Notes under the pieces: generated by a model
The model's input: only the letters and a program-made list of their open reading frames with translations
Told to the model about the DNA's origin: nothing
Database searches by the model: none
Made by a program: the position numbers and the translations under genes
In this document: positions 1-64,000 of the stretch, one piece after another
Numbering within the stretch: position 1 is the first letter of the stretch
Layout of the letters: every line of letters starts with the position of its first letter
Origin: a virus
Taxonomy: Duplodnaviria > Caudoviricetes
Virus record (IMG/VR): IMGVR_UViG_3300021255_000131
Location: 1-64,000 of that record
Reading direction: 5' to 3' (one strand)
DNA: 64,000 nucleotides

Positions 1-10
1 TGCTTCTCGT

Positions 11-2908
11 ATGTATGTATGGGACGAGGCAAATCAGTGCGCATATTTTCTGTACGAAAATCCGGAAGAAAATCATATCGATGCATTCTTCACAGAAACA
101 GATCGAACAGAAGAACAGAACTGGTTTTCCTTCCTGATGGATTTCAGATATTATAGAGATATTGGACTGCTGACATTCGATGCTTTGCAGACGATTGCAA
201 AGTATCAGATACAAGCGCCAGTTCAAATGGCGCTTGTAAACGAGAAAGCTGCGGAATATGCAGACGAAACAAGCGTGTTGACTGAAACAATTGGTTCTGT
301 AGACTTTTGCCGGCTTTCCTGTACAATCAGTAAGCCAAAGAATGGATATGTAACATTGAATCTGTTGACAGATGAATATCCGAAAGGTGTCATATACAGA
401 ACTGACTACGATAAGAAAGAAGATAAGCAATTCAAGTGGCGTGTCGCTACCGAATTGAAATCTAACGGTGATCCAGTACATGATGTCGCGTCTATTGTTT
501 ACATTGTATACGAAGGTGAACCGCTTATTTGCGAGAAATCATACTTAAAAGCAATAGATGACGAAGACAATCCGACGAAGATTACATTATGGATGCCCTC
601 AACTGTAACAAAATACGTTGCGCAAAATTTCAGAGTATATCTTTTTGCGCAGCACAATATAAACGGTTTATTGGGCGCTTATGAAACTGCTGACGAAGCT
701 ACGCAGACAGCAATAGAATCAACTACGAAAAATGTAACAGTCAAACATCCTGTATACTACGAACGCGAAGAGCCTAAACCGTCGCTGACGATGCTTAACG
801 GCTACGGCTGGTGGTGGAAATGGTACGACGACGATACACCTTCTAAAATGTATTTCAGATGGTCTGACGAAGGCGACACCAAATGGCAGCTTGTTACAGT
901 GTCAAGCGAGGATATAAACAGTACGGAAGGTTGGTACTGGTACAATTGGAAGAAAGGTCTTCTGTGGCGTAAGGATTCAGGCATCTGGAGAAAGCGCAAC
1001 GAGACTGCTGCGGACAAACGTCTTGCTGCGTTGTTCGGCGCAGTGTACGCAGCCGGACAAACAAGAGATAAATATAATAAAGGGTTGCACCAAAACTATA
1101 CGTACACGGCGCCTACTGTTCTTCTTGCCGGCAACTATGCTTTTGAAAATGGATACGGTAGTTATTGGGTATTTACTACTACCGATACATTAAGCATAGG
1201 GGATACGCTGGTATACGACAGCACATTATCAACTGTTACGCAGACGGTTAATGGTGTAGAAACCATACTTGAAACCAAAGCTTACCGTTTTGATAACGTG
1301 ACGTACCACGTTCAGAATTTGTTTGCCGATACAACGTTAGAACAAGGAACATTGAACCGTGAAACCGGCGCTGAAGTTGACAGCGTTTACTATCGCACTG
1401 GTTTTATGCGGGCTTATCCAAACACGCTATACGTGTGCACCGGGTACTCAGGAGATTTAAACGTCTATTACTATGATGAGAACAGACGATATCTTGGCTA
1501 CGATGAAATAGACGGAGCTGGAGGTACGTGTACTTCTCCTGAAAACACAAAGTTTATTCGCGTCGTCAGCGAGCACAGTTATGTCAGCAATAATGTGAGC
1601 ATGCATACGCTTGATGTTGCTGACAAAATTATCACTAAAGAAGACGATACGTATACTGTGTTGCATGGAATTGTAGGCAGCGGCGAACTAAAAGGCATTA
1701 CTCCGCTTTCAAAGAAGTTTGCCGATACAGCTGACCAGGTGTATGGCGTTTTATATCCGGAGTTAAAAGCAGCTCAAGATCGTGTGACAGAGTTGCAAAA
1801 CGAAATGACAAACGCTCTTGGCGATTTGTATCGCGAAGGGTATTGGCAAAAGAATGATTATGTTGACGGCGACGAACATAAACTGTATGATGACGCTCTT
1901 GACAATCTTGAAAAGTTATCTAAGCCTGAAGCTAAATATGATATAACATATCTTGATCTGTATGGCGCAGACAGAGACAATGCTGATAACAGTGCGGCTT
2001 GTGACAATAATAAGATTGTTTGGCCGGACATATTGACAACAAGCGCGGCTCATTTGATCGATCCGGAAATTGGAATCAATACCTGGGCTTTCGTCGACAA
2101 GACAGAAAAGTGCTATGACCAGCCCTGGAAGACAAAAATTTCAATTAACACAAATCTGACGACAATCAGTCAACACAGCTTCACTGATGTTATGACACAT
2201 ATTGCAGAAGTAGCAAGTGAAGCCAAAGGCAAGATGTCTTTATACGACAGAGCAAGCGCTATTACTGAGAACGGTTCTCTTGCCGCCGAACGCCTGGAAG
2301 GCAAAATAGACGCGAACAAAACGATGATTACAGGCGGGTCTTCTACTTGGTGGACGGATGACCGCGGCAATATGGTGTTCGTTTCCGCCGATGGCAACAG
2401 CGCGATGACATTGACTGGCAATGGTTTTGCGATAGCCAACAGCAAAGACGAATGGGGAGACTGGAACTGGAGGACCTTTGGTACAGGGGAAGGTTTCAGC
2501 GCCGACGAGATTGTTGCTGGTTATTTGAGTGCAGAGCGTATCCTTGCTGGCAGTATTACTGCCGCTCATTTGGATGCCGGTGTCGCCGGTGAACTTGATT
2601 TGACGGCAAACAAAAGCCTGAAGCTGATGGTTTCAAATCTTATTCAAGATACAGAAACAAAAATAGCTCAGGCGTTTATTAATATAACACCTGAGCAGAT
2701 CGTCAGTAAGGTTGAAGAGTCGGAAACATTTACAAGTAAATACGCGACAAAGACAGATGTTGACGACGTGCAGATTGGCAGTAGAAATTATATAAGAAAT
2801 TCACGGAACCTTATTTTTGAAGGCGTACATGAGGCAATTGCCGTCGATGACGCAGCAAGAGTTGGTACGGCCATCGTTGGCGTATCTAAGGTTGCCAGCG
2901 AAAATTGA
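11..2908 (+). CDS. Large tail / minor structural protein, probably starting before the window
   Basis: 965-aa ORF. The C-terminal 'NGFAIANS..WNWRTFGTGEGFSADEIVAGYLSAERI' segment resembles siphophage tail spike/endopeptidase-type proteins. It heads a cluster of tail genes. Confidence 0.7.
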   Translation: MYVWDEANQCAYFLYENPEENHIDAFFTETDRTEEQNWFSFLMDFRYYRDIGLLTFDALQTIAKYQIQAPVQMALVNEKAAEYADETSVLTETIGSVDFCRLSCTISKPKNGYVTLNLLTDEYPKGVIYRTDYDKKEDKQFKWRVATELKSNGDPVHDVASIVYIVYEGEPLICEKSYLKAIDDEDNPTKITLWMPSTVTKYVAQNFRVYLFAQHNINGLLGAYETADEATQTAIESTTKNVTVKHPVYYEREEPKPSLTMLNGYGWWWKWYDDDTPSKMYFRWSDEGDTKWQLVTVSSEDINSTEGWYWYNWKKGLLWRKDSGIWRKRNETAADKRLAALFGAVYAAGQTRDKYNKGLHQNYTYTAPTVLLAGNYAFENGYGSYWVFTTTDTLSIGDTLVYDSTLSTVTQTVNGVETILETKAYRFDNVTYHVQNLFADTTLEQGTLNRETGAEVDSVYYRTGFMRAYPNTLYVCTGYSGDLNVYYYDENRRYLGYDEIDGAGGTCTSPENTKFIRVVSEHSYVSNNVSMHTLDVADKIITKEDDTYTVLHGIVGSGELKGITPLSKKFADTADQVYGVLYPELKAAQDRVTELQNEMTNALGDLYREGYWQKNDYVDGDEHKLYDDALDNLEKLSKPEAKYDITYLDLYGADRDNADNSAACDNNKIVWPDILTTSAAHLIDPEIGINTWAFVDKTEKCYDQPWKTKISINTNLTTISQHSFTDVMTHIAEVASEAKGKMSLYDRASAITENGSLAAERLEGKIDANKTMITGGSSTWWTDDRGNMVFVSADGNSAMTLTGNGFAIANSKDEWGDWNWRTFGTGEGFSADEIVAGYLSAERILAGSITAAHLDAGVAGELDLTANKSLKLMVSNLIQDTETKIAQAFINITPEQIVSKVEESETFTSKYATKTDVDDVQIGSRNYIRNSRNLIFEGVHEAIAVDDAARVGTAIVGVSKVASEN

Positions 2909-2920
2909 GATTAAGGAGGC

Positions 2921-5074
2921 GTGAATATGAGTAACGAAAGAACTGTATGGGTTACTGGTGATAAAATTATTGCCAGTAAATTAAATAACACAGGCGACAA
3001 TATTGAAGCGTTGAAAGAGGAGACAGAAGAGAACTTTGAGAAAATACGCCATGAGTTAGATACACAAAAGGCGGACAAAACTGAGCTCGCTGATTTATAT
3101 ATTCAAACAGATTACTTGACAAGGCTCGCTAAAGAAAATAAGAAAATTAACGACGAGCTTAACGAAGAGTACTCAATGAGAGACGAAAAGATAGCTGCGC
3201 TGTTTGTCGATAACGATCGAATAACGAGAACGTTTGATGGGATACAATCTGATATAGCGGAGTTACGCGATCACGTATATGAGCATGAAGGCGAATTAAA
3301 CGAGGAGTCTGAAAGTTTTATCAGAGATCTCGCTGACGTAAAAGCAAACAATGTTGAAGTTGAAAATATAGCTATAGACGTCGATAAAGCGAAGCGCAAC
3401 ATAGAAGCTTTGACAGAAGAGGTGCGAAGAAAAGTTGACAATGAGCCTTTCTCTGCGCTTGATGCCGAAGTAGATATAATACAAAAAGACGTTGAAGATC
3501 TGAAACACGTTAATGATAACATCAGTATTGAACGCTTGAATGTAGCTGTTGATCAAATAGAGACAGCGCTTGAAAACAAGGCAGACAAAATGGAAGTAGG
3601 CGCCAGCAGATATGGAGAAGTTGGTCAATTATATCTGCAGGTTGATGAAAATAAACGAGATATAAAGCGTAAGGTAGGCGTAGATCATTTAGCTGCAGAG
3701 ATCGGCGCATTACATGTAGAAGCTGATGAATTAAAACGAAGCAACCTAAGTCAAGATTCTCTTATCAGCTACGTTAGAGAAGGTTTGTTGACGGCTAACG
3801 ACAACATTGCAGCAAAAGTGTCTAAGCCTTTTGTCGAAGGGCAGAGTGGCCAATTACTCAGCACAAACGGCGACGGAACAACAACATGGATCACTCCTTC
3901 TCCAGCTTCTGACGAACAGATTGGCACAGCTGTTTCAGATTGGCTCGACGATCATCCTGACGCTACAACGACAGTGCAAGATGGTTCAATCACTATAGAT
4001 AAACTGAGCCCAGAATTGATTGACACAATCGAAACATCTTCTGAAGCCAGAGACGCCAGCATATTGATAAACAGTATTCAATCAGAACTAATCGCGCAGA
4101 GAAGCATTGAAGATGAAATTCAGAAATACCTATTGACATTTGAAGGTCTACACGGAAAGCTTGAACAATATGCTGGAATGTTTAACGGCGGCGAGGGGAT
4201 TGGCTTTATATTTTTTACAGATCCGCATTGTATTGATATAACGTTTAACAAAAGCAATGAATATATGTTGAAGAATTTGCGAGAAATTCGTACGGTGTTT
4301 GAAAACAGCCCTGCAAGATATATATTATGCGGAGGGGACTGGATAAACGAAAAGTATACATATAATCAGGCGAAGTTATATAGTGGCCGCATTGTAAACC
4401 TAATGCGCGGGTGGCTCGGCGAACGTTCTTACACATGTGTTGGCAATCACGATCTTGGTTTTACAACCGGCTCTTCGAGATATAATGCGTCTGATGAAAA
4501 AGAGTTGGCCAACATGTGGTATGGAAAGAATGTTGGGTACTTTGTAATAGAAGACGGTAATGCAGACTGTTATGTTTTAGACAGTGGCATTGATAACGTC
4601 GATGGTACTAATCATGTTGTGCTGATGTACGAGTATAGATGGATACAGCTTGATTGGTTCGCAAACAAATTATTGACAAACACATCCAAACATTTATTCG
4701 GCGCGATACATATTCCGCCAATTTTCCCAGATACATCCGGTGAAACCGAAAACCCAATGACTATTAATGTTTGCGCAATAGCTGACGCATTCAATCGTAG
4801 AGCAAGCATTACTATAAACGAAAACACATATGACTTCTCAGATGCGACAGGTACTTTTCATTTTATGGTATGCGGGCACATACATAGTGATAGGAATTGG
4901 ACATGCAACAATATTCCTGTGTTTTCGTCACGAGCGCATCTTGATGAACAACCGATAGATTGTTGCTACGCTGACTTTGACGCGAGCGTGTTGCATATGT
5001 TACGCATCGGAGGAGGAAACAGCAGAGATTTTAATATTATCCCTAGTGGGCAGTATCAGGTTGCCGCAGGGTAA
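2921..5074 (+). CDS. Coiled-coil protein with C-terminal calcineurin-like metallophosphoesterase (tail-associated)
   Basis: Long heptad-rich N-terminus, then MPP motifs TDPH, GGD, GNHD, H and GHIH. AAGGAGG RBS. Confidence 0.7.
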   Translation: MNMSNERTVWVTGDKIIASKLNNTGDNIEALKEETEENFEKIRHELDTQKADKTELADLYIQTDYLTRLAKENKKINDELNEEYSMRDEKIAALFVDNDRITRTFDGIQSDIAELRDHVYEHEGELNEESESFIRDLADVKANNVEVENIAIDVDKAKRNIEALTEEVRRKVDNEPFSALDAEVDIIQKDVEDLKHVNDNISIERLNVAVDQIETALENKADKMEVGASRYGEVGQLYLQVDENKRDIKRKVGVDHLAAEIGALHVEADELKRSNLSQDSLISYVREGLLTANDNIAAKVSKPFVEGQSGQLLSTNGDGTTTWITPSPASDEQIGTAVSDWLDDHPDATTTVQDGSITIDKLSPELIDTIETSSEARDASILINSIQSELIAQRSIEDEIQKYLLTFEGLHGKLEQYAGMFNGGEGIGFIFFTDPHCIDITFNKSNEYMLKNLREIRTVFENSPARYILCGGDWINEKYTYNQAKLYSGRIVNLMRGWLGERSYTCVGNHDLGFTTGSSRYNASDEKELANMWYGKNVGYFVIEDGNADCYVLDSGIDNVDGTNHVVLMYEYRWIQLDWFANKLLTNTSKHLFGAIHIPPIFPDTSGETENPMTINVCAIADAFNRRASITINENTYDFSDATGTFHFMVCGHIHSDRNWTCNNIPVFSSRAHLDEQPIDCCYADFDASVLHMLRIGGGNSRDFNIIPSGQYQVAAG

Positions 5075-5091
5075 GAAAGGAAGATGTAATA

Positions 5092-6381
5092 ATGAGCGAT
5101 GCTCTTGAAAAATATTATGGTTCACTACATAATGTGGTGTTGCGTGATGATAACGGTAACCCGAGCATCTTTGTGCGGCACCCTAAAATAAAAAGCAGCG
5201 ATTTATTTAGCATACTGCCTGATCGTACACACCCCGCGTTTATTGTGAATGATGTTGAAGATCCGGCCTTACTGATCGGTAAATATATGGGTAGTACTTT
5301 AGTTAAAGATGGCACAATTTATTCTTTACCTTATGCAAAGCCAGACGTAGTTGATGACTATCGAACATATACACATTCTGTCTTGTTAAATCGTGTTCGT
5401 ATGTTTAAAGGTGCGACAGGAATAACAATCGCAGACTATGGGCTCATGTCATTGCTTGGTCAAAAGTATATATCTCAGGGCAACGGAACGCCGTGTTACG
5501 GCAACATAAACGTTTTTTCGTCGTATGAAGCCGGCAAGCATTTCGGACAAGATATTAACCACGGATGGGTTTACCCAAGTGTTACGGTCGGCGACAGATA
5601 CATATATCTCGGATGGCTTTATGAATGTGTAAAAAATCATCAGACATCTGCAAATTTGCCGCCGTCTATGCACCCTGAATTGTGGAAACCTTTGTATCGT
5701 GTTGGCGGGGTACCTGTGGATGAAAGTTGGTACAAATCGCAAACAGCTGTTTACCGCGGAAATTCACTTACAGGCAGTGGCCCTATTGACTGGTATTTTA
5801 TGCATGATATTTGCAATGAAGCAGACTTCTTTGGAAACGGAGAAGAATTAGTATACGGTGTACGTATTGCGCAAGGCGAGCTTCAAATACTTGCCAACAA
5901 CAATGCGGCAGATCCAAACGCGATCGTCATAGGTGACGAAGCTAACTGGCGGGCAATACTTCCTAATCAAAACAATTCTGAATATACATTGGTTAATCCA
6001 GGAGAAACTGGAACAATTAAAGTTCTTGTTGGAAGTAACACAGTACAATTTGTTACTCGAGATCTTACGGAAAATGATTTTGCTGCAGACGATGCTATGA
6101 CAAGCGTTTATTTCAATGCGATCACTGTAAACAGTGCTGAAATACCTTATGTGCCGTCTATTCTTTACGAACTTGGACTTCTTGCAATTCCAGGGTCGGG
6201 AGTAACTGGTGGAATGTGTATGTTCAGACGTAAGCTTGGTCGAACTTATTACTGTTCTCACGGTACATATTTTACACTAACAACTCAAAGAGTTGTTTTC
6301 CCTATATACAATTTTAATATGGAGGAAAACAACGGAGTGTATAAAGGCAACACGCGTCCTCGCGCAAGAGAAACTGAATAA
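5092..6381 (+). CDS. Putative receptor-binding protein, Mtd/FGE-sulfatase-like C-type lectin fold, with a CBM5/12-like insert
   Basis: 'HPAFIVN..IGKY' and 'LTGSGPIDW..HD...DFFGNGEE..GVRI' resemble the CLec-fold family. Insert 'VGDRYIYLGWLYECVKNHQTS...PELWK'. Confidence 0.55.
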   Translation: MSDALEKYYGSLHNVVLRDDNGNPSIFVRHPKIKSSDLFSILPDRTHPAFIVNDVEDPALLIGKYMGSTLVKDGTIYSLPYAKPDVVDDYRTYTHSVLLNRVRMFKGATGITIADYGLMSLLGQKYISQGNGTPCYGNINVFSSYEAGKHFGQDINHGWVYPSVTVGDRYIYLGWLYECVKNHQTSANLPPSMHPELWKPLYRVGGVPVDESWYKSQTAVYRGNSLTGSGPIDWYFMHDICNEADFFGNGEELVYGVRIAQGELQILANNNAADPNAIVIGDEANWRAILPNQNNSEYTLVNPGETGTIKVLVGSNTVQFVTRDLTENDFAADDAMTSVYFNAITVNSAEIPYVPSILYELGLLAIPGSGVTGGMCMFRRKLGRTYYCSHGTYFTLTTQRVVFPIYNFNMEENNGVYKGNTRPRARETE

Positions 6382-6386
6382 TAAAT

Positions 6387-7274
6387 TTGATAGGTGGGGT
6401 GATACCCATGGTTTATACAGAAGATACAATTGAAGTGTATGACGGATCGATGGATGCTACCCTACTGTTAAGTGAAATGGATGGATACATTTACCGTGTA
6501 CGCACCGTGCCTTTGCCGCACGGTGCGTATACATTTACAGTATGGGCAAAAGCTGATAGCAACATGCAGCTGAGCATAGATGTTCTTGGAAAGAATGAGA
6601 TATTTGATCTTGAGGCCGGACGTTGGACGAGACTTCATATTCTCAACGAAAATCCGACAGAAGATGAGAACGGCGATATTATCACATACGTAGACTTTCT
6701 TCCAGTATACGGATCAAACAGCGCTGACTTACATTTGTATAAGGCTATGCTTGAACAGAGCAATCATGCCTCGGACTGGAAACCAGCGCCGGAAGATACA
6801 GAAGAAAGTATTCTTGAATTAACGGAGCGAATCAAATCCGCTGAGATACAGATCAACAGCGATAGCATTGTTTCTCGCGTGTTTGAAAGCCAGAAGTACC
6901 AGAGCGACCAGGAAGAGCTCAGAAACGAGATGCAATCAACTGTTACGCAACAGATTGATTCAGTTGTGATGGAGTTCTCGCAGGTTGAGGAGATGGCGTC
7001 TGAAGCCAAGAGCTATGTAGACGAGGCGACAACATGGCAGCGCTTTGACGCTGAAGGTATTCATCTCGGTAAAGATCAGGCTGAGGATGGGCATAAGTTT
7101 ACGATGGACCTGTCAAACAAAGAGCTGGCTTTCAACGACGATGGTACAAAGGTTGCGTATATTAATAACCAAACAATGCACATTACGAACGCGGAAATTA
7201 TTTCAAAACTTACGCTTGGTAAGTTTGCCTTTATCCCGACGGAGACAGGCATGGCACTTATCTACGTGGGATAA
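6387..7274 (+). CDS. Tail protein
   Basis: 'LEQSNHASDWKPAPED', a coiled coil, and a beta-rich C-terminus 'FDAEGIHLG..VAYINNQTMHITNA' typical of siphophage tail proteins. Confidence 0.6.
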   Translation: MIGGVIPMVYTEDTIEVYDGSMDATLLLSEMDGYIYRVRTVPLPHGAYTFTVWAKADSNMQLSIDVLGKNEIFDLEAGRWTRLHILNENPTEDENGDIITYVDFLPVYGSNSADLHLYKAMLEQSNHASDWKPAPEDTEESILELTERIKSAEIQINSDSIVSRVFESQKYQSDQEELRNEMQSTVTQQIDSVVMEFSQVEEMASEAKSYVDEATTWQRFDAEGIHLGKDQAEDGHKFTMDLSNKELAFNDDGTKVAYINNQTMHITNAEIISKLTLGKFAFIPTETGMALIYVG

Positions 7275-7286
7275 GGTGGTGATTTT

Positions 7287-9662
7287 GTGGCGACTAAAAC
7301 AATCAGTATAGATAGTTTCAACTTAAAAAGTTCGTGGACATACAAAACAAGAACGATTGACCAAAATGGCTGGAGCCACTTTAGTAATCCATACGCTTCT
7401 ACGGCTACGAAAAAAGTTACAGTTGATTTATCTTCGATTCCAACTGGAAGCAGAATTACTTCCGCTACGCTGGCCGGTCAAGCCAGCTATGGATCAAGCC
7501 GGGCCGCCTATAACGGCGTGAGCGTAAACGTCGATGGTACGCAAAATGTAACATCGTGGTTTACAACACTTGCTTCAAGTATAACGATTCAGTTTTCATT
7601 TCAGTATAACGATCCGCAGCCGCCGATCGTTCAGCAAATGAGCCCGTCGTCTCCAACTTACAGCAGGACAAGCTATTTCCAGAACCTTGTATTGACCATT
7701 AACTATGAGCTTCCAAATTCTACCGGTAAGCTGAATAAAACCAGTGTCGTCGCACAGGACGGAGAGTCAATTAAGTTGACAATCACGCCGACAAACGCGT
7801 CTTATAAACACAAGGTAACGTGGAAGCTTGAAGGTGCTACGGCGGCAACGACGCATACGACAACGACTACGCTGAACGCTGGGGTCACAGAGAATACATG
7901 GAACCTCTCGTCCAGTTTCGTGGACGCTATTCCGTCTGCCGCGAGCAAGACAGCTTCGGTTATTCTGGAAACGCTTAACGGTGGAAATACTTTAGGCAGC
8001 GTTACGTATACGTTTACTGTCACGGTGCCGAGTACGATCAAGCCTTCTGTGAATATACAGACAGGGACGCTTACATGGACGAATCCAAACAACGACACGT
8101 TCAGCGGTGAACTTGTCCAGGGTATCAGCACCGCAAGGTTGAGGCTAAAGATTTCTGACGTCAGCGCCGGCGCGGGCAGCACAATCAAAAGCGTTGTGTT
8201 TTCCGGCTGGGGCGGAAGCAAGACGGCGACGAAGGATGATACGTACTATTATGCTGATACAGGGCTGCTGACATCCAGCGGCTATAAGACAATTAAAGTT
8301 GTTATTACAGATAACCGTGGAAGAAACCTGACGATTGAAAAAGGCAACAACACAACTGATCGATTTTTTGCGGTGCGCACATACAAAGAACCGACGATTG
8401 ATGGTATCTCAGTGAAACGCTGTACGGATCAGACCGGACAGACGCTTGACGATGTCGGTACTTATATGCGCATATCGGCAGACTTTACTTATCACAGGAT
8501 CAACAACAACAATGCTGCCGCGCAGAACTCTGTTACAATCAAAGCAAAATATAAAAGGAATACCGTTAGCAGCTATGGCGACGGCGAGTATAGTCTAAAC
8601 TGGACGTCAAGCCAGGAAGCCATTTCCGGCAACGTAAGGAACGTAGTCAACGGCGCGTACGTAGTAGTCGGCCCGATCAGCACAGACTACGCGTACGATA
8701 TTTCTGTAACGCTAAAAGACGCTTTAAACAAACAATCTACGGCAACCGCCGTGATACAGACAACGACGTACGTATTGCACTTTAAGAATGGCGGCACTGC
8801 CGTAGGCATAGGGCAGGCCGCTGGAAGCGCGAAGAGCGTAGTTGTGAACCCGGACTGGAACTTCAACATGTATGGCGGAAGAGCCGGAGAACATACAATA
8901 TATAAAGCAGAAATTGTCGCAACTGAAACCTCGCGCAAAGACTTGAACGACTATGTTGACTACGGTTATTACGCGATACACAGTAGCAGCGCGCCATACA
9001 TAGACAACTGTCCAGTAGATGCAACTGCCGGTGTGTTGATCGTTATGTCCGCGTGCGACGACGAACGAAGTAAAACATCGGCTTATTCTTACTGGTCTGC
9101 CATGCAGGTCTTTATATCGAGAAACGCGAGTATCTTTAAGCGATACATTAGAACAAACAGCGAGCCAGCTGTCATTGACGCAGGTACTTGGCAAAAGTTA
9201 ATGACCGCGTCAGACACGATTGAGATCGGAAATACAACAGGTACGCTGGCCGTAAGCAGAGGCGGAACAGGCGTTGCGGCAAACAGCCAAAACGCTTTAA
9301 AGACAAGCCTTGGAATCGCGCTTGGCGCCGGATCAACAATAACGTTCCCTGCAAACACCGTGTTCCCAGGCATGAAGACAAATAGCAATGGCAACATTCT
9401 TGTCACCTTTAATCTTGGCCGGCCGCTCATAGGAAATCTGAACGCGACGATCTCCGGAAGCGGTTGGCTATTGACAACGAGCGGCAAGACCAGCGAAACC
9501 GCTGAAACGATTGCCAGCATGGGAACGGCTAGAACGATTACATGTGATCCATCCGGCATCGTTAATTTAAATATTCAAGGTTCATTTGGCGGCACAAACA
9601 ACACGCCGGTTTCTTTGCTTACGTCAACGGCGGTTGGAATTACCTTCGCTGCCGCATCCTGA
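7287..9662 (+). CDS. Tail/baseplate structural protein (DUF859-like) with knob-like C-terminal domain
   Basis: Thr/Ser-rich beta-sandwich repeats, 'ITDNRGR', 'GGTAVGIG' and 'DLNDYVDYGYY..NCP..AGVLIV'. Tail gene context. Confidence 0.55.
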   Translation: MATKTISIDSFNLKSSWTYKTRTIDQNGWSHFSNPYASTATKKVTVDLSSIPTGSRITSATLAGQASYGSSRAAYNGVSVNVDGTQNVTSWFTTLASSITIQFSFQYNDPQPPIVQQMSPSSPTYSRTSYFQNLVLTINYELPNSTGKLNKTSVVAQDGESIKLTITPTNASYKHKVTWKLEGATAATTHTTTTTLNAGVTENTWNLSSSFVDAIPSAASKTASVILETLNGGNTLGSVTYTFTVTVPSTIKPSVNIQTGTLTWTNPNNDTFSGELVQGISTARLRLKISDVSAGAGSTIKSVVFSGWGGSKTATKDDTYYYADTGLLTSSGYKTIKVVITDNRGRNLTIEKGNNTTDRFFAVRTYKEPTIDGISVKRCTDQTGQTLDDVGTYMRISADFTYHRINNNNAAAQNSVTIKAKYKRNTVSSYGDGEYSLNWTSSQEAISGNVRNVVNGAYVVVGPISTDYAYDISVTLKDALNKQSTATAVIQTTTYVLHFKNGGTAVGIGQAAGSAKSVVVNPDWNFNMYGGRAGEHTIYKAEIVATETSRKDLNDYVDYGYYAIHSSSAPYIDNCPVDATAGVLIVMSACDDERSKTSAYSYWSAMQVFISRNASIFKRYIRTNSEPAVIDAGTWQKLMTASDTIEIGNTTGTLAVSRGGTGVAANSQNALKTSLGIALGAGSTITFPANTVFPGMKTNSNGNILVTFNLGRPLIGNLNATISGSGWLLTTSGKTSETAETIASMGTARTITCDPSGIVNLNIQGSFGGTNNTPVSLLTSTAVGITFAAAS

Positions 9663-9730
9663 TAACGAAGTAGGTGATTTCATGTACACTATATCAATGC
9701 CACGCGGCGATATAAAGGAGGTGACGGAAA

Positions 9731-10159
9731 TTGGCACAAACTATTTCATGGACAACCGGTGAAAAAATAACAGCAAACAAATTAAATGCTATCAGTGAAA
9801 AAGTGTCTATGGAGATGCGTGATACGTTGATTGCTTTACTGCAACATGTGGCATATACAACTCCAGAAGCACATGAATACTTTGAATCATTCAGACAAGC
9901 ATGGGAACTTGACGATACAATTTCTCGTATCACCGCAGTATATACTCAGAATGGCAATGTGTACAGTACAGACACGTTATCCTCATTGAGGAACAATCTC
10001 GTTGTCACAGCATATTATGAAAATAATATCAGTAATATAGTAGATACATACAATCTTTCCGGAGAACTTCAAGCTGGCATAAGTACAATTACCGTCACTT
10101 ACGCTGGCGTATCAACTACGTTTAATGTAACCGTGACAAGCGGATCTTCACCCTCTTAA
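9731..10159 (+). CDS. Small structural protein with Ig-like domain
   Basis: N-terminal 'WTTGEKITANKLN'. C-terminal 'ITAVYTQ..LVVTAYY..TITVTYAGVSTTFNVTV' Ig-like pattern. Confidence 0.55.
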   Translation: MAQTISWTTGEKITANKLNAISEKVSMEMRDTLIALLQHVAYTTPEAHEYFESFRQAWELDDTISRITAVYTQNGNVYSTDTLSSLRNNLVVTAYYENNISNIVDTYNLSGELQAGISTITVTYAGVSTTFNVTVTSGSSPS

Positions 10160-10175
10160 ACTTGGAGGTGAAAGT

Positions 10176-10979
10176 ATGCAGATATATGATGTTAACGGAA
10201 ATGTTTACGATGGATACAGCTTTAGCGGAAAATCTATTATTACTTTTGGCGACGGTATTACTTCGGAAGATGGTAAAACATACGCCGGCGAAACAGTCAA
10301 AGGATATCAGGGATATTTAAGAGATGCCGGCTTTACAGTTACAAACGCCGGTATTAGCAATGCTTGTATAACGTATCATGCTGGTGATCCTACAGATATA
10401 TGTGAAACAGTACATGATACAAGTTGTACTGGGTATGATTATGTAATGATTGCCGGCGGGGTCAATGACTTTCGCTTGGCGTCGAGCCCGATGGGGGAGC
10501 TGACGGACTCTGATTTTGACAGCGGCACCTTTATCGGTGCGCTGCAATTTATTATCGAAAAGATTGTCAATGACAATGCTGACGCAAAAATATTTTTTGT
10601 AACACCGCTTCTTTGCGATGGGTGGAATACGCCAAACAGTTTAGGTTATACGTTGACAAATTATTCAGACGCCATCAAATATGTGGCAGCAAAGTATGCG
10701 ATACCTGTATTGGATTTTACTTCTGTAGCTGGAATAAACGACAAGAATATAGGTGTTTTAACTCGTGATGGGGTTCACCCCAAAAACACAGGATTCCAGT
10801 TACTCTCAAGTAAGCTTATGTCTTTTGTCAATAGTTTGAATACTGGATCTGAAAATACGGAAAGAGGAATTGCTACGTTTGACGAGTTGATGGAAACGCT
10901 GAATGCTGAAGATAACAATATTGCTTCTACTTTTGAAGTTATGATTGCTTTAGGAATTGAAGAAGACGAGGAAGAGTGA
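10176..10979 (+). CDS. SGNH/GDSL hydrolase-like protein; catalytic Ser replaced by Gly
   Basis: FGDGIT (canonical is GDS), GISNA, GGVND and DGVHP blocks. Confidence 0.75.
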   Translation: MQIYDVNGNVYDGYSFSGKSIITFGDGITSEDGKTYAGETVKGYQGYLRDAGFTVTNAGISNACITYHAGDPTDICETVHDTSCTGYDYVMIAGGVNDFRLASSPMGELTDSDFDSGTFIGALQFIIEKIVNDNADAKIFFVTPLLCDGWNTPNSLGYTLTNYSDAIKYVAAKYAIPVLDFTSVAGINDKNIGVLTRDGVHPKNTGFQLLSSKLMSFVNSLNTGSENTERGIATFDELMETLNAEDNNIASTFEVMIALGIEEDEEE

Positions 10980-11156
10980 TATGGATTTAGTTACTGTTGG
11001 TACTGCTCTCGCTCTTATGCGAGAGCAGGTTTCTGAAATGATCAGCGAAGAAGTTCAGAAAATAGAGCATGAAGATTTTACTATTGCTTCTATCGATAAG
11101 GTTTGAGAAGCACCGGATATTCATATGCATATTTCAAATTAAGGAGGAATGAATAA

Positions 11157-13796
11157 ATGACGGTTGGAAAAAAAGCAGTATCAGTAGATGGTCTTAAAAC
11201 TGTTTATGATTTACAAAATTCTAATATTGCTTCAAAGTTTAATATTGATACAAATTATGCCGTAGGAGATTATGTCATATATCAAGGCCGTTTATATCGT
11301 TTTGTCATTACACACGCGGCTGGCGAATGGAATAATACTCATGTTGTTAGCGTTGATGTAACTAGCGAAATTGACGCCGCCAATGGTTTAGTTGGCAATA
11401 TAAACATGGGTACAATAGCTACGACTGTAACTGGGGCCATCGCAGAACATGAAAGCGATATTAATGCTTTAAATACGAAGCTTGGCAACATCGCGATGGG
11501 CACGACGGCTACCACCGTGACCGGTGCCATCGCAGAACATGAAGGCGATCTCAGTGCACTAAATAGTTCTATTGATCTAACCAAAGCAGAAGCACTGGCG
11601 GCTTTCTCGGAATCCTCCGCAGGCCCTGCCGACATGCTGACAGTAACGGACGGCGCTGACAATATCCCGCTGAAAAGCCTGACCGTGGCGATTGAGCCGA
11701 AGCAGGACTTACACGGCTACGACCATCCGTGGGTCGGTGGAGCTGGGAAGAATTTGGTTTGCAGCACAATCGCGAAAATCAAGGAAGTAAATACTCAAGG
11801 TACGTGGACGAGTGATACTGCTTACAAACATAACGGCATTACGTTTACAATTACTTCGCATGACGGCGTCAGCATCGATGCCGTAAAAATCGGAGGTATG
11901 GCAAATAGTGATGCCTATTTCCGTTTAGACAGTCCTCGCACCGATTTCCCGACTGGCAATTTAATCGCGAATGCTGGTGTGGTAATCCCACAGGGCGGAG
12001 GAGTTTACATGGGCACCAGCTGTGTCTTCGCAGACATTTATAGCGGTAAATTCAATAATGTCACGAACACAACTGATAAGCAATTTACGAATGATGGCAG
12101 CGGTAAAATAGAGCCAGCGCTTAAAGTACCAAATGGATCTATAGAATCCGGTGGTGTTTTAAGACCGATGATTCGTTTGGCCACAGAAGCAAGTTCAGCT
12201 TACGAGCCCTACTCCAACATCTGCCCGATCACCGGCTGGGACGAGGCGACCGTGACGAGGACGGGGAAGAATCTGCTGAATCCGAACGCCATTGGCGATG
12301 TTACTACTGGCAATGGAACGAGACAAGGCGTAGAGTTTACAATTCCAGGAGATTACACAATTAGTGCACAAGCCGCATACACTTCAAACGCTGGAAATAT
12401 TTACGTTACAAAATATGACGGTAGCACGTATAGCAATGGTGCGGCTATTGTGAATGGCTCTACTAAAAACAATCCGTTTACAAATACAATTACAGAAGGA
12501 CAGAAGCTGATCGTTCATGGCGGTTCTGGAATCAGTGCAGCAATCGCTGAAGATGTAATCGAAAAATGTTCTATTCAACTCGAATATGGTTCTGCTGCAA
12601 CCGCCTACGAACCCTACACGGACAACACCCTCCCCATTTCCATGAAATCCATCTCCGGCTCTACGGTCTACGGCGGCACAGTCACTGTCAACGAGGACGG
12701 CACAGGGACGCTGGTGGTGGATAGGGCGAAGGTTACACTGACTGGTAATGAATCGCTGGCGTACTCTACCAACACAAAATCCTTCTATCATGACGCGGCA
12801 GACACTGTTCCTGGTATCGCTGGGAAGGAATACACGGTTGCCTTTGATGGCGTATGCGACCGCTTCGCTCCGTATGATGGCGTGACTGCTTGGGCGAATC
12901 TGGCCATCGCTTGTGTCGGCTATGTGAACGCGGCCAGCCCGCGTCTGAGGTTCTCGATCCCTGGCGAAACGGAAGTCACGGAGGCGGTCAGAGCGAAACT
13001 CGCCGGAACTGAAGTGGCCTATAAACTCGCTGCGCCAGTCACTTACCCCCTCACCGCTACCCAGCTCCGCACCCTTCTCGGCAACAACATCCTCTGGTGC
13101 GATGCGGGTCATGTGACGATCACGTACAGGCAGGATACCGGGCTAGCGATTGACGCAAAGGCCGATCTTCTTCCAATAGAAGAAGGAAGCGGGAGCGACG
13201 CGATTCAATCACCGACTTGTACGGCTTCTGGCGATTACTCGAAAGCATTTGGTAAAGACAGTACAGCGAGTGGCACGTATGCCAGTGCTATAGGATATGA
13301 TGTTATCGCGTCTGGTTATGCAAGCCATGCGGAGGGCCATCACGTAACAGCGTCTGGAAATTATAGCCACGCTGAAGGCAGTTCCCAGATGGCCGGAAAC
13401 ATTGTACAAGTGCGCACAACCTCATCCGGTTCCGGCAGTCATGCAGAAGGTTTGGGCACAACCGCAACGCAAAATGGTTCACATGCTGAAGGTGTAGCAA
13501 CGCAGGCGCTTGGTAATTGCAGCCATGCTGAAGGCGAGCGTACGATAGCAAGAAGAGAATCGCAGCATGTATTCGGAAAGTATAACATAGAAGATACGAG
13601 TGGCACTGGCATGGGGCTTGGCCAATACGTGGAAATCGTTGGCAACGGCGACTACCAAACCCGTTCCAACGCCCGCACCCTTGACTGGAGCGGCAACGAG
13701 TCCTTGCAGGGCAGTCTGACGCTGGGCAAAGGGACAGCAGATGAAGCGACGGTCACCGCCGCGCAGTTGAAGGCGCTGCTGGCGTTGCTGAGTTAA
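11157..13796 (+). CDS. Tail fibre/adhesin with YadA-head-like (SHAEG) repeats
   Basis: 879 aa. Two 30-aa repeats near the N-terminus, 'YEPY' motifs, and C-terminal 14-aa 'ASGxYSHAEG' repeats. Confidence 0.7.
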   Translation: MTVGKKAVSVDGLKTVYDLQNSNIASKFNIDTNYAVGDYVIYQGRLYRFVITHAAGEWNNTHVVSVDVTSEIDAANGLVGNINMGTIATTVTGAIAEHESDINALNTKLGNIAMGTTATTVTGAIAEHEGDLSALNSSIDLTKAEALAAFSESSAGPADMLTVTDGADNIPLKSLTVAIEPKQDLHGYDHPWVGGAGKNLVCSTIAKIKEVNTQGTWTSDTAYKHNGITFTITSHDGVSIDAVKIGGMANSDAYFRLDSPRTDFPTGNLIANAGVVIPQGGGVYMGTSCVFADIYSGKFNNVTNTTDKQFTNDGSGKIEPALKVPNGSIESGGVLRPMIRLATEASSAYEPYSNICPITGWDEATVTRTGKNLLNPNAIGDVTTGNGTRQGVEFTIPGDYTISAQAAYTSNAGNIYVTKYDGSTYSNGAAIVNGSTKNNPFTNTITEGQKLIVHGGSGISAAIAEDVIEKCSIQLEYGSAATAYEPYTDNTLPISMKSISGSTVYGGTVTVNEDGTGTLVVDRAKVTLTGNESLAYSTNTKSFYHDAADTVPGIAGKEYTVAFDGVCDRFAPYDGVTAWANLAIACVGYVNAASPRLRFSIPGETEVTEAVRAKLAGTEVAYKLAAPVTYPLTATQLRTLLGNNILWCDAGHVTITYRQDTGLAIDAKADLLPIEEGSGSDAIQSPTCTASGDYSKAFGKDSTASGTYASAIGYDVIASGYASHAEGHHVTASGNYSHAEGSSQMAGNIVQVRTTSSGSGSHAEGLGTTATQNGSHAEGVATQALGNCSHAEGERTIARRESQHVFGKYNIEDTSGTGMGLGQYVEIVGNGDYQTRSNARTLDWSGNESLQGSLTLGKGTADEATVTAAQLKALLALLS

Positions 13797-13892
13797 ACAG
13801 AAGATATGACGATGGATTCTTAGCAAGTTATAGCTTAAATAAGTAATTTGAAGTTATTATTCAACTGAAAAATCAACATAAATTGACTTAGA

Positions 13893-16424
13893 ATGGAGGA
13901 ATGTGTAATGCCTATCGACAAACTAACACTTGGCGCCGCTATGGCTTTATGTGGAGGCGGAGGTGGAGAAGGTGGCGGCACCGTAGATTATGAAGCGAGA
14001 AATATGGCGCAAGATGCTTTGAATGAAGCAACGTCCGCAGCGAACAAAATAAATTTTTTAAATATTGAAAATGGTTCTGGATCAGGTTCTATTCAAGCAA
14101 ATGGCGCTACATCTACTGGCCTTTATAGCTTTGCAGAAGGTGAATCAACATCTAGCGGTTATTGCAGCCACTCCGAAGGATTTGCGTTGGCTGAAGGCGC
14201 ATATTCGCATGCCGAAGGTTCAAAAACAGTAGCATCTAAAAACAATGCTCACGCAGAAGGATTTTGGGCGGAAGCACAAGGTAAAAATAGTCATGCCGAA
14301 GGATATGGTGCAAAAGCAATTGGCGACCATGCTCATGCAGAAGGGTTTACGACGGAAGCACAAGGTAATGATAGTCATGCTGAAGGATTTTGTACAAAAG
14401 CAATTGGCGATGATAGCCATGCGGAAGGTTATATAACGGAAGCACAAGGTATTGCTAGTCATGCTGAAGGAGAAAATACAAAAGCAATTGGTCTGTATAG
14501 TCATGCTGAAGGACTGTATACCAAAGCAAATGGAGATGCTCAGCATGTGTTCGGAAAAAACAACATACCGGATGAATATGATCCAGACAATAACCAGCGT
14601 GGTAGATATGTGGAAATTGTTGGAAATGGTCAAAGTGATGAAAAGCGTAGTAACGCACGAACTCTTGATTGGTCCGGTAACGAAGTGCTTGCTGGCTCTT
14701 TAACTATTGGTGGAAACGAACAACTTACTAAGGAACAGCTTCAAGAAACGAAGAGCGCTACTGCAGAAGTAGGTAATTTAAAGAGCGCTGTTAGCATCGG
14801 CGAATACATCTATTTTACGGATGGTTTTTTATGGAGTTCCAGCGGGGCATTATCGGCCAATGCCAGTTATTGTGCATCTAAACAGCTAATGACCATAGAC
14901 CCGGAAAAACCGTGGCTGAAACTGACGAACTACGAATCTGACCGAGTGGATTTGGTATTTTTCGATGCAAGCGGAACGTTTATTTCCCCTCGCCAATCAC
15001 TATATAATGATAGTCCACTATTTATCAATGTAGTTGATAAAGCACCGGAAGGAGCGGCATATTTTTCCGTTTCTATTCGTAAAACAACAAATAAACCGTA
15101 TGCCAAACTGATTACCGCTGAAGAATGGGTTGGTGAGTACAACGGTTATGTTGATACGAACGGGAAAATTTGTATCGGCATTGTTGGCAGTAATGTTTAT
15201 AAAATGAAAATTTTGCCTGTGCATTCCGGGGATGTTGTCTCCGCTGAATCATCCGCTAACAGTAACATTGATGTTATTGCATTTTATGATTATAATTTCG
15301 GTTTCATAAACGGTATACAATACCTTGCGGCTGATATAACGAATTACAAGGCCATCGCGCCAGTTGACGGATATGCTATAGCATCCAGCACGACTGCGTC
15401 CTTTAATGATTTTGCATTGTCAATAGAGCCAGTCAACAATAATGATACAGATATAGTTCCTGACAACCATTATCCATATTATATCAATAACGGGACAGTC
15501 ACAGCCACAGAGACTTATTATTTGTCAAACTGTATTGTTGTACCAGCAGGAAAAGTGCTGATGGTAAGCGCAAACTGTGGCACAGCGGCGGCGGTGCTGT
15601 CTGATGGGCAAACAAACACTAATATAGCGACCGGGTATGGGACTACCTATGATTATTGGGTCTCCTGTTATGCCCCGGAAACAAAAATAGTGCGTATCTG
15701 CTGGCGGCCGGGATACGGTGACGGACTCAAAGCGTATACAACCACCCCGAACAAACGTCTGAACGGTAAAAGTCTATATTGTATCGGTGACAGCTATTTT
15801 GCTGGTAATAACCTCGTTTCCGATGCATATGCAAGAAATCATGTGTGGCCGAATCTGCTGGCGCTTAGAAACAACATGACCATAAATAACTATGGAGTAA
15901 ACGGCACAACGATCGCTGAATGCTCCGCGATGAGTACAGCAACAGGCCCTGCGAATTTTGCAGCGGTATCTGACCGCATTGATTTTGTTGATAGTAACTT
16001 TGATGTGTTCGTTTTTGAGGGCGGTAGCAATGACTATAGTAACGCTGTGCCGCTGGGCGATGAACTATTGAGCAATACTGACCGCGAAACGTTCCACGGG
16101 GCGATGCAGTATATTATTAACAAGGTGTATACGCTAAATCCGTCCGCGCTTATTTTTGCTCATCCGTGCTGGGTATCATCTAACGGAGCGAGTAACACTA
16201 CTACCGGGCTGACGAAAAATGCATATCAGGCGGCATTTATGAGTGCGTGCGCGAGAAACGGCGTGCCGTGTGTCCCGTCCAATAACAACGGCGTGGCAGT
16301 AACACAAGCGTCATATCGCGCGGAATTTATGATGGCATCAAATGATGCGTCCCATTTTAATATAGTTGGACACGCTAAGTATGTGCTGTTTGTCGAGAAG
16401 TGGCTGGATCGTTTTTGTGACTAA
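13893..16424 (+). CDS. Tail fibre/spike with YadA-head-like repeats and C-terminal SGNH esterase
   Basis: About 10 tandem 14-aa HAEG repeats (approx. 14130-14520). C-terminal GDSY, GVNGT, GGSND and DASH motifs. Confidence 0.7.
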   Translation: MEECVMPIDKLTLGAAMALCGGGGGEGGGTVDYEARNMAQDALNEATSAANKINFLNIENGSGSGSIQANGATSTGLYSFAEGESTSSGYCSHSEGFALAEGAYSHAEGSKTVASKNNAHAEGFWAEAQGKNSHAEGYGAKAIGDHAHAEGFTTEAQGNDSHAEGFCTKAIGDDSHAEGYITEAQGIASHAEGENTKAIGLYSHAEGLYTKANGDAQHVFGKNNIPDEYDPDNNQRGRYVEIVGNGQSDEKRSNARTLDWSGNEVLAGSLTIGGNEQLTKEQLQETKSATAEVGNLKSAVSIGEYIYFTDGFLWSSSGALSANASYCASKQLMTIDPEKPWLKLTNYESDRVDLVFFDASGTFISPRQSLYNDSPLFINVVDKAPEGAAYFSVSIRKTTNKPYAKLITAEEWVGEYNGYVDTNGKICIGIVGSNVYKMKILPVHSGDVVSAESSANSNIDVIAFYDYNFGFINGIQYLAADITNYKAIAPVDGYAIASSTTASFNDFALSIEPVNNNDTDIVPDNHYPYYINNGTVTATETYYLSNCIVVPAGKVLMVSANCGTAAAVLSDGQTNTNIATGYGTTYDYWVSCYAPETKIVRICWRPGYGDGLKAYTTTPNKRLNGKSLYCIGDSYFAGNNLVSDAYARNHVWPNLLALRNNMTINNYGVNGTTIAECSAMSTATGPANFAAVSDRIDFVDSNFDVFVFEGGSNDYSNAVPLGDELLSNTDRETFHGAMQYIINKVYTLNPSALIFAHPCWVSSNGASNTTTGLTKNAYQAAFMSACARNGVPCVPSNNNGVAVTQASYRAEFMMASNDASHFNIVGHAKYVLFVEKWLDRFCD

Positions 16425-16467
16425 TATAACACCTTTAGCTACTTAAACAAACATAACAATGTTAAAC

Positions 16468-16496
16468 GCGAGCGCGGCTTTTGAGGCCGCGCTCGC
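16468..16496 (+). terminator. GC-rich hairpin after the tail genes
   Basis: GCGAGCGCGGC-TTTTGAG-GCCGCGCTCGC, a perfect 11-bp stem. Confidence 0.55.
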
Positions 16497-16663
16497 ATAC
16501 TATTTATCGGAGGTGCAGGCATGGCAATTGAAGTAAAGATTGTTTTGCTGAGTGAACTTGAACGAGCGTTATCAGATAAGCTAATGTTGCCAATGCGTCA
16601 ACTGTACTCAGTATCTTATCTGATAAGCTAACTAAATTCAATATAGAAATATGCGTAAAGGAT

Positions 16664-17476
16664 GTGGTTGCAATGGGCCCATCTGAACTATATCCAATTG
16701 AAGAATATTTTATGACAAACAACCGATGTTTTAAAGCAAACAAACGTAGACGGCCAACAGGCATTCAGGTTCACAGCGTCGGGTGTAAAGGCACAAACAG
16801 AGAACGATGGCGAAGATGGAATGATCCGGCGTACGAAAAATGCCCGAACGCTTTTATCGACACGGCTGGCATTATGCAATGCTTAGATTGGGATGTGCGG
16901 CCCTGGCTTTCTGGCAAAGGGAGTAAAGGTAATGCGAATGATTGGTGCGTCGGTTTTGAAATCTGCGAGCCGTCTACAAAGAAAGATACACCTGAAGCTG
17001 CCGCATATTTATATAACTGTGTGTTGTGGTTATGTACTGAACTATGCAAAGAATATGGCATAGATCCAGAAGAAATCAAGTGCCACTCAGAGCTTCACAA
17101 AATGAAGTGCGCCAGCAATCACGTTGATGTAAACCACTGGTGGGGGAAGAAGCACACGGCTTGGGAAGAATATACGATGACTCGACTCAGGGCCGATGTT
17201 AAAGCAGCGCTTGATTACGAGGGCTATGTCATCCCCATGATCAAGCCGTTTCGACAGACAGTACGTAAAGGCAACAAAGGATCTGACGTATCTTTATTAC
17301 AAACAATTCTTAATTCTATCGGTTATTCCTGCGGACCTGTCGACGGATCCTTCGGGAAGAACACGCTGAAGGCAGTTAAAAAGTTTCAGAAAGATTCCGC
17401 TCTTGTCGCTGACGGCATCGTCGGAACAAAGACATGGGCGGCATTAGAAGAAATATACAAAGAAGGAGTTGGTTAA
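16664..17476 (+). CDS. Endolysin: Amidase_2-like domain plus PG_binding_1 domain
   Basis: 'GIQVHS', 'VGFEICE' and 'IKCHSE..HVD'. C-terminal 'KGNKGSDVSLLQ..DGSFG..T..AVKKFQ..L.ADGIVG.KTW'. Confidence 0.85.
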   Translation: MVAMGPSELYPIEEYFMTNNRCFKANKRRRPTGIQVHSVGCKGTNRERWRRWNDPAYEKCPNAFIDTAGIMQCLDWDVRPWLSGKGSKGNANDWCVGFEICEPSTKKDTPEAAAYLYNCVLWLCTELCKEYGIDPEEIKCHSELHKMKCASNHVDVNHWWGKKHTAWEEYTMTRLRADVKAALDYEGYVIPMIKPFRQTVRKGNKGSDVSLLQTILNSIGYSCGPVDGSFGKNTLKAVKKFQKDSALVADGIVGTKTWAALEEIYKEGVG

Positions 17477-17876
17477 CGTGAGAGAAATTACAGAAGAAGA
17501 ATTTGAAAATATGACACTCAAACAAAAACGCGCGTTATTGAAGGAAATTAATGAGTACATTGATTTTCCGGACGAAATGTTTGAATCTGTTCCGCTTGAA
17601 GATCTTCTTGATTTAGAAGGCGTTTGTGTGCTTACTGCGATTGGAGAACCTTTTTCAAATTTCGGTTATGCTCATAAAGAATTCATGGTTGATGATCCGC
17701 AAATAGTTGAATGCATTAAGAAGGATGGCTTAGCTCCTGGAAGCATTGTGTATACATCTGACTTGACTTATATATGGTTGTTAGACGGACATAGAGAATG
17801 GATTATGCTCGGTTCTGGTGGCGGCATCCCCGGCGGCGGTGGCGGCGAAATTGGCGACGGCGGTGTCCTAAAGTAA
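17469..17876 (+). CDS. Hypothetical acidic protein in the lysis cassette
   Basis: 135-aa ORF overlapping the endolysin stop, with a Gly-rich C-terminus. Confidence 0.5.
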   Translation: MVNVREITEEEFENMTLKQKRALLKEINEYIDFPDEMFESVPLEDLLDLEGVCVLTAIGEPFSNFGYAHKEFMVDDPQIVECIKKDGLAPGSIVYTSDLTYIWLLDGHREWIMLGSGGGIPGGGGGEIGDGGVLK

Positions 17877-17900
17877 TTTCAAATAATAGGAGGCAATATT

Positions 17901-18218
17901 ATGGATACATTTTTTACTTGGGAGTATTTACTTTCTTTTGCCGGCTGCGTTGCTGGTACCGGTCTGCTGACTGAATTCACTAAGCCTTTGCTTGCCAAAG
18001 TACCGACGCAGTGGGTCAGCTATGTGTTTGCGTTAGTTATTATGATCGTCGGCCAGATTGCCACAGGTCAGCTGACTGGCTGGGACGTAGCTGCACTTGA
18101 TATACTCAATGCCGCTGTTATTTCTTTGGCGGCTAACGGCGGCTATGACGTAATCAACCGTATCTTCGGCAAGAAAACCGATGCTGAAACTGAACTCAAA
18201 GACGAAGACGACGAGTAA
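17901..18218 (+). CDS. Holin
   Basis: 105 aa, about 3 hydrophobic segments, charged C-terminus, 'AANGGYD' motif; next to the endolysin. Confidence 0.75.
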   Translation: MDTFFTWEYLLSFAGCVAGTGLLTEFTKPLLAKVPTQWVSYVFALVIMIVGQIATGQLTGWDVAALDILNAAVISLAANGGYDVINRIFGKKTDAETELKDEDDE

Positions 18219-18257
18219 TCGACAACGCTCTGTTGTCGATAGAAAGGAGACGACACA

Positions 18258-18590
18258 ATGGAAAACATCAAAGTGATATTTGAAGAGAACAACCTTCTGA
18301 TATTCATGCTTGTTTTAGCTGCCATCATGGGTTTCTATATCCTCGTCGGCAACGTGATCAAAATTACAAGAGACATTCGTAAACCTCATGGAGATATAAG
18401 CAAAGAAATCAAAGAACTGAAGATCACTGTCGATACGCACAGCACTGAAATTGATAACATCCGGGAAATGAATCGTGTGCAATGCCAGGCTACCAAAGCT
18501 CTGCTGAATCATGCGATCCACAATGGCAATACAGGTGAAATGGAAGAAGCAACTGAAGCGTTAGACAAGTATCTTATGAAGAAAATCTGA
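18258..18590 (+). CDS. Single-TM plus coiled-coil protein (holin-like / lysis accessory)
   Basis: N-terminal TM helix, then coiled coil and 'HNGNTGEM'. Strong RBS. Confidence 0.6.
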   Translation: MENIKVIFEENNLLIFMLVLAAIMGFYILVGNVIKITRDIRKPHGDISKEIKELKITVDTHSTEIDNIREMNRVQCQATKALLNHAIHNGNTGEMEEATEALDKYLMKKI

Positions 18591-18593
18591 AAA

Positions 18594-18624
18594 AAGGGGC
18601 GCCCTTTTGATGGGGCGCCCCTTT
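18594..18624. terminator. Likely bidirectional terminator between the convergent arms
   Basis: AAAGGGGCGCCC-TTTTGAT-GGGGCGCCCCTTT, flanked by A/T runs, right after the last + gene. Confidence 0.75.
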
Positions 18625-18742
18625 AAATATGCTTTGCGATTATGTGATAAACCATGCTTTGATGTAAACATAAGTTAAAAATCTTAGTCTTCTTGTGCTT
18701 ACATCGAAGTATGACAACGCTATTAAAACTTGCTCTGACTGT

Positions 18743-18940
18743 AGTTCGAGTCTCCTATGCTCCACGTTTAGAAAGTCCTTGTAAATCAAGGGCTTTCTTC
18801 TTTTGTGCAGGGGCTCAGATGGGTAAAAACAGCGATTTAGTGACATTTTAGTGCCAAAACGGGTGAAAAAATGCTGCGATTAGCTCAGTGGTAGCAAGTA
18901 ATTTTGCGGTATGATGAAAATGATATTTTAGTGTCATTTA
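18743..18940. other. attP site: core matches a tRNA 3' end (probably tRNA-Ala), with arm-type repeats
   Basis: AGTTCGAGTCTCCTATGCTCCA (18743-18764) is a T-loop plus acceptor 3' strand with no 5' half. A hairpin follows, then three TTTAGTGNCA direct repeats (~18836, ~18847, ~18927). It abuts the 3' end of the integrase gene. Confidence 0.75.
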
Positions 18941-20014
18941 GGCGAAAAGTAAGTTGTGTATATCTGCGCCGGCTTTGTCTATTTTTTCCTGCCGGGCATG
19001 TTCATAAATTGACATTGTCGTACGGATGTCTTTGTGACCGGCCATGGCCTGAATGGTTTTGGGAGAGGCGTCGGTGTACTCGCTCAACAGGGTCGTGTAT
19101 GTGTGTCTGAAGCTGTGAGCCGAGTATGGTTTAAGCTCGGGGATTGCTTTGACGATGCGGTGCCAGGTGTTGTTGTACATCGTCATCGTCATGGGCTTAT
19201 CAGGCGTCTCGCCGTCGAGGATGTATGCGTCTTTTGGCTTATCTGTGGGGTCAATGACGGGACGAATCGCCGGTTCGTACGGGACATCGCGAAAGCCGGC
19301 CGATGTTTTTGGCGTGCCGACGATAGGCACGTTGCCGTTGGCGTGGGTCACATTGCGGCGGATATGGATGACGTTTTTTTCGGTGTCAATATCACCCCAT
19401 TGCAAGCCAAGCACTTCGCCCCGGCGGCCTCCGGTGGTGATCAGAAGAAGCAGGAGACGCTTGCTTTTCTCATCCAGCTGTGCGGATTTTTGTATAGCGG
19501 CGCGGACAATGTCAAGAGGGATCGCTTCGCGGGTTTCAACCTTGTCTGAAGGTATCACGAGGCGTCTGCTTTTGGCCGGGTTGGTTTGAATATAGCCGTC
19601 TTCCTTCGCGCTCTCCATGATCTGAGCGATTCTCGCAAGGCGTTCTTTCAGAGTTTTCTTGGACAGCTCTTTGTTTTTGTTCAGGTATTCCTGAATATCG
19701 TTTGTTGTGATGGCGGAAAGGACCATCTCTCCAAAATCCGGCTCGATAGCTTTCAGGATCTTCTTATATGTGGCGACAGTGTTTGGCTTCTTGATGACGA
19801 TGTATGTGTTAAACCATTTGCGTGCATATTCCTTGAACGAGATGGAGGTCTTTCTTTCCTTGACGTCAAGAAATTCTTTAATCCTGCCGCTCAGTATGTA
19901 TTCTTCGACGATTCGGTCGTTCATATCGTAGACGCTGGCGGCGGTTAAGCGCTTGAAAATGGGCGTGCCGTCATCATTGAACCCGATGATGACGCGACGG
20001 ATTTCTTTTGACAT
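18938..20014 (-). CDS. int: Tyrosine integrase
   Basis: Catalytic set R (TGGRRGE), K (TPKT), HxxR (HSFRH), H (AGH), Y (SIYEH). Probable start MSKEIRR at 20014 after GAAGGAG; the ORF track extends it to 20254. Confidence 0.92.
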   Translation of the reverse strand: MSKEIRRVIIGFNDDGTPIFKRLTAASVYDMNDRIVEEYILSGRIKEFLDVKERKTSISFKEYARKWFNTYIVIKKPNTVATYKKILKAIEPDFGEMVLSAITTNDIQEYLNKNKELSKKTLKERLARIAQIMESAKEDGYIQTNPAKSRRLVIPSDKVETREAIPLDIVRAAIQKSAQLDEKSKRLLLLLITTGGRRGEVLGLQWGDIDTEKNVIHIRRNVTHANGNVPIVGTPKTSAGFRDVPYEPAIRPVIDPTDKPKDAYILDGETPDKPMTMTMYNNTWHRIVKAIPELKPYSAHSFRHTYTTLLSEYTDASPKTIQAMAGHKDIRTTMSIYEHARQEKIDKAGADIHNLLFA

Positions 20015-20633
20015 ATCTTCTCCTTCAGATATGTCAGAAGCAAGTTGTATAGCGTTGTCAAGCTTCTCCGCCCGGAAGATGCGCACAGCGATTTCCGCTG
20101 CGTTGTGCGCAACCAGCTCCAAGTCAGCCTCAGTATAGGCGAGAGGAGGGGTCTTGTCAAGCGCCGAATGACTGACAGGAAGAAGGATAGACTGTTCAAG
20201 CTTAGATTCGGAAATAAGATCACGCTCCTTGTGTATTGTTTGATCTTTGCTCAAATTTCCTGATAAGTTATGCGGAAACTTTTGGATGCAAGATCACGGT
20301 GGATAACTTGGTAGGGTAAAAAATAAGGCTATATTTCGTACAGAAATTCTGTATAAAATATAGCCTATTTTATTGACGTGCGATATTGAGAATGTTAAGA
20401 TGAGGCACCCTGCCCCGTCGCATGGTGACATGCGAACCTGTCGTCAGCGTTTCAGGAAACGTTTTGGGGGATGTTGTTTACATGTATACTCATTTTTACA
20501 ATGGCGTACAGGATACGAGGATAGGTGGTGCTTATGGCAAAGGTTGATTTTGTAAATTTGATGGCAAGCGTAATAACCGTCACTGAGTTTATAAGCGGCT
20601 CATGCTGTAACATCCTATTCCTCGGAACGAGGG

Positions 20634-20837
20634 TCAATATCGCAAACGTTCATCAATAGAATGATTGAGCCTTCTTGGACACCAGTTCGGCGCCTCAAGT
20701 CTTCTGGTCAGCGGTTCAACTTCATAATGTCTGCTGCCTTCCTGCGTCAGGCATGCTGTGACGACGAAGCCTTGAAGGAGATACACATACAGATACGGGC
20801 AATTATGACATGAAATCTTGCTGGTTTCTTGCGTCAT
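20634..20837 (-). CDS. Small Cys-containing hypothetical protein
   Basis: CxxC..C..PNWCP pattern, common in small phage Zn-binding proteins. Confidence 0.5.
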   Translation of the reverse strand: MTQETSKISCHNCPYLYVYLLQGFVVTACLTQEGSRHYEVEPLTRRLEAPNWCPRRLNHSIDERLRY

Positions 20838-20842
20838 AACTA

Positions 20843-21229
20843 TTACTTGTAATAGATAACCAACCGCCAGCCCCAGCTTAATGTTTCAGCTGTGGCGGCG
20901 AAGGAATACGTGGCGCTGGTTGCGCCGGGCATGTCTTCAAAGCCGTTGCCTTTGTCGCATTGCCACTGATAGTGAACTTCGCACCCTTCAAAGCCTTCGA
21001 GCTTGCTGGATAAGGTAACCGGCGCGCCTTCTTTCATAACAGGTTTACGATCGGAGGCGATGGTAACCTTCTTGGGAACCGGCGTAGGCTCTGGAGTGGG
21101 CACCGGCGTTGGCGTTAAAAGCTCGATAGAAGGATCAGGCTTGATGACGTTAGACACCGTCTGCTCTTCCGCGATCGCGACGCGCGTGAAGAGCAGACAA
21201 AGCATTAAAACAATACAGAGTTTCTTCAT
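20843..21229 (-). CDS. Secreted protein: signal peptide, Pro/Thr linker, Ig-like domain
   Basis: 'MKKLCIVLMLCLLFTRVAIAEE', 'PTPVPTPEPTP' and 'YQWQ...DMPGATSATYSF'. Confidence 0.7.
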   Translation of the reverse strand: MKKLCIVLMLCLLFTRVAIAEEQTVSNVIKPDPSIELLTPTPVPTPEPTPVPKKVTIASDRKPVMKEGAPVTLSSKLEGFEGCEVHYQWQCDKGNGFEDMPGATSATYSFAATAETLSWGWRLVIYYK

Positions 21230-21347
21230 TGTTTCTCCTTGTTATCTTTTTCGTTACAACCTCGCTGGATGCTGTGGCTCAGCGGTTTTAAAGCCTAATG
21301 CAACGTATGCTCTCAAGTGGTGCGCTAAAAACAGAGGCGTATGAGGG

Positions 21348-21701
21348 TCAAGCGTAACATGTATCTGCCAGTTTTGACCAAGCTGCCCATATTTCCGCAT
21401 CCGGTGTTATTATTTCAGCAGGATAAATCGTATCGGAATCGTCATATTCTTCCTTATAAAGAACTTGACCGGTTTGCAATTTGCATTGCGTACAAATTAT
21501 ATTTCTTAAATAATATCGCATACAAGCCCATTTGTGATCTCTTCTTCCGTGATATATGATTTGCTCCTGAATTGCTGGAGAGCCACCGCAAACAGGACAC
21601 TTTTGCTTGTTATTATATGTGCCATTACTGTCTTTTATGATGCATGGTTCTTCTATTTCTTCGATCCAATCCCATCTATCTGTATCTTTGTTTATGATCA
21701 T
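21348..21701 (-). CDS. Zn-ribbon protein, Lar (restriction alleviation)-like
   Basis: CPVCGG...IICTQC...AAW pattern. Confidence 0.45.
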   Translation of the reverse strand: MIINKDTDRWDWIEEIEEPCIIKDSNGTYNNKQKCPVCGGSPAIQEQIIYHGRRDHKWACMRYYLRNIICTQCKLQTGQVLYKEEYDDSDTIYPAEIITPDAEIWAAWSKLADTCYA

Positions 21702-21827
21702 TCAATATTCCTCGTTTCTAAAACAAGATTTGTTTATTGTTGAATACGGCTTCATGAATTAAACGTGAGATTAAGTCCAGCAGTGTGCATTCGCTCTCGC
21801 TGAGAACCAGACACCATATCATTTATG

Positions 21828-22034
21828 TTATGTCCATTGAACATTGCTGTTTGCAGAAAACGGGAGGCGGTTATTACGCATTACAGATACGTCAACATCA
21901 AACCCGGCATCTTCAAGTGCTTGTTCAGCATAATATCTCAACGTTTCCTCTGAAGCTTCATCGTCGTAGAACTCGCCAGTGATAACAATCTTCAAAGTTG
22001 TAGTCACTTTGTTTGGCTTGTCCTTTGTTACCAT
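21828..22034 (-). CDS. Hypothetical protein
   Basis: ORF with AGGAG RBS in the small-gene cluster. Confidence 0.5.
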   Translation of the reverse strand: MVTKDKPNKVTTTLKIVITGEFYDDEASEETLRYYAEQALEDAGFDVDVSVMRNNRLPFSANSNVQWT

Positions 22035-22052
22035 AATAAAACTCCTACGTTC

Positions 22053-22469
22053 TCAAACGCAAGATTTGATCGCCGTTACAATATAATCGATGAGTTCTTT
22101 AATGCTATCAATCGACATGCCGACGTTTTCAAACGTAGCGGTTTTGGCAATCAACATTTCGATGCTTGTTGTTTTTCCTGGAACGAAGATGGCGGCAATG
22201 ATGAATATCACTGAGACTACGGATAATATTCTGCCGCGCTTAATCCATTTCAAAGCCTTCTGCATTTCTTTATGATCAATAACGTAATCATACTTTTTGG
22301 CTGCGCTGTCGTATTCTCTATCGTAGGCGTCCGATTTTACACTCCATCCGTATATTAGTGCGATAATCCCGCCAACAAAGCCAAAACTGCCGAGAACAGC
22401 GAGCGCGATCTGCAATGTCCCGAGCACGTTGATCCAATAGAATACAGACGGGTCAATAATATAAGTCAT
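22053..22469 (-). CDS. Two-TM membrane protein
   Basis: Probable start MTYIIDPSVFYW after AAGGAG; two hydrophobic helices. Confidence 0.6.
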   Translation of the reverse strand: MTYIIDPSVFYWINVLGTLQIALAVLGSFGFVGGIIALIYGWSVKSDAYDREYDSAAKKYDYVIDHKEMQKALKWIKRGRILSVVSVIFIIAAIFVPGKTTSIEMLIAKTATFENVGMSIDSIKELIDYIVTAIKSCV

Positions 22470-24252
22470 TTTATAGTCTCCTTTACTCATCCTCAACTTC
22501 AGAACCATTCCACGCATAGCATGTGATTCCATGTTCCTCTAACGTATCAAGCAGACGATCTTCAGCTTGTTCCTGAGTCTCACCATCTTTCACTTCTATG
22601 CGCAAACTGGCTCCGCTGATTCTAAGAACTTTCATGTTTTCTCCTTTATCGTGTCCTTTAGTGATGTTCGAGGTTGGGGCTTGCCGCCGTTGACAAGCCC
22701 CGTACCCTCTATCACGCCGACAGCTTTCAGAGGCTAGGTATCCTGCCACCCTCTCACACCAGCATGGCTGTCGGTTACTCACAATGTTATTTTTTGTACC
22801 TACAATCGTCGCAGTTAAACTCTTGACAATCTTCGCACGGTGAATGCTTTCTCAAAAGATTCAAAACCCCGTAGTAAAACATATAATTTGTTTGCGGTTC
22901 GCCAGAATCTATGGATTGTTTGCACCGTTCGATGATCTCTTCTGCGTCCATATGTTAAGCTCCTATTTAATGTGTCCGATTGGTAACCTCTAATCTTCTA
23001 TCAGCGGACAATGGTCTGAGCGTCTATCTGTGCATTCCACTATCTCTGCTTGCCATGCTGGTACACCAGGAACGAACCGGCAATAATGTGCTTCGTCTTG
23101 AAATGGGCAATCTTTACATGATTTTGGCATATCAATATCAATCATTATCTTTACCATGCTGTTCTCCTATTGCGTTATTAAATAAATAATGCACTACCCT
23201 TCTTTTACCATTCATTAAAATCCCATCCAATCGGATCTCCTGTATTATTATCAAAATTTAAATATTCATCCGATTCATAGCACTCTTTACAAAGCCACCC
23301 ATTTTTGCTATACGTAGTTCTCTTCATCTCTTTCTGTTCATATCTTTTCCCGCAAATTCCACACATACGATAATACTTTCTACCCTTTTTCAATCCCAGC
23401 TTCATAGCCTCTCTTCGCTCCTATCTAAGTTATGTCCATATAAACATCATCTTCGCTGGTGCTTTCTGGACATATTGAATAATCTCGGTTTTCTTCTGTG
23501 ATGGTGCATGTTTTGAGGCATTCTTCTGTGGCCTGAAACCCTAAATACCAAGGACAATCCATTTTATTTATCCTCCTATTTTAAGTATGGTCATTGGCCG
23601 TCCATTCTTGCTGTTTTTTCATAGTGGTCTTGACATCGTAGTAAGTATCATACGCACCTTGTCTGCGGCACATTGGACACTCCCATGTCCACTGCCCATT
23701 TGAAAACTTTATGTCCCACGGTCGCTTATGAAGTTCACAATATCCATCCATGATTAAACTCCTATTTAGATTACGGTTGACCGATATACGTTAGCGTCAC
23801 GGATAGCCACGGAGTCGAACCGAACCACCGAAAGTCACCACTACGCCACCCAATGGCATCCGGCGTATACCAGCAAATTAAACTCCTATTGACAGCCCCA
23901 TCTTTATTTGATAACAACTATCTTATCAACTAATGATTCAACCAACGGGCAACTATCCATTCGCTTATTTAGCACATTGAAGGCGTATCCGCGCTGGTCG
24001 TGAGTAATACGGCACATTGGATAATCGCCATTGTCATCAAGAGCGAAGCACTCATCACAGCACGATGGCATTTTGATATCTTTAATCGCTATCATCTCAG
24101 CCCCGTTTCCGGGGCGATGCTAATCCAATGGGTAATTGCCGCCCACGTCCATAGCATCACCCCCTTTGTTGTTTGTGTCAGAGTTTGTAGTAGTGTGTAA
24201 AAGTGTACGCCTTCTACCGAAGGCAGCGATTGGATCCAAATGATCAGCCTTC

Positions 24253-24519
24253 TTATGTCAGCATGTTCAGAAACTCAGCCTCGCCGACCTCGACAGCCAG
24301 GCCTTTGAAACAGGCGTTGTTCCAGCACCATTTATGATTGTCTTCTTTGATTATGTAGCGCGGATCCGGATTATAATGATCAAAGAGGCCATCTATTGTA
24401 ACGACAGCACCCAGATAGCGGTCCATCAGGCCCTCCGGGTTTTGACACGCGGCTCTGTTCGCAGGCCAGTGATCGACAACCTGCACACGATCTCCAGGCT
24501 TATAAACATAAGACATCAT
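24253..24519 (-). CDS. Small SH3/KOW-like protein with EFxxML tail
   Basis: 'YKPGDRVQVV..MDRYLGAVVTI..Y.IKED..W.W'; ends EAEFLNMLT. Confidence 0.65.
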   Translation of the reverse strand: MMSYVYKPGDRVQVVDHWPANRAACQNPEGLMDRYLGAVVTIDGLFDHYNPDPRYIIKEDNHKWCWNNACFKGLAVEVGEAEFLNMLT

Positions 24520-24953
24520 GTTTTCCTCTGCGCGATTCTGGCGACGACGCTGGAGGTATCATAGGTTTCAACGCGCGTCGAACCGTCCGGCAGCCAGATT
24601 TCTACCTGGCGCTGCGGTTCAAAGGGCGGCAGATCCTTAGCGTTTTCAGGTGCGCAGCGACAGCATAGAGGATAGATCCAGCCGGCGGTCTCTTTGTCAG
24701 CCGGGAAGGCTCCGCATTTGGCACAGGTCCAGGCGCTAACATGGGTGTAATCGTCGATCAGACGTTCCGTTTCAGAATATCCGCTGTCAGCCGAGAAATA
24801 CAGCCGCAGCGTGCCGAACTTTTCTTTCAGCTGCTCGACATGAAAGTTTTTGACGACGCCGTCGTCGACCAACTGCTGAATATCGCTGTCCAGGCTGACA
24901 CAAAGATCTTTCCAGCCGACCGGAAGATCGTCCGGATCAAGATATTTCAACAT
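24516..24953 (-). CDS. Phage hypothetical protein with Zn ribbon
   Basis: 'QLKEKFGTLRLY' and 'TCAKCG..WIYPLC..C'. Translationally coupled to neighbours. Confidence 0.6.
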   Translation of the reverse strand: MLKYLDPDDLPVGWKDLCVSLDSDIQQLVDDGVVKNFHVEQLKEKFGTLRLYFSADSGYSETERLIDDYTHVSAWTCAKCGAFPADKETAGWIYPLCCRCAPENAKDLPPFEPQRQVEIWLPDGSTRVETYDTSSVVARIAQRKT

Positions 24954-24954
24954 G

Positions 24955-25458
24955 TCACGCGCCTCCGTTCAGAATCTCTATTGCTTTTTGCACGTCCTCT
25001 TCGCTCAGGCCGTTTTCATAGAACTGCGTATTGACAAAATGCTGATTGAACTCGGGCTCGTCGAAGCCTTCAAAGATATCGTCGTCCAGGACACACCAAT
25101 GGGACACCGGTTGCCCGTTCTGGCGGTATTCAGCGATCAATTCTTCGATCTGCTCTTTTCTGTGACCGTCGTTCTCATCAACAGAAGTCATATCATAGAT
25201 TTTCAGACCCTCGGCTTTCAGCTTTGACATCAGCTCGATCGCGAACGGGTCTTCCTGAAGCTCCAGGGGCATACCGACAAGTATACTCCGCCGCCATGTA
25301 GAGGACAGAACGATCTTTGCACCGGTTGCGTCGATGATTTTACGCAGAAGCTTCACCTTTTCCGGGTCGACGCCGTAGTAAATGCCGACACTGTATTTAC
25401 ATCGATCATAATTCAGTACGCCGTCGACGTCGAGAAATAACAGTTTCACAGGCATCAC
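24955..25458 (-). CDS. HAD-superfamily phosphatase (RNA-repair-associated type)
   Basis: FLDVDGVLN, IVLSSTWR and VLDDD motifs. Confidence 0.85.
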   Translation of the reverse strand: MMPVKLLFLDVDGVLNYDRCKYSVGIYYGVDPEKVKLLRKIIDATGAKIVLSSTWRRSILVGMPLELQEDPFAIELMSKLKAEGLKIYDMTSVDENDGHRKEQIEELIAEYRQNGQPVSHWCVLDDDIFEGFDEPEFNQHFVNTQFYENGLSEEDVQKAIEILNGGA

Positions 25459-25763
25459 CCTTTCAGTATGTCGTAGAAGTCATACGCGTTCGGCGCGGGC
25501 TGATCGAGCTCCTGAATGCAAGCATTGTTCCAGAACCAGCCGCCAAAGAAGGGGCCTTCGCCTCTGTCTTCTACCATTCTGTATTCCGGCCTGGCAGGAT
25601 CGCCGCCAAGAAGCTTGACAGACTCGATGGTCATGACGGTGCCAAGATACTTGTCCATCTCTCCTCTTTCGTTTTCATAGCACGCGCCGCCAGGATCCCA
25701 GCGATCTACGATTCGCACTCTGTCGCCGAGCTCGTAGACTATATTGCCTTCAATCGTTGTCAT
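25455..25763 (-). CDS. Small SH3/KOW-like protein, paralogue of 24253..24519
   Basis: 'YELGDRVRIVDRW..CYEN..MDKYLGTVMTI..WFWNNACI'; ends DFYDILKG. Confidence 0.65.
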   Translation of the reverse strand: MTTIEGNIVYELGDRVRIVDRWDPGGACYENERGEMDKYLGTVMTIESVKLLGGDPARPEYRMVEDRGEGPFFGGWFWNNACIQELDQPAPNAYDFYDILKG

Positions 25764-26128
25764 ATCGTATCTCCAAAGTAGTATTTTGTGACGCGGTCAT
25801 CGTTGATCCAGCGGGAGAAGCTGTCTTCCATCCAGTTTGCGAGACCGGCGGGTACGACAATGATGCAAGGAACAGACCTTCTTTTCATATCGTCTTTACT
25901 GAAGGAGGAGTTGCCGCAAAAACGCCAGTCCTCGCTTGGCTCAAGTACCAGATCGTCGAAAGGGAATGTGACATCCTTCACGTCGGAGACGTATTCAGCG
26001 TAAACCGCGCCCGCGTTGTGCTCATAGGGGACGTCATTCCAATCATCCCCGGTCCAATCGGCCAGACCGTCTTCGCCCAAATAGAAGCGAACGGTCTGGC
26101 CTTTCTTTTTGAAATCAATAATTTTCAT
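25760..26128 (-). CDS. Phage hypothetical protein
   Basis: 'MKIIDF..VRFYLG..GDDWNDVPYEHNAG'. Confidence 0.6.
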   Translation of the reverse strand: MKIIDFKKKGQTVRFYLGEDGLADWTGDDWNDVPYEHNAGAVYAEYVSDVKDVTFPFDDLVLEPSEDWRFCGNSSFSKDDMKRRSVPCIIVVPAGLANWMEDSFSRWINDDRVTKYYFGDTI

Positions 26129-26175
26129 GTCTATACACCTGTAATACACTGACGGCGCTTTCTACGCGCTTTTGT

Positions 26176-26850
26176 TCAGATATGGCAATCCACAAAGCTG
26201 ACGTACGGATTGGTTGTCTCATCCGTGATATAAGCGTCCCATTCGTCGAGGTAAGCCTGGTTTGAATCGGCGTTCGTATCGTCTACGGCGAACCAGCCGA
26301 CAGTTCCGGGGGCGTGCCATTGGCCGTCCGGCGTGACGAACGCGAACGGAGCCATTGATTTGCAGCGCCTGAGGTACTGATCAAAGGTCCCGTAGCGTTT
26401 GATATAGTATTCGGGTTTCCATAACTGCGGCGGATCTTGCTCTATTCCGTCAATGACATAATTTTGCCAGAAGGCTCTGCGTTCTTCCTCGTCGCAGAGC
26501 GGATCCTCGTAGATATACTGATTTTTTCTGTGAAAACCGCGCGCGTCCTCGGTTTCTCCGGGTTTCAGCTTGTATAAATACTCGCGTGCGTCCAGCGTAT
26601 ACCAGTCCCATTTAGCGTTCGGATTGCACATATAACCCGTTTGGCCGTTTTCATCAAGACAATAGCCTGTTTTCTTAAGCCACGTTTCAAAATCGCAATC
26701 CTTCGGATCTTTTTTGTAGTCTTCGATGAGCGAGTTTCTGCCGACAGGATGAAATTCGAAATAAGCTTCATCAGATTCGTTGTATGGCGCGAGAAGACGA
26801 TCGAAATCGCGCGGGTCATCGGCGAACACCGCAACAGTGTAATGACTCAT
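26176..26850 (-). CDS. Phage hypothetical protein
   Basis: 'MSHYTVAV..NPNAKWDWY..FAFVTPDGQWH..G.VGWF..VDCHI'. Confidence 0.65.
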   Translation of the reverse strand: MSHYTVAVFADDPRDFDRLLAPYNESDEAYFEFHPVGRNSLIEDYKKDPKDCDFETWLKKTGYCLDENGQTGYMCNPNAKWDWYTLDAREYLYKLKPGETEDARGFHRKNQYIYEDPLCDEEERRAFWQNYVIDGIEQDPPQLWKPEYYIKRYGTFDQYLRRCKSMAPFAFVTPDGQWHAPGTVGWFAVDDTNADSNQAYLDEWDAYITDETTNPYVSFVDCHI

Positions 26851-26886
26851 AGTGTTCCTTTCCCTTTGCCAGCGCAAAGCGTTTGT

Positions 26887-27189
26887 TTATTTTTGCCGTA
26901 TCGCGGCGAGGCGCTCTGTCAGCGCCCGCCGCTGCTCCTCTGTGATTTGACGCTTCTTCTTTGGACGGATTGTAACCCAGCTGATCGGCAGAGCCGCCTC
27001 AAAACCGCCCTCGTCACAGCGAACAACCTCGGTTTCATCCTGATGCTGTGTACACAGGTCAGCCAGAGATCTGGCGACAGATATTTTGCTCGTATACACG
27101 TATGCCTTTTTGTCGGCATAGCTCAGGTTGATCGTTGTCTCCTGTTCTTCGATGGCGGTCGGCATGAGCGTAATGTGTTCATCCTTCAT
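26887..27189 (-). CDS. Hypothetical protein
   Basis: 'EEQETTIN..VYTS..LPISW..TEEQRRA'; RBS present. Confidence 0.6.
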   Translation of the reverse strand: MKDEHITLMPTAIEEQETTINLSYADKKAYVYTSKISVARSLADLCTQHQDETEVVRCDEGGFEAALPISWVTIRPKKKRQITEEQRRALTERLAAIRQK

Positions 27190-27273
27190 CGAAAGACCTC
27201 GTTGAGACGACGGCGAGCAGAACGACGCCAGTGAAGAGACCGATAAAGAATATGGCCACTACTCCAAGCATGC

Positions 27274-27624
27274 TCATTCTTCGTCCTCCTTCGCTGTTTC
27301 GTAGATCAGGTCATAGGTTTTGTTGGCGTTTGAACGTATTTCGAAGTTCTCGAGACCGCATTCTTTCTTCGCCGCCTCGACAGCGTCCTGAAAATTGGAA
27401 AATGTCTTTTTGCAAATCATGAATTCACCTGACTTGTCTCTCGATTGGGCCAGCCATTTCTTGGCGACAGCTTCAAGAACATCGTCTTCAGCATAAAAGC
27501 TGTCCCACGCGCCGGCATCCCTGGCCAAATTGCAGATCAGCTGACCGAGCCGCCAGTCTGGCACGAGATACCAGACGCGGCGGATGGTTTCGATAACGCT
27601 ATGGATTCTGTTTGGATCTCTCAT
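27274..27624 (-). CDS. Hypothetical protein
   Basis: 'MRDPNRI..W...PDWRLGQL' motif. Confidence 0.6.
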   Translation of the reverse strand: MRDPNRIHSVIETIRRVWYLVPDWRLGQLICNLARDAGAWDSFYAEDDVLEAVAKKWLAQSRDKSGEFMICKKTFSNFQDAVEAAKKECGLENFEIRSNANKTYDLIYETAKEDEE

Positions 27625-27801
27625 TTTCTTTCTCCGTGGCGATTGGTAAATCAGATTGATCGTTGAGCCAATACCATGTGCAGCGAGCCGGCATGCCCTC
27701 TTCTTTTTTGTCTTTGAACCAGCAGGTTTCGCACTTGTTGATCGAGCACAGCCATTCAGCCATCACTGGCAAAGGCATCTGGCGAAGCACTTCAAAATTG
27801 G

Positions 27802-28197
27802 TCATTTTTCAAGCGCCTGAATTTCGTGGTCAAGATACCACCGGGCCTTCTTCAGGTCCTGCAGTTTATTGCCTTTATGATCGGCGCGGGAGATGTATTT
27901 GACGACGTTGCCGAGGCAGAAATCCAGGCCTTTTGCTTCGATGAAATCGATGGTTTCGATGCCGCCGACGTTGTAATGATCCGGATGATTGACGGCTTCC
28001 TTCTTCGGCTTTTCGGCGGCCTCCGCTTTTGCCTTCGTTTTCTCAAGCGTGTCGGCCAGCCACTTATCGAAGCTGTTGTCTTTCTCGGATTCGGATTTCT
28101 TTTCCTTCGCGGCTTCCTCATCTTCGAGGAGCGACGCGAGGAAATCGAACGGGCCTACTTTTTCGCCCTGCGGGCGGGGAACATAGCTTGTAATCAT
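27802..28197 (-). CDS. DUF3310-family protein
   Basis: 'VNHPDHYN.GGIETIDFI..FCLGNVVKYISRA..K...DLKKARWYL'. Confidence 0.85.
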   Translation of the reverse strand: MITSYVPRPQGEKVGPFDFLASLLEDEEAAKEKKSESEKDNSFDKWLADTLEKTKAKAEAAEKPKKEAVNHPDHYNVGGIETIDFIEAKGLDFCLGNVVKYISRADHKGNKLQDLKKARWYLDHEIQALEK

Positions 28198-28682
28198 TTT
28201 ATACCTCCTGTAGAACCGAAGCCGCCGTCGCGGCCTGCCATCAGAATATGATCGTTCGTAGCGATGCCGTACGGCAAAATGATGCCTTGCGCGAAACGGT
28301 CTCCCGCGCTCAGCTCAACGGGCGTATCAGCCACCATTTTGATGGCGATATGCCCTTCGTTTTTCGCGCTGAAGTAATCGCTGTCAACAATGCCGACCGT
28401 GTTTAGCAAACGCAGCCCGTACTTGAAGCCCAAGCCGGAGCGGGGGAACAGCGCCAACATCCAGCCCTTGTCGAGCCGGACACGGATGCCTGTGTGGATC
28501 AGCACAGGTTTGTTGGCTATGACCAGCGATTGCGGCAGATAAAAATCATACCCCGCCGAGCCGGTTGTGGCCCGGCTCGGCATGTGGATATCTGCGTATT
28601 CGAGTGGCTCCGCGTCGGCGGAACCGTAAACATCCAAGGCGTACTGCTCCTTGGACACTTTCATGAAAGTAGCTACATTCAA
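28194..28682 (-). CDS. dut: Trimeric dUTPase
   Basis: SAGYD, PRSG, GIVDSDY, RFAQ and RDGGFGSTG motifs. Confidence 0.95.
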   Translation of the reverse strand: MNVATFMKVSKEQYALDVYGSADAEPLEYADIHMPSRATTGSAGYDFYLPQSLVIANKPVLIHTGIRVRLDKGWMLALFPRSGLGFKYGLRLLNTVGIVDSDYFSAKNEGHIAIKMVADTPVELSAGDRFAQGIILPYGIATNDHILMAGRDGGFGSTGGIK

Positions 28683-29641
28683 GACTTTTCTTCCTCCAAA
28701 ACAACGGGAAAACGCTCGTATTCGGCGAACAGTTTGGCGGCCGTCTCTTCATCGAGATGGCTGATGGTGACCGTATAGAGGGGCTGAGGAATTTCAGGAG
28801 ACACAGAATCATCTTCTTTCTGCGCAAGCAGGGCGGCAATGGCAAGGTCCTGCGTGATAGAGCCGGCGATACCGTCGGCAACGAGTTGACAATCCAGCTG
28901 GAATTCAGTGACGGCGCGTTTTGTTTCGGAGCCGTACTTGCCGTTCGCGCCGTCTTTTGGCAGGCTGTAGCCAAGCTCCATCAGATTCTGCTGCAGGACA
29001 CGCACGTCGTCACCCTCCGAGCCGCGCTTCAAAACGCGGTAATAATTGGACGTATACTCCTTGATTGGCTCGGTCGCCAGCTCGTCATAGAAAATTTGAC
29101 CAAGCTCCGCGCGTCTGCGCTGGTTTTCTTCCGTAGTGTTCGACGGCTTTTCATACATCAGCAGAAATACGTCCGACGCCTCCCTGACAGAGGTCGCGGC
29201 CATCAGCTTGCGCATGACGATCGAATAATTCTCGAGCTCGCGACAGATAAAGTACAGCTGGAACTGCAGGCTGCCGATCGAAACACCCAGAACTTTGGCG
29301 GCGGCAAGCATGTTCTGCTTGCGCGTGCGATAAGTCCACTGGGCGAGGCCGTAGCCGGCGTTATCATCGGCAAAATGCCTGTACTTGTCAGAATCGACGG
29401 CCTTTGTGTATTCCTGGTCTGTCATGCCAAGGGAACGCTCGTAGCTGTTTTGCAGGTTAACGGGGTTCAGCCCGGATTCCGCCTGAAGATTGCCCATGAC
29501 GCCGGCCGCAGCATAAGCGTTACCCAGAAACGAGACGAGCTCGGACCAGATTTCTAATTTGGTTTCTCGAGTGGCCAAGTTACCACCTACCTTAGTCTGT
29601 TGTCGTAATAATCCTGCAGGCAATAGGCGAGTATCGCGCAC
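28679..29641 (-). CDS. Phage-tail-lysozyme-type muramidase plus PG_binding_1 domain
   Basis: 'AAAGVMGNLQAESGLNP', 'GYGLAQWT', and 'LKRGSEGDDVRVLQ..G.YG.ET..AV..FQ..L.ADGIAG'. True start may be ~29581. Confidence 0.8.
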   Translation of the reverse strand: MRDTRLLPAGLLRQQTKVGGNLATRETKLEIWSELVSFLGNAYAAAGVMGNLQAESGLNPVNLQNSYERSLGMTDQEYTKAVDSDKYRHFADDNAGYGLAQWTYRTRKQNMLAAAKVLGVSIGSLQFQLYFICRELENYSIVMRKLMAATSVREASDVFLLMYEKPSNTTEENQRRRAELGQIFYDELATEPIKEYTSNYYRVLKRGSEGDDVRVLQQNLMELGYSLPKDGANGKYGSETKRAVTEFQLDCQLVADGIAGSITQDLAIAALLAQKEDDSVSPEIPQPLYTVTISHLDEETAAKLFAEYERFPVVLEEEKS

Positions 29642-29684
29642 AGGAAGAGGATGAGGATCCAGAAAATGTTGTCAGATATTGTTG

Positions 29685-30209
29685 TCATTGTTCCTTACCC
29701 GTCCAGGGGCCGACGCCAAGAGACATCTGGAACCCGCGGCCACACTCTTGTGTGCAATGGAAGACGTTAGGAAGCTGCGCGAACACGTCGCGGGCAACAT
29801 CTTCCATGAGCATCGTCTTCTTGCCCTGATAATCAGCCAGATTATCATCAAAGAACTGCACGGGCGCAGCGTTCCAGATGACGTAGGTAAATTCGCCCAG
29901 CGGGCTTTTGACATACTTCGTATCGATCAGCGCAGGGTTGTTTTCAAAGGCGGTGGCGTACACGTTGACATACTTGTCGGAAACAGCGTTGCCGGGGATG
30001 ACGCAGATCTGCACGGTGACATTGCCGAACACGGCTTCTTTGACGAGCAGCTGCTCAAGCGCCTCCGCCTTGACAGAACTTTCCACATATATGTTGATCT
30101 TCTGCGCTTGCTGATCGTAGACAACTTCGACGGCCGGATCGAACCTGAACATCGCCTTCAGCTCGTTCGCGAACGTGATCCATGGGGGAGATAACTGCAA
30201 ATTGTCCAT
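29685..30209 (-). CDS. Phage hypothetical protein
   Basis: 'LSPPW..F..DP..VQFFDDNLAD'; GGAGG RBS. Confidence 0.6.
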   Translation of the reverse strand: MDNLQLSPPWITFANELKAMFRFDPAVEVVYDQQAQKINIYVESSVKAEALEQLLVKEAVFGNVTVQICVIPGNAVSDKYVNVYATAFENNPALIDTKYVKSPLGEFTYVIWNAAPVQFFDDNLADYQGKKTMLMEDVARDVFAQLPNVFHCTQECGRGFQMSLGVGPWTGKEQ

Positions 30210-30259
30210 ACTCAGGACCTCCAATATAAAGAAATTGCAGCGGTCGGCCCGCTGCGGAA

Positions 30260-30332
30260 AGCTGGCGGAGGGACTTGAACCCTCAACCTGCTGATTACAA
30301 ATCAGCCGCTCTGCCGATTGAGCTACGCCAGC
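30260..30332 (-). tRNA. tRNA-Thr(TGT)
   Basis: GCTGGCG/CGCCAGC acceptor, CTGAT-TTGTAA-TCAG anticodon arm, GGTTCAAGTCC T arm. Confidence 0.92.
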
Positions 30333-30336
30333 GAAG

Positions 30337-30424
30337 CGGAGGCAGGTGGATTCGAACCACCGCGCGGCGCAAGCCGCCTATCGGTTTTCAGGACCGACCC
30401 CTTCAGCCGCTTGGGTATACCTCC
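30337..30424 (-). tRNA. tRNA-Ser(TGA)
   Basis: GGAGGTA acceptor, CCTGAAA loop, long variable arm, GGTTCGAATCC. Confidence 0.9.
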
Positions 30425-30612
30425 ATCAGCTTTTGCCGCCTGAAGAAGATGTACAACATGCAATCTCGCACTGCACCCCGTCGACCAACTGTTTATCGGG
30501 CCGATACACGTGCCTGCACATTTCTTCAGACGGCCATTGTCATTCTTCCGTGAGGAGTTACGCTACGCTCACATCAGCCGTTTTACTTTACGGTAACCGG
30601 CTTGCCGGCCAA

Positions 30613-30695
30613 TACGGGCAGAGGGACTCGAACCCTCACCGCCAAAAGGCGAGCGGTTTTTAAGACCGCTACGTAAGCCATTCCGTCATGCCCGC
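30613..30695 (-). tRNA. tRNA-Leu(TAA)
   Basis: GCGGGCA acceptor, GCGGT-CTTAAAA-ACCGC arm, variable arm, GGTTCGAGTCC. Confidence 0.9.
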
Positions 30696-30717
30696 AAAAG
30701 CCCGCCGAGGCGGGCGA

Positions 30718-31011
30718 TTAATCGAGAAGATCAAAGAACTCTTCTTCCGTTGGCTCTCTCGCGTCTTCTACAGGAGACGATATGTCAAGCCCGCCGACCT
30801 GACACAAGTCTTCGAAAGCGCTCAAGTTTATGTCTGCCGCATTCCAAGTTATAGTGCTCGGCGCCTCCCACAGTTGATAGCCAGACGTTGTGCCTGCATA
30901 ACTGCTGATCGTCGACCATGCCATTGGGGCGGTCGATGATGTGGCGGTCGTCCATGGTTGCGCAAGTGTCTGCGAGTCTATCCAATTTAAAAAACCACCT
31001 GTCGGCATCAC
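30718..31011 (-). CDS. Low-complexity hypothetical protein with EFFDLL tail
   Basis: Coupled to the upstream gene; ends EPTEEEFFDLLD. Confidence 0.5.
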   Translation of the reverse strand: MMPTGGFLNWIDSQTLAQPWTTATSSTAPMAWSTISSYAGTTSGYQLWEAPSTITWNAADINLSAFEDLCQVGGLDISSPVEDAREPTEEEFFDLLD

Positions 31012-31283
31012 GAATCCTCCAACAGTTTCATTAATTGATCCCGTTCAGGCAATTTCTCGTCAAAAACGGTGACAGTTTTCAGCGTCGTCCTGATGTTGGC
31101 GACGCTCTTGTAGCTCATGAGAGGAACCAACAAAGGATTGGAAATATCAGTACTACAGTAAGTACTGAAATCAAAACCATCCACGCCGGATACTTCGAGC
31201 CGGATGATCGGTTCATCATCCTTATCTGTGATCAGGATCTTTCTGGCTTTGCTCAGCCGCTCTTTTAAATTAAGGTCAGTCAT
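31008..31283 (-). CDS. Hypothetical protein
   Basis: Overlapping start/stop with both neighbours; ends ERDQLMKLLEDS. Confidence 0.55.
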   Translation of the reverse strand: MTDLNLKERLSKARKILITDKDDEPIIRLEVSGVDGFDFSTYCSTDISNPLLVPLMSYKSVANIRTTLKTVTVFDEKLPERDQLMKLLEDS

Positions 31284-32367
31284 ACTTCAGCAGAAACTCC
31301 GGATCAACAGCCTTGAAGCTCTTTCTGCCATCGAGCGAACGACAAACCAGGCCCTCCCGCAGGGTCTCCGGGTTGATCGCGGATGGACCATGCGCGGCGG
31401 CGATCATCTCGTCGACGGTGGCCGGGAGCTGTTTCTTTTCATACACGATGGGCACGAAGTCAATATCGTAGCAGGACAGAATGCCCTTCGCTTTTGTCGA
31501 GGAGGCGCGAACGCCCTGCGTGATCAGGTTGAAGGCGTAGAACTGCGGACCAGCAACCTTGTATTTGTTCTTCTGAATCTTCGGACCCAGACACTCGCCC
31601 TGGATGGCGATCCAATCGTTGTTGGCAATCAGGTTCATCAGCTTCTCCTTGAGCTTATACTTTTCGGAGACTTGCCAATAAACCGAACCGTCGTTCACGG
31701 GGAGACGACGGTTCCTGGAGCAGACGATGTACTCATATTTGACGCCGAAGAGCCGTTTATGTTTGACGAGCGCGAAGGTGCCGGAGGTGCCGTCTACCTT
31801 TTCCGTCCAAACATAAGGCTCCTTGTCTTCCAGATACCACGGCGCGGACTGGATGCGCGTCTCGTCCGTCTTCGAAATGAAGGATGGAAAGCCCTCCTCT
31901 TTCTTCTTGCCGAGCACAAGGCGCCTGAACCAGGCATACTTGCGCAGAAACTTCGGGAACCTGTTTAATTTCGCAGAATCTTTGCGGCTTGCTTTGGATG
32001 CGCCGCCTTCTCCGACCGGATCATCCATGTCAGGCTCATACTGTTTGACGCCCAGTATTTGTGTGACATCCTGACCGAGAATGTACTGCCCGGCAGGCAG
32101 TACAGACATCGGGAAGCAGATGCCCTGAGAGATGACGCCCGCCATTTTCATGGTTTTGATCCTGAAATTCTTGGACCTGAGGAATTCAAACTCCGGCTTT
32201 TCAGGAAGCACGGAATCGATCTCGATATAAACGCACTGATCGCCGACGTTATAGTCGGCTTTGCGTACGATGACGCGCCAGCCAAGCACTGTTGCCAGGA
32301 CGATCTGATCTCTGTCGGGGATCGGTTCGAGCGCGTCAATCCGTTGTACTGTCGCTAAGTGTCTCAT
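31276..32367 (-). CDS. RNA ligase (Rnl2-like, DRB0094 family) with N-terminal OB module
   Basis: Start MRHLATVQRI after AGGAG. 'FPSFISKTDETRIQ', motif I 'TEKVDGTS', 'IQGE', 'FYAF', 'REGLV..SFK'. Confidence 0.88.
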   Translation of the reverse strand: MRHLATVQRIDALEPIPDRDQIVLATVLGWRVIVRKADYNVGDQCVYIEIDSVLPEKPEFEFLRSKNFRIKTMKMAGVISQGICFPMSVLPAGQYILGQDVTQILGVKQYEPDMDDPVGEGGASKASRKDSAKLNRFPKFLRKYAWFRRLVLGKKKEEGFPSFISKTDETRIQSAPWYLEDKEPYVWTEKVDGTSGTFALVKHKRLFGVKYEYIVCSRNRRLPVNDGSVYWQVSEKYKLKEKLMNLIANNDWIAIQGECLGPKIQKNKYKVAGPQFYAFNLITQGVRASSTKAKGILSCYDIDFVPIVYEKKQLPATVDEMIAAAHGPSAINPETLREGLVCRSLDGRKSFKAVDPEFLLKYD

Positions 32368-32938
32368 TTGATTCTCCTGTAATCGGGTTGATCTTTGCAT
32401 AGATATCGCAATAGGTGGAATCATATGGATCGTCGATGGAGCAGATGTACCATGGTTTGGTACGGTATTTGTTGTGCGTGGTGCCGGACCAGTTGGACGA
32501 GCCCTGCCGGGCATGGATATACAGCACGTCGTTCCTGCCGACAAAGCGGTTGAACATGGCTAAGTTGTCTTCAACCTTTTTGCCGCTGTGCCGCAGAATG
32601 TACTTGACCATTTTGCGCGCTTTACCATGCAGGTTCTCCCAACGGATACCAGCAATGTCGTATCCGTTTTCATCCATGACGTAATACCGCTTCAGCTCTT
32701 TCTTCGTACGGCTGCTGTATGCGTGCCAAAACGGATTAAAAGACCAGCGCGGATGAGCTTCAACCAGATTCCGCAGGTCGTCGCTCAGCTTCATCTTCTT
32801 TGCCGCGGCGATCTCCTCCGCGACGATCGGCTTTTCATCAGACATCAGGCGCAGACCGCGCAATCTGTCGACAGAGATGCCGTTTTCACGCATGACAGTG
32901 CCAAGTGTTTCTATCTGTGCATATGCTCCAAGATCCAT
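32336..32938 (-). CDS. Phage hypothetical protein
   Basis: 'MDLGAYAQI..RLRGLRLM..YIHAR.G..DD..D.TYCDIYA'; AAGG RBS. Confidence 0.65.
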   Translation of the reverse strand: MDLGAYAQIETLGTVMRENGISVDRLRGLRLMSDEKPIVAEEIAAAKKMKLSDDLRNLVEAHPRWSFNPFWHAYSSRTKKELKRYYVMDENGYDIAGIRWENLHGKARKMVKYILRHSGKKVEDNLAMFNRFVGRNDVLYIHARQGSSNWSGTTHNKYRTKPWYICSIDDPYDSTYCDIYAKINPITGESNETLSDSTTD

Positions 32939-33126
32939 ATTGTTTTTCCTTTCTTTTATCGCTACGACGTCTCCAACTGGTTACCGGAAGCCGCATGGAT
33001 ACAAGACTTCGTAGCTCCAGCCGTTGTTAAGGCCTGTTAGCGGCCGCGTTTTTATCGGCTTCACCTTTTGCGGACGCATCCGCTTTCCAAACCAGCGGGC
33101 TCCAAAGAGCCGCCGGACCCAATGTA

Positions 33127-33765
33127 TTACCAGAGGATATCGTCGATGGATCCAATGATCCCGTCGCAGACCTTATACTTCATGCAATCCTCAGCGTTCA
33201 GCTCCCAATCGTTCGCCTTCTTGCGGTTGAGCGTCGCCTTCGGGATTTCGGTCTTCGTGAGAATATAATCCTTCATTTTCTTCAGGACTTTCTTGTAGGA
33301 CTCGGACGCGTCGAGCACCTTACCGGCGTCGCCCTCGAAGCCGGCAGAGCCCTCATGAATGATCATGGTGGCGTTGGGCGTCATGAACCGCTTCTGGCCG
33401 GCCATGAAGATGAGCCCGGCTGAGGAGTGTGCGACGCCGATATTGTAGGTGTACACAGGTGTTTTGGACGTCTGGATCGCGTCGACCAGCATCCACATGA
33501 AATCGCCAATGCCGCCATAGGACATGATGACGATGCGGATCGGCTTGCGCTCTTCAACAGGTTTGCCATAATCTTCCGCGTTCCAGAGCATAATCTGCTT
33601 ATGCAGGCGGAGCATGGACTCATTGACGTCGGTCTCCAGATAGATGACGCGGTCCTTAAGCAGCTGATGGTATGCGAGGTAATCAGGATCGGGGAAGTTT
33701 GGATCAGCGGACAGGGCTGAAAGAATTTCCGACAAGGCTTCGGTAATAGACATTTGTTCAGGCAT
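33127..33765 (-). CDS. clpP: ClpP-family protease
   Basis: 'IMSYGG', 'GVAHSSAGLIFMAG' (Ser), 'IIHEG' (His) and 'DWELNAEDC' (Asp). Confidence 0.85.
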   Translation of the reverse strand: MPEQMSITEALSEILSALSADPNFPDPDYLAYHQLLKDRVIYLETDVNESMLRLHKQIMLWNAEDYGKPVEERKPIRIVIMSYGGIGDFMWMLVDAIQTSKTPVYTYNIGVAHSSAGLIFMAGQKRFMTPNATMIIHEGSAGFEGDAGKVLDASESYKKVLKKMKDYILTKTEIPKATLNRKKANDWELNAEDCMKYKVCDGIIGSIDDILW

Positions 33766-33788
33766 AGAGTACCTCCAGATTGAATTGA

Positions 33789-34646
33789 TTACTGCGGCGG
33801 GTCCAGCAGATCGGCCAGCTTAGCGGTTTCAGACCGCACAGATTCGCGCAGATGCACGTAACCGAACAGCCGGTTGCCCTTCAAGCAGTTGACGGCGGCC
33901 AGCAGACCGTTGTCCCGCTCGAAAGCTTTCGCGTCGATCTGACGGAAATCGCCTTCAAGCACGAGCACGGAGCCTTCGGACACGCGGCCAAGCAGCAGCT
34001 GGACGTGCTCGCGGGTCAGGTGCTCCGCCTCGGAGCAGAAGATGATCGCGTTCTTGATGTCTCTGCCGCGCAGGAAGCCTAAGTGAACGACCTCGATCTT
34101 GCCGTGCTCGATCATGAAATCAAGCTGATCCTTGCCGCCGATATGATCGGCCAGTGGCATGGCCCAGACGGACATCTTGTCGTAGTAATCGCCTTTCAGA
34201 TGACCGATAGGGTTAGAATCTTTGACCTCAATGTTGTTGCGGACCCAGACGATCTTGTCAAAGGCGCCGTCCTGCAGGAGCTTAAACGCGCAGGCTGAGG
34301 TCAGGAACGTTTTGCCGGAGCCGAAGGAGCCGGACAGGCATTTGACGGTGGTCGTCTCGTCGAGCAGCAGATCAATGGCGCATTCCTGCTCGGCGTTCTT
34401 AGCCCTTACCTTGCCGAAGGCGGAGCTTTCGACAGGCTTGCGCCAGATGGGCTTATACTTGCCATCCTGCCACTTGTATTTGTCGACGACGTGGCCGGCT
34501 TCATCCGTCAGGAACAGGTACTGGTTTTCAGCCAGGTCGAAAACGTTACAGGTTTTGTCTGCATAAAGCTGTGCGGCTTCCGCCGACAACGCGGAAGCCG
34601 CCAGGATACCGGTGTAGTCATTAGGAAGTGTCTTAATAAACACCAC
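33789..34646 (-). CDS. phoH: PhoH-family ATPase
   Basis: GSFGSGKT, 'IGHLKG', 'FLRGR', 'LLLGRVSEGS..GDFRQID' and 'RSETA'. Confidence 0.9.
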   Translation of the reverse strand: MVFIKTLPNDYTGILAASALSAEAAQLYADKTCNVFDLAENQYLFLTDEAGHVVDKYKWQDGKYKPIWRKPVESSAFGKVRAKNAEQECAIDLLLDETTTVKCLSGSFGSGKTFLTSACAFKLLQDGAFDKIVWVRNNIEVKDSNPIGHLKGDYYDKMSVWAMPLADHIGGKDQLDFMIEHGKIEVVHLGFLRGRDIKNAIIFCSEAEHLTREHVQLLLGRVSEGSVLVLEGDFRQIDAKAFERDNGLLAAVNCLKGNRLFGYVHLRESVRSETAKLADLLDPPQ

Positions 34647-34656
34647 CCCTTTGCAG

Positions 34657-34926
34657 TTATTCTTTCGCGATGAATTCCTTCCACAAATCAGGGTTGGTCA
34701 TATCTGCGATGCGATGGCGGATGGCCGCGTACTCATCGGCCGAGAACTCCTGAGCGCGTTCGGCGATCGGCTGCTTCTTCTGGCCGACACACTCAAAGCG
34801 GCCCTTGATTTCAGGCTTGTTGGACCACAGCCATTCCTTGGCGGAGGGCAGGTTGCGAGCGTAGACGTAAAAGACTTTGCTGGCATCCGTTTTATCTGTG
34901 ATCCTGTAGATGTACGTTTGCTTCAT
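34657..34926 (-). CDS. Hypothetical protein
   Basis: Probable start MKQTYIYRI after AAAGGG. Confidence 0.5.
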   Translation of the reverse strand: MKQTYIYRITDKTDASKVFYVYARNLPSAKEWLWSNKPEIKGRFECVGQKKQPIAERAQEFSADEYAAIRHRIADMTNPDLWKEFIAKE

Positions 34927-35024
34927 CGTTTTCCCTTTCGGCATTGGTGGCGATGACCAGGCAGGCCGCGCAGCCATAATGCCACCAGCACGGACATGAT
35001 ACATAGTACACGCAGTCAACGCAC

Positions 35025-35606
35025 TCACGGGGCGGGCTGTTGGATACATCCATCTTTTTCTTCACTCACTTTCAATATGCCGTTCTGTACGAGGAATGAG
35101 ATTGCGACCGCCGCGGCATCTGACTCATCGTCGGTCTTGTATTCGAGACCCGGCAGCCATTGCGGCAGCGCTTTCGCGACGTCTTCCTTGGTGGCTTTGC
35201 CGGAGCCGGTGATACACTTTTTGACGGTGACGGGATAGATCTCCGACCAGTCCAGCTTCAGCCGGTACAGCAGCCAGTCCATGACGCCGACGACCTTGTA
35301 GATACCGATCTCCGCCTGTGAAGCCCTGGCGTTGAACGCCTTCTCCCTGACGAAGTAAATCGGCACGCCGTCGTCCGGCATAAAGAAAGCGAACGCCTTC
35401 ATGATTTCATCCAGCAGCTGGCCGTGCGATTTCTGGTTGGCCTTGTTGTCGACGCTGACGGCGGCCGCGCTTTGGAGCGCGGCGCCGTCAGGAGAATTGG
35501 TGACGAGGATTTTGCAGAAGCCTGGCCTGCGCAAACTGAGATCCGCCGCGACGACCCAATACTTATCCGGCAGACGCAGCGGTTCCGACTGTTTCTTTTT
35601 CGCCAT
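35025..35606 (-). CDS. RuvC-like Holliday junction resolvase
   Basis: 'AADLSLRRPG', 'VREK', 'PVTVKKCITGSGKATKEDV' and 'DDESDAAAVA'. Confidence 0.85.
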   Translation of the reverse strand: MAKKKQSEPLRLPDKYWVVAADLSLRRPGFCKILVTNSPDGAALQSAAAVSVDNKANQKSHGQLLDEIMKAFAFFMPDDGVPIYFVREKAFNARASQAEIGIYKVVGVMDWLLYRLKLDWSEIYPVTVKKCITGSGKATKEDVAKALPQWLPGLEYKTDDESDAAAVAISFLVQNGILKVSEEKDGCIQQPAP

Positions 35607-35929
35607 CAGACGTGATGCATGATCTTTCCGACGGGCTTCGGTACAAACGTCCGTTCTTCGGTCATAACGGGCTGGAAATCATCGGGGCAATGAAGCTCAC
35701 AGATATCAAGCCAGTAGTCCGTGAACTCCAAACAGATGCTGAACGCGTCGATTGCGCTGCAGCTATCCCAGTGATAGGCGTCTGGATCTTCCGAGTCAAA
35801 GCGTTCCCGCCAGGCGTTTCTACCAGCTGCATCATCGAAAATTTGATCCAGCAGCCAAGCTTTCGCCATGGATTCTGTGGTGCATACATACATGTTTTCG
35901 CCTTGTTCAGAACATACATAAACTTTCAT
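35606..35929 (-). CDS. Hypothetical protein
   Basis: AAGGAG RBS; coupled to the resolvase gene. Confidence 0.55.
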   Translation of the reverse strand: MKVYVCSEQGENMYVCTTESMAKAWLLDQIFDDAAGRNAWRERFDSEDPDAYHWDSCSAIDAFSICLEFTDYWLDICELHCPDDFQPVMTEERTFVPKPVGKIMHHV

Positions 35930-35946
35930 AGCATCAAACTCCTTTA

Positions 35947-36297
35947 TTAGAATTCTTCCTTCAATGGTTCAAGAAACGGTAGGCTGTCCATATAATCGTT
36001 GTACGTCTCGATGACGTACTGCAGGGCGACGTCGTCGTCGACTTCCTCGTCCCAACGCTCAAAGAAGGGCGCGTACTGGAACGACCAGCTGTCTGTGACC
36101 AGCACGTTGTCAAAGTCATTCCATTCCGACATGTCGCGATCGAACGCGACGCAGATGGTGAACTCACTGTCTGTCACTTTATTGATAAATGTTTTGGCGA
36201 TATATCCCATCGCGCCGCCTTTGACCCAGCCGCCATCAAGGTGCATGCTTCTCGGCAAAGGAGCGCCGTTATACTGATAGCGTTTGATTCTGCTCAT
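35947..36297 (-). CDS. Hypothetical protein
   Basis: Coupled to nrdG by an ATGA-type overlap. Confidence 0.55.
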   Translation of the reverse strand: MSRIKRYQYNGAPLPRSMHLDGGWVKGGAMGYIAKTFINKVTDSEFTICVAFDRDMSEWNDFDNVLVTDSWSFQYAPFFERWDEEVDDDVALQYVIETYNDYMDSLPFLEPLKEEF

Positions 36298-36788
36298 AGA
36301 TATTCCTTTTGAAACTTGTGTGTAATATCAAAAACTGCGGGACGGTTTTGATCGTCCCGCAGTTTAAACATACGCTGATTTGTATTCGGATCCGATAAAG
36401 GCCCGTGATCCCGCTGCCAGGAACCGAACTTAATATAGTCCAGATGCTGAAGCAGTTGACCGTCGATCACTTTCAGGCTGTCTGCGCCAGTATACAAACA
36501 AACTTTGAACCCAAGTTTGTGCGCGAGACGAGCACAATAGATCAGCTCGCGCGGCCGCCATTCGCCGCCCATAAAGCAGACGCAGGTAACGCCGCCTGTA
36601 TAGGTGAGACTATCCAGAATCTGCTGAAACATGGGAGCAAACGGTTCGCCGGTGTAAGACCACAGGTCCTGCGAGTGACAGCCGTCACAGCGATGCGGAC
36701 AATCTGTGATATTGAACGCGACGGCGATTTCGTCCGGCACTTCCTGCAAACAGACCGCGGCACCCTGGCATTTAAGCGGTCTGTTCAT
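36294..36788 (-). CDS. nrdG: Anaerobic RNR activase (radical SAM)
   Basis: CPHRCDGCHS (CxxxCxxC), MGGE and TNQR; adjacent to nrdD. Confidence 0.92.
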   Translation of the reverse strand: MNRPLKCQGAAVCLQEVPDEIAVAFNITDCPHRCDGCHSQDLWSYTGEPFAPMFQQILDSLTYTGGVTCVCFMGGEWRPRELIYCARLAHKLGFKVCLYTGADSLKVIDGQLLQHLDYIKFGSWQRDHGPLSDPNTNQRMFKLRDDQNRPAVFDITHKFQKEYL

Positions 36789-38658
36789 GCGGGACCTCCG
36801 CGTAATAGCGCCTCGCGGCTTCCTTCTGCCTGGCCTCAGAGAACGAGGAGATGAGCTTCAGATAACCAATAACACGGGTAGCCCAATCCAGATTATCGCT
36901 GCCGCACTTGGGGCATCTGGCCAGCTTATGCTTGCTGATATGCCCGCAATCCCGGCACACGGTGTTCGGTATATTGAAGGTGAAGTAAGGACAGCCGGTC
37001 TCAATGGCGTAATCCATGAGCCTGCGGTACTGCGCCTTGCTTAAATGCTCGTCCAGGTTGCAGTGCAAGGCGGAACCGCCGTCCAGATACTGCGTAAACT
37101 GCTTGCCGTGAAGAATGAACTTATCCAACACGGAAGTAGACGGATCTTCTACGAGATAGAAATAGGAATTGTAGCAGGCGCGAGGCACGGCATAACCGTC
37201 TCGCTTGTCCCACTTGGCGTTCTTGACACCAAGATTTTCGGCAGGCACATATTCAGTATTGAACATGATGCCCTCTTCGCGATCGGCTTTATTGAGATCG
37301 CTGATCAGCTTCAATACAGTATTGACGAAGGTCTGATATTCTTTGCAGCCGGGCTTGATCTGATAGCCGAGAAACTCGGCGGCTTCAACCAGACCGTTGA
37401 TACCGACCGTAAGATACTGGCGATCCGGCGCGACGAACTGAGCGTCGTACATCGGCAGGAGGCCCGCTTCGTTACGGTCCGTCAAGATGGTGTTGAAAGC
37501 TTTCAGATATTTATGTACGCGGGCGACTTCAACCTGGATCGCGCCATAAACCTTCTGCATGAAGGGTACGGCGCTGAAATCAGGATCTGGATGATGAGCC
37601 GCTTCCTGAACAATGCGATTGATGTTGATGGTCATGACGCACTTGGAGCCGGTGGATACGCCGCCGGCGCCGAGCGTATACGAGAACTGATTATCCTGGA
37701 TCTCGTTACGCAAACGGCAGCAGGAGGCCAGGCTGTCTACGTTATCGGAACGGTAGAGGAAGAAGGAGTGGCCCTTCGACCACATTTCCGCTACGAAGTC
37801 AGCCCATTCCTGATCCTTATATCGCTTGCCGTCGTCCAGAAGGTTGACCGTTTCAACGGGGAATGTAAGGACTTTGCGCAGCCGCTCCTGGTTAAACCAG
37901 GTCATGAACCGTTTCTGCAGCCAGTTGACGGATGCCCACTGCATGGGTGTGCCATCCGGGAAGCAGAAGTCTTCGAACATGCCGGCGAAATAGTACTTGT
38001 CGAAGTAGGCGATGTTCCAGAAAACCGCCTGATTGCCACGAGCTGCGGCAGGCTGGTTGATAGAGTAGACCACTTGCTCAAAGCAGTCCGTAATGACACG
38101 GTCGATGGATCGGCCGCGCGTCGTCATATCAACGACTTGATCCGGGTGCAGATAGTATTCGTTGCCGTATTCCTGTCGGATAAAGTAATCCATATACGGA
38201 AGAAATTCCGGCGTGGATACAGCTCCGGCCAGCTGCGCGGCGGCCGCGAAGACAAGGTTGATAAAAGCGCCGCAGAAAGAAGAAAGATTCTTCGGAGCGG
38301 CGGAGGTACCGCCCAGATCCTTTAAACCCTTCAGCAGGAACGGATACATGGTGATGGAAGCGCAATAAGGCTTTCCACATAGGGCCGTCTCATCGTGTCG
38401 ATAGATGCGGTGCGTTTCCAGGTCTTCGATATATTGCTTCGCCAGGTCCTCACCGTACAGCTCGGCGATACGCTGCTGCATGGCGAGACGGTTGATGGCG
38501 ATGGCTTCTTTCTTAAATATTTCCGACTCCATGGTAGCGATGGATTTCTTTTCCACGTTTGCGTTGGCGTCCACCTCGGAGCCGGAAGCGGCGTTGACCG
38601 CCTCGGAATAATTCTTGATAAAATTCAGATAAGGCTGGCGGTCTGCGTATTTATACAT
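36772..38658 (-). CDS. nrdD: Class III anaerobic ribonucleotide reductase
   Basis: 'IYRHD..PYC', 'LTFPV', 'SCCRL', 'EYVPAE', CxxC..CPKCG, and glycyl-radical loop 'TRVIGYL'. Start MYKY at 38658. Confidence 0.95.
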   Translation of the reverse strand: MYKYADRQPYLNFIKNYSEAVNAASGSEVDANANVEKKSIATMESEIFKKEAIAINRLAMQQRIAELYGEDLAKQYIEDLETHRIYRHDETALCGKPYCASITMYPFLLKGLKDLGGTSAAPKNLSSFCGAFINLVFAAAAQLAGAVSTPEFLPYMDYFIRQEYGNEYYLHPDQVVDMTTRGRSIDRVITDCFEQVVYSINQPAAARGNQAVFWNIAYFDKYYFAGMFEDFCFPDGTPMQWASVNWLQKRFMTWFNQERLRKVLTFPVETVNLLDDGKRYKDQEWADFVAEMWSKGHSFFLYRSDNVDSLASCCRLRNEIQDNQFSYTLGAGGVSTGSKCVMTININRIVQEAAHHPDPDFSAVPFMQKVYGAIQVEVARVHKYLKAFNTILTDRNEAGLLPMYDAQFVAPDRQYLTVGINGLVEAAEFLGYQIKPGCKEYQTFVNTVLKLISDLNKADREEGIMFNTEYVPAENLGVKNAKWDKRDGYAVPRACYNSYFYLVEDPSTSVLDKFILHGKQFTQYLDGGSALHCNLDEHLSKAQYRRLMDYAIETGCPYFTFNIPNTVCRDCGHISKHKLARCPKCGSDNLDWATRVIGYLKLISSFSEARQKEAARRYYAEVPHEQTA

Positions 38659-38863
38659 GCGGCGCGCCACCCTTCGTAAGAGCGATAATATCAGGCAGAT
38701 GATATACCTGTCCATCCATCACAAGCGCCGGCACGGAAGAAATATCATACCGTTTCGCCTCGTCGGCGTCTTGCGAAATGATGTACTGGATTTGGCTGTC
38801 GTCCAAAATGGCTTTCGCGAGCTGACACTTCGCGCAGCCGGACGACGTAAAGAGAATGTTCAT
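38651..38863 (-). CDS. Glutaredoxin/NrdH-like protein
   Basis: CAKC active site and SVPAL cis-Pro motif. Confidence 0.85.
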   Translation of the reverse strand: MNILFTSSGCAKCQLAKAILDDSQIQYIISQDADEAKRYDISSVPALVMDGQVYHLPDIIALTKGGAPHV

Positions 38864-38885
38864 GAAAACAACTCCTGTTAATAGC

Positions 38886-38914
38886 CCGAAGGGGCGCTTT
38901 GAGGCGCCCCTTCG
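38886..38914. terminator. GC-rich intergenic hairpin
   Basis: CCGAAGGGGCGC-TTTGAG-GCGCCCCTTCGG, a 12-bp stem with no clear U tract. Confidence 0.5.
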
Positions 38915-38929
38915 GTGAGAATGATTTGA

Positions 38930-39397
38930 TTATTCTGCGAGATCCGCGATGATCTCGTCGAGTTCAAGCTCTGTCGCTTCGATCAGGTCGTTGAGTGCGT
39001 TGAGCTCTTCCTTGCAGCGATTACGCGCGGCCTTGTAATGCTCAAGTTCCTGCGCTACACGATCGCGCTGCTGCGCGAGCGTTTGCTTTCCATCATCGAG
39101 CTGTTCGGTCTTTTCTTCTTCGAGCACGGCTTTAAACATGGCGTCCGCCTCCTTGATATCCGCGTCGGGACCGGCCTTTTCAAACAGCTGGTCGAGACAA
39201 ACCGTCAGATCATATTCAACATCCTCAAGGATGTCCTCAAGATTATCAATCTTCTGACGTTCAGAGATCTTCAGTTCTTCGGACATCGAGGCCGCGTAGC
39301 GTTTCAGATCACGCTTACGGTTGCTGATTTCTGTTACGAGGCGGAGGCGTTCTGCGTCGTACTGCTGCACCTTATCTTTAAGCTCATCGATATTCAA
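38930..39397 (-). CDS. Coiled-coil protein
   Basis: Heptad-rich and E/K-rich; AAGGAAGG RBS. Confidence 0.6.
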   Translation of the reverse strand: MNIDELKDKVQQYDAERLRLVTEISNRKRDLKRYAASMSEELKISERQKIDNLEDILEDVEYDLTVCLDQLFEKAGPDADIKEADAMFKAVLEEEKTEQLDDGKQTLAQQRDRVAQELEHYKAARNRCKEELNALNDLIEATELELDEIIADLAE

Positions 39398-40065
39398 TCG
39401 ACAGCACTTCCTTCCTTTGAGACGTATTGATGATAGAGATCGTCAAACGCTACGGGAACGGCATCGGCTGAGAGCTTAAGCATCTTGGTTGCAAGCGATC
39501 GCATCTGAGGATATGCGGCGGGGGAGCAGCGTAGTTCAAAGATGTGACGCCATTCGCGTACGTTTGCCTTCATAATGATGCGGCAAGCTGTCGAGTTTGG
39601 TAATACCTCTCTGGCTTGCTCAGGTTTCATGCCCAGAGAGATTAGCGTCTTATAGGTGCTTTCCGCGGACAACATGGCGTCGTACCATGCCGCGGAGCCA
39701 TTACGAACAATGGAATCACCGCTTTCAGAATCAAACCACTCGGGGAGAATGAATGTGATGTCACCCGTTTTCGCCTCTTGAATATACCGCTGCGACTCAA
39801 CGCAGAAGGAAGCGAGACGGTGACGGGTCATTTCGGCCAGCACAGCGCGTGATGTGGTGATATCGAATGTGAGATCAGCAAACTCAAGCGGCGTTTCGTG
39901 GCCACGCTCAATGAGAGACTTTGTGAAACGAAGACAGGAGTCTTCTGTTGTTTTGGCATGCGAAGCATAGCAATTCCGGCCAGCGAACTCAATTGCTTTC
40001 AGCAAGGTGAGTCCTTCGCCGGGTGCCGGCTTCAGCAAAACTGCCTGTTGTTCAGTGAGAATCAA
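39394..40065 (-). CDS. thyX: Flavin-dependent thymidylate synthase
   Basis: 'GHETPLE', 'RHRLASFCVESQRY' (RHRx7S), 'AREVLP' and 'NVREWRH..LR'. Confidence 0.95.
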   Translation of the reverse strand: MILTEQQAVLLKPAPGEGLTLLKAIEFAGRNCYASHAKTTEDSCLRFTKSLIERGHETPLEFADLTFDITTSRAVLAEMTRHRLASFCVESQRYIQEAKTGDITFILPEWFDSESGDSIVRNGSAAWYDAMLSAESTYKTLISLGMKPEQAREVLPNSTACRIIMKANVREWRHIFELRCSPAAYPQMRSLATKMLKLSADAVPVAFDDLYHQYVSKEGSAVD

Positions 40066-40460
40066 ATAGACACCTCTGATTCTTCCGCTTCCGCCGTCAT
40101 TTCTGGCACGTCTTCATCTTCTAAATCAGGGTCTGGTTCTTCATCGTCAATATCGTAAACGCGCATGCGCTCAGGCGTGCGGAATTTTGTTGGGTTGACT
40201 TTCTTATAGTTTGCCTTTTCGATGGCAGACAAAAGCCGCGTGACAGTCAGCGGAGAAGCGATGACGGACCCGTTGTCCAGAAAGATCGCTGAGTTGACTT
40301 TCGCGCGGCCGGCCGCGTTGATCAGCGTGCCCGCCTGTTTCTCATCCTTGATGGTGCGGCGGGCCTGATACGCGTTGGTTGACATGATGGCGACGATGCG
40401 CGTGGCGCAGATCGAAACGTCATCAGACACCTTGATAAAACGTAGGGGAAGTTGATACAA
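40062..40460 (-). CDS. RemA/DUF370-like regulator with acidic tail
   Basis: 'FIKVSDDVSICATRIVAIMS..ARRTIKDEKQAGTLINAAG..NSAIFLDNGSVIASPL' parallels the RemA pattern as I recall it ([42 protein letters not shown]). Confidence 0.7.
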   Translation of the reverse strand: MYQLPLRFIKVSDDVSICATRIVAIMSTNAYQARRTIKDEKQAGTLINAAGRAKVNSAIFLDNGSVIASPLTVTRLLSAIEKANYKKVNPTKFRTPERMRVYDIDDEEPDPDLEDEDVPEMTAEAEESEVSI

Positions 40461-40474
40461 ATAACATCACTTCT

Positions 40475-40801
40475 TTATTCGAAGGGCTCGAACAAATCAG
40501 TCTCTGTGCCGAGCGCGGTATCCCAGCTCTGGCCGGCATAGCCGTCGATATCGTAGTGAATCTGCTGGCCTGTGAAGCCGGACCAGCTTTCGCCGAGATA
40601 CCTGCCGTTGGCGTCGTGATGAGTGTAATCGGCAAGCAATCCCGGATCAGAATAGCCGACATAGCCGCCGTTGGCGTCGTAGTGCTCGAAAGAGCCTGGG
40701 ATCAGCCCGGGACGGGACTCGCCGGCGTAATTTCCAAACTCGTCGTAATGGATCTTGCCGCCAAACAGGCCGTCGACACTGGTATAATGCTTGCCTTTCA
40801 T
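40475..40801 (-). CDS. Beta-hairpin repeat protein
   Basis: Four ~21-aa repeats HYDxxGxYxGxSxxG. Confidence 0.65.
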   Translation of the reverse strand: MKGKHYTSVDGLFGGKIHYDEFGNYAGESRPGLIPGSFEHYDANGGYVGYSDPGLLADYTHHDANGRYLGESWSGFTGQQIHYDIDGYAGQSWDTALGTETDLFEPFE

Positions 40802-40804
40802 AGA

Positions 40805-43800
40805 TTACACCTCTTTCTCTTTGATCGTGTGATAGGCAACCGCCCATATATCCGTCTGGTCAAGCTCAATGCGCTTACCGTCTTTATACATGCACCGTCG
40901 CTGCTCTTTCCATTTATCCAGACAGATGATTTGCCCGGCGGTCAGAGGATTTGCCCTGAACAGGTCTTTGCGAACCTTTGCAACGCCGGACTTACCTCTG
41001 CAAATATTATACAGCTTTATTTTTATTCCATATAAATCGTCAATTTCCTGCACGAAATACAGGTTGGACTCTGAAAAAGGATCGCAGGACAGGCAAATGC
41101 ACATGAACTCCAGCTCAGCGCGGAGCTGTTCTGCAATCGGGAGATCTTCGTTTGGAAGATCGTGTTCCATCTGTATCAAATGCTGAGTTCGGGCAGTAAC
41201 CGATTTTTCTGACAGGGTTTTTGTCAAGCGGTTCTTGCCATCTTTGAACTCGTTGAACACCTGAAGCAGCATTGCGCTGCCGCCAAAGGCGGAGAAATAG
41301 CCGAGACGAATCAGCAATTCAATCTGATTCTTTCGGACGCAGGATTCCATCTGTAACGCTCTGAGCAGAGACGTGAAGCTGTCGAACTGTCGTTGCCCAA
41401 GCGTATAAAGGTCTTCAGCGGCGAGCTGAGACATATCCTTGATGGAAGAAAGACTTTGAGAAATTGTTTTGTTTTCTTTATCAATGTACCAGTCCCGATT
41501 GTCCTGGCCAAACTTGCCAGGCGTCATGCGGATATGCCGGTACCGTTTCATCTCGTCGACGATCAGGGCTACCTTGGCCTTGTTGCCTTTCTCTGTGTAA
41601 AGTTTCAGCATCGTCGTATAAAATTCGTACGGGAAATGCGCTTTCAGATACGCGCCGTACAAGGAATCACAGGCCATTGAAAAAGCGTGAGCTGCACAAA
41701 ACATGTAACTCGCGGCATCGTTGATGATGGTCCAAACCTTTTCAACAATGTCGGCCGCTTCAGCGTCTGACGCGTGCTCTTTTTCTTTCAGCGTCTGTGT
41801 GAAACCTTCTTTGAAACGCTCCTTGAAAGAAGCTACTTTGGCGGCCTTCTTCTTCTTGATGGCTTTGCAGCATGTATATGCGTCTGCTGCGGAGATGCCA
41901 GCCGCCTGTAAAATCGTGAGGATCTGTTCATCGAACATCAGAAATGATGCAGGGATCTCTTTCGTTTGCAACAGTTGATCCAGCGACGGAATGCCGTAGC
42001 TGAAAGGCTGTCTCGCCACAAACGTGGACAGCATGGATTTGAAGCCGGGACGCACAGCCGCAATAAAGGCGGCAAGTTCTACCACGTTAGTTGGCTTGTA
42101 TTGCTTGACCCGTTCGGTGGTTTTCTCTCGCTCCACCTGGTTGAGCCCCATGGTGAAGCCGTTGGCGTAGAGATTCCAGACTTCTGGATCATCCTTCACC
42201 TTGTCCAGCAGTTCGTCCACCGACATGACCGGCAGGCCGCAGGCTTTGAACGCGGCGTCGATGGTTTTCACAACGTCAACGCGCAGGTAATCAGCCTTGA
42301 GATAACCGTAAGCGTCAGCGGTCTGACCATCAATATATGCCGCATATACAGCTTCTTTATTGCCGGACTTTGCCTTGACCCTGATGACGCCAATCTCACG
42401 CCGGATGTCTTTGTCCAGCAGCAGATGTGCGCAGGGGTGAGGCGACATGTTGGTGACAATGCCCTGATATTGCCGGCTGTCTTCAATGAGCTGCAGATAC
42501 TTTTGATCCACATAGTCCTCGATGTGAACATCGTCTTCGGCGTTATAATCAGGATCGTCCTGATTGTTTTCCCAGGCGTGCTTCAAATCGTTCTGATACG
42601 CCTTCAGCTGCTTGGAAATCTCATTAGAAGTATCGAAGTCCAGATTTCTGGCCCTGGCCAGCAGCTTGAACGCTGACAGCACCTTGTTGGTGCCGAAGGC
42701 GATCATTGGCAGGCAGCCCCACTCGCCGAGAATTTCCTTGCCGGCCTTCTCGAAGGCCGGAACATTGGCCATATTCAGATCCAGATCCGGGAGGGCACCG
42801 CTGGCCAAGCGTTCCCGTGAGATGAATCTTGCCGGGTACAGTTTGACCGGGCATTTGAGACGGTTGATTGACGTAAAGCCCAACGCGTAATTGGTGCCGA
42901 ATGATACGCCGGAGCCTCTGCCTGTCGTCGTGAGTACGCCGCCATACTGTATGCCTTTATCCACAATGTCTTTCATGGCAATAAAGTAATCGGCGGTTCC
43001 GGTATCGACAACGGCGTCCATTTCCTCATGGATCGCGGCGGCTTCCTCTTTGTTTGGCATACCGGCCTTTTCGATATAGCCGTAGCAGCACTCCTTCTGA
43101 TACAGCTTATTGCGCTGCTGCGGGGTCAGATCAGGACGCGAGCAGGGGATCTTCTTTTCCGTTGTGAAATGAAGGCCTTCAAAATCCCTGAGCTGCAGGG
43201 TATTCTGCATGGCTTCCTCAATCTGGGCGCGGCTCAGAACATGTTGAAATTCCAGCATCTGATAAGCCTCTTCCGCCGTAGGCAGATACAGATCGAACTC
43301 GTCCTCGTACCCGTTGTTGATGCCGGAAGAAAGCAGTTGCTCCTTGCGAAGCATCGCGTCTTCATGGCGGATATAATGGCTGTCCGTACCGTAGATCAGC
43401 GGGATGTCGAGCTTTCTGTACAGCTCCAGGATTTTCTTATTGTGCTCGACCTGGATAGCCTGCGGATGGTGCTGCACTTCAAGGTATAAATTTTCCCTGA
43501 AAATCTGCTTCAGCCTTCCTACGATGTCCTCGGCCCTGGAATCCCTTGCCGGACCTGCCACGCACGCTGTGGTGCACAGAAATTTTGCTGGATCCAGACG
43601 GGAAAGCAGGTCAAAATCGACACGCGCCTTTCGGAAGAAGCCGGACAGGTTCGCTTCGGACAGGATTTCATTCAGCTCATAGAAGCCTTCCATGTCTTTT
43701 GCGATCAGGATCAGGTGAAAGTTACGATCATCCTTCAGTTCCGGATTACGATCCGGAACGAAGTAGCATTCCGCCGCCGCCAAAGCAACCATGTTCAGCT

Positions 43801-43981
43801 TCGAGGCGACCTCGAACTGGCGCCAGACATTGGAGCGATTGCCGTGCTCGGACATACACAAAACACGCTGCCCGCGCTCGGCGTAAGCTTTGGCGTAATC
43901 CTCGATAGCCATGGTGGAATCCGGCTGCGTCAAAGGATTGGAGTAGTAGGTATGACAGTGATAGTTTTCGTACTCAAGCAC
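40805..43981 (-). CDS. dnaE: DNA polymerase III alpha subunit (family C)
   Basis: PHP domain (HCHTYYS, EHG, TDSHY), 'GRGSG', 'LPDLD', 'KADYL' and 'FCAAHA'. Confidence 0.95.
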   Translation of the reverse strand: MLEYENYHCHTYYSNPLTQPDSTMAIEDYAKAYAERGQRVLCMSEHGNRSNVWRQFEVASKLNMVALAAAECYFVPDRNPELKDDRNFHLILIAKDMEGFYELNEILSEANLSGFFRKARVDFDLLSRLDPAKFLCTTACVAGPARDSRAEDIVGRLKQIFRENLYLEVQHHPQAIQVEHNKKILELYRKLDIPLIYGTDSHYIRHEDAMLRKEQLLSSGINNGYEDEFDLYLPTAEEAYQMLEFQHVLSRAQIEEAMQNTLQLRDFEGLHFTTEKKIPCSRPDLTPQQRNKLYQKECCYGYIEKAGMPNKEEAAAIHEEMDAVVDTGTADYFIAMKDIVDKGIQYGGVLTTTGRGSGVSFGTNYALGFTSINRLKCPVKLYPARFISRERLASGALPDLDLNMANVPAFEKAGKEILGEWGCLPMIAFGTNKVLSAFKLLARARNLDFDTSNEISKQLKAYQNDLKHAWENNQDDPDYNAEDDVHIEDYVDQKYLQLIEDSRQYQGIVTNMSPHPCAHLLLDKDIRREIGVIRVKAKSGNKEAVYAAYIDGQTADAYGYLKADYLRVDVVKTIDAAFKACGLPVMSVDELLDKVKDDPEVWNLYANGFTMGLNQVEREKTTERVKQYKPTNVVELAAFIAAVRPGFKSMLSTFVARQPFSYGIPSLDQLLQTKEIPASFLMFDEQILTILQAAGISAADAYTCCKAIKKKKAAKVASFKERFKEGFTQTLKEKEHASDAEAADIVEKVWTIINDAASYMFCAAHAFSMACDSLYGAYLKAHFPYEFYTTMLKLYTEKGNKAKVALIVDEMKRYRHIRMTPGKFGQDNRDWYIDKENKTISQSLSSIKDMSQLAAEDLYTLGQRQFDSFTSLLRALQMESCVRKNQIELLIRLGYFSAFGGSAMLLQVFNEFKDGKNRLTKTLSEKSVTARTQHLIQMEHDLPNEDLPIAEQLRAELEFMCICLSCDPFSESNLYFVQEIDDLYGIKIKLYNICRGKSGVAKVRKDLFRANPLTAGQIICLDKWKEQRRCMYKDGKRIELDQTDIWAVAYHTIKEKEV

Positions 43982-43995
43982 AGCTTTTCACCACC

Positions 43996-44778
43996 TTACC
44001 TTTTGCGCTTGTAAGGCTGCCCGTTTGCGCAGTGATCGCGCATATTGCACAGATTTTGACAGAAGAAATCCGGCTCCGGTTTCTGCTCGAGCCAATCGAG
44101 CATTTCAAAGGACTCGATCTTGCCCATGATTTCGTCAGCCCAGGCCAGGGCGGCGTCAAAATCCTGCTTGATAAACGGGCGGGAGATGCGCATGCCATCT
44201 TCCTTGAAGAGGTTGAACATCATTTGATCCGGCCATTTGCCATATGTTTCGTAGACGTGCTGCGAATAGATGAGCTGCTGACGGAACATGGCGTCTTCGT
44301 TTTTCATGAAGGATTTCAAGGACTTGGATTTGTGGTCGACGATGATGAGCTCGCCGGTCTTTTGATCTTCGGCAATCATATCGACGATGCCGACGAATGG
44401 GCGGCCGCAGATGTTGTTCTTGAACTTCGTTTCTGTGCCGATAATTTTCAAGCCCTCGAACTCATCGAAGGTTTCAAAGTAACGCAGGCCGGCTTCGTAC
44501 GTCTTTTCCACATAGCCTTTCGCGGCAAGGATCCGTGGGAACTGGGTGACGACTTCGTCCGGGTAGCGTCGCGCATACTCCACCGGCAGCTGCTCCTTGG
44601 TAAGCAAGCCTTTGGCCCATTGATCGATCAGATCATGGATCAGCGTGCCTTGCTCGGCAAAGCCGTTGGACTTTTGCGGCAGGCCCTCCATGCGCTGGAG
44701 GTAGAAGCTGTAAGGACACTCCTCAAAAGACGTCAGCTGAGAATAGGAATAGATATGATTTTCTCTTAGCAGACCCAT
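43996..44778 (-). CDS. PD-(D/E)xK nuclease, Cas4/AddB-like
   Basis: 'SYSQLTSFEECP', 'GTLIH', 'GIVD..IVDHKS', 'QQLIY' and C-terminal CxxxCx4C. Confidence 0.85.
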   Translation of the reverse strand: MGLLRENHIYSYSQLTSFEECPYSFYLQRMEGLPQKSNGFAEQGTLIHDLIDQWAKGLLTKEQLPVEYARRYPDEVVTQFPRILAAKGYVEKTYEAGLRYFETFDEFEGLKIIGTETKFKNNICGRPFVGIVDMIAEDQKTGELIIVDHKSKSLKSFMKNEDAMFRQQLIYSQHVYETYGKWPDQMMFNLFKEDGMRISRPFIKQDFDAALAWADEIMGKIESFEMLDWLEQKPEPDFFCQNLCNMRDHCANGQPYKRKR

Positions 44779-46079
44779 GCGTGTTCTCCATGCTTGATCT
44801 TGATCGGTTCAAAGTCAGCAACGGCGTCGCCAGCGACATGCGCAGACAGCGGGATCGGCAGTACTGATTCCACGCCGGAGGAAGACACGACCATGCAGAC
44901 CTGCACAGGCGGGCCGTACAGGCGCTTCTTCATGGTGTACTCGTCGCCAGAGCCGCACACGGAACCGTTGTGGATATAGTTGGTATGCTCCATACGCGCG
45001 TCGAAGATGTGCGTGTGTCCGGCGACGATGGTATCGACATGCCGGCCGAGCAGGTATTCGATACGCTGCGCGGAGGCTTTCAGATCCGGATCCATATCGC
45101 CATGCACGGACACGTACGTGTTGCCAAAGATATCGAACAGGCCGATGGTGTTGTCCAGAGCGTTCTCGACAAACACGACGTTTGAGAAATGCTCGAGCTT
45201 TGTTGCGCAGTACCAGGGGATCAGGTTATCCAGCTTCTCGCCGCGCAGGGCGTCGCTAAAGCTGGGATCGACTCGAGAGTGATTGCCGGGAACGGAGTTC
45301 ACATAGACGTGCCTGAACGATTCCGCCAGCATGCGAAGGAATTCAGAGACGAGCTCCGACGCGCCGACAACCTGGCGCACGATGTTTTCCCGGTTCTCCA
45401 GACGGATGGTCTGGTGAATGATACCGGACATCATATCGCCAAGCAGGGAAACGTAAATGGTGTTGATGTTCTCCGAAAAGCCGATGTTGATAAGCTTCTG
45501 CGCGTAGTGCAATACGCGGGAACTCGCGACAGACGGATCATACGTGCCGGCGCGGGACATGAACGCGATGCCGTAATGCACGTCAGACAGTAGGGCGTAG
45601 AGGGCGCGCTGCGTCGGCGCCTCCTCGGGCGCCGCCTTGCGCTTCGGTGGATCGAAGCGTTTGATTTCTTCCCGAAAGATCTCGGCGACGTTGACCGCTC
45701 TCGCTGCGCGGCGCATGACGCGATTCTGATCCGTGCGGATGTCCTGAATGAGCGCGCGTTCCCGCTGCGCTTCGGCGAGATATGCTTTGATGCCGCCATC
45801 CTTGAGCTCTGGGAGCTGCTCGGGCGGATCGTATGGGAGCTCGTCGGGATCGAGCTCCCGGTGTACAGGCGGGTTTTGCTGCAGCCGCCTGAAGCGTTTG
45901 CGCCAGCTTGAATCATCCCACGGCGGGAGATGCGGGCGTAAGACGCTGTTGAAGATGCTTGAAAGTTCTGGCCAGGTAGACTGTATCGTCCCGGCTTCCT
46001 TTAAGCAGCCGAGACGATACAGATATTCGTCCTGGATCTCTCCGGGACGAAGCTCGTAGATATCGCTTATAAGAACCAA
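44766..46079 (-). CDS. Metallophosphoesterase/nuclease
   Basis: LSDVH, LGD, GNH, VHGD and AGHTH motifs. Confidence 0.85.
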   Translation of the reverse strand: MVLISDIYELRPGEIQDEYLYRLGCLKEAGTIQSTWPELSSIFNSVLRPHLPPWDDSSWRKRFRRLQQNPPVHRELDPDELPYDPPEQLPELKDGGIKAYLAEAQRERALIQDIRTDQNRVMRRAARAVNVAEIFREEIKRFDPPKRKAAPEEAPTQRALYALLSDVHYGIAFMSRAGTYDPSVASSRVLHYAQKLINIGFSENINTIYVSLLGDMMSGIIHQTIRLENRENIVRQVVGASELVSEFLRMLAESFRHVYVNSVPGNHSRVDPSFSDALRGEKLDNLIPWYCATKLEHFSNVVFVENALDNTIGLFDIFGNTYVSVHGDMDPDLKASAQRIEYLLGRHVDTIVAGHTHIFDARMEHTNYIHNGSVCGSGDEYTMKKRLYGPPVQVCMVVSSSGVESVLPIPLSAHVAGDAVADFEPIKIKHGEHAWVC

Positions 46080-46087
46080 CTTCTTTC

Positions 46088-47938
46088 TCAGAAGGGCGCT
46101 CCAGCACTGACAGAAACACCGCGCTGCACTTTGAACTCGGGCAGCGAACCGGCGGGATCTTCAGGCATGGTGATGCCCGTATGGTCCCAGCTGTAACGCA
46201 CATGATCGCCGGCGGCCGTCTGAAAGATACGGCGGTTGCAGGGATCAAAGGAGCATTCGATGACAGGCTCAACGCCAAACTCGCGGTTCTTGCACACACG
46301 GATATTGGGCTTCTCGATATTGAGCACTGTATCAGCCAGGTTGGTGATGTTCGAAGAGCCTGCCACGTCGTCGTTCTGGAAGATGGCGTCGGCCCTGGTT
46401 TTACGTGGATGGGCAACGAGTATAACAGCCACCTTGTTCTTGACGGCAAAGCTCTTCAGGGCGCTGACAAAGTCAGACTGTGCTTTGTTTTCTTCTTCGG
46501 CAGAGCATTGCAGGGAAGACATCAGATTATCCACAAGGAACAGCTTGCAGCCATACCGACGGGCGCAGACGGAGAACACGTCCAGAATCGCTTCCTGCGT
46601 CGTCTTCTTGGTGACAAGCGTGTTGTCAAACAGGAAGAATTTGCCATCGATATAATCGCGGATCCGCTTCTGGATTTCAGGCGGTACGACGGTGAAGCGC
46701 TTATTGCTGACGCCGTCTGTTCCGTAAGCGATGTACTTGCTTTCAGTGGCCTGAAGCATGATCCACTCCAGGAACTTATAAGCCGGCAGCTCACCGGAAT
46801 ACGCGCACACGGTGTGGCCCTGCTCAATGGCGTTCAGACAGAACTGACCACCGAGGGTGGACTTGCCATGCCCGCGCTTGCCGGAGCAAACGGTGAGGGA
46901 GCCTTCGGCGAGGCCGCCGATGGCGTTGTCCAGCGCTGGAATGCGGGTATAGATGCGCGGCACTTTGGTCGGATCCACGAACTGCACGGATGCCAGGTTC
47001 AGGATGCCCTGCACAGGAGCAGGCTCACACTGGTCCACGACAGCTTTTAAGCCTTCTTTTCCCCAGCAGATCAGGATCTCGTTGGCATCCTTGCAGTTGC
47101 GGCCATAGTCTTTCCCGTTGAAGACGGCCTGCGGATATTCCGCAGGAATCATGCAGCGATCTTCACCCAAACGGGACATGAGCGTGGTCATCATATTGAT
47201 GCCAGGCTCGTCCATGTCGCCGAACAGGATGATCTGCTGAAACTTTTCAAGCCAGTTCCAGCAAGTATCGACCCACTCCATGTTATTGCAGCCACATGGC
47301 ACGGAGACGGCATTGGTGACGCCGGCTTCGTACAGGGACAGAGCGTCAATCTCACCCTCGGTGATGATCAGCGGCTTGTGGAAGGACACGAGATCCATGC
47401 CGAACAGGATGGGCTGCGTGTTGGCCATCTGCCATTCCTTGCCCATCTTGGACGTTGCCTTATCGAACGCCTTGGGCTCACGGTACTTGACGTAGATCAG
47501 CTTGTCATCCCGATAGAACGGGAACACGATGTTGCCGTTCGCGTCGCAGCCGACTTTATAGGCGGCCAGCGTTTCAGGGCTGAGCTTGCGCTGACCCAGA
47601 TAGTTAAGCGCTGTTTCGGTCAGAGGCAGCACATCTTCCGGATTCGGACGGGCGTACAGCTTCTTGCCTTTTGCGCCGCCGAAGCTTACGGAGATCGTTT
47701 CAGGAGCTTCTTCACCGAAATAGTTGCACAGCTCACGGAAAGAGCCGGACTTGCCGCACTGGCCGCGCTTGCAGTTGAACGCGCCGTTGTACAGTCCGAC
47801 GGCGAACGTATCCTGATCCCGGGAGTCGCCGCCTTCGCAGAACGGGCAGTATTTCGGGATCAATTCGCCGTTGCGGATCTTATAGGAACCAAAGTGCTTG
47901 GTGGCCATCGCTTTGACGGCGTCACTGATATTTTCCAT
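46088..47938 (-). CDS. Primase-helicase (T7 gp4/Twinkle-like)
   Basis: Zn finger CPFC..C..C; TOPRIM 'TEGEIDAL', 'DMDEPG', 'KDANE'; Walker A 'GKRGHGKST'; 'VDNL', 'VAHPRK', 'KNR'. Confidence 0.92.
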   Translation of the reverse strand: MENISDAVKAMATKHFGSYKIRNGELIPKYCPFCEGGDSRDQDTFAVGLYNGAFNCKRGQCGKSGSFRELCNYFGEEAPETISVSFGGAKGKKLYARPNPEDVLPLTETALNYLGQRKLSPETLAAYKVGCDANGNIVFPFYRDDKLIYVKYREPKAFDKATSKMGKEWQMANTQPILFGMDLVSFHKPLIITEGEIDALSLYEAGVTNAVSVPCGCNNMEWVDTCWNWLEKFQQIILFGDMDEPGINMMTTLMSRLGEDRCMIPAEYPQAVFNGKDYGRNCKDANEILICWGKEGLKAVVDQCEPAPVQGILNLASVQFVDPTKVPRIYTRIPALDNAIGGLAEGSLTVCSGKRGHGKSTLGGQFCLNAIEQGHTVCAYSGELPAYKFLEWIMLQATESKYIAYGTDGVSNKRFTVVPPEIQKRIRDYIDGKFFLFDNTLVTKKTTQEAILDVFSVCARRYGCKLFLVDNLMSSLQCSAEEENKAQSDFVSALKSFAVKNKVAVILVAHPRKTRADAIFQNDDVAGSSNITNLADTVLNIEKPNIRVCKNREFGVEPVIECSFDPCNRRIFQTAAGDHVRYSWDHTGITMPEDPAGSLPEFKVQRGVSVSAGAPF

Positions 47939-48349
47939 ACAATAAACTACCTTCTTCTTTCTTTTATTTTCGTCAGCCGAATGTTTTCGTCGAGCTTAAT
48001 ATGGTTTTGTCCGCCCCTGAGAGGGCGGAACAAACAAACATAAGCAGAAACGTTTTTGTTTCAATAGAAATAAGCGCGAGTGACAGAGGGATAAGACGAA
48101 AGACCGCTCCTTACGTGACACGCCTAATGTTAAATGCTGTAAAGCGCCAGGTGTTACGCGTAAGACGACCAATATAACAAACGATCCCAGATGGTGGAAC
48201 CCATTTGCCTAAACTTGTTGTCAACAAGAGCGAATTGAACGTTTCCCGTGCGCCGCGCGAAGCGGAATACAGAAAGCGTTGAACACGCGGATAAAAACGT
48301 TTGCTGTTCATATTCATCTGTTCAGCCTTCTCAGGGGCGGACAGTTAAA

Positions 48350-48967
48350 TCAACTGAGTATACCTGCCGACGCTGCGGCAGTCAGACAGGAATCATTGAC
48401 GCTGAAGGCCGGATCAAAGTTGACTTCTACGTCAATCAGGATCCGATCAATCTCGGCGGAACGTTCGTCCGCCTGGTCCATCAGCTTTTTCGAGGCTTCG
48501 GCAGCGACCTTCGGATCAAGCACGGGCGTCTTTTTGACGACGACCGGATACAGATACTGAGACGCGCCTGTATCGTTGATGAATGTACCGGTGCTGGTTG
48601 TGCGTTGCTCCGACTCCTTCAGTCCTGCGAGCTGGCGGAACTTGAGCCCGATGGCCCGCATCTCTCGCGCTGTATCGAGCGTGCTCTTATAGCCGGCGGC
48701 GTTCATAGCCATCGACGCGTCAATTGCCTGAGAGACCGCCGCGTACTCTTGCAGGAGTACGCGGATGAACTCAAACGCCTGGGCGGCGTTGAAGCCGGTT
48801 CTCGATGGGACAGACGCGTCGATCAGCTCGTCCTTTTCAGCGGGGACGACAGAGTGCTTCAGGTGCGCTTCAGTTGTCTTGTACTTGCCCTGATCGTCAA
48901 AGAGGAGCAGTTCGCTGATCCACTCTCCGAGTTGGCTTTTATAACGGAATGCGTCTTTGAGCTTCAT
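48350..48967 (-). CDS. Helical hypothetical protein followed by a ~335-nt structured element
   Basis: 205 aa with AAGGAG RBS; no recognised motif. Confidence 0.65.
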   Translation of the reverse strand: MKLKDAFRYKSQLGEWISELLLFDDQGKYKTTEAHLKHSVVPAEKDELIDASVPSRTGFNAAQAFEFIRVLLQEYAAVSQAIDASMAMNAAGYKSTLDTAREMRAIGLKFRQLAGLKESEQRTTSTGTFINDTGASQYLYPVVVKKTPVLDPKVAAEASKKLMDQADERSAEIDRILIDVEVNFDPAFSVNDSCLTAAASAGILS

Positions 48968-48976
48968 AAACGCTCC

Positions 48977-49375
48977 TTAGGCGCCGAACGGATCATCGTC
49001 GACGGGCATCGGGGCGGCCGCGGGCGAACGGGCTTCAGCGCCCTTAGCCTTGGCTGTGATCTTGACCTTGAACGCGTCAACGCGCAGGCGCACGCGCTTC
49101 TGGTTGTCCTTCTGGCTGACATATTCGACCATCGACAGATCGCCGACAACCTGCACAGCCGTACCCTTTTCGGCGTGCTGCACGAAAGCTTCGCCGCGCG
49201 GACCCCAGAGAGAGACGTCGTAGAAGTTTGTATCGAAGGTGCCATCGGGTTTCTTGACGGCGGTCGAGACGGCGACGGTAAAGGCCGCCACCTTCGATTT
49301 GGTTGCGCCGACTTCCTTCAGTTCGGGATCACGGACGAGGTTGCCATGGATGACGACAGTTGCATCATTTGCCAT
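48977..49375 (-). CDS. ssb: Single-stranded DNA-binding protein
   Basis: 'GNLVRDPEL', 'FTVAV', 'KGTAVQVVGDL' and acidic tail DDDPF. Confidence 0.92.
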   Translation of the reverse strand: MANDATVVIHGNLVRDPELKEVGATKSKVAAFTVAVSTAVKKPDGTFDTNFYDVSLWGPRGEAFVQHAEKGTAVQVVGDLSMVEYVSQKDNQKRVRLRVDAFKVKITAKAKGAEARSPAAAPMPVDDDPFGA

Positions 49376-49464
49376 AATTGTTTTCTCCTTTTTCGTTGGC
49401 TGATTTGTTTTTGAGAAGGGACCATTCTCTTCTCATATATATCCATTCTTGAATGTCGACATGC

Positions 49465-50136
49465 TTATGCCGCTTCAAGCTTGGCTAACAGGTCTGCAAG
49501 TTTCTCCGCGTCGGTGCACTTGAGATAGTTGGACATGCCGAGCACCGGCTCTACCTTTTCAACGGCGAACTTGCGCTTTTCATCCGGAGACATGGAACGG
49601 ATGAGCGTTTTGATTTTCGAGTCTACCTTGTTGAGAACGACGGCGAGATCGGCCTTTTGCTGCCTGGTCGCGTCGTCCTCTTCCGGCAAATCTTCGCCGG
49701 CGTAGATATACAAGCCGAGGCCGTGACGCGCAATAGCCTTGGTCAGCGAACGCTGAATGGCCTTATTGACCTGCATGGAGGTAACGGCGTCGGCCGGAAT
49801 CGAAGCATTCTTGAAGTCCATGACGGGCAGTTCTTCGATATACTCCTGAACGTAATCGCCGTCGACCACGGTGACGCCGGTCTTGACCCAGCATGTGCGG
49901 CCATCGGTGAAGTAGTTCCAGTCATCCTTGTTGTGGTAAACGGTATAGTAGGACAGGGGATAGCGCTTTTTCAGCTCCGCCCAGGCCCAGGCCCAGCTCA
50001 GATAGGTCAGACCGTTCTTCTTTTCCGTGTGTTTGGTAACGTCGATTTGGTTTAAGACGCTGAATACGGACTGTACTTTGGCTTCCGCGGCCGCCGCTTC
50101 GGGCGCGGCGGCCTCCGCTTTCTTGACGGGAGGCAT
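49465..50136 (-). CDS. Sak/Rad52-like single-strand annealing protein (DUF1071)
   Basis: 'KKNGLTYLSWAWAW', 'LPVMD' and 'NKAIQRSLTKAIARHGLGLYIYAGEDLP'. Confidence 0.9.
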   Translation of the reverse strand: MPPVKKAEAAAPEAAAAEAKVQSVFSVLNQIDVTKHTEKKNGLTYLSWAWAWAELKKRYPLSYYTVYHNKDDWNYFTDGRTCWVKTGVTVVDGDYVQEYIEELPVMDFKNASIPADAVTSMQVNKAIQRSLTKAIARHGLGLYIYAGEDLPEEDDATRQQKADLAVVLNKVDSKIKTLIRSMSPDEKRKFAVEKVEPVLGMSNYLKCTDAEKLADLLAKLEAA

Positions 50137-50153
50137 TGAAACACTCCTTTCTT

Positions 50154-50657
50154 TTATTGATGTAGTTTGGGTTTAGCATTGGACGACGTGAGATGATAGA
50201 AATGATCATCCCGCGTCAGGATCTCTGACATCAGAGGTTTCTTTTCCCAGAAAGCTTTGAGCCTGGCGAAGCCCTGGTCGGCCACCCTGCCAATATCCGG
50301 ATCGGGCACGCGCTTGATGAAGAGCGCGGGCCCTGTCTGATAGCCGGAAATATCGCACGGGAACCAGAACAGTCCGCCTTCCGGGTAGTATTTGCGCATC
50401 TTCTTGTTCTTGCGCCGGCCTGTTTGATACATCGTATCCCGCGTGCGGTAGCAGGAGAGAAAATCGATCATCTCCTCATGCCCGGTCAGCGTGGTGACAA
50501 GGACCTTCGGCATGGCGCCCAAGGTATTGTCCGGCTGAACGACGCGCCAGGGGGCGCGGCTTTCCGCCGTGCCCCTGGTTTTGCAGAGCACGTAAGAGGG
50601 AACGATGTTGCCTTTGCGCATATCCGTTTTCTTTACAATGGCGAGGTAGTAATACAT
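50154..50657 (-). CDS. Hypothetical basic protein
   Basis: AAGGAGG RBS; overlaps the 3' end of the RNA polymerase gene. Confidence 0.6.
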   Translation of the reverse strand: MYYYLAIVKKTDMRKGNIVPSYVLCKTRGTAESRAPWRVVQPDNTLGAMPKVLVTTLTGHEEMIDFLSCYRTRDTMYQTGRRKNKKMRKYYPEGGLFWFPCDISGYQTGPALFIKRVPDPDIGRVADQGFARLKAFWEKKPLMSEILTRDDHFYHLTSSNAKPKLHQ

Positions 50658-53452
50658 ACTTCCTCCTTGCGGCGCAGACGTTCTTTGACTTTGCTGGCGC
50701 GTTTAACAAGCTTCCTGTGCTTCGCCTGGCATTCCGGGCAGCGCTTTTGCCGACCATTGAGCCGGTGGCACCACTTGCCGCACTCGACACAGGTGAAGAA
50801 CCCTTTGACTGCGGCGGAACAGCCGTGCTCTTCCGTCCAGACGGGCAGCTTTATGCCGCAGTGAACGCAGGTAACGCAAGTCATGAGATTCAGCTTGAGA
50901 TTGCGTAATGCAATGTCTCCAAACACACGCCAGAACATTTGCTTATGCGCGGCTTTATCTTTTCCGTCGCCGACGAACAGGGTGTACGCGATGGACGGAT
51001 ACGCGGCTTCAATGCTGCCGCACAGCTCAGTGAGCTTATCTGTAATCAGTTCTTTGAGCGCCTCATAGCCGAAGGCGTTGTACATTTCCATAACGTCCAT
51101 CATGGACGCTCCGTCAATTCTGGATTGCAGATTGCTGTCATCGAGCCGGGAAAAAAGTTCAACGGCTTCTGTGTTGATCTCCGTGACCGGAGCTTCCAGA
51201 AACATCTCGCCGTTGAAGGGTGGAACGCCTACTGCGTTTAAGTTGATGTTGCCGATATTATCAAATAAAGCGCAAAGCCTGTTCATGGTAGAATTGTTGG
51301 CTTTCGCGCACTGCTTCTTCTTTTTCGTCGTGTCTGCATGGCGGCCGTTCTTGGAGAACTGGAACCAGTAAGGCATCTTACCGTTCGGGCCGCCGATTGC
51401 TTTATTGATTTTCGCAGAGACTTCCGGATAATTGGTATAACCGTTGACGGAACCTGTTTTGGCCCCGTCGATCGTGAGATTGTTGAAGTAACACAAAAGC
51501 GCGGCAGACTGTAAATCAGGATGCGGTCTGTTCCAAAGCCTGGTCAGGGCGTTTGAAATCTGGCCGATGCCACTGTAGTCATGCGCGCGCTTGACCCCGT
51601 GAAACAATGTTTCAAGGGAAATCTGTTCGGACGCGGCCTTGGTCGCGTCATAGAACAGGGGAACGATATCATACTCTTGAATGTTTCGCTTGGCGTTGTC
51701 GATCAGAATACGGTCTGAGACAACGTTGAGCTGATCTCCGTCTACATCGAACTGAAGAATTCTTGATATCAGATCATGACAGCTGGTGTAAATGCCGTTC
51801 GTGTAAAACCACGAGGCGATTTCCGGATCGTGATTGACGGTGCGAATCGCATGCTCGTTGAAAAGATGCGGACTCCTTAGAACATCTACCTCGTCTACAT
51901 CCCTGAACGGACGGGCAAAGACTTCGCCGTTTTTCAACAAACCTTCCGGCTCCTTCTGACCGAGAAACCAGTATTGGCAAGCGGCATACAGATCCGGAAT
52001 GGCAAACAGGCGTTTGTTTTTACAGCGTATTTTGCCGGACTTGGCGTCGAGCGTCCAACGCTTTTTGATTGCCTTCAAAGACTCTCTGGAATAAGCTTCG
52101 CGCAACAGCTCCGGATATAAAGTAAGCGCCTGACGATACGGGACTTCCGAATAATCGTCGGCGCCGAGCGCGTGAAGCATGTGTTCCCGGTCGTTCGAGA
52201 GGCTTTTGATCCGATCGTAGGTAGGCCTGACAAACTCCTTCAGCTCATTCTGTGGAAAATTTTGAAGCGTTTGAATGAACTGATAGTTGAGCTCGCTGTT
52301 GCCAATGTACGCCTCTTCCATGTTGGTGCGGCCAAATGTACAGCCGCAGGTCTTGAAGAAGGATTTGTACTCATCCCAGCTGTCGTAGTACTTCCACAGC
52401 TTGAGTTGTGACTTGGTGAAGACGACCTGTATGTCTTCCGCGCGGAGATCGTGCATCTGACCCCAGACGTCTTTCAGCTTTGCCTCGCAGCCGTTTTCCT
52501 CGCAGAAGCGTAGAAAATTAAAACTGCACAATAGGCCCTTTAAAAATGGACCTCGTATCATGAAATTCCATCTGGATACAGAAGGCAGCATCATGCCCGC
52601 GCCGTCACAATGGTTGATAACGACGGTCCGTTCGCCGCGCTCGATGGTGTAATCCGGACTGATATAATCCATCAGGCCGGTGACGGGAGCTTCAAAGTCG
52701 TCCACGACGATGCAGCGGTCAATATCGAGCGGGTAAGGATCCGTTGCCGAGCATGGCAGGGCCAAATACGCCATGAGCTTACTCGTATTAATTCCACCCC
52801 GTTCGTTGATGCGCTCCCAGCTGAGGCCGCACATAATGCGCGGCTCGATTCTTGACCAGGCGTCGTCTGAGAGAAACTGCACCTTGTCCGTTCTGAGCTG
52901 GCCGGCCGAAGCCGTAGAAAAGCGATAGCGTTTGACGGAAACGGAGCCATCCTCGTTCAGCACAGACATATTAAAACCCTGAAGGATGATCTGTCTTAAG
53001 ATATCTTCTGATTTCCACTTGATGATAATCTTGTCGAAGGTGATGTCGTTTTCGTTCAGGCCGAGGGCGCGGGTTTCTTCTGATACGAACTCGGCGATGC
53101 GGCGGTTGGGTTTGAGCGTTTTCCACGTGACGCCCGGCGGGCGTTCTGGAAGCGTTGGATCGAGGACGGCGCTGAGATTCACCGTCCGGGGGACATGCTC
53201 GTGCGAAGCGATGAGCTTGGCGAGAGCGTTTTGCTGTACACGTTTTTCATTGACGATTTCCTGACGGTTAGGTACGGTATCATTCAGCATGCGTTTCAAA
53301 CGGGCGATGTTGAAGAAAATCACGCGCTCCTCGTCAGTCAGCAGATCGTACGTAGAGAAACTTGCGAGGCGGATTTGACTGCTCAGATAAGATTTGTTAC
53401 TCGTGAAACCACCTCTTTTGAAAAGTAAAGCGGCATGTGCCGCTGGGTGCAT
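50633..53452 (-). CDS. YonO-like single-subunit two-barrel DNA-dependent RNA polymerase
   Basis: 'ASAGQLR', 'HCDGAGM', 'IRGPFLKG', 'LRSPHL' and catalytic 'LQFDVDGD', as in the SPbeta YonO/RdRP-like family. C-terminal Cys-rich Zn ribbons. Start uncertain (~53405-53452). Confidence 0.85.
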   Translation of the reverse strand: MHPAAHAALLFKRGGFTSNKSYLSSQIRLASFSTYDLLTDEERVIFFNIARLKRMLNDTVPNRQEIVNEKRVQQNALAKLIASHEHVPRTVNLSAVLDPTLPERPPGVTWKTLKPNRRIAEFVSEETRALGLNENDITFDKIIIKWKSEDILRQIILQGFNMSVLNEDGSVSVKRYRFSTASAGQLRTDKVQFLSDDAWSRIEPRIMCGLSWERINERGGINTSKLMAYLALPCSATDPYPLDIDRCIVVDDFEAPVTGLMDYISPDYTIERGERTVVINHCDGAGMMLPSVSRWNFMIRGPFLKGLLCSFNFLRFCEENGCEAKLKDVWGQMHDLRAEDIQVVFTKSQLKLWKYYDSWDEYKSFFKTCGCTFGRTNMEEAYIGNSELNYQFIQTLQNFPQNELKEFVRPTYDRIKSLSNDREHMLHALGADDYSEVPYRQALTLYPELLREAYSRESLKAIKKRWTLDAKSGKIRCKNKRLFAIPDLYAACQYWFLGQKEPEGLLKNGEVFARPFRDVDEVDVLRSPHLFNEHAIRTVNHDPEIASWFYTNGIYTSCHDLISRILQFDVDGDQLNVVSDRILIDNAKRNIQEYDIVPLFYDATKAASEQISLETLFHGVKRAHDYSGIGQISNALTRLWNRPHPDLQSAALLCYFNNLTIDGAKTGSVNGYTNYPEVSAKINKAIGGPNGKMPYWFQFSKNGRHADTTKKKKQCAKANNSTMNRLCALFDNIGNINLNAVGVPPFNGEMFLEAPVTEINTEAVELFSRLDDSNLQSRIDGASMMDVMEMYNAFGYEALKELITDKLTELCGSIEAAYPSIAYTLFVGDGKDKAAHKQMFWRVFGDIALRNLKLNLMTCVTCVHCGIKLPVWTEEHGCSAAVKGFFTCVECGKWCHRLNGRQKRCPECQAKHRKLVKRASKVKERLRRKEEVCITTSPL

Positions 53453-53484
53453 CCGCGCTGACTTTTGCGCGGATGTAGGAAATA

Positions 53485-53680
53485 TTGAAAACCGGAGGCA
53501 TCGTCTCTAAGTTGTTCTACTCCGAGGATCGTTTCGGCGGTGGCTGCCACCAGGCGTAGCCTTGGTGGCAGCCTGAGCCGAAACGAGCCGAGAAATCGTA
53601 ATTTAAGACGAAGCTCCTGATGACATCAAGAGTGCTAAACCCGCAGGTAAAGCCAGTGCACGATGCCTCCGGTTGTTCAA
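53485..53680 (-). ncRNA. Retron-type msr/msd ncRNA, located 3' of the RT gene
   Basis: Terminal inverted repeat AACCGGAGGCATCGT (53490-53504) / ACGATGCCTCCGGTT (53660-53674), extended by TTGAA/TTCAA. Unpaired G at 53659. Short msr-like stems, then a long msd-like hairpin at 53529-53586. Confidence 0.78.
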
Positions 53681-54832
53681 TCAGTTTGCATAACGCAATG
53701 CTTGTTTAATCATTACGTTTTTGTCGTACCACCAGATGTGAAACTTCCCTTTGGTATGATCGAACACATGCTTGGTGAATTCTGGTTCGATATAGCTGTA
53801 GTAGCTCCAGCGGCCGATGAAAGATTTGACCCAATCTTTTGACAGCGTTCCGCGGAAATTCTTGACGAAGTTGTACATATCCGCTTTGAAGAGCCGTTTC
53901 ACCTGATGGCCGATGGTGATCTTGTGATCGGCGTTCAGCATGTAGCCGAGATTCCAGTTCGCGCCTTTGATGCTGCCATATCTGGTCTTTTTGCTGTTCA
54001 GTTTATAAGGATAGCCCAGCCTGAACAGGAGACCAAGGACATCGTGGTGGATGATGTATTGTTTGACGTGGCTGAAGTCGCCATAGCCTGAGATCAGACA
54101 ATCGTCCGCGTAGCGGGTGTAGACATAGCCCGATCCCAGGACCCTGGTCAGCTCATAATCAAATGGGATCATGATCAGATTGGTGAGCATGGGGGAAAGC
54201 GTTGTGCCCTGCGGCAAACCGCCACGCAGGAACGCGTAGCTCAACGCCTTTTCGAGCTTTGCTTTTCTGGCCGGATCCTGCATAAATGTATTGAACGGCC
54301 AAATTGCGCCCAGAATATTCATGACTGTCGCGAGCGAAGTCGAGCCAAAGAAATCATGAAAATCGGTCTTCAGGAAGTAACTGCTGTTCTGATGCCGCTG
54401 GATGCACTTGTAGGTGTTGCGATAGCGGACGTAAGCGTAGGCCGCGCTGTGATACAGCGCGAAGAACCGCCTGCGGAGAATTTTCTCGATTTCTTCATGA
54501 ACTTTTCTGAGCTCAGGCTTGGGATCATCGATGGGCCTGACGCCGCCGGAACGCTTTGGGATGGTGTAATGCTTGTACCAGCTTTCCGGATCGCCGGTGA
54601 CGGTTTTCTCCGCCAGATCGATCACGGCGTCGAGCGCGGTCTCGGCCGCTTCCGCGTCAAAAAGGTAGGAGAATTCCTGCGGGACGGTGTTGGTTTTGAT
54701 TGTTTTCGTCGCTGCGGAGCCGTACATGAAGTTGCTTTCAGCGCCCGGAATCTCAGGATCAGTGTCCATCAGAAGAGACATGTATATTTGTTCTTCGTTT
54801 GTTTTGCCAAAGAGGCGCCGCGTAATGTACAT
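53681..54832 (-). CDS. Retron-type reverse transcriptase
   Basis: 'YTIPKRSGGVRPI..P..L', 'AYAY', 'CIQRH' (region X position), 'KTDFHDFFGS', 'LPQGTTLSPMLTN', 'YTRYADD', 'NSKKTR' and 'NLG' (region Y position). 383 aa with no evident maturase or endonuclease domain. Confidence 0.9.
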   Translation of the reverse strand: MYITRRLFGKTNEEQIYMSLLMDTDPEIPGAESNFMYGSAATKTIKTNTVPQEFSYLFDAEAAETALDAVIDLAEKTVTGDPESWYKHYTIPKRSGGVRPIDDPKPELRKVHEEIEKILRRRFFALYHSAAYAYVRYRNTYKCIQRHQNSSYFLKTDFHDFFGSTSLATVMNILGAIWPFNTFMQDPARKAKLEKALSYAFLRGGLPQGTTLSPMLTNLIMIPFDYELTRVLGSGYVYTRYADDCLISGYGDFSHVKQYIIHHDVLGLLFRLGYPYKLNSKKTRYGSIKGANWNLGYMLNADHKITIGHQVKRLFKADMYNFVKNFRGTLSKDWVKSFIGRWSYYSYIEPEFTKHVFDHTKGKFHIWWYDKNVMIKQALRYAN

Positions 54833-54842
54833 TTTAACTCCT

Positions 54843-55514
54843 TTACAGGGCGAGAACGTCCCAGGTTTCCGTATTGATCAGGATGGTTTTCTTGATGGTT
54901 TTCTTCTTGACGAAGTCAAGAAAGTTGACGACGCCGCAGGTGACGATCATACGAACGGTGGCGGCGACGCCCAGTGTGACGCGGCACGCGGACATCGGCG
55001 TCTCCTGTGCCGCTTCCTCATGCGTGAATTGCATTGAAGCGATGAACGCTTCTTTCTGCTTTTCATTAGACCAGTCCGCCGCGTAATGCTGCGCGTCGGT
55101 CAGGCGTGTTCTGAAATCGAACATAGCCTTGATGAACGGATTGCTCTTGTTCTCTTCAGCAATCTTACGGCGCAGCTCGATATTATCAACGCAGAGGAAG
55201 ACATAGCCGCTCAGCTTCTGATTGGTGTAGCCTTTGTCCGCGACGCGCAGAGATTCCGCGATTTCCGGGTTAATGGCCACAAGATGATCAGCCAGGGCTG
55301 TCACCTTTTCTTTGCCGATGTCCGCCGAAGTAAACATCTGGTTAACGATGTTCTTGGGCTCAACGTAATCGAAATCATAGAGCGTGATGTCCTTGAGCCC
55401 GTAACGAACAAGCAGCTCCGCAAGCGTAGAGCCTACGGAGCCGCAGCCGATGATATGGATACGGCCTTCCGCCATGGAAGGCTGAAAGAAGTCATAGCTT
55501 TTCGACAGATCCAT
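54843..55514 (-). CDS. E1/ThiF-family adenylating enzyme
   Basis: 'IIGCGSVGS', 'DFDYVEPKNIVNQ', 'CVDNIELR', and candidate catalytic Cys in 'MSAC'. Confidence 0.92.
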   Translation of the reverse strand: MDLSKSYDFFQPSMAEGRIHIIGCGSVGSTLAELLVRYGLKDITLYDFDYVEPKNIVNQMFTSADIGKEKVTALADHLVAINPEIAESLRVADKGYTNQKLSGYVFLCVDNIELRRKIAEENKSNPFIKAMFDFRTRLTDAQHYAADWSNEKQKEAFIASMQFTHEEAAQETPMSACRVTLGVAATVRMIVTCGVVNFLDFVKKKTIKKTILINTETWDVLAL

Positions 55515-56344
55515 TACGAATAACTCCTTCCGTACGGATAGCCGCGACCGTAAGGCGCCGTGCCATCGTCAAAAAGATCGTCGTAATCTTCGTACGGGTC
55601 CTCAGCGGCCTTTTTTTGCTTTTCCTTTTCCTTTTTCTCTTTCTTTCCGCCGTTGATAACCGTACCTGTAAAGACCGTTTTTTTAACCCTGGCCTGCGCG
55701 GCCTGAATGAAACTCGTTTTGGTGTAGGTGTTGTCCGTGCCGCCGTAGTCGAACACGATGGAGAGATCGATATCCTTCGTTTCATACATGACGTTGTTCG
55801 GGATATCGTAGATAGCGCTGCTGATTTCACCCTTCTTGTTCCAGATCTGGAAAATCCAGGCTTTATCAGGATCAGACGCCTTCATCAGATTCGCTCGGTG
55901 CGTCATATCGGTCGAGGAAGGGAACACGGCCATATTGACATGACTGTGACCGTGAAAGAACATATGATCCGCCTGGTCCTGTGTGAGATGCTGCAGGAAC
56001 ATCGGGTAGCTGTTTTCGCCCTCGTAGACGGTGTTGACGGTCGTGCCGGTCACCTCCTGATCGTACACGAGGACGTCGTAGACGAGCCAGGTTCTGTCGC
56101 TGGTCTTGCGTACCAGGGCGTGCCAGCCGACCTCAGAATCGAATTTCTGAACGAGCAGCAGCATCTTGATGTACGCTTCCGCGGAATATGAGATGGTGGC
56201 GCGTTCTTCCGGCAGCGCGTCGCGGGACGCGAAGCTACGGGTGAAGGTGAAGTGTCCGTCGGACAGACGAGCCGTCTCGAGCTCCTTCAGGAACTCCTGT
56301 CTCATTTTCTCTTTATCGGCTTCGGTAATTGTAATCGGTTTCAT
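55514..56344 (-). CDS. JAB/JAMM metallopeptidase
   Basis: 'SEVGW' Glu plus an exact HxHx7SxxD (HSHVNMAVFPSSTD). Charged, low-complexity tail. Confidence 0.88.
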   Translation of the reverse strand: MKPITITEADKEKMRQEFLKELETARLSDGHFTFTRSFASRDALPEERATISYSAEAYIKMLLLVQKFDSEVGWHALVRKTSDRTWLVYDVLVYDQEVTGTTVNTVYEGENSYPMFLQHLTQDQADHMFFHGHSHVNMAVFPSSTDMTHRANLMKASDPDKAWIFQIWNKKGEISSAIYDIPNNVMYETKDIDLSIVFDYGGTDNTYTKTSFIQAAQARVKKTVFTGTVINGGKKEKKEKEKQKKAAEDPYEDYDDLFDDGTAPYGRGYPYGRSYS

Positions 56345-57693
56345 TTCTGCTCCTTCAGTTTCTCCAACGCTTCTTTTGCGTTATATTCGTTGCCGTCCTT
56401 GTCGATGAGGACTTTTTCTTTCTTGGTGGTGGCGAAGAGCCGCTTCATAAACGGGATAAAGGTGACGCCTGTCTCTGCCAGGTTGATAGACTGGCAGGAC
56501 GCGACGCACTGCTCAATGGCGCCGATATAGTTGCTGTTGCGGATCGCCGTTCTGATCGGGTCGCGGTAAGAACCGAGACACTGATGATATTGCAGATGCG
56601 GATTCGGAAGATACTGACGGGTCAGCTCTTCCGGATATTCGTAATTGCGGAAGACGGCCACGTCCGTGTTGAGCGCGTATATGGCGCACAGACGAATGCG
56701 GAAAACCGGATCATCCGAGAAGATCGCGTCCATCAGGAGTTTGCGGTCTTCTACCTTGCAGAAAGGCGGATCGGCGGTCATACGGTAGATAGAGCCGTTC
56801 GAGGAGGCACGGCGATAAAAGTCCAGGTCGAACCAGTCTGCGGTCGTCTTGACGTAGAATTTGATGGTGCCGTCGGAAACGTTGACAAGCTGAAGGTTCT
56901 TGTGCCGCTTGAAATAATCGACAAGCTCGGTGCTCTCGTTCTTCGGTCGGGCGAGCAGGGCTTCATATTTAATCGTCGCGTCGTTGACCTTCTGCACCAG
57001 GCGGGCGTATTCGGCGACATTATCTTCGAGCGCCGCCCGTGCGACCCGCAGGGTGTTGTTGGTTTCATCAATACTGCGTTCGAGCTCGACGTTGGCGAAG
57101 CGCTTAAGCAGGACTTCGTTCAGCTCGTTCTCAAGACCGGACTGACGGACCAGCTTCGCGATCATGGACTCGAAGTCTCCAGAGGTGCGCTTGGTCATGG
57201 AGAAGCATAACTTCTTCTCGTCATCGGTCAGCGGCTTTTCATCAAATGGCGTTTTGATAAACAGCGGGAGCAGCGACATAAGCATGTGCGTCTTGCGGGT
57301 ATCGAGCTCCTGCGAGAAGACGACCGCGCTGTTGATATCATGGTTGACGAAGATCTGGCAGCTCAGCCATTTCGAAAGATAGTTTTCGGCCTTTTCGAGC
57401 TTGGTGTAGGCGGGATGCGACGCGGCGAACGAATCGTCGGTCGTGTGAACGATATTGAAGGATTTCGGCAGCTGCGTGTCCGGGATCGGCCACGACTCCT
57501 TAATGCTTCTGAGGGTCAGGGTTTCGTCTTCCGGCAGCCTGTTAAACAAAAGAATCCTTGCCGTCGCGAGGCATGTGCTATCATCCGAATCGAACGGGTA
57601 ATGTTTATCGACGCTGATTCTGCTGAGGATTCCGTGTTCGTTGCCGAACGTGTCGGTCAGGCCGCGGACGGTATTGAATGTTGCGCTGAACAT
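56341..57693 (-). CDS. Coiled-coil protein with C-terminal prokaryotic E2-like domain
   Basis: 'LPNPHLQYHQCLG' resembles the E2 HPN..CL(G) active-site region. It lies between the Ubl and JAB genes. Confidence 0.65.
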   Translation of the reverse strand: MFSATFNTVRGLTDTFGNEHGILSRISVDKHYPFDSDDSTCLATARILLFNRLPEDETLTLRSIKESWPIPDTQLPKSFNIVHTTDDSFAASHPAYTKLEKAENYLSKWLSCQIFVNHDINSAVVFSQELDTRKTHMLMSLLPLFIKTPFDEKPLTDDEKKLCFSMTKRTSGDFESMIAKLVRQSGLENELNEVLLKRFANVELERSIDETNNTLRVARAALEDNVAEYARLVQKVNDATIKYEALLARPKNESTELVDYFKRHKNLQLVNVSDGTIKFYVKTTADWFDLDFYRRASSNGSIYRMTADPPFCKVEDRKLLMDAIFSDDPVFRIRLCAIYALNTDVAVFRNYEYPEELTRQYLPNPHLQYHQCLGSYRDPIRTAIRNSNYIGAIEQCVASCQSINLAETGVTFIPFMKRLFATTKKEKVLIDKDGNEYNAKEALEKLKEQK

Positions 57694-57714
57694 AGTTACT
57701 CCTTTTGTTTAAGA

Positions 57715-57741
57715 GGCTGCCGCGAGTAAACCGCGGCAGCC
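57715..57741. other. Intergenic hairpin between the Ubl and E2 genes
   Basis: GGCTGCCGCG-AGTAAAC-CGCGGCAGCC. It may attenuate downstream expression or stabilise the Ubl mRNA. Confidence 0.5.
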
Positions 57742-57749
57742 CTGAATGA

Positions 57750-58364
57750 TTACTGAATGGTGATGAAGCCCTTGATCTTCTCCTGATCCGCGTGGATGGA
57801 CGCGACGGCGTCAGCGAAGTTCTCCTCGATCTTGTTCAGATAGAGCAGGCCCATGCCGATCTTGTCGGTCAGCTGGGCTTCGATATCATTGTCGCGGTCG
57901 ACGCACATTGTGATGGTGGCGTAGCCTTCCTGGTTCGTGGCCTCGGAGAAGGTGGCGCCCTTATCGTTGATAGAGCCGGAGGAGCGGGTGGTCACGTCGA
58001 TGCCGAAGAGCTGCTCGTTCTTCTTATCGTCCTTGTAGAGCTTCAGAGCCTCGGGGCGATACTTCTTCGCGAGCTGAATATCCTCGAGCTTCAGCGCGGA
58101 GGTGACGACAGCGGCTTCACCGATAACGGTCACGGTGGCGGCGTTATCCGCCTTCACGACGACGGACAGGTAGCAGGCATCCTCGATACCGTGCTGCGCG
58201 AATGTCTTATCGAGATCGCCGGGACGCAGGGAGCATCCGTCGATCTGGGTCATGCCGACGGAATAGTTGACGCGGTTCTCGTCGAGAACTTCGCGGACGG
58301 TGGCGTCTTCAGAAACGTTGATGGTTTTGCGGCCGGAATTGGTGATGAGGGTGATCTGGATCAT
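57750..58364 (-). CDS. Ubiquitin-like (beta-grasp) domain fused to a ~130-aa C-terminal domain
   Basis: Start MIQITL after AAGGAG. 'ITLITNSGRKTINVSEDATVREVL..IDG..L...DLDKTFAQHGIEDACYLSVVVKADNA' follows the Ub-fold pattern. Confidence 0.72.
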   Translation of the reverse strand: MIQITLITNSGRKTINVSEDATVREVLDENRVNYSVGMTQIDGCSLRPGDLDKTFAQHGIEDACYLSVVVKADNAATVTVIGEAAVVTSALKLEDIQLAKKYRPEALKLYKDDKKNEQLFGIDVTTRSSGSINDKGATFSEATNQEGYATITMCVDRDNDIEAQLTDKIGMGLLYLNKIEENFADAVASIHADQEKIKGFITIQ

Positions 58365-58562
58365 TGTGTTTTCTCCTTTTTTTGATCGATAGTGAATTAA
58401 TTTGATTTTTTGTGCGGCAAAATACACCGCGCGGCAACAATACGCGCCGCCAAAAATATATGTGGTTGTTCAGATGATGGTCAGGCGCTCGGGCCGGCTC
58501 TCACCTTAATCATGCGCTGCCTCCTTTCCTGTTGGCATAAAGATATAAACGGAACGCTCCGT

Positions 58563-58895
58563 TTACAGCAATGAAAGAAATTCCGCGGGATCCGCTTCGA
58601 GCTCGTTCATTTCCGACTCCGAAAGCAGCATCCAGTCTGCCCAGTTGTATGCCCGGTTGAACTGTTTTCTGTGTTCCTCGTTCGGGTCGATGCACGACAA
58701 TGTGTAGGTTCTGGCATTTTTATACGTTATCTCGCATTTGTATCCCGCGAAAGTTGTCATTTCCGGAACAACGGATGGGCTGCGATGGGATTCGATGATA
58801 TCCGGATGGATATAGACGACGCTGCCCTCTTTAAAAAGTTTGGTGCCCTCTCTCTCCTTGCATCTTTGATTTGCAAGTCCTTCAAAGTTGAGCAT
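58563..58895 (-). CDS. Small SH3/KOW-like protein with EFLSLL tail
   Basis: 'LFKEGSVVYIHPDI..VVPEM..FAG...IT...Y.L..W.DWML'. Confidence 0.7.
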   Translation of the reverse strand: MLNFEGLANQRCKEREGTKLFKEGSVVYIHPDIIESHRSPSVVPEMTTFAGYKCEITYKNARTYTLSCIDPNEEHRKQFNRAYNWADWMLLSESEMNELEADPAEFLSLL

Positions 58896-58896
58896 A

Positions 58897-59103
58897 TCAG
58901 CCTCCGAGCATTTGAAAATGCTTCTTCTCTGTCGTCGTGTCTTCCGGCACCTTTCTGAGCTGCGAGGCGCGGAAGTATCGCTTTCCTCCCAACTGGTTGC
59001 GGCAGGTGTAATAAACGTCTCCGTCCTGTCCGGTGTCTATGACCTCGTAAATGTCACCGGTGGCCACGTATAAAACCGCATCTCCGTTCTGATACCTTCT
59101 CAT
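58897..59103 (-). CDS. Small SH3-like protein
   Basis: 'YQNGDAVLY..GDIYEVID..YYTC'; ends HFQMLGG. Confidence 0.6.
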   Translation of the reverse strand: MRRYQNGDAVLYVATGDIYEVIDTGQDGDVYYTCRNQLGGKRYFRASQLRKVPEDTTTEKKHFQMLGG

Positions 59104-59387
59104 ACAAGCATTCCTTCAAATTCTTCGGCCGTGACGGGGTCTTCCGTTTCCGGTGGGACAAACATGTAATCGGCCCAGTAAAACGGGCATTCCTCGAGCG
59201 TGTATGAATCCGGATGCACGTGTTGAATGGTCATTTCCTGGCCTCGGTAGTCGAGCATATCGCTGACGACGGACGGACCAAAATCGAGATCGTCGGTCAG
59301 GTCCGTTCTGACGACAACTTTATCGCCGACCTGAAACAGATCGGCATTGGCATGTTCCAAACAATATTCATCTGTCAATTCAGGCAT
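59100..59387 (-). CDS. Small SH3/KOW-like protein with EFEGML tail
   Basis: 'LFQVGDKVVVRTDL..VVSDMLDYRGQEMTI..YTLEE..WADYMF'. Confidence 0.75.
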   Translation of the reverse strand: MPELTDEYCLEHANADLFQVGDKVVVRTDLTDDLDFGPSVVSDMLDYRGQEMTIQHVHPDSYTLEECPFYWADYMFVPPETEDPVTAEEFEGMLV

Positions 59388-59444
59388 ATTTGCTCCTTCA
59401 TGAATCGTGTTGTTAGAAAAGATCTCCTTCGTGATATCCGGCGT

Positions 59445-59741
59445 TCACAGCAGCATGGCTTCAAACTCAGTCATGGAAACGTCTTCTTCGGGCGGTACCA
59501 GCATATAATCCTGCCAGTAGTAGGTTCGTATACGACAATCTTCGCCGCTCAGACGATAATAGACACCCTTTCTCTGGGCGACGAAGGCTGGTTGTCCCGA
59601 CAACTCGGTCATTAGCTCAGTGACGACCTTGCCATACGGCATCCTTTTTATCAGGTCCGGTCTGATGACAACGGCGTCTCCGACCTGAAACCATTCCGCT
59701 TTGCAGTGCGCTTGACAATAATCCGGTGTTAATTTTTCCAT
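59445..59741 (-). CDS. Small SH3/KOW-like protein with EFEAMLL tail (paralogue of 59100..59387)
   Basis: 'LTPDYC..H...WFQVGDAVVIRPDL..YYWQDYMLVPPE'. Confidence 0.75.
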   Translation of the reverse strand: MEKLTPDYCQAHCKAEWFQVGDAVVIRPDLIKRMPYGKVVTELMTELSGQPAFVAQRKGVYYRLSGEDCRIRTYYWQDYMLVPPEEDVSMTEFEAMLL

Positions 59742-59755
59742 TGTTACCTCCGAAA

Positions 59756-59829
59756 TAGGGCTTCTTGGACTCGAACCAAGGACCTGCGCTTTATAAGAGC
59801 GCTGCTCTGACCTGCTGAGCTAAAGCCCC
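59756..59829 (-). tRNA. tRNA-Ile(TAT)
   Basis: GGGGCTT/AAGCCCT acceptor, GCGCT-CTTATAA-AGCGC anticodon arm, GGTTCGAGTCC. Confidence 0.88.
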
Positions 59830-59832
59830 GGA

Positions 59833-59903
59833 CTGAGGCGGCGGGAGTTGAACCTGCGATGCGGGAGTCAAAGTCCCGTGCCTTACCGTTTGGCGACGCC
59901 TCA
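59833..59903 (-). tRNA. tRNA-Gln(TTG)
   Basis: TGAGGCG/CGCCTCA acceptor and CGGGA-CTTTGAC-TCCCG arm. Confidence 0.92.
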
Positions 59904-59982
59904 ATAAAAAGAGCCTGCGTGCCGAACCTATAGCACGCAGGCTTGCGCAGAAAGGATTGCTGACTTGTTTCACATCAGCAAC

Positions 59983-60058
59983 TGGTGGAGACTGGCGGAA
60001 TTGAACCGCCGGCTTCCTGCTTGCAAAGCAGGCGCTCTGCTAACTGAGTTAAGTCCCC
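59983..60058 (-). tRNA. tRNA-Ala(TGC), CCA encoded
   Basis: GGGGACT/AGTCTCC acceptor with G3:U70; CCTGC-TTTGCAA-GCAGG arm. Confidence 0.93.
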
Positions 60059-60158
60059 ACGTGCACCGGTTAGATTATAGCGCCCAAACCGGTGCCAAAA
60101 CGACGTACAGAAGTGCCGGTCATGACTCCGGCATACTGCCCCCTGTAAGGCAGCATCT

Positions 60159-60228
60159 TAGACCCTGCCTGACTCGAACAGGCGCATAAGCCATACTCGC
60201 TTCGCTCTGCCAACTGAGCTAAGGATCC
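60159..60228 (-). tRNA. tRNA-like gene with aberrant anticodon arm
   Basis: Normal acceptor, D and T arms. The anticodon arm AAGC-GAGTATG-GCTT lacks U33 and purine 37. Confidence 0.65.
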
Positions 60229-60479
60229 ATATGCGCGTAAACCTCACCGATGTAAACCGCGCCGCTGCGTTCTTACGTCTGCCGACTTCTTCGCTTTTGC
60301 TCCATTAGCAGATCAAACGTCAGCTTTAACCGCTTCTCTCTTGTGCGGAGGTTTTGTTTGCAACGCTGCAAACAAGGTGTGGGATTGGATCAAAGGCAAG
60401 ACTAATTGCGCAACCCAAGCCTTCTGTTCCAACGGCGTTGCGCGTGAGCTGCGCCATTTTCCGGCAGCTCGTCCCGACG

Positions 60480-60552
60480 AGGCCCCTGCGTGACTTGAAC
60501 ACGCGACAAGCTGGTTAACAGCCAGCTGCTCTGCCAGCTGAGCTAAGGGGCC
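60480..60552 (-). tRNA. tRNA-Asn(GTT)
   Basis: GGCCCCT/AGGGGCC acceptor and GCTGG-CTGTTAA-CCAGC arm. Confidence 0.88.
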
Positions 60553-60555
60553 ATG

Positions 60556-60771
60556 TTACAGCATTTGAAAAAATTCGGATTCTTCTACGGGGGCGCACAG
60601 ATAATCGAAATCGTCGTCTTCGACCCAATACTTGCCACCGGGGCCGTCAACAAAGATGTTACTGCCATTGACCTCCAGGACCGTGCCGATCCAGCCCGTT
60701 TTTGTAATCGAATAATAAACCGACGCTTTTTCGTTGCCGACGACCTCGTCGCCTATAGAAAATTTAGGCAT
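60556..60771 (-). CDS. Small SH3/KOW-like protein with EFFQML tail
   Basis: 'KFSIGDEVV..GWIGTVLEV..IFV..YWV'; AAAGGAG RBS. Confidence 0.72.
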   Translation of the reverse strand: MPKFSIGDEVVGNEKASVYYSITKTGWIGTVLEVNGSNIFVDGPGGKYWVEDDDFDYLCAPVEESEFFQML

Positions 60772-60997
60772 AGAAGACTCCTTTCAAAAAAGATCTCGCC
60801 CGGGGACGTAAGTTATTGTGGAACCGTCCCCGGACTTGCAGTCACACTGCCATGGCCTGTTTATCCTGCGGCATTTATGGACTGTGCCGTAAACCTCGCG
60901 TTGCATCCGAGCTCAACGCATGCTCTGAAAGGAGGTAATCACATGGCTCCCTGCCCGAGTCGAACGGGCTATTCCAATATGGCGTGTCGTCGTAACA

Positions 60998-61264
60998 CTA
61001 TGGGAGCATGGCGGTGAATTCCTCTATGTCGACATCATTATATGGCGAAAAATACTCATCGTGCGTTAATTGAAAAGTCTTTCCGTTGGCCCAGCGGTAG
61101 CAATATTCGCCGCAGTCATACCTTAAGAATACGACGGGATAATTCGTTTCGTCCAGCAGCATCCTGGCGAAGCCAGGGTTCATACCTTCTCCTCTGGAGG
61201 TGCGTCTACTGGCCGCGCATTCGCGGCCGTAGTCGTTAAGGATCAAAAGATCTCCTGTTTCCAT
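60998..61264 (-). CDS. Small SH3-like protein with EFTAML tail
   Basis: 'METGDLLIL..'; AAGGAG RBS. Confidence 0.65.
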   Translation of the reverse strand: METGDLLILNDYGRECAASRRTSRGEGMNPGFARMLLDETNYPVVFLRYDCGEYCYRWANGKTFQLTHDEYFSPYNDVDIEEFTAMLP

Positions 61265-61273
61265 ACAAACTCC

Positions 61274-61546
61274 TTATAGCAATTTTAAAAAATCATCTTC
61301 AGCAGCCTCTTCGACGTACGGTATGATATAATGACCTTCGAGCCCCAGACAATAATATGAGCCTATGTGTTCTGCCAATTCAAAGCACCCATCTTGCACT
61401 TTGGTGATCATCAGCGGCTTTCCGTTGGCGAAATCTCGTCCGAGTTTGAGTTTTTCCGCTGAAAAACTGCTCATGTAAATTTGTCTGACGTGAGCTGCTT
61501 CTTCCGGTTTTACTACAACCATATCGCCAACTTTTAATTTTTCCAT
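61274..61546 (-). CDS. Small SH3/KOW-like protein with DFLKLL tail
   Basis: Start MEKLKVGDMVVVK after GGAG. Confidence 0.7.
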   Translation of the reverse strand: MEKLKVGDMVVVKPEEAAHVRQIYMSSFSAEKLKLGRDFANGKPLMITKVQDGCFELAEHIGSYYCLGLEGHYIIPYVEEAAEDDFLKLL

Positions 61547-61869
61547 TATTTCGTCTCCAGTCGCGGGTTTATAAATTTTAAAAAGCGTCATTACGGCAAG
61601 ACAGCTTGGCAAAGCAGTGGTAACTTCGGCCACGGTAAAAAAGCCGGGATAGCCCAGGAGGAGGGAGCTATCCCGGCAACGGTGAGGAGGTGATGCGCTC
61701 TTGTACGGCTTGACCGACGTTGACGGTCGCGGCCGCATAAAAAGGCGGAGCTGCCTTTCACAGCTCCGCGTCGTCGTCAAGTTCTTCAGCGTCTTCGAAG
61801 AGCGCCTCCGCGATATAGAAGGCCTCTATATCCTCAAAGGAGGCGTTTTCGCTGTACGGATCCATCTGC

Positions 61870-62274
61870 TTAGCCGAACGGGAACTCGTCGGGCTCCTCG
61901 GTCGCGGGAGCGGGAGCCGCGGGGGCTTCCTCGCCGTCACGCTTCTGCGCAGACAGGAACTCGAAGTTCTGGATGACGTTGATTTCGGGGCTGGCACGCC
62001 AGGACCCATCCTGCGTGGACTGATAGACCGACACCTTCAGCGGGCCTTCGACGAGCACCTGGGTGCCCTTCTTCAGGTACGGAGCGGTGTTGGTGGCCTG
62101 ATTGCGCCACATGGTGCAGCGGACATAGGTGACGGGGCGCTGGCCCTGTTCGTCACGGCGGCCGGAGTTAGCGGCGACGGTGAATGTGCACACGGGCGTC
62201 TGCACGCCAGAAACATTGCGGTTGACCAGCACAGCGTCATTGGTCAGATGTCCTACGATGGTGAGCTTATTCAT
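61870..62274 (-). CDS. ssb: Second single-stranded DNA-binding protein
   Basis: 'MNKLTIVGHLTND', 'FTVAAN', 'YLKKGTQVLVEG' and tail DEFPFG. Confidence 0.92.
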   Translation of the reverse strand: MNKLTIVGHLTNDAVLVNRNVSGVQTPVCTFTVAANSGRRDEQGQRPVTYVRCTMWRNQATNTAPYLKKGTQVLVEGPLKVSVYQSTQDGSWRASPEINVIQNFEFLSAQKRDGEEAPAAPAPATEEPDEFPFG

Positions 62275-62435
62275 GTGATACCTCTTTCTGCCCGGCTAAC
62301 GGGCGTGATCAATATTGGCGTAAGCCGAAGTTTTAGAACCTGTAGCAGGTTCAAAATATATCGTTTAGCGCCGGAGCATTCGTCTGCAGCGCTTAACGAG
62401 CGTATTTGCCGGCCGCGGAAATTGTTTTCTTTTCC

Positions 62436-62489
62436 CGCAAACCTTTCATCATGGCTGCGGCCCGTCCCCGGGCCGCCCTGCTGGCGTAA
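62436..62489. repeat. 54-nt structured repeat, copy 1
   Basis: CGCAAACCTTTCATCATGGCT-GCGGCCCG-TCCC-CGGGCCGC-CCTGCTGGCGTAA. Confidence 0.85.
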
Positions 62490-62509
62490 AGACCAGCTGG
62501 GGAGGGGCG

Positions 62510-62689
62510 TCAGGCTTTCAATAAGCCGGTCGCAGGAAGCGGCGCTTTCTCGCCGAGATATTTGCTGAGCGTTCTGGCGATCTTGAGCCACGCTTCTCTG
62601 TCGTGTTCTTCCCTGGCGATCTTGTTGAGCACGCAGCCCATCGTCGGGTCGAGCTGCTTGGAGCCGTTGTAATACAAGCTTTTATCCAT
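62510..62689 (-). CDS. Small hypothetical protein between the two repeats
   Basis: Start MDKSLYYNGS after GAAAGGAG; 'YNGS...DPT' motif. Confidence 0.6.
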   Translation of the reverse strand: MDKSLYYNGSKQLDPTMGCVLNKIAREEHDREAWLKIARTLSKYLGEKAPLPATGLLKA

Positions 62690-62711
62690 ACGACAATCTC
62701 CTTTCAGGCTA

Positions 62712-62765
62712 CGTAAACCTTTCATCCTGGCTGCGCGGCGTCCCCGCCGCGCCCTGCTGGCGTAA
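62712..62765. repeat. 54-nt structured repeat, copy 2
   Basis: CGTAAACCTTTCATCCTGGCT-GCGCGGCG-TCCC-CGCCGCGC-CCTGCTGGCGTAA. Confidence 0.85.
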
Positions 62766-62858
62766 CAACTGCCGGGCAGCGAAAATAAAGCACTTGTGCC
62801 GGCTTTCTATGGTTAAAAAAGTGAACTTAAAATGCGAAAAATGTAACAGAAATTTAAC

Positions 62859-62887
62859 TTGACAGCGATTTTTCGCGGCAGTATAAT
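62859..62887 (+). promoter_or_regulatory. Consensus sigma-A/sigma-70 promoter
   Basis: TTGACA (62859-64), 17-bp spacer, TATAAT (62882-87), with AT-rich sequence upstream. Confidence 0.85.
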
Positions 62888-63633
62888 GGAATCCCGAGAA
62901 AAACCACCATGGTGCCGCCCGTCCTCGGGCGGCGTTGCCAAGAAGATAGAAACGAGCCAAGCAAGAACAGTGAACATTAGCTTGGCCGGCTTAAGGCGAG
63001 ATATGGTTATAAACATGTATAATCTGGTACCAGAAAATACTGTCGACATTCAAGAATCGATATATATGGAAAGAGAAGCCCAAAACGCAGAAGTACGCGA
63101 ATCGCGTGAAGCGCGATTCGCCTGATAACTACACGACGGTTAAAAGATAACCGAAGTGAAGCTGACAGGACGGCATTGAATAAAGCGTCGTTCCCATGGA
63201 AGGAACGACGCGCTGAAACAGTGAAAACTTAGGCTTGAAGAGAAACGCAGGACCTGCATAACAGGACCTGCAATGAAAAATATCTCCCGTCGCCCATGGA
63301 AGGCGACGGGAGGGTGATGAAGATAACATGTCTAAAGAAAGAAAAGAACCTCGAAGCTGACACGCTGAAGTCAAAAGAAAGAAACGAACTTTCTTTCTTT
63401 TCAGGCACGATGAAGATAACTACAGAGGGTAGAGAGATAACACCTCCTCGATATAGGAATAAAAAAGGAATCAAAAGGACAAAACTGTGAAAGAACTACT
63501 CGTGCTTCTGAGTAAACACAAGATATTGTATCCGATTCCCCTCCTTTCTACTACATCTTGATATATCTCCAATATTGCTGATATATCACCTCTTTTCCTG
63601 TTATCGTTCGGCATGGTTTTAAGTTAGCAGTGT

Positions 63634-63672
63634 AAATAGGGGAGCGCCGGTGAAGCGCTCCCCTTATTTTTT
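63634..63672. terminator. Probable bidirectional terminator
   Basis: AAATAGGGGAGCGC-CGGTGAA-GCGCTCCCCTTATTTTTT. Confidence 0.75.
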
Positions 63673-63973
63673 ACATATGCACGTCGTAGCCTTTCAGCCA
63701 GTCAGGATTCACCGCCATTGTATCCGCTAACACGGTGAACTTGTCATCTTTCGGGCAGTACTTTTCATGTTCGTAGTTGTAGACATCCTGGTATGAAATT
63801 CTGATGCCGGATCCGTTGGCTTTCAGGTTTGCCATTTTGACGAGCTGTATTCTGGACATGGGCTTACCGTCAACACCGTGCATCGTTCTCCACTGGATAG
63901 AGCGTTGGCCGAGCGTAGCAACTTTGTGGGTGGACACTCTGCGATAGGCTACCGAATTGTAGGGATACATCAT
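63671..63973 (-). CDS. XRE-family HTH regulator
   Basis: 'TLGQRSIQWR..MSRIQLVK..ISYQDVYNYE...P....LAD...VNPDWL'; AAGGAGG RBS. Confidence 0.8.
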   Translation of the reverse strand: MMYPYNSVAYRRVSTHKVATLGQRSIQWRTMHGVDGKPMSRIQLVKMANLKANGSGIRISYQDVYNYEHEKYCPKDDKFTVLADTMAVNPDWLKGYDVHM

Positions 63974-64000
63974 AATACGTTTCCTCCTTTACGGGCGCGG

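Follow-up and report, generated by a model that had tools for sequence, protein, structure and literature searches.

A phage locus in which a retron-type reverse transcriptase (RT) and a structured noncoding RNA (ncRNA) stand beside a ubiquitin-like (Ubl) conjugation cascade raises the question of whether the two halves act together or are neighbours by inheritance. Retrons and bacterial Ubl cascades are recent subjects in the biology of phage–host conflict, and have so far been described separately, as host defences. Retrons comprise an RT, an msr-msd ncRNA and an effector, and fall into 13 types of defence system; no ThiF, ubiquitin or JAB effector appears in the retron classification paper (Mestre et al. 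2020, PMC7736814). A defensive role is likewise described for the Bil and CBASS Ubl sets (PMC10557695). The initial annotation of this DNA knew of no described system joining the two, and a literature search likewise found no paper that links a retron to Ubl tagging. Here, they form one conserved unit within phages, and we consider it probable (about 0.68) that the retron unit and the Ubl conjugation cascade are a single conserved phage module whose parts work together.

Gene layout and genomic setting

The window, i.e., the whole stretch of 64,000 nt of the virus record that was analysed, carries the module on the minus strand of a complete 111-kb phage genome, in the order Ubl-X, E2-like protein, JAMM peptidase, E1, RT, ncRNA (Table 1). 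This phage encodes its own RNA and DNA polymerases, and the 111-kb genome confirmed that the module lies in the early/replication arm. The block had been described as five co-oriented genes headed by a Ubl gene. All are indeed on the minus strand and the Ubl is present, but its gene is a fusion of Ubl (residues 1-75) with a protein X (residues 76-204), and the block has six protein parts rather than five. The gene junctions stood as first read: the E2-like and JAB genes overlap by 4 nt and the JAB and E1 genes by 1 nt, the RT ribosome-binding site overlaps the E1 stop, which falls inside TAAAGGAG, 5 nt ahead of the RT ATG, and the ncRNA begins immediately after the RT stop. E1, RT and ncRNA are tightly packed, with a 10-nt spacer between E1 and RT. 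The hairpin that follows the Ubl-X gene (GCTGCCGCG..CGCGGCAGC) lacks a U tract.

Table 1. Features of the module, with positions in the window
Feature	Position	Strand	Basis or remark
Ubl-X fusion gene	57750-58364	-	stop codon 57750-57752
Ubl domain, 75 aa, N-terminal part of Ubl-X fusion	58140..58364	-	alignment, predicted complex
Protein X domain, ~129 aa	57753..58139	-	fused to Ubl C-terminus; without known family
9-bp GC hairpin between Ubl-X stop and E2-like start	57716..57740	-	read from sequence
E2-like protein, 450 aa	56341..57693	-	fold, invariant residues
JAMM/JAB metallopeptidase, 276 aa	55514..56344	-	motif, Rpn11 profile match
Minimal E1, 223 aa, single ThiF-type adenylation domain	54843..55514	-	Pfam ThiF
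Retron-type RT, 383 aa	53681..54832	-	HMM matches, motifs
Retron-like ncRNA, 185 nt	53490..53674	-	fold, covariation

The reverse transcriptase and its ncRNA

The RT has an N-terminal extension of ~80 residues and matches RVT_1 at 1.4e-16. Its best PADLOC models are all retron models (RT_II-A, 1e-43; RT_III-A, 9.8e-39; RT_I-A, 4e-36), and in NCBIfam retron_St85_RT (3e-46) ranks far above the group II intron (1e-14) and Drt models, with a score of 158 bits against a cut-off of 235. These matches place the RT in the retron RT clade. Assignment to a named retron RT family or to one of the 13 types was rejected on account of the sub-cut-off score, the similar matches to three PADLOC types and the lack of a Ubl-type effector in the published classification. 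The YADD motif was correctly reported as intact, as were the JAMM and ThiF motifs, according to alignments and Pfam: across 21 RT sequences, D157, A242, D243 and D244 never vary and Y241 rarely does. Two retron signatures are altered. In region X, NAxxH is reduced to an invariant H147 (the window reads C-I-Q-R-H), and region Y has N-L-G (invariant N292, L295 and G296) in place of the retron VTG, whose G is the most conserved residue of that motif (PMC7736814).

The ncRNA folds with a minimum free energy of -102.7 kcal/mol (z = -10.4), a value that none of 200 shuffled sequences equalled. It has the parts of a retron ncRNA: a1 (53661-53674), a2 (53490-53503), an invariant unpaired G53659 at the end of a1, msr hairpins that include a conserved CUCUUGAUGUCAUCAGGAG, and a long msd hairpin at about 53532-53587. 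Among five independent relatives, 7 of the 14 base pairs of the a1/a2 stem are changed on both sides, and 97.6% of cells pair, compared with 27-58% in slid controls. The msd hairpin differs entirely in sequence between relatives, and is kept as a perfect hairpin. There was no match in Rfam. An RNA model gave 100 copies, every one oriented as the RT, in which 97.9% of cells pair and 170 double changes occur, versus 41 in shuffles. Copies adjoin the RT in 39 of 55 loci, lying upstream only in 8 of these 39, downstream only in 5 and on both sides in 26; many relatives have two to four copies that flank the RT. The window's copy lies downstream of the RT, not upstream as expected of a retron msr-msd. 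Because HMM matches, motifs and covariation all point the same way, the RT and its adjacent a1/a2-closed ncRNA are, by these comparative signs, a retron-type unit.

The tag, protein X, the peptidase and the minimal E1

The Ubl tag ends in K-x-D-N-A. In an alignment of 18 sequences, K71 and A75 are invariant, D73 and N74 nearly so, and the mean column identity is 70%. Pfam matches (DUF2604, Rad60-SLD, TUG-UBL1) were all sub-threshold. Most relatives encode the tag as a stand-alone gene of 75-76 codons; protein X is then a separate gene of ~130 codons just upstream (74 of 106 loci), and the Ubl-X fusion is found in ~16 of the 106. Protein X had no match in Pfam, PHROGs, NCBIfam, PADLOC or the PDB, and has a conserved KYRPxAL motif. 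Because it always accompanies the tag, and because in the natural fusion the terminal Ala of the tag runs directly into the residue after X's initiator Met, also an Ala, we favor protein X as the partner or first target of the tag.

The E1 consists of one domain, which matches Pfam ThiF (3e-24, residues 13-202), and lacks a separate Cys domain. It matches the E1 part only of the PADLOC Cap2 models (4.6e-19) and falls below all NCBIfam cut-offs, the best rows being ThiF and MoeB. Invariant residues are G23, G25, G28, D110, R135 and C177, the last being its sole invariant Cys. A predicted complex of two E1 chains with the Ubl scored 0.79, a mark reached by 58 of 80 solved complexes and by 2 of 110 mismatched pairs; the best of three controls scored 0.00. 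Prediction runs agreed on at least 95% of contacts, with partner pLDDT values of at least 88 (Ubl, 89). In this model, tail residues 69-75 enter the E1 ATP site near the P-loop, D110 and R135 regions, contacting E1 residues 23, 25-28, 107-112 and 134-137, with A75 touching residue 27. The model supports binding of the tag by the minimal E1, the tag's terminal Ala lying in the ATP site; the high score may stem from resemblance to ThiF-ThiS and E1-Ubl complexes of solved structure. As a small protein whose tail is predicted to enter the E1 adenylation site, the tag fits the description of a Ubl beta-grasp protein.

The JAB protein has an invariant metal-site motif, E71...H133-S134-H135-x7-S143-x2-D146, in 21 sequences. 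Its profile matches that of Rpn11 with an E value of 0.0014 over profile positions 42-149, and its tail is basic, then acidic.

The E2-like protein

The E2-like protein comprises an N-terminal domain without assignment, a long helix (residues 187-248) and a C-terminal domain of UBC/RWD fold (residues 253-450), modelled with pLDDT values of 92 for the whole protein and 94 for the C-terminal domain. In a wide VIA-align search, UBC, RWD or UEV domains made up most of the best 50 rows, at Z values of 4.0-6.9, among them 8adl_C (6.9), the Knl1 RWD domain (6.5), FANCL (6.0), Ubc9 (5.5), the bacterial E1-E2-Ubl chain 8tyz_C (5.2; rmsd 3.3 over 84 residues) and Cap2 (7to3_A, 4.9). The first named row for the domain in the ESM Atlas was an RWD cluster. 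Foldseek recovered no E2 with this model, and there was no sequence match to any PDB chain or sequence model. The domain has the UBC/RWD/UEV fold by a measure in which Z reaches only 4-7, and its assignment as a candidate E2 is one of predicted fold.

E2 enzymes have HPN..Cys after strand 4. In the predicted structure N364-P365-H366-x5-C372, a candidate counterpart, falls between strand 4 and the long helix after it; N364, P365, H366 and C372 are invariant in the alignment, which bears out the earlier remark that the protein keeps a Cys. Public databases contain 2427 representatives of the E2-like family, which Pfam does not cover.

Conservation of the module among relatives

About 115 loci, reached through either the E2-like protein or the RT, show the full set in unchanged order, save where the contig or fetched flank is cut short, and the same block is intact in more than 100 related phage contigs. 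Relatives with the Ubl cluster but without the RT, named at the outset as the finding that would point to sporadic insertion, were sought: the RT was present in 27 of 27 viral loci found via the E2-like protein, in three further contigs fetched in the same way, and in six of eight MAG loci, the other two of which end before the RT. Conversely, in the best 80 loci found with the RT profile, E1, JAB, E2-like protein, Ubl and X are all present wherever the contig or flank reaches. RT distances are also correlated with those of the E2-like protein, JAB and E1 (Spearman 0.66-0.82). The loci all belong to a single broad phage group, in which descent alone would be expected to preserve gene order and to correlate distances.

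In 52 non-redundant loci, the most frequent upstream neighbour is present in 31 and the most frequent downstream neighbour in 12, and the module in all 52. In some loci other genes are inserted within the module without loss of any part, such that 1-6 kb may separate E1 from RT, and the set is still intact where RT identity drops to 34-37%. A survey of 185,579 species genomes yielded 8 loci, all on gut or rumen MAG contigs.

Comparison with known systems

The module resembles retrons in its best RT models (nearest to type II-A / St85 (Sen2)), YADD and catalytic Asp residues, a1/a2 closure, the G at the a1 end, the msd hairpin and tightly linked accessory genes. It differs in the sub-cut-off RT score, the NAxxH and VTG changes, an ncRNA placed after the RT, multiple ncRNA copies, an accessory set that is a Ubl cascade, and encoding by a large phage.

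The gene order Ubl, E2, JAB peptidase, E1 is that of BilABCD (PMC10557695), types I and II, and in both systems pre-processing of the tag is the peptidase's expected role. In fold, the E2-like domain aligns with the BilB chain 8tyz_C, as noted above, with no match at the sequence level. However, the Bil tag has a reactive C-terminal Gly where the module's tag ends in Ala; the Bil E1 pairs an inactive with an active adenylation domain in tandem and has a mobile Cys domain, and the module's E1 has neither; and the module's E2-like protein has 250 extra N-terminal residues. The module also adds X, RT and ncRNA, is phage-encoded, and lacks the CapH/CapP regulators.

With CBASS Cap2/Cap3 the module shares the E1 adenylation domain, the E2 fold (7to3_A) and a JAB partner, but it has separate E1 and E2 genes and a dedicated small tag. 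Cap2 also takes substrates that end in Ala or Gly. Membership in this group was rejected because E1 and E2 are not fused and a Pfam search of the six proteins found no CD-NTase. In the PRTRC cassette (ParB-related, ThiF-related) of plasmids and integrative elements, too, a mobile element brings a ThiF-family enzyme together with E2-like and JAB-type proteins; the module's E1 is not PRTRC_ThiF (TIGR03736; 37.1 bits versus a cut-off of 144.75), and none of the other five proteins matched a PRTRC model in NCBIfam.

Discussion

How the halves might cooperate can be outlined from their parts. The invariant G53659 would offer its 2'-OH as primer for the RT, which would copy the msd hairpin to give msDNA. 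The window's sequence directly shows the tag to be encoded as a Ubl-X precursor, which the JAMM peptidase would cut after K-A-D-N-A75. E1 would then adenylate the tag and carry it on C177; fold and motif position suggest that C372 in the E2-like domain would take the tag over before its attachment to a target. Following the usual retron logic, sensing or specificity would fall to the RT-msDNA particle and output to the tagging cascade; the phage would possibly use the module at an early stage of infection, against the defences of the host or against competing phages. That RT-msDNA directs or gates a dedicated Ubl cascade, making protein tagging a retron output used in the virus's own infection rather than in host defence, is a tentative proposal to which we give slightly less than even odds.

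The halves could instead be independent, adjacent through inherited gene order and without action on each other. Shared descent within one broad phage group can by itself produce the order and the distance correlation without any functional link, and this counts against a joint module, as does the 1-6 kb of other genes that parts E1 from RT in some loci. Descent sits less easily with flanks that turn over (31/52 and 12/52) around six genes that never do (52/52), with insertions inside the block that cost neither half, with an intact set at 34-37% RT identity, and with the packing of E1, RT and ncRNA across a 10-nt spacer in the window; we regard independence as unlikely. Also counting against a joint module are the Ala-ended tag, the E1 without a Cys domain and the ncRNA after the RT, together with the Foldseek search without an E2 and VIA-align Z values of only 4-7.

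Two further explanations change what the module is for. It could be a defence 'moron', that is, an ordinary abortive-infection retron with a new effector, carried only to shield a lysogen or infected cell from other phages and with no part in the infection programme of the phage itself. Retrons known so far act in defence and consist of RT, ncRNA and effector (PMC7736814), and Bil and CBASS Ubl sets also serve defence (PMC10557695), but the block lies among the early/replication genes of a 111-kb phage with its own RNA and DNA polymerases. Because the E2-like protein has 2427 representatives and species genomes yield only 8 loci, all on MAG contigs, the module looks like part of a core gene set rather than sporadic cargo; we find the moron explanation quite improbable. 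Trios of beta-grasp protein, JAMM peptidase and E1 are also known from sulfur transfer, and a pathway like CysO/Mec or QbsE/QbsD would have the ThiF-type enzyme form a beta-grasp thiocarboxylate, with JAMM trimming, and deliver sulfur into nucleic acid, e.g., the RT product, rather than tag proteins. The minimal, single-domain ThiF/MoeB-like E1 would suit such a pathway. However, the tag ends in an invariant D-N-A rather than Gly-Gly and the set always includes a UBC-fold protein whose Cys is invariant, the same points on which a ThiS/MoaD-type carrier was rejected; moreover, Pfam and NCBIfam found no rhodanese or sulfurtransferase domain in the six proteins, and the genes follow the order of Bil conjugation operons. 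Sulfur transfer seems very unlikely.

Should the two halves cooperate, the module would be a new type of retron with an enzymatic, non-toxic-looking output, and, if the RT-msDNA directs or gates the cascade, would tie reverse transcription directly to ubiquitin-like conjugation for the first time. The E2, the tag, the JAMM peptidase and the minimal E1 would each represent a new family, in a system that the virus itself carries and uses. The compact RT, with its several short hairpin-templating RNAs, may also be of interest for retron-based DNA production in cells.

Conservation and linkage of the two halves

A search with a profile of the E2-like protein added 21 viral loci to six already identified; all 27 carried Ubl, E2-like, JAB, E1 and RT genes in that order. 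The same set was present, wherever the locus reached far enough, in eight MAG contigs, most of which had been assigned to bins of gut or rumen Clostridia. An RT profile matched 293 viral stretches, and the best 80 of these (36-58% identity) had the full set throughout, save where the contig or the 8-kb flank ended first; the synteny survey suggested in the initial annotation found the RT together with the Ubl cluster in both searches. Profiles were needed for this, as single-protein scans of viral contigs gave two loci by RT and none by the E2-like protein.

The module was complete in 52 of 52 non-redundant loci, while the commonest gene on its upstream flank occurred in 31 of the 52 and the commonest on its downstream flank in 12. 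ORFs were inserted in the JAB-E1 gap of 15/52 loci and in the E1-RT gap of 18/52, with no module part lost; these optional ORFs of relatives had no useful Pfam match, and the window carries neither (~167 or ~265 aa). The E2-like family counted 2427 representatives at E ≤ 0.001 and was nearly absent from bacterial genomes. Pairwise RT distances correlated with the distances of the E2-like protein, of JAB and of E1 to the same degree as the latter three among themselves (Spearman 0.66-0.82, permutation p 0.001), which shows co-inheritance, not co-evolution.

In the window, the five co-oriented genes and the RNA were found on the minus strand as originally described, directly upstream of a 939-aa RNA polymerase gene on the same strand. 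Their tight packing was likewise borne out: a 4-nt overlap is followed by a 1-nt overlap between successive genes, the RT ribosome-binding site (TAAAGGAG) lies across the E1 stop, and the RNA starts just past the RT stop. The virus record is complete (111,048 bp, with direct terminal repeats), and the window is its first 64 kb. Tail proteins fill the left 18 kb on the plus strand, and minus-strand genes from ~24 kb on include NrdD, DNA polymerase, exonuclease, primase/helicase and the YonO/RdRP-type RNA polymerase. The region had no megablast match among 50,697 phage records.

Features of the module in the window and in related loci (L-numbers)
Feature	Location	Strand	Basis or remark
Ubl-X	57750-58364	minus	Ubl + X fusion gene
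E2-like, 450 aa	56341-57693	minus	E2-like by fold
JAB, 276 aa	55514-56344	minus	JAMM motif and Rpn11 profile match
E1, 223 aa	54843-55514	minus	ThiF-family adenylation domain
RT, 383 aa	53681-54832	minus	retron RT models
Structured RNA	53490-53674	minus	fold, a1/a2 covariation
Closing stem, 14-15 bp	a1 53661-53674, a2 53490-53503	minus	fold and covariation
Unpaired G	53659, right after a1	minus	sequence conserved
RNA polymerase, 939 aa, YonO/RdRP-type, single-subunit	50633-53452	minus	directly after ncRNA
Optional ORFs in relatives	L008 10371-10799, L007 10717-11487		examples, with homologues; ~167 aa (JAB-E1), ~265 aa (E1-RT; faint DUF6273 match)
RNA copies	L008 11496, 12974, 14280, 14801		
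RNA copies	L013 3893, 5101, 6621		many other loci likewise
X/Ubl tandem	L083 675-3087		one free X, two Ubl-X fusions, one free Ubl

The reverse transcriptase and its RNA

The RT scored far better on retron RT models than on group II intron or Drt models; against the St85 family it reached 158 bits, with a cut-off of 235. Its catalytic residues D157 and A242-D243-D244 show no variation, and Y241 almost none, in agreement with the intact YADD reported earlier. Of the retron signatures (PMC7736814), NAxxH retains just its His and VTG (N-L-G here) just its Gly. A group II intron was rejected as its model score fell far under those of the retron models. A diversity-generating retroelement was also rejected: the window has no template/variable repeat pair, and a second copy of the RT-ncRNA region is absent from the genome.

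The 196-nt RNA stretch had a folding energy of -102.7 kcal/mol (z -10.4), its closing stem of inverted repeats a1 and a2 enclosing short hairpins and one long hairpin. Rfam held no family for it. The RNA was aligned with the corresponding intergenic region of five relatives, of which L009 and L117 have the same RNA, so that four are independent. Of the 14 a1/a2 pairs, 7 were changed on both sides; in this window-form alignment 97.6% of cells paired, against 27-58% when the partner was slid by 1-3 columns. Sequence was conserved at G53659 and in the hairpin CUCUUGAUGUCAUCAGGAG. The long hairpin differs in sequence in each phage and is kept as a perfect hairpin, and such conservation of structure without sequence is the pattern of a retron msd.

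A search of the larger sister clade with a covariance model of the msr hairpin found 100 copies, all in the orientation of the RT; 97.9% of cells paired in their alignment, with 170 double changes versus 41 in shuffles. In 39 of the 55 loci copies adjoined the RT: 26 loci had them on both sides, 8 only upstream and 5 only downstream. The remaining 16 include the subclade of the window, which goes undetected by this model (R1, based on the main clade); the model misses the window's own ncRNA, hence the separate alignment for the window form. Because RNA copies occur on both sides, upstream or downstream of the RT in related loci, the downstream-placed RNA of the window is a variant within a family where the RT usually has two to four flanking RNAs. 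Most relatives have two to four retron-like RNA copies around one RT, with a different long hairpin in each; such an arrangement of several templates is not known to us from retrons.

The putative conjugation proteins

The E1 matched the Pfam ThiF-family adenylation domain (3e-24), as first annotated, and matched Cap2 models in their E1 half only; it fell under all curated NCBIfam cut-offs, including ThiF, MoeB and PRTRC_ThiF. Features invariant across 21 relatives are the Gly-rich loop, D110, R135 and one Cys, C177 of ETPxSAC. The JAB protein had no Pfam match; its profile matched Rpn11 (E 0.0014), and its alignment retains E71 and H133-S-H135-x7-S143-x2-D146, so that the JAMM motif is intact as claimed.

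The 450-aa protein had no sequence match in Pfam, PADLOC, PHROGs, NCBIfam or a profile search of PDB sequences. It was modeled with pLDDT 92 (94 for the C-terminal domain folded alone); Foldseek against the PDB matched neither the whole model nor that domain, and an ESM Atlas feature search found nothing for the N-terminal domain. With the whole model a long helix swamped VIA-align, and the exhaustive VIA-align search listed mostly UBC, RWD and UEV domains, among them RWD domains of the SEA complex (Z 6.9) and Knl1 (6.5), FANCL (6.0), Ubc9 (5.5), the solved bacterial E1-E2-Ubl complex 8tyz_C (5.2), Cap2 7to3_A (4.9) and many canonical E2s. These Z values are modest, and the weight lies in the uniformity of the list. 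An invariant N364-P365-H366-x5-C372 sits after strand 4 and before the next long helix, at the place of the HPN and catalytic Cys of E2 enzymes, and is therefore a candidate active site. Given the fold list, the modeled protein is E2-like; the earlier proposal of an E2-like protein that keeps a Cys holds for C372 and the fold, the assignment itself being by fold only.

The gene annotated as Ubl proved not to be a plain Ubl. Its N-terminal part is indeed a Ubl-like tag (residues 1-75), aligning with stand-alone 75-76-aa proteins of relatives that share an invariant K-x-D-N-A end, but it is fused to a sixth protein, X: its residues 76-204 correspond in alignment to a ~130-aa protein that most relatives encode separately, immediately before the small tag gene. 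In fused forms the tag's last Ala joins the Ala that follows the start Met of split-form X. Pfam matches of the tag were all sub-threshold and all ubiquitin-like (DUF2604 in 9/18 members, Rad60-SLD, TUG-UBL1, OTU1_UBXL), and a profile search of PDB sequences found nothing for it. That search and an ESM Atlas feature search detected no relatives of known function for X; the Atlas model of Ubl-X was poor (pLDDT 0.52), and its SRPBCC/CesT-like neighbors were left out of account. X/Ubl pairs are duplicated in some loci, with three in L083 and two in L075 (667-2216), which suggests that a single enzyme set serves several variants of tag and partner.

Complex prediction with two E1 copies and the 75-aa tag scored 0.79, compared with 0.00 for the best of three controls; among solved complexes 58 of 80 attain this score mark, among mismatched pairs 2 of 110. 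Runs agreed in at least 95% of contacts, with partner pLDDT at least 88. Tag residues 69-75 would contact E1 residues 23, 25-28, 107-112 and 134-137, with A75 at residue 27 in the Gly-rich loop. The prediction supports E1 binding of the tag, although part of the score may be owed to resemblance to solved ThiF-ThiS and E1-Ubl complexes, and that resemblance is the very point under test.

Relation to known systems and proposed function

The module would work in the manner of both a retron and a Bil operon. Features that define the named families are missing from it in each case. It shares the gene order of Bil, but its tag lacks the Gly end and its E1 lacks tandem domains and a Cys domain. It has neither the Cap2 fusion nor the CD-NTase of CBASS, and its E1 scores far under the PRTRC_ThiF cut-off. 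It falls outside all 13 retron types (PMC7736814). As the initial annotation had supposed, a full-text literature search combining retron with ubiquitin-like, ThiF or JAB, and covering phage-encoded retrons, returned no description of the pairing, nor do the Bil and conflict-systems papers mention it. The original observation is confirmed and its interpretation supported.

The best-supported reading, to which we assign a probability of about 0.68, is that the retron unit and the Ubl conjugation cascade form a single phage module and work together. The retron half comprises the RT and the ncRNA, the RT probably priming on G53659 and making msDNA. The form of the fusion suggests that the JAMM peptidase releases the tag from X; the predicted complex would have E1 adenylate the tag's terminal Ala, and the tag would then pass to C177, to C372 of the E2-like domain and finally to a target. 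The constant pairing of X with the tag and the form of their fusion favor X as the tag's partner or first target. Following usual retron logic, RT-msDNA is favored as the sensing or specificity arm, with the accessory proteins as output.

Plain adjacency by descent, with the halves side by side and not acting on each other, would fit a distance correlation that shows co-inheritance; set beside a module that tolerates inserted ORFs and was complete in every non-redundant locus, we consider it unlikely. Still less probable is an exclusion moron, carried as defense cargo as bacterial Ubl sets such as CBASS might suggest: the early/replication setting, together with a family that is broad and yet almost missing from bacterial genomes, speaks for a tool that the phage uses in its own infection cycle, not sporadic defense cargo. 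The ThiF-type E1 could also speak for a sulfur-carrier pathway instead of protein tagging, an explanation that we hold to be very improbable alongside an E2-like fold with a candidate active site.

Other features of the window

The 939-aa polymerase matched phrog_8308 at 4.7e-176 and Pfam RdRP at 2e-05, just at the cut-off. The homologous gene is broken into pieces in L117, L119 and L042, with an HNH gene between the pieces in two of these. Between a2 and the polymerase start codon (53453-53489, minus) lie a conserved TTTCCTACAT and, after it, a CGCGC..GCGCG hairpin; both occur also in L009, L117, L118 and L119, and the stretch could serve the polymerase gene as promoter or as translation signal. 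The Ubl-X stop and the E2-like start are separated by a hairpin of 9 bp, all of them GC, that has no U tract (57716-57740, minus) and by which tag and enzyme levels may be set differently. Small paralogous ORFs of 95-110 aa lie in a row before the Ubl-X gene, on its upstream side (58563-59741, minus); two of them have an 84-nt repeat in common (70% identity). At ~24000, where gene direction switches between structural and replication arms, G+C steps up from ~0.42-0.47 to 0.50-0.56. Within the tail-fibre genes, a 42-nt (14-aa) tandem repeat is present in nine copies (13439-14547, plus).

Follow-up and report, generated by a model that had tools for sequence, protein, structure and literature searches.

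A likely retron template RNA directly downstream of a divergent reverse transcriptase gene in a large tailed phage

A 196-nt structured RNA encoded immediately after the gene for a reverse transcriptase (RT) in a tailed phage is likely to be the template RNA (the msr-msd equivalent) of a phage-encoded retron, located at the 3' end of the RT transcript. The msDNA, its branch and its role are inferred, with no cDNA data at hand. The RNA lies in a stretch of 64,000 nucleotides, called here the window, which represents the first 64 kb of a complete genome of 111,048 bp with direct terminal repeats (IMG/VR record IMGVR_UViG_3300021255_000131). The phage encodes a terminase, a portal protein, a tail fibre, a DNA polymerase, a primase-helicase, NrdD, a Sak SSAP and an RNase H (genome positions 65053 to 65460), and the retron locus sits within its replication and recombination module, which comprises the DNA polymerase, the primase-helicase and the Sak SSAP. 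The features of the locus are listed in Table 1.

TABLE 1 Features of the retron-like locus, with positions in the window
Feature	Position	Strand	Remarks
Whole retron-like ncRNA (msr-msd analogue), 196 nt	53485..53680	-	First base follows the RT stop codon
5' arm a1	53660..53680	-	Pairs with 53484-53504; extra pair to the A of the RT stop codon, 53681
Unpaired G directly 3' of a1, candidate priming (branch) guanosine	53659	-	Priming inferred
msr-like hairpin 1	53634..53653	-	Length and sequence differ among relatives
msr-like hairpin 2	53614..53632	-	CUCUUGAUGUCAUCAGGAG, i.e., CUCUUGAU-GUC-AUCAGGAG; U·G pair invariant
Long interrupted hairpin, msd-like	53526..53589	-	Lower stem, 3x3 internal loop, upper stem, triloop
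3' linker	53505..53525	-	Small predicted hairpin; ends in ...UUAGAG just before a2
3' arm a2	53484..53504	-	Pairs with a1
Conserved 3' flank of the ncRNA	53429..53482	-	Leader alignment by eye
939-aa protein, probably a YonO-like single-subunit RNA polymerase	50633..53452	-	phrog_8308, 4.7e-176; Pfam RdRP, 2e-05, at threshold
Retron-clade RT, 383 aa	53681..54832	-	Pfam RVT_1, 1.4e-16
ThiF/E1-like adenylyltransferase	54843..55514	-	Pfam ThiF, 3e-24; PADLOC CBASS E1-E2 models
JAB/JAMM-like protein, 276 aa	55514..56344	-	Motif HGHSHVNMAVFPSSTD; protein-atlas lead to Prok-JAB clusters, 0.95
450-aa protein, possibly E2-like	56341..57693	-	Weak lead only: nearest named atlas clusters Prok-E2_D, 0.84
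225-aa protein, ThiS/MoaD-like (beta-grasp) N-terminus	57750..58427	-	By eye only, first 80 residues

The locus had no blastn match among GenBank phages, and a tblastn search of the same phages with the RT retrieved a single distant relative (33%). Homologues of the RT amounted to 1,850 proteins in a metagenome protein set and to at least 470 loci in IMG/VR. A metagenome scan using a single RT protein found only five loci, none of them close, and the close relatives analyzed below were retrieved through look-ups by identity and not via that scan. Scanning viral contigs for the exact 15-nt core of hairpin 2 gave matches essentially at chance level, which were not used.

Read on the strand of the RT gene, the RNA is closed by its two arms, which form a stem of 21 bp with one bulged C, while the long hairpin (26 bp) is built of 10 bp, a 3x3 internal loop, 11 bp, a bulged A, 3 bp and a triloop. 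The predicted RNA fold of positions 53470 to 53690 reached -104.8 kcal/mol, compared to -60.5 +/- 4.5 in shuffled sequences (z = -9.8), and none of the 200 shuffles was as good. As DNA, the plus strand between 53505 and 53610 also folded better than its 200 shuffles (z = -7.2). An Rfam search of the ncRNA region gave no family match, only chance snoRNA-like matches. The first-pass annotation, which was made from the sequence alone, had described arms, an unpaired G at 53659, short stems and a long hairpin on the minus strand, and all of these held, coordinates included. Its lengths (arms of 20 bp with one bulge and a hairpin of about 24 bp) are close to those computed here. It had also placed the RNA downstream of an RT gene, which held as well, the RT being confirmed by Pfam, PADLOC and NCBIfam.

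The conservation of the element was evaluated in a close clade of eight sequences with RT identities of 49 to 97%, made up of the window and seven relatives (L208, L001, L002, L206, L207, L209 and L210), all of which carry the ncRNA directly after the RT stop codon. When the arms and hairpin 2 were aligned across the clade, 94.9% of the cells were paired. Thirteen pairs showed double compensatory changes, compared to 5.7 +/- 1.5 in shuffles (none of 500 as high) and to no more than six doubly changed pairs in controls with slid partners. Both sides had changed in 11 of the 19 arm pairs, G·U pairs being present in the arms, and in hairpin 2 two pairs covaried, so that the CUUGAUGUCAUCAGG hairpin was kept through compensatory changes. 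The unpaired G53659 was found in eight of eight sequences, in the context U-G-C/U-A. The pairing of a1 with a2 and the invariant G are thus supported by covariation. The motif of hairpin 2 appeared once per locus, on the RT strand and 17 to 101 nt past the RT stop codon (14 loci), extending to the more distant lineages L039, L053 and L058, and L036 has a similar compact unit. A purine-rich sequence ending in ...(U)AG recurs directly 5' of a2 in the close clade, with UGUAG in a distant clade (see below). The RT itself is less conserved than its neighbours (58% identity in L001, compared to 79 to 89% for the 225-aa protein, the E1-like protein and the 939-aa protein and 60 to 66% for the 450-aa and 276-aa proteins).

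In L036, at about positions 5400 to 5450, a tRNA T-arm signature (GGGTTCGAATCCCAC) is found shortly downstream of the compact ncRNA unit. The window has a second structured noncoding element of about 335 nt (48008 to 48343, minus strand; z = -6.9), located after a 205-aa ORF and without an adjoining RT, in which an interrupted closing stem of about 45 bp surrounds several hairpins, and one of them (CUCUUGUUGACAACAAG) bears a faint likeness to hairpin 2.

A more distant clade, with 35 to 45% RT identity, has an msr module in the order a1, G, NAUA, hairpin 1, a hairpin GCUUAUCGCCAAAGGCAUAAG and UAACAAC, with compensatory changes in 12 of its 15 pairs. A covariance model made from this module gave 151 matches in the fetched loci, all of them on the RT strand and 1 to 7 per locus. 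In whole phage records, the unit is present in a cluster of 3 to 7 copies, which reaches from about 1.5 kb on the upstream side of the RT to about 10 kb on its downstream side. The junction column was G in 127 of 129 distinct units, and in 82% of the 129 units the junction G was abutted by an a1/a2 stem without interruption that had a score of 8 or more (in base pairs, with G·U counted as half, and with the a2 partner 230 to 370 nt downstream), compared to 3.6% at random G positions. The 5' arms represented 69 different sequences. Conservation beside homologous RTs was a test that the first-pass annotation had named for its proposal, and the structure passed it, both in the eight close-clade sequences and in some 130 distant units. 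Among 75 loci of the distant clade, 54 had a unit just upstream of the RT and 35 had one starting within 120 nt past the RT stop codon, with both arrangements in 34. The 98.8-kb record L040 carries seven paralogous units on one strand in about 5 kb around a single RT (locus positions 3428 to 8693) and L035 carries five; both sets look array-like, and their arms and msd regions differ. In L003, an extra ORF of 269 aa (2722 to 3531), without a Pfam match, is found between the E1 gene and the upstream ncRNA unit.

It could be argued that the element acts at the DNA level: it might be an origin of replication or a site of recombination, a palindrome bound by a protein, or a small mobile element that has terminal inverted repeats, and it might lie beside the RT by chance or be kept there for some other reason. 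In favor of this, the long hairpin comes close to a perfect palindrome on either strand and the locus belongs to a replication and recombination module. However, G·U pairs occur in the arms, and hairpin 2 has a U·G pair that is invariant. On the other strand these would be A·C mismatches, which indicates selection on the RNA in the sense of the RT and not on a DNA palindrome. In addition, the element is single copy within the 111-kb genome, with no target-like match, every match of the covariance model falls on the RT strand, and there is no pair of template and variable repeats as found in diversity-generating retroelements. We consider a DNA-level element very unlikely. A diversity-generating retroelement as such was also rejected, since no part of the ncRNA has a second copy in the genome beyond chance 10- to 12-mers.

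Within the retron reading, the long hairpin would be the reverse-transcribed part. It is found in every close-clade lineage with the same design (lower stem, 3x3 internal loop and upper stem) but in unrelated sequence. The apex on the plus strand, at positions 53553 to 53561, is GGCGTAGCC, that is, GGC-GTA-GCC. GNA triloops closed by a C·G pair form very stable DNA mini-hairpins, and the plus strand has C-GTA-G here. The first-pass annotation had pointed to this GC-GTA-GC loop as a sign that the hairpin is optimized as DNA. The loop is present, but it is not a feature of the family: GTA occurs only in the window and in the near-identical L208, and in L206 the DNA sense has GAA and the RNA sense UUCG, which makes two of six lineages, while the remaining ones have unrelated loops, including GCAA on the RNA sense. 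As a family trait the GNA loop was therefore rejected, and as a sign of DNA optimization it is suggestive at best.

The composition of the pairs offers better support. G·U pairs are ruled out in a helix that has to form in the RNA as well as in the DNA copied from it, since each of them would turn into an A·C mismatch in the copy. In the eight sequences, the long hairpins had 2 G·U pairs of 216, compared to 38 of 369 in all the other helices (Fisher p = 2e-6), and this near-absence fits a reverse-transcribed msd, an inference that rests on predicted pairs. The test is limited in that these are pairs of minimum free energy (MFE) predictions and that only about six lineages are independent. The contrast was much weaker in the distant clade (6.2% in the msd against 11.6% in the msr).

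The RT has a YADD active site and an N-terminal extension of about 80 aa. Its best PADLOC matches were to RT_II-A (1e-43), followed by III-A and I-A (down to 4e-36), all of the top 25 being retron RTs, and the best NCBIfam match was retron_St85_RT (3e-46), well ahead of group II RT (1e-14) and Drt2 (2e-08). When a profile of the family was compared to the PDB, the first match was the Ec83 RT (2e-43), then Ec78, St85, Ec67 and Ec86 (to 4e-23), with a group II RT at 6e-20. Overall, for this RT the retron profiles were ahead of the group II and DRT models by over 20 orders of magnitude. On the other hand, its score of 158 bits is below the curated cut-off of 235 for NF038233 (retron_St85_RT), and the best PADLOC type model, II-A, gave only 148 bits, so the RT fits none of types I to XIII. 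Aligned to the Ec83 RT, the NAKIH of region X (consensus NAXXH) is replaced by CIQRH and the VTG of region Y by NLG. The H and the G are the most conserved residues of these two retron motifs (PMC7736814), and the corresponding H147 and G296 were invariant across 22 members of the family, while the remaining residues of NAXXH and VTG were not kept. In an RT tree that has three retron RTs as outgroups, the phage family is monophyletic. Since retron profiles match best, yet score below the cut-off, and the motifs are degenerate, this enzyme is a divergent member of the retron clade that falls outside the described types.

The position of the RNA relative to the RT departs from the canonical retron cassette, in which the msr-msd is found upstream of the RT (PMC7736814, PMC6868368). 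The window does not follow that order, as the ncRNA starts at the first base past the RT stop codon and is the sole unit of the genome. The reversed gene order is real in this genome, as had been proposed at the outset, although many relatives have units on both sides of the RT. Across the family the layout comprises one ncRNA or several, and the window shows one of its forms. In a quick RT tree, rooted with three bacterial-type retron RTs, the window clade and other lineages with downstream units only fall near the base, and those with units on both sides form the crown clade. No direction of change (loss or gain of the upstream unit) is claimed, because the tree does not resolve its basal forks and has long outgroup branches.

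With a gap of 10 nt between the E1-like gene and the RT gene, other junctions that overlap and terminators following the ncRNA in relatives, we infer that a single operon, running from the ubiquitin-like (Ubl) gene through the E2-like, JAB and E1 genes to the RT, is transcribed through the ncRNA and ends at it or just past it. Clear intrinsic terminators come after the ncRNA in L078, L053 and L058, so the RNA seems to form the 3' end of the transcript of the RT operon and not a leader for the gene that follows. Downstream, the conserved flank consists of a UUUCCUAC box (53482 to 53475), a covarying hairpin (53472 to 53453) and a terminator-like hairpin with a U-rich tail (53444 to 53429). The box lies directly 3' of the ncRNA and is kept in all the close relatives. 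It was rejected as a repeated phage promoter, since no further copies occur between the genes of this phage. The box might belong to the ncRNA as an extension of its 3' end, or it might serve in processing or regulation, but neither is more than a possibility.

The gene that follows, for the 939-aa protein, comes after the RT and ncRNA only in lineages of the window type. Its start is uncertain, as the sole in-frame ATG (53452) abuts the hairpin and lacks a ribosome-binding site, and the terminator-like hairpin falls inside the predicted N-terminus of the protein. In this region (53380 to 53452), the sequence AAGAGGUGGUUUCACGAGUA is conserved at the nucleotide level across relatives with 72 to 96% protein identity. 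In a relative with 58% identity the homologue is split into ORFs of 561 and 370 aa with an HNH_3 endonuclease gene between them (L204, 7437 to 10960; L205, 6169 to 9692), which might be a homing endonuclease or an intron insertion. The phage also has a second, divergent paralogue of the 939-aa protein (genome 68268 to 71081; L211, 4268 to 7081, minus strand; phrog_8308, 2e-22) and an ORF of 5,918 aa (genome 91012 to 108768). It is thus possible that a single phage has several noncanonical RNA polymerase-like proteins.

One could also suppose that the RNA is a cis-acting element of the operon that is never reverse transcribed, either stabilizing or terminating the RT mRNA at its 3' end or serving the polymerase gene as a leader. 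Its intergenic position, the U-rich sequence past a2, the terminator-like hairpins nearby and the lack of cDNA data would all be compatible with this. However, neither a terminator nor a leader calls for a closing stem of about 20 bp ending at an invariant G, or for two conserved hairpins inside it together with a long hairpin that is hypervariable and lacks G·U, and the element tracks the RT rather than the neighbouring gene. The architecture fits instead the published description of an msr-msd transcript (PMC7736814), and we regard a purely cis-acting RNA as very unlikely.

Another alternative is that RNA and RT do work as partners, but in a nonclassical way. One form of it would be a triggered cDNA that regulates the downstream polymerase gene, as in the "hybrid RNA" of type VI retrons, where the msr-msd and a repressed coding sequence share one RNA (Retron-Vpa2; bioRxiv 10.1101/2025.10.22.683967). 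The type VI case shows that noncanonical placement and regulated cDNA synthesis exist among retrons (same reference), and the phage RNA is likewise contiguous with other coding sequence of an operon and precedes the 939-aa gene, whose candidate start directly follows the hairpin at 53472 to 53453. Against this, no conserved complementarity or direct repeat links the msd and the leader among the eight close-clade sequences, intrinsic terminators intervene before the next gene in the three relatives mentioned above, and many units of the distant clade have no 939-aa gene after them. Riboregulation of the type VI kind was rejected on the lack of conserved direct or inverted msd-leader repeats and on the terminators in relatives. 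The downstream gene differs too, being a large polymerase-like protein here and a small toxin in type VI.

The other form would be a short, unbranched hairpin cDNA like those of UG27, phage RTs that copy ncRNA hairpins into cDNA hairpins of 50 to 100 nt (PMC9226505; bioRxiv 10.64898/2026.09.22.753630). The likeness includes a phage RT, ncRNA units of diverse sequence and conserved fold and, in the distant clade, several units per RT in an array-like arrangement; by analogy, short hairpin cDNA products would be expected for the phage family as well. UG27 RTs, however, belong to class 2 of the UG/Abi enzymes and have YSDD at the active site. Their ncRNA units measure about 150 nt and carry AUC...UANAG and UUYA motifs, and two accessory ORFs (sORF and bORF) go with them, whereas the units described here measure 196 to 370 nt, have a1/a2 arms and a junction G and are surrounded by Ubl-pathway genes. 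Identity with UG27 was rejected on the YADD active site, the profile scores (retron far above Drt2 and Drt3), the unit size and the partners. The invariant G abutting a1 is, moreover, a signature of retron priming. Taken together, we judge both nonclassical uses unlikely and prefer the retron reading.

If the RNA is indeed a retron template, the mechanism may be outlined as follows. Pairing of the arms, which like the invariant G is shown by covariation, would place G53659 beside the 3' end of the template. The RT would recognize the msr-like hairpins, chiefly CUCUUGAUGUCAUCAGGAG of hairpin 2, which we infer to be the likely recognition element. By analogy with retrons, the RT would prime from the 2'-OH of G53659 and copy the template through the long hairpin, reverse transcription starting at about 53505, the first templated base predicted. 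The product, again by analogy, would be a single-stranded DNA of about 90 to 100 nt that refolds into the same hairpin, which the near-pure Watson-Crick pairing supports, and the template may be trimmed by an RNase H of the phage or of the host. The size of the msDNA, the 2'-5' branch and the start near 53505 had all been put forward by the first-pass annotation, and they remain inferences.

The comparison with classical retrons (Retron-Eco7/Ec78 of type I-A, Eco4/Ec83 and Sen2/St85 of type II-A; PMC7736814) shows both shared and distinct features. Shared are a retron-clade RT with YADD, closure by the a1/a2 inverted repeats, a G right after a1, short msr hairpins and a long msd stem-loop, as well as the location of RT and ncRNA on one strand and in one operon with conserved accessory genes alongside. 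The phage RNA fits the retron pattern of one to three msr hairpins plus a long msd stem-loop, with two short hairpins and one of 26 bp. The phage system differs in having its ncRNA 3' of the RT, or units on both sides in 1 to 7 copies in relatives, and in its carriers, which are not defence islands or P2-like prophages but large phages that have a replication module and whose genomes end in direct terminal repeats. Its RT has degenerate NAXXH and VTG motifs, the N-terminal extension of about 80 aa and sub-cut-off scores and belongs to none of the 13 types, and its accessory genes are a Ubl/E2-like/JAB/E1 set. The degenerate motifs, the score below the cut-off, the order of RT followed by ncRNA and the nonconserved GNA loop are among the points that speak against the retron reading.

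In nearly all of about 85 loci, the same four genes (those for the 225-aa, 450-aa, JAB-like and E1-like proteins) precede the RT, the E1-like gene being the one upstream of it, and homologues of the 225-aa protein are syntenic in many. Searches of the 450-aa and 276-aa proteins against Pfam, NCBIfam and PADLOC gave no matches. Bil (BilABCD) and the Cap2/Cap3 genes of CBASS likewise combine Ubl-like, E2-like, JAB and E1 (ThiF) genes in one operon. The gene order of the window cassette matches that of Bil. Unlike those systems, the window cassette is encoded by a phage and is followed by an RT and an ncRNA, its E2 assignment is only a weak lead, and no partner genes of Bil or CBASS were seen beside it. 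Synteny alone leads us to infer that the Ubl cassette is the functional partner of the retron, which most likely acts with it in phage-host or phage-phage conflict, although this role has not been shown.

Published retron surveys searched mainly upstream of the RT (PMC6868368). A 2024 survey reported retron-like RT clades in viruses, with RNAs unmentioned in its retron passages, and in the literature that we searched there was no retron-clade phage RT with a downstream or multi-copy ncRNA and none paired with a Ubl cassette. A bolder reading, possible when taken as a whole, is that these loci form an undescribed, large family of phage-owned retrons in which one RT serves 1 to 7 templates located after and/or before its gene, and the hairpin DNAs control or direct the Ubl machinery, for instance by acting as a scaffold or a sensor when proteins are tagged during conflict. 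In that case the order of RT followed by ncRNA may be ancestral.

Retrons have so far been defined and searched for as units of bacterial defence with the ncRNA upstream of the RT. Here a single viral collection holds a family of at least 470 loci in which the template is found downstream or on both sides, several templates per RT are possible, the owner is a phage and the Ubl neighbours are nearly constant. If msDNA is confirmed, the rules for finding retron templates would widen, and retron editing tools would gain natural multi-template scaffolds and compact ncRNAs bearing hairpins. One would then also have to ask what use a virus makes of a retron and of a pathway that tags proteins.

Follow-up and report, generated by a model that had tools for sequence, protein, structure and literature searches.

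Tailed SH3-like mini-proteins encoded beside the ubiquitin-like genes of a phage and their possible docking on a common partner

Genes of the tailed mini-proteins and their neighbourhood

The complete genome of the phage (111 kb) encodes eleven small tailed proteins, the last of which is a probable member. Positions are given for the window, i.e., the whole stretch of 64,000 nucleotides that was analysed. Seven of the proteins form an array on the minus strand. An earlier note on this DNA had described seven consecutive small ORFs with an N-terminal x-G-[DS]-x-[VL] strand. All seven are well-formed and present at the coordinates it gave, the strand is found at their N-termini as quoted, and each is preceded by a GGAG-type ribosome-binding site. 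Five tRNA genes identified with ARAGORN (59756-60552, minus strand; Ile-tat, Gln-ttg, Ala-tgc, Tyr-gta, and Asn-gtt) interrupt the array, and the family is larger by four.

Member 1 (58563-58895, 110 aa) consists of an N-terminal helix and an SH3_15-like barrel of group A and ends in ADPAEFLSLL; orthologues are present in the related genomes L044, L047, and L049. Member 2 (58897-59103, 68 aa) has the SH3-like N-terminal strand and an off-register tail, KKHFQMLGG, in which F-x-M-L is one residue shorter than in the other tails. Its orthologues end in HMRMLK (L044), SILKLL (L048), and QFLENLL (L049), thus the terminal GG is not conserved. Members 3 (59100-59387, 95 aa, ending in TAEEFEGMLV) and 4 (59445-59741, 98 aa, ending in SMTEFEAMLL) belong to group A as well, and the latter has orthologues in L044 (P0035), L047, L009, and L008. 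On the other side of the tRNA genes, members 5 (60556-60771, 71 aa, VEESEFFQML) and 6 (60998-61264, 88 aa, DIEEFTAMLP) each represent a separate body family. That of member 5 counts eight proteins across genomes, with orthologue tails DFLQML, EFMSTLLAP, TFLNILIP, and DVLSLL, while member 6 has the homologues P0008 and P0020 and orthologue tails EEFASMLP (L044) and KDFMNMLP (L009). Member 7 (61274-61546, 90 aa when started from the ATG at 61546) ends in AEDDFLKLL and its L049 orthologue in GDILSML.

The four further members are located 27-34 kb from the array and the Ubl genes, likewise on the minus strand. Members 8 (24253-24519, 88 aa, GEAEFLNMLT; homologues P0004-P0021) and 9 (25455-25763, 102 aa, NAYDFYDILKG) are SH3-like proteins of group B and flank a HAD_SAK_2 gene, a syntenic pair also found in L007. 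Member 10 (30718-31008, 96 aa) has an S/T/W-rich body and the tail TEEEFFDLLD, which is kept in P0016; for this body neither a family match nor any likeness to the barrels was detected. In the matching region of G001 a 98-aa ORF, 0.8 kb past the RNA ligase gene, ends in NKIKELL. The probable member 11 (31008-31283, 91 aa) carries a weak tail, ERDQLMKLLEDS (DQLMKLLEDS), and in G001 the gene at this position behind that of the RNA ligase codes for the C-terminus LPEMEQLI.

Next to the array lies the gene for a 204-aa protein (57750-58364, minus strand) with a beta-grasp Ubl (residues 1-75) and a domain of about 130 aa, as assigned from Atlas structure rows. In distant relatives this fusion is split into a 75-aa Ubl ending in KADNA and a 130-aa protein. 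It is followed by the gene for an E2-like protein of 450 aa (56341-57693, minus strand) with an invariant N-P-H..C at residues 364-372. For the latter, 27 homologues were found, as well as 23 IMG/VR loci and eight loci in bacterial MAGs, mostly of Clostridia. The MAG titles point to Clostridia, and gut Clostridia are taken as the uncultured host of the phage.

The arrangement is conserved among relatives. In L044, L047, L046, L008, L049, L050, and L051 the Ubl-like gene comes immediately downstream of the array and its tRNAs; a similar tRNA block occupies the same place in L044, L047, L009, and L048, and in L049 a single tRNA heads the array. Co-occurrence with the Ubl operon, which the earlier note had proposed to test, is seen in every relative whose contig extends that far, where the array precedes the Ubl/E2-like/JAB/E1 genes. 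It does not extend to most of the more distant phages with an E2-like gene, which have no tailed array directly upstream of that gene. In distant phages and Clostridia MAGs, SH3-like proteins with tail-like ends are encoded less than 10 kb from the E2-like gene.

A C-terminal motif on divergent barrel bodies

The C-termini quoted in the earlier note for a common EFxx[ML]L tail are correct. Six of the seven in the array conform to [DE][DE]-F-x-x-[ML]-L with at most one residue behind it; in the seventh, HFQMLGG, the register is shifted by one residue. Family-wide the core is [DE][DE]-Phi-x-x-[ML]-L (F..ML here) with 0-3 free residues behind it, and the hydrophobic positions are spaced i, i+3, i+4. 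The tails do not conform to the bacterial sliding-clamp motif (QL[SD]LF or QLxLxL), as they have no Q and a different hydrophobic spacing. A phage clamp (PF00712, PF02768) was not found in the complete 111-kb genome.

The enrichment that the earlier note had asked about was clearly seen. F..[MLI]L occurs within the last nine residues of nine genes (the greedy gene set plus three members absent from it), where about 0.4 are expected from shuffled tails or internal 9-mers. In an unbiased scan of 3-residue gapped patterns in the last ten residues of 132 genes (7,111 patterns), EF...L was the top C-terminal pattern with seven observed and 0.19 expected occurrences (Poisson p 1.4e-9). When defined loosely, the motif has a background rate of 1-3% among ORFs. 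The conserved tail residues are encoded by different synonymous codons in the different copies, indicating that selection acts on the peptide and that the tail is not a DNA repeat. Tail and single-domain form go together: a tail was found in 13 of 15 single-domain relatives (up to 125 aa), and in seven of 134 multi-repeat relatives. The group B barrels that occur in other phages have different C-terminal domains fused to them in place of the tail. A literature search for such tails found no description of them.

With the exception of member 10, the bodies are SH3-like barrels. Within this genome they are, as claimed before, far more divergent than the tails, and BLAST without the tails links only the paralogues 58563/59100/59445 and 24253/25455. 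Between orthologues of different phages this difference vanishes, since the last nine residues are 44% and the bodies 42% identical and constraint is limited to three or four tail positions. With relatives included, one superfamily takes in six of the eleven bodies; member 7 enters it as an SH3_15-like protein at this step, and the remainder share the G-D-x-V strand. Most bodies may thus be one old, diverged family, and the tail may have been inherited rather than grafted on as a portable tag.

The best-sampled bodies, those of group A, are probably distant relatives of the Mind bomb REP or SH3_15 domain. With a profile of the three group A window proteins and a close homologue from metagenomes, 1,522 proteins were retrieved. 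Among those scanned, several exceed the PF18346 cut-off of 24 bits, e.g., the multi-repeat proteins P0023 (38.3 bits), P0026 (36.4), and P0025 (25.9). The window members themselves do not match PF18346 at E values up to 1, so that the link to SH3_15 is a transitive one through the multi-repeat relatives. In AlphaFold2 models the barrels reach pLDDT values of 80-95, whereas linker and tail are at about 50 with one short helix; as the alignments were shallow (15-16 sequences), the low values can also reflect this shallowness. For member 3 residues 1-80 have a pLDDT of 81-95 and residues 81-95 of about 50, with a helix at 91-94. For member 8 the means of 10-residue blocks are 81-92 for residues 1-70, 76 for 71-80, and 54 for 81-88, with the tail helix at 80-87. 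The member 3 model is a small SH3-like barrel that can be superposed on a Mib1 REP repeat, and its first Foldseek matches were 4xi7_A (Mind bomb 1 REP) and 4xi6, with a probability of 1.00, TM scores of 0.50-0.51, an rmsd of 3.2-3.4 Å, and 25% identity at an E value of only 0.026. MIB2 and SH3_15 clusters are among the Atlas structure neighbours of member 4; for member 8 the SH3-like fold matches are weak.

The linker between barrel and tail is acidic and variable in length and sequence. The position of the tail on this low-confidence linker, off the confident barrel, its rank as the most enriched C-terminal motif of the genome, and its presence on the barrel-unlike body of member 10 all support an architecture of a variable barrel with a constant docking element.

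Tail flavours and the putative common partner

Tail flavours differ by phage lineage, and the paralogues of a lineage have theirs in common: F..ML here, and [IV]..M[LF], ..LL, or ..LLG elsewhere. The first hydrophobic position is F in ten of eleven tails of this genome, in five of six in L044, and in all three in L009. It is rarely F in L049 (1/6, mostly I or V), L048 (1/5, V-W-x-M-L), and G001 (1/14, ..LL), and never in G002 (0/6, LSSL[LI]) or G003 (0/5, EL..LL). This joint change is present in at least four separate paralogue lineages. A flavour shared across the paralogue lineages of one phage is what a single shared partner predicts, and the joint switches between phage lineages point to one partner that co-evolves with the tails and is probably phage-encoded.

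We infer, at about even odds or slightly better, that the tails dock all mini-barrels on one shared partner. Each mini-protein would then be a small SH3-like beta-barrel with a flexible, acidic, variable linker and a 6-residue C-terminal motif. Disordered alone, this short linear docking motif would fold into about two helical turns on docking, and three hydrophobic side chains would fill a groove of the partner. The divergent barrels would each bind a different target and the constant tail would tether all of them to the same machine.

It is rather unlikely that the tail has no external partner. In that case it would be inherited within an old SH3-like family and serve its structure or self-association, e.g., as a helix at the terminus by which the barrel is capped or copies are joined into homo- or hetero-oligomers, and its apparent constancy would only be due to drift in the remainder of these fast-evolving paralogues. 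This would agree with the common superfamily of six bodies and the G-D-x-V strand of the others, with the tail being no better conserved than the body between orthologues, and with the barrel relatives that often consist of 2-6 covalently linked repeats, for which barrel-barrel packing is natural. However, AlphaFold2 leaves the tail off the barrel in two body groups, the linker is inconstant, the tail is found on a body unlike the barrels, and the group B barrels that are fused to other domains fold without it. Moreover, tails that each bind their own barrel would hardly be expected to change flavour together on bodies that are unlike one another.

For the shared partner, the adjacent Ubl/E2-like/JAB/E1 module is the leading candidate, though a tentative one of rather low probability, and with it the barrels would be interchangeable target-binding receptors. 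The more specific proposal that the mini-barrels are substrate receptors of a phage ubiquitin-like conjugation, in which the barrels pick host or phage proteins and the tail docks on the Ubl or E2-like protein, we consider unlikely. The best-sampled bodies resemble the REP/SH3_15 domain with which the E3 ligase Mind bomb binds its substrates, and this fits such a receptor role by analogy. If true, the system would be a modular E3-like targeting kit by which a bacterial virus tags chosen proteins.

Two other partners are both improbable. SspB docks on ClpX via its last residues, and the mini-proteins could likewise serve an AAA+ protease as adaptors, or be its substrates in a timed manner, with a tail that docks on host ClpX, ClpC, or Lon, perhaps together with a phage ClpP. 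Barrel, flexible linker, and short hydrophobic C-terminal peptide match this build, the phage encodes a ClpP homologue (33127-33765), and HspQ, a specificity factor of Lon, comes up as a weak fold match at rank 21 (5ycq). However, the best match of the ClpP homologue is to head-maturation proteases (phrog_94), and ClpP, which the earlier note had named as a candidate partner, fails to discriminate by co-occurrence, being equally frequent in phages with and without arrays beside the E2-like gene. No unfoldase was recognised among the phage proteins scanned, the C-terminus is free at a varying distance (0-3 extra residues) unlike in ssrA-type tags, and lineage-specific flavours are poorly explained by a conserved host hub.

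The tail could also be a capsid-targeting peptide, as the C-termini of scaffolds or proteases and encapsulin cargo peptides bind the shell interior; the mini-barrels would then be packaged in the capsid and might be delivered along with the DNA. In favour of this, the ClpP-like protein is the only candidate found for a head-maturation protease, none being recognised between the portal and major head protein genes, and in six genomes it ends in an 8-residue Phi-x-x-Phi-Phi extension (SIDDILW here, AEELDELL in G003, whose barrel tails are EL..LL). A 384-aa protein at the scaffold position ends in a duplicated [YW]-S-L-L-[DE] (C-terminus QWSLLDPA). However, these likenesses comprise only 3-4 residues, for a loose motif with the background given above, and the scaffold motif stays [YW][ST]LL[DE] in G000 and G001 while the barrel tails go from F..ML to ..LL. 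In addition, the array lies beside ssb, recombination, and replication genes and outside the structural module.

Mimicry of a host docking peptide in competition for a conserved hub is very doubtful. The sliding-clamp motif, SSB tip, and FtsZ C-terminal peptide do have an acidic, Phi-x-x-Phi-Phi-like core, and their format is that of the tails, with a linker of acidic residues, a short hydrophobic stretch close to the C-terminus, and a few variable positions behind it. The ssb gene of the phage, whose product ends in DEFPFG, adjoins the array, and the phage has a DnaE-type polymerase and no own clamp. However, the tails have neither the Q and spacing of QL[SD]LF nor the terminal Phe-COOH of SSB tips nor the Pro of the FtsZ peptide, and the strict tail is absent from the replication proteins of this phage. 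It would also be strange for a single hub to have ten or more competitors, and host pockets that do not vary give no reason to expect flavours specific to a lineage. Taken together, the tailed array reported in the earlier note is confirmed and its interpretation as interchangeable adaptors is partly supported.

Comparison with known systems

With F-box and SOCS-box proteins the mini-barrels have in common the logic of a variable target-binding domain and a constant element for a conjugation machine, which the earlier note had pointed out. The likeness is one of analogy and not of membership, since those boxes are helical domains of 40-50 residues and the constant element here has 6-8 residues with a single helix of 4-8 residues. 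No Pfam matches to F-box or SOCS box were obtained among the members, and no cullin, Skp1, or RING homologues among the about 45 phage proteins scanned; an Elongin homologue is not known here either.

The Mind bomb REP/SH3_15 domain (PF18346), which binds substrate peptides for an E3 ligase, has the fold and probably a distant origin in common with the group A barrels. In difference to Mind bomb, each of the window proteins comprises one domain, preceded by a helix and followed by the tail, and has no RING, MZM, or ankyrin parts. With SspB-type adaptors the likeness is one of architecture, as both are built from barrel, flexible linker, and C-terminal docking peptide; in sequence the mini-proteins resemble neither SspB nor its LRVVK-type peptide, and the phage has a multi-gene family instead of one adaptor.

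LIR/AIM and SIM motifs on cargo receptors dock on ubiquitin-like proteins. In the LIR/AIM type acidic residues precede [WFY]-x-x-[LIV], and a beta-grasp Ubl is bound by adding a strand to it, with two hydrophobic pockets being filled. The same order of an acidic run and aromatic-x-x-aliphatic is found in the tails, here beside a gene for a beta-grasp Ubl, and [DE]-F-x-x-[MLI] is present in nine of the eleven. However, the fourth position is M or L, with M, which is outside the classical LIR/AIM set, in six of these nine, an extra L is conserved, and in sister lineages I, V, or L replaces the aromatic residue.

In phage T4 (gp43, gp33, and gp55) and in phage T7 (gp2.5 and gp4), several different proteins of one phage have a short acidic-hydrophobic C-terminal peptide in common that docks on one hub, the gp45 clamp and the T7 polymerase, respectively. 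Whereas the carriers here are about eleven non-enzymatic mini-barrels in a phage without a clamp gene, and not enzymes of replisome or transcription, the format of several proteins for one hub would be shared with both phages.

Small tailed genes and their genomic setting

The parent genome of the window is complete (111,048 bp, with direct terminal repeats) and encodes roughly 140 proteins, three YonO-like RNA polymerases among them. Its array of small genes belongs to the first part of a long gene arm that is read leftward. This arm runs from ssb (61870-62274) through the small genes to the genes for a Ubl-like protein, a 450-aa E2-like protein, JAB and a ThiF-type E1 (the Ubl module), followed by a reverse transcriptase, a YonO-like RNA polymerase and recombination and replication genes. 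All gene calls are based on ORFs and ribosome-binding sites alone.

The earlier note had described seven small ORFs with a similar N-terminal strand and a common acidic tail. All seven (58563-58895, 58897-59103, 59100-59387, 59445-59741, 60556-60771, 60998-61264 and 61274-61546) are indeed located on the minus strand, each behind a GGAG-type ribosome-binding site, and the x-G-[DS]-x-[VL] strand and the C-termini match the description. One tail is out of register: 58897-59103 ends with HFQMLGG and has one residue fewer between F and ML. The GG of this protein is not a Ubl-like conjugation end, as its orthologues end with HMRMLK, SILKLL and QFLENLL. Five tRNA genes (59756-60552, minus strand) lie inside the array.

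Beyond confirming the array, the analysis extended the family past this range. Additional tail carriers were found at 24253-24519 (AEFLNMLT), 25455-25763 (YDFYDILKG), 30718-31008 (EEFFDLLD) and, with the weaker tail DQLMKLLEDS, at 31008-31283; in the remaining 47 kb of the genome outside the window no tailed members were found. G001, a related phage of 105 kb, has EMEQLI at the end of the gene directly after the RNA ligase gene and NKIKELL at the end of a 98-aa gene 0.8 kb beyond it. Tail-like ends of JAB (EDYDDLFDD), the integrase (DIHNLLFA), SSAP and PhoH (KLADLL) were not counted as members, the background of the loose motif being 1-3%. The identical hexapeptide KLADLL is found 4-6 residues before the C-terminus of both the Sak-type annealing protein (49465-50136, minus strand) and the unrelated PhoH-like protein (33789-34646, minus strand), and is retained in PhoH of G001.

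The tail and the barrel bodies

Enrichment of the tail over shuffled C-termini, which the earlier note had proposed as a check, is clear: F..[MLI]L occurs within the last nine residues of nine genes, whereas about 0.4 are expected and at most 4 were reached in 2,000 trials with shuffled tails or random internal 9-mers. Three members were hidden by longer antisense ORFs in the gene set of this test and were added from a separate listing. An enumeration of every three-residue gapped pattern among the C-terminal ten residues of 132 genes, made without a given motif (7,111 patterns seen), ranked EF...L first with 7 occurrences versus 0.19 expected (p 1.4e-9), followed by E...ML, EF..M, F..ML and EEF. 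The conserved residues are encoded by different synonymous codons in the different copies (GAA/GAG, TTT/TTC, CTG/CTT/CTC/CTA/TTG) and the DNA 3' of the stop codons is unrelated between members. Therefore the constraint acts on the peptide, and a DNA repeat or gene-boundary element is ruled out as the cause of the common tail.

Within this genome the bodies are far less uniform. BLAST without the last 12 residues linked only 58563, 59100 and 59445 (group A) and 24253 and 25455 (group B), leaving the others as singletons. After addition of relatives from other phages, groups A and B and 61274-61546 form one superfamily, 60556 and 60998 each form a family of their own, and 58897 and 30718 remain separate. 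No member belongs to a family of known function in Pfam, PHROGs or NCBIfam; in the PHROGs search the group A members match only the unnamed phrog_7488 and phrog_17705. An exhaustive search with the group A profile yielded 1,522 proteins, mostly with 2-6 tandem copies of the domain, and several of these matches exceed the cut-off of Pfam SH3_15, the Mind bomb SH3 repeat. AlphaFold2 predicted confident barrels for one member of group A and one of group B from alignments of 15-16 sequences. The best structural match of group A is the REP domain of Mind bomb 1, with a modest E value, and group B weakly matches Mib REP, YorP, PetP and Tudor domains.

In both models the confidence, averaged over 10-residue blocks, is 81-95 for the barrel and about 50-54 for the linker and tail, with a single short tail helix at residues 80-87 of 88 and 91-94 of 95, respectively. 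The linker is acidic, frequently rich in proline and variable in length. Among the best 150 relatives of group A, the tail [DE]-Phi-x-x-[ML]-[LFW] (Phi, hydrophobic residue) is present in 13/15 single-domain proteins versus 7/134 longer ones, and the group B barrels are tail-less in most other phages, where different C-terminal domains are fused to them instead. Because of this variable, low-confidence linker, the bias to single-domain proteins and the tail-less fusions, the tail behaves as a separate, terminal and exchangeable element that is no part of the barrel.

The group B barrel also forms the N-terminal module of proteins of 140-430 aa in about 20 other gut phages (L012-L043), which shows that it is a reusable module. 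Most of these proteins contain a conserved middle domain (..TVELRFDGMITTATLKRGGRDVKTAEARCNPKDTYSRAEGA..), many of them together with a second barrel. In another phage (region L004:9544-11157) a long relative of the group B barrel, with 149 aa, lies between genes annotated as Tad8 and Tad3 (anti-Thoeris), thus such barrels occur in anti-defence neighbourhoods, too.

Synteny and tail flavour across related phages

The phages that carry the family are roughly 100 kb in size and form a widespread clade, probably with Clostridia of gut and rumen as hosts. Relatives of the E2-like gene were found in uncultured phages of about 100 kb (part of the contigs are incomplete) and in MAGs labelled Ruminococcus, Oscillospiraceae, Lachnospiraceae, Eubacteriales and Clostridiaceae, plus one Odoribacter; judging from these labels, the host is probably a gut or rumen bacterium of the Clostridium class. 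The GenBank phage collection gave only tRNA matches and a single weak match to a Clostridium phage.

Within the reach of the contigs, the order small tailed genes, tRNA block, further small tailed genes, Ubl-like gene and E2-like gene is repeated in seven related loci retrieved via the small proteins themselves (L044, L047, L009, L008, L048, L049 and L046). The search with the E2-like protein adds L050, L051 (in G001), L056 (in the related genome G002) and L069 (in the related genome G003), all with arrays. In this phage, L044, L047, L009 and L048 the array encloses a tRNA block of three to five genes; the content of this block varies slightly, with Tyr in this phage only and Thr replacing Asn in L009, and L049 has one tRNA-Ile at the head of the array.

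For 17 pairs of orthologues, called by synteny and pairwise identity, the last nine residues (44% identity) are no more conserved than the bodies (42%). Conservation lies in the pattern of the tail. The form of this pattern, the tail flavour, is uniform inside a genome and differs between lineages. It is [DE]F..ML in this phage, L044, L009 and L008, D[IV]..M[LF] in L049, [EQ]VW.ML in L048, Phi..LL or Phi..LI in 14 genes of G001, [AV]LSSL[LI] in G002, and EL..[FL]L, frequently with a trailing G, in G003 and some MAG prophages. F occupies the first hydrophobic position in 10/11 genes of this phage, 5/6 of L044 and 3/3 of L009, but only in 1/6 of L049, 1/5 of L048, 1/14 of G001, 0/6 of G002 and 0/5 of G003. 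At least four paralogue lineages (group A and the 60556, 61274 and 58897 types) underwent this change after they had separated.

Such a parallel change at one position over unlike bodies is expected if the tails have a single co-evolving partner. A tail that serves its own barrel alone fits poorly, as the joint change is then hard to explain, and gene conversion is an unlikely source of the uniform flavour, given that the copies differ in their tail codons and at the two free positions.

The Ubl module, candidate partners and known systems

The 204-aa Ubl-like protein (57750-58364, minus strand) is a fusion, the halves of which are encoded in distant relatives (L052-L072) by two genes in reversed order, first a protein of about 130 aa and then a 75-aa beta-grasp protein. 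The latter ends with ..KADNA(A/R), so the Ubl terminus is Asn-Ala and not Gly-Gly; five aligned fused homologues have G, S or A six residues before the end. In the E2-like protein (56341-57693, minus strand), which has no sequence matches in Pfam or PDB, N364-P365-H366 and C372 are invariant in 22 homologues with identity down to 23%, and this set resembles the HPN..C signature of E2 enzymes in reverse. The C-terminus of JAB (55514-56344, minus strand) has a lysine-rich stretch and, after it, an acidic/aromatic patch, which reads YEDYDDLFDDGTAPYGRGY here and DDxDDPY/F in others; a comparison of 20 JAB proteins (L044-L072) showed this pattern in most of them. In the distant relatives a protein of about 200 aa immediately upstream of the Ubl genes has the similar end ..DEDNP[IL]YK. 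This type of C-terminus may be a second, distinct docking motif of the module.

The leading, though tentative, candidate for the docking partner of the tail is the adjacent Ubl module. Its adjacency is conserved, the barrels resemble SH3_15, a substrate-binding domain of an E3 ligase, the module has no recognisable E3 or receptor, and the acidic F-x-x-[ML] peptide resembles short motifs that dock on ubiquitin-like proteins. Against this partner, four members lie about 30 kb away. As to the suggested co-occurrence of tailed proteins with the Ubl operon, the majority of the distant phages with an E2-like gene have no tailed array immediately upstream of this gene. The barrel profiles nevertheless detected SH3-like proteins with tail-like ends, e.g., DEEFETLFNELMCG, within 10 kb of the E2-like gene in several distant phages and Clostridia MAGs.

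The alternative that the tail is a capsid-targeting peptide is kept alive by the ClpP-like protein, which is nearest to head-maturation proteases (phrog_94) and carries a terminal Phi-x-x-Phi-Phi extension, by the head module, in which a search recognised no further protease, and by a duplicated [YW]SLL[DE] at the C-terminus of the protein in scaffold position. However, these likenesses span 3-4 residues of a motif with a background of 1-3%. The ClpP homologue (33127-33765, minus strand) is located about 45 kb away from the head genes, and the stretch from the portal to the major head protein has no recognised protease. In six related phages an extension of this type, 8-10 residues long, follows the canonical ClpP end. 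The 384-aa scaffold-position protein, beyond the window at 78538-79692 of the genome (plus strand; L090:14538-15692), consists of an N-terminal domain of no known type, a long acidic linker and the duplicated motif, KKYSLLE..KQWSLLDPA here and KYTLLD..HYSLLDPV in G001. Co-occurrence does not single out ClpP (PF00574), which is present in 3/5 phages with the array beside the E2-like gene and 3/5 without. A sliding clamp gene was not found in this phage, and the tail departs from the consensus of bacterial clamp-binding motifs.

The six-residue handle common to eleven proteins gives experiments a direct way in. Should the Ubl/E2-like machinery be the hub, the array would be the first known set of modular substrate receptors in a ubiquitin-like system of prokaryotes or viruses; with any other hub, the array would still be an uncatalogued kind of phage accessory-gene array. 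A non-exhaustive literature search found no published description of tailed mini-barrel arrays in phages.

Of the proposal that a constant docking element is placed on variable barrels, the architecture stands and a shared partner is what we infer, but membership in the F-box/SOCS-box family is not supported. These systems are an analogy only, as their defining box domain is absent from the members. By fold, the nearest known relative is Mind bomb REP/SH3_15. By working principle, the array comes closest to phages T4 and T7, in which common C-terminal docking tails wire several proteins to one hub, and to SspB-type adaptors, which have the three-part build and feed proteases via docking tails. 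Here a putative docking tail of this kind is found on an entire gene family of otherwise featureless mini-barrels, adjoining a phage-borne ubiquitin-like conjugation module.

Follow-up and report, generated by a model that had tools for sequence, protein, structure and literature searches.

A seven-copy family of GC hairpins in the early region of a ruminant-gut phage, candidate structure-read promoters of a two-barrel RNA polymerase

Layout of the leftward arm

The stretch of DNA analyzed here (the window) covers positions 1 to 64,000 of an IMG/VR record of 111,048 bp that has a 107-bp terminal repeat and belongs to an uncultured long-tailed phage of the ruminant gut possessing its own cell-type RNA polymerases. 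DNA of this phage was found in gut metagenomes of cattle, goats and sheep (14 studies). Minus-strand genes extend from ~73.2 kb down to 18.9 kb and form a 54-kb leftward arm, within which a repeat search retrieved a direct repeat of 54 nt (62436-62489 and 62712-62765), identical at 46 of its 54 positions. As the initial annotation of this DNA had described, the flanks of both copies are near-identical, with 2 differences, and the other 6 of the 8 differences correspond to three swapped base pairs in an 8-bp stem (GCGGCCCG/CGGGCCGC in copy 1 vs GCGCGGCG/CGCCGCGC in copy 2), all of them compensated, so that both stems pair perfectly around GGGA on the minus strand. Each flank occurs only twice in the whole genome. 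The same annotation had located the pair at the head of the leftward arm; since minus-strand genes begin at ~73.2 kb, the repeats are inside the arm and not at its head. They are, moreover, part of a seven-member family (elements 1 to 7, listed further below) and not an isolated pair.

A search for related phages, proposed by the initial annotation as a check, yielded one relative in IMG/VR, hereafter R, consisting of two contigs (L017 and L016) with ~78% nucleotide identity to this genome and carrying orthologues of six elements. The main features surrounding the elements are as follows, coordinates above 64,000 being those of the whole genome.

61870-62274, minus strand: SSB gene (Pfam PF00436, E 1.6e-21), the first gene after element 1
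62510-62689, minus strand: 59-aa ORF without a family match, flanked by elements 2 and 1
62859-62887, plus strand: perfect host-type promoter TTGACA-17-TATAAT (12/12), both hexamers kept in R
63041-63077, plus strand: ~35-nt motif GTCGACAYTCAAGAATSGATATATATGGAAAGAGA, within a stretch (62.9-63.66 kb) with no convincing ORF
63185-63211 and 63284-63312, minus strand: two strong intrinsic terminators ending the unit upstream of elements 3 and 2
64947-64979 and 66468-66500 (L018 4947-4979 and 6468-6500), minus strand: 33-nt terminator-like repeat ending two early units
65835-65854: terminator-like hairpin after element 6, absent in R
73248-73283 (plus), 108801-108830 (plus) and 49461-49425 (minus): other copies of the ~35-nt motif

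Read along the minus strand, the region starts with the terminator-like repeat at 66.47 kb, followed by elements 7 and 6 and three small genes, one of them RNase H-like. The second terminator-like repeat, at 64.95 kb, precedes element 5, an HTH gene, element 4 and two genes, and three terminators (63.5-63.2 kb) then separate these from elements 3 and 2, the 59-aa ORF, element 1, ssb and a terminator at 61.77 kb. Both copies of the 33-nt repeat (GGGxCCCC...GGGGCCC then (T)ATATTTTT) are kept in R despite their diverged surroundings. Homologues of the 59-aa ORF belong to two protein clusters only, with 100% and 69% identity. Upstream of ssb lies a structured leader of 180 nt (62275-62446, minus strand) with further conserved hairpins: one at 62336-62352 reads GAACCTG-CTA-CAGGTTC in this genome and GAACCC-TTCG-GGGTTC in R, and another, GCCCG-TTAG-CCGGGC, is located just ahead of the Shine-Dalgarno sequence, with an additional TTACGCCA before the hairpin. 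Eight tRNA genes are present on the minus strand in two clusters (59756-60552 and 30260-30696), with Ile, Gln, Ala, Tyr and Asn in one and Thr, Ser and Leu in the other.

Host-type promoters are oriented against these genes. Between 72.6 and 38.7 kb, no sense (minus-strand) promoter of the host type reached 10 of 12 matches, and the strongest ones in the 62-72 kb interval (62859, 66572, 68048 and 71103) are all rightward, antisense to the leftward genes. The first of these opens a plus-strand unit of ~750 nt (62888-63670) with no convincing ORF, which runs from the perfect promoter to a strong terminator (63638-63664) and is 79.5% identical in R, above many genes. This unit also contains two long hairpins with different stems and a common CCATGGAAGG loop, which are terminators on the minus strand. 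A second stretch with no convincing ORF (66.1-66.74 kb) ends in a plus-strand terminator at 66717-66738.

Regarding the ~35-nt motif, one of its other copies heads the structural operon, one follows the tape measure gene and one precedes a replication block. All copies are oriented with local transcription, and the motif does not resemble a host promoter and is kept in R. It is probably a second promoter class for a phage polymerase, and a better candidate than the hairpins for a middle or late class, which leaves the hairpins for an early one. As it heads late and replication operons, the hairpins would be at most one of several promoter classes.

In RNA libraries (Logan), contigs were found for 62545-62874, for portions of ssb and of its leader, and for two stretches, at 63.3 and 63.9 kb; these contigs are sparse, unstranded and devoid of transcript ends, and are not proof of transcription. 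The contig spanning 62545-62874 crosses element 2 unbroken, from ~120 nt upstream.

Three proteins encoded by this genome are of interest as putative RNA polymerases.

50633-53452, minus strand: YonO-type single-chain two-barrel RNA polymerase, with a DVDGD motif (PF05183)
68268-71081, minus strand: divergent YonO-type paralogue, with a DNDGD motif (hhalign probability 97.6%)
91012-108768, plus strand: tape measure protein of 5,918 aa, with PF10145 at residues 2025-2228

The first shares 36.8% identity with YonO of SPbeta (E 1e-123, tblastn) and is a candidate reader of the elements; polymerase homologues P0004-P0010 are 25-84% identical. YonO was described in 2017 and its promoter is still undefined (PMC5467207). 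In the tape measure, a DFDGD motif is found at residue 903, ahead of the PF10145 domain, and the protein may, by analogy with Thermus phage P23-45, be a virion polymerase fusion; a profile comparison (hhalign) with the YonO-like paralogue family was not significant. Searches of PDB sequences with both polymerases and the N-terminus of the tape measure returned no match. The profile of T7-like polymerases (PF00940) matched nothing in the genome, the control for this search likewise matching nowhere.

A seven-copy hairpin family

Six copies were obtained by scanning for perfectly paired GC hairpins that enclose a purine tetraloop and looking next for a CCAKGRTG box, and a repeat search added a degenerate seventh. 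All seven copies in the 111-kb genome are on the minus strand, intergenic and contained within 3.7 kb (62,435-66,116). Elements 4 to 7 are just outside the 64-kb window and are given in coordinates of the whole genome.

Element 1, 62435-62488, minus strand: hairpin 62457-62476 (GCGGCCCG GGGA CGGGCCGC), box CCATGATG at 62447-62454, 5' flank TTACGCCA-N5; covariance model 69 bits
Element 2, 62711-62764, minus strand: hairpin 62733-62752 (GCGCGGCG GGGA CGCCGCGC), box CCAGGATG at 62723-62730, starting 41 nt ahead of the ATG of the 59-aa ORF; covariance model 62.6 bits
Element 3, 62892-62945, minus strand: hairpin 62914-62933 (GCCGCCCG AGGA CGGGCGGC), box CCATGGTG at 62905-62912, opposing the rightward consensus promoter and kept in R; covariance model 51.6 bits
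Element 4, minus strand: hairpin 64441-64462, 9-bp stem with a GAAA loop
Element 5, minus strand: hairpin 64871-64890
Element 6, minus strand: hairpin 65979-65998
Element 7, minus strand: hairpin 66085-66104, one mismatch, box CCATGGCG

The family consensus is SSSSSSCG-RGGA-CGSSSSSS (S being G or C), followed after 1-2 nt by CCAKGRTGA, i.e., an all-GC stem of 8 bp, a loop that is RGGA or, once, GAAA, and a 3' flank on the minus strand of the form (A/G)(G/C)CCAKGRTG. The 5' flank TTACGCCA-N5 is present in two of the seven copies of this genome and in 5 of 13 over both genomes; common to the initial pair, it made these two copies look 54 nt long. No other motif upstream of the hairpins was found to be common to the copies. 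Within the family, tandem spacings are 106, 181 and 276 nt. With a covariance model trained on 14 copies, the seven elements obtain 46-69 bits, and nothing else in the genome exceeds 13 bits.

The initial annotation had also pointed to a shorter match, the 9-mer CGTAAACCT, at ~60236 and ~60888. Its recurrence is real, and it is found at 18378 (plus) and 21041 (minus) as well, with five sites in all vs ~0.85 expected; since the recurrence sites have no hairpin, no CCATG box and no match to the covariance model, they are not counted as family members.

Covariation was evaluated on a 14-row alignment of the 8 stem pairs (112 cells). Pairing is preserved in 99.1% of the cells, double-sided changes affect 6 of the 8 pairs (24 cells) and there is not a single one-sided change. 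All cells but one are G-C or C-G, with no G.U pair among the 112, and the two pairs adjacent to the loop are almost invariant. None of 500 shuffles reached the covariation score, and with slid partners pairing falls to 30-54%. Compensated pairing together with both controls indicates that the hairpin structure is under selection. The predicted folding energies are -18.5 to -19.8 kcal/mol as RNA and -12.1 to -13.5 kcal/mol as DNA, similar on both strands, and the absence of G.U pairs leans slightly towards a reading at the DNA level or, alternatively, a need for maximal stability. In the loops, GGA occurs in an RGGA context in 13 of the 14 copies. The GNRA tetraloop proposed by the initial annotation thus holds for GGGA and does not extend to the family, whose AGGA loops (5/14) are not GNRA.

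Comparison with R adds to this picture. Orthologues of elements 1 to 6 are present there, with compensated stem changes at one pair of element 1 and four pairs of element 5, and the first loop base alternates between A and G in five of the six orthologue pairs, GGA remaining constant. Over the interval from the terminator to the HTH gene's Shine-Dalgarno sequence, both genomes have only one conserved block in common, made up of hairpin and box. The distance from box to ATG is 40 nt for element 4, 41 nt for element 2 and 44 nt for element 5 (39, 40 and 50 nt in R), and elements 1 and 4 are located 16-34 nt past a stop codon. Element 7 and its 100-nt spacer (genome 66001-66101) exist in this genome only and look like a tandem duplication. 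The gene content of the two genomes differs exactly at elements (genome 63671-64478 vs L016 747-1299): downstream of element 4, this genome has genes for proteins of 136 and 100 aa, and R has a 63-aa gene before the element and a 101-aa HTH gene after it, the latter product being 25% identical to the 100-aa protein. The repeats may hence be recombination points for the exchange of gene cassettes.

IMG/VR scans with SSB, the second polymerase, an E1-like protein and a polymerase alignment gave R as the only relative genome, and no GenBank phage matched the region by blastn, whether tuned for near or for distant relatives. The flank pattern retrieved nine chance matches in IMG/VR, and a pattern scan of metagenomes only near-identical contigs of both genome types plus five chance matches. 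No such element was found near 73 YonO homologues by hairpin-family and covariance-model scans of 72 loci, a set without the B. subtilis 168 chromosome (SPbeta mapped YonO start, coordinate 2225998), which suggests that the signal is specific to this lineage. An Rfam search, likewise proposed at the outset, identified in the 58,000-67,000 interval at E up to 1 only tRNAs and one below-threshold lncRNA match (E 0.77) away from the elements, no family matching the elements themselves.

Several simple identities were examined and discarded. As intrinsic terminators, the hairpins would lack the U tract on the minus strand, and no T run is present on the plus strand either. A small conserved ORF beginning at the ATG of the box is not supported, frames and peptides differing between genomes and the one of element 6 in R stopping after 8 codons. 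A conserved lower stem formed by the flanks exists only on the plus strand of elements 1-3 and requires G.U pairs.

Candidate functions of the elements

Among the three readings offered by the initial annotation (antitermination site, processing site or hairpin promoter), the last one fits best. Tentatively, and just short of an even call, we consider the elements to be structure-dependent promoters, or the promoter core, of a phage two-barrel RNA polymerase. Such promoters would drive leftward transcription of the 3.7-kb block of small early genes, ssb included. The signal would combine a hairpin of 8 bp, all GC, in which any stem sequence is tolerated provided it pairs, fixed closing ...CG/CG... 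pairs, a purine tetraloop containing GGA and a fixed CCATGRTG box 1-2 nt past the stem, with transcription starting in or just past the box, ~40 nt before the start codon. We prefer this reading because the elements occupy the place of a promoter in consecutive leftward units (ordered terminator, element, Shine-Dalgarno sequence, gene), with no other conserved block from a terminator to the Shine-Dalgarno sequence that follows it, because they are clustered in one early region, some in tandem, with strict orientation, and because the genome encodes YonO-type polymerases whose promoter is undefined. Clustering and tandem placement are typical of one temporal promoter class. The position of elements 1 and 4 right after stop codons suits an RNA boundary signal equally well.

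As to the enzyme, it is conceivable, with somewhat more doubt attached, that the YonO-type or tape-measure-fused polymerases read DNA shape (GC hairpin, GGA loop and CCATGRTG box) as a promoter. Two known systems come close. The first is phage N4. N4-type hairpin promoters have their start site at a constant distance past the hairpin. The early promoters P1-P3 of N4 are read by gp50, the virion RNA polymerase; their stem has 5-7 bp, and their loop, which is on the template strand, has 3 nt (5'G-R-A3') and a closing C:G pair (PMC4496689). The elements share with them a short GC-rich hairpin whose non-conserved stem bases need only pair (as reflected here by the near-complete pairing and the compensatory changes in 6/8 pairs), a purine-rich loop with G and A, a fixed closing pair, a short conserved sequence next to the stem, a small number of copies grouped on one strand of an early region, and an SSB gene or requirement nearby. 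They differ by their 8-bp stem and 4-nt RGGA/GAAA loop closed by G:C, by the location of the loop on the non-template strand if they fire leftward, and by the enzyme, T7-like in N4 whereas the polymerases found here are of the two-barrel YonO type. The elements are thus best described as analogous to N4 early promoters, not as members of the N4 family.

The second system is P23-45, whose virion (tape-measure-fused) and non-virion two-barrel polymerases use the promoters ttattccttta and tctaggggc (PMC10770324). Both phages have a giant tape measure, possibly with a polymerase domain here, plus separate two-barrel polymerases, and an early region of short units in which terminator and promoter are close. 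However, the promoters of P23-45 are linear motifs with no hairpin, and the tape-measure fusion is here a possibility raised by the DFDGD motif at residue 903.

Rather unlikely, though it accommodates several observations, is an RNA processing or boundary site in sense transcripts, where an endoribonuclease would cut the single-stranded CCAUGRUG box, the GC hairpin serving as a 3' protective cap for the upstream message and the downstream message gaining a defined 5' end. Every copy is indeed between cistrons, elements 1 and 4 directly after stop codons, the hairpin is very stable as RNA, the GGGA and GAAA loops are GNRA, and an RNA-library contig crossing element 2 unbroken is as expected if transcripts start further up. 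However, this would leave the units that follow strong terminators (elements 5, 3 and 6/7) without a promoter, nothing else being conserved there, and it explains neither the absence of G.U pairs, nor the AGGA loops, nor the confinement of the copies to 3.7 kb of a 54-kb arm. The stem of 8-9 bp is also too short for RNase III, whose T7-type sites are duplexes of at least ~20 bp in which an internal loop is common.

Less probable still is an action on the elongating polymerase, either as nut/put-like antitermination or as a pause or termination site for a polymerase that ignores terminators. Like lambda nut and HK022 put, the elements would form a small hairpin in the RNA, with a GNRA-type loop, past early promoters; several copies are upstream of hairpins or terminator-like sites (e.g., 65835-65854 after element 6). 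YonO-type enzymes are without the flap domain used in hairpin-dependent termination (PMC5467207), and the P23-45 virion polymerase has an unusual conserved terminator motif (PMC10770324). Nevertheless, membership in the nut/put group, as proposed initially, fails. The boxA of lambda nut (CGCTCTTA-like) is absent, an 8-bp stem with a tetraloop, AGGA in five copies, stands in place of the 5 bp and pentaloop of nut, and no N-like protein is evident. HK022 put requires two adjacent stem-loops of ~70 nt in cis, vs here a single 20-nt hairpin with no conserved second helix. Nor is there a U tract, and seven sites in 3.7 kb are far above what processive antitermination needs. A terminator located 40 nt before a Shine-Dalgarno sequence would shut off the gene unless a promoter lay between them, and the terminator after element 6 is missing in R.

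Firing in the opposite direction may also be considered. Rightward firing, with the minus strand as template and the purine loop on the template strand, would produce antisense or non-coding RNAs or primers, feeding the two stretches with no convincing ORF (62.9-63.66 kb and 66.1-66.74 kb). This would match the loop position of N4 (PMC4496689) and place the best-conserved box upstream of the hairpin, and elements 1-3 and 6-7 are each left of such a stretch, the plus-strand terminators 63638-63664 and 66717-66738 ending them. We nonetheless judge this improbable, since elements 4 and 5 would yield only antisense RNA to coding genes, nothing is conserved at the would-be transcription start, and the fixed 39-50 nt to minus-strand start codons would be a coincidence.

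Cassettes of the PeSL (promoter-early stem-loop) type in T4-type phages reportedly have a sigma70 early promoter next to a stem-loop (Arbiol et al. 2010). Like them, the elements are repeated stem-loop cassettes before small early genes, and gene content varies between relatives at the cassettes (here, genes swapped around element 4 and the extra element 7); this identity was rejected, no host-type promoter overlapping or standing beside any copy on the minus strand.

The RGGA of the loops matches the core of the CsrA SELEX consensus RUACARGGAUGU. The weakest rival, very improbable in our view, is a host CsrA-type or other translational regulator bridging the GGA of the loop, which nearly all copies have, and the GGA of a Shine-Dalgarno sequence ~25-40 nt downstream, as follows elements 2, 4 and 5: it would leave the fixed CCATGRTG box unexplained and the missing promoters unsolved, elements 3, 6 and 7 have no nearby Shine-Dalgarno sequence, CsrA would bind poorly to a tetraloop held by a rigid GC stem, and no CsrA gene was found in the phage.

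Significance for two-barrel phage polymerases

In the literature searched, hairpin promoters were found in N4-like phages only. Should the elements be promoters of a two-barrel enzyme, the hairpin promoter would have been invented twice independently, the prior case being the unrelated T7-like polymerase of N4. The YonO class would also gain its first defined promoter, and the promoter question, open since 2017 (PMC5467207), would become testable: the candidate is a 30-nt signal with natural compensatory variants, and three candidate enzymes are encoded in the same genome. If the elements act instead as an RNA signal, they would represent an undescribed, phage-specific boundary element. Confirmation of the promoter reading would mean that structure-read promoters have arisen by convergence in an unrelated polymerase fold, and would provide an orthogonal promoter-polymerase pair.
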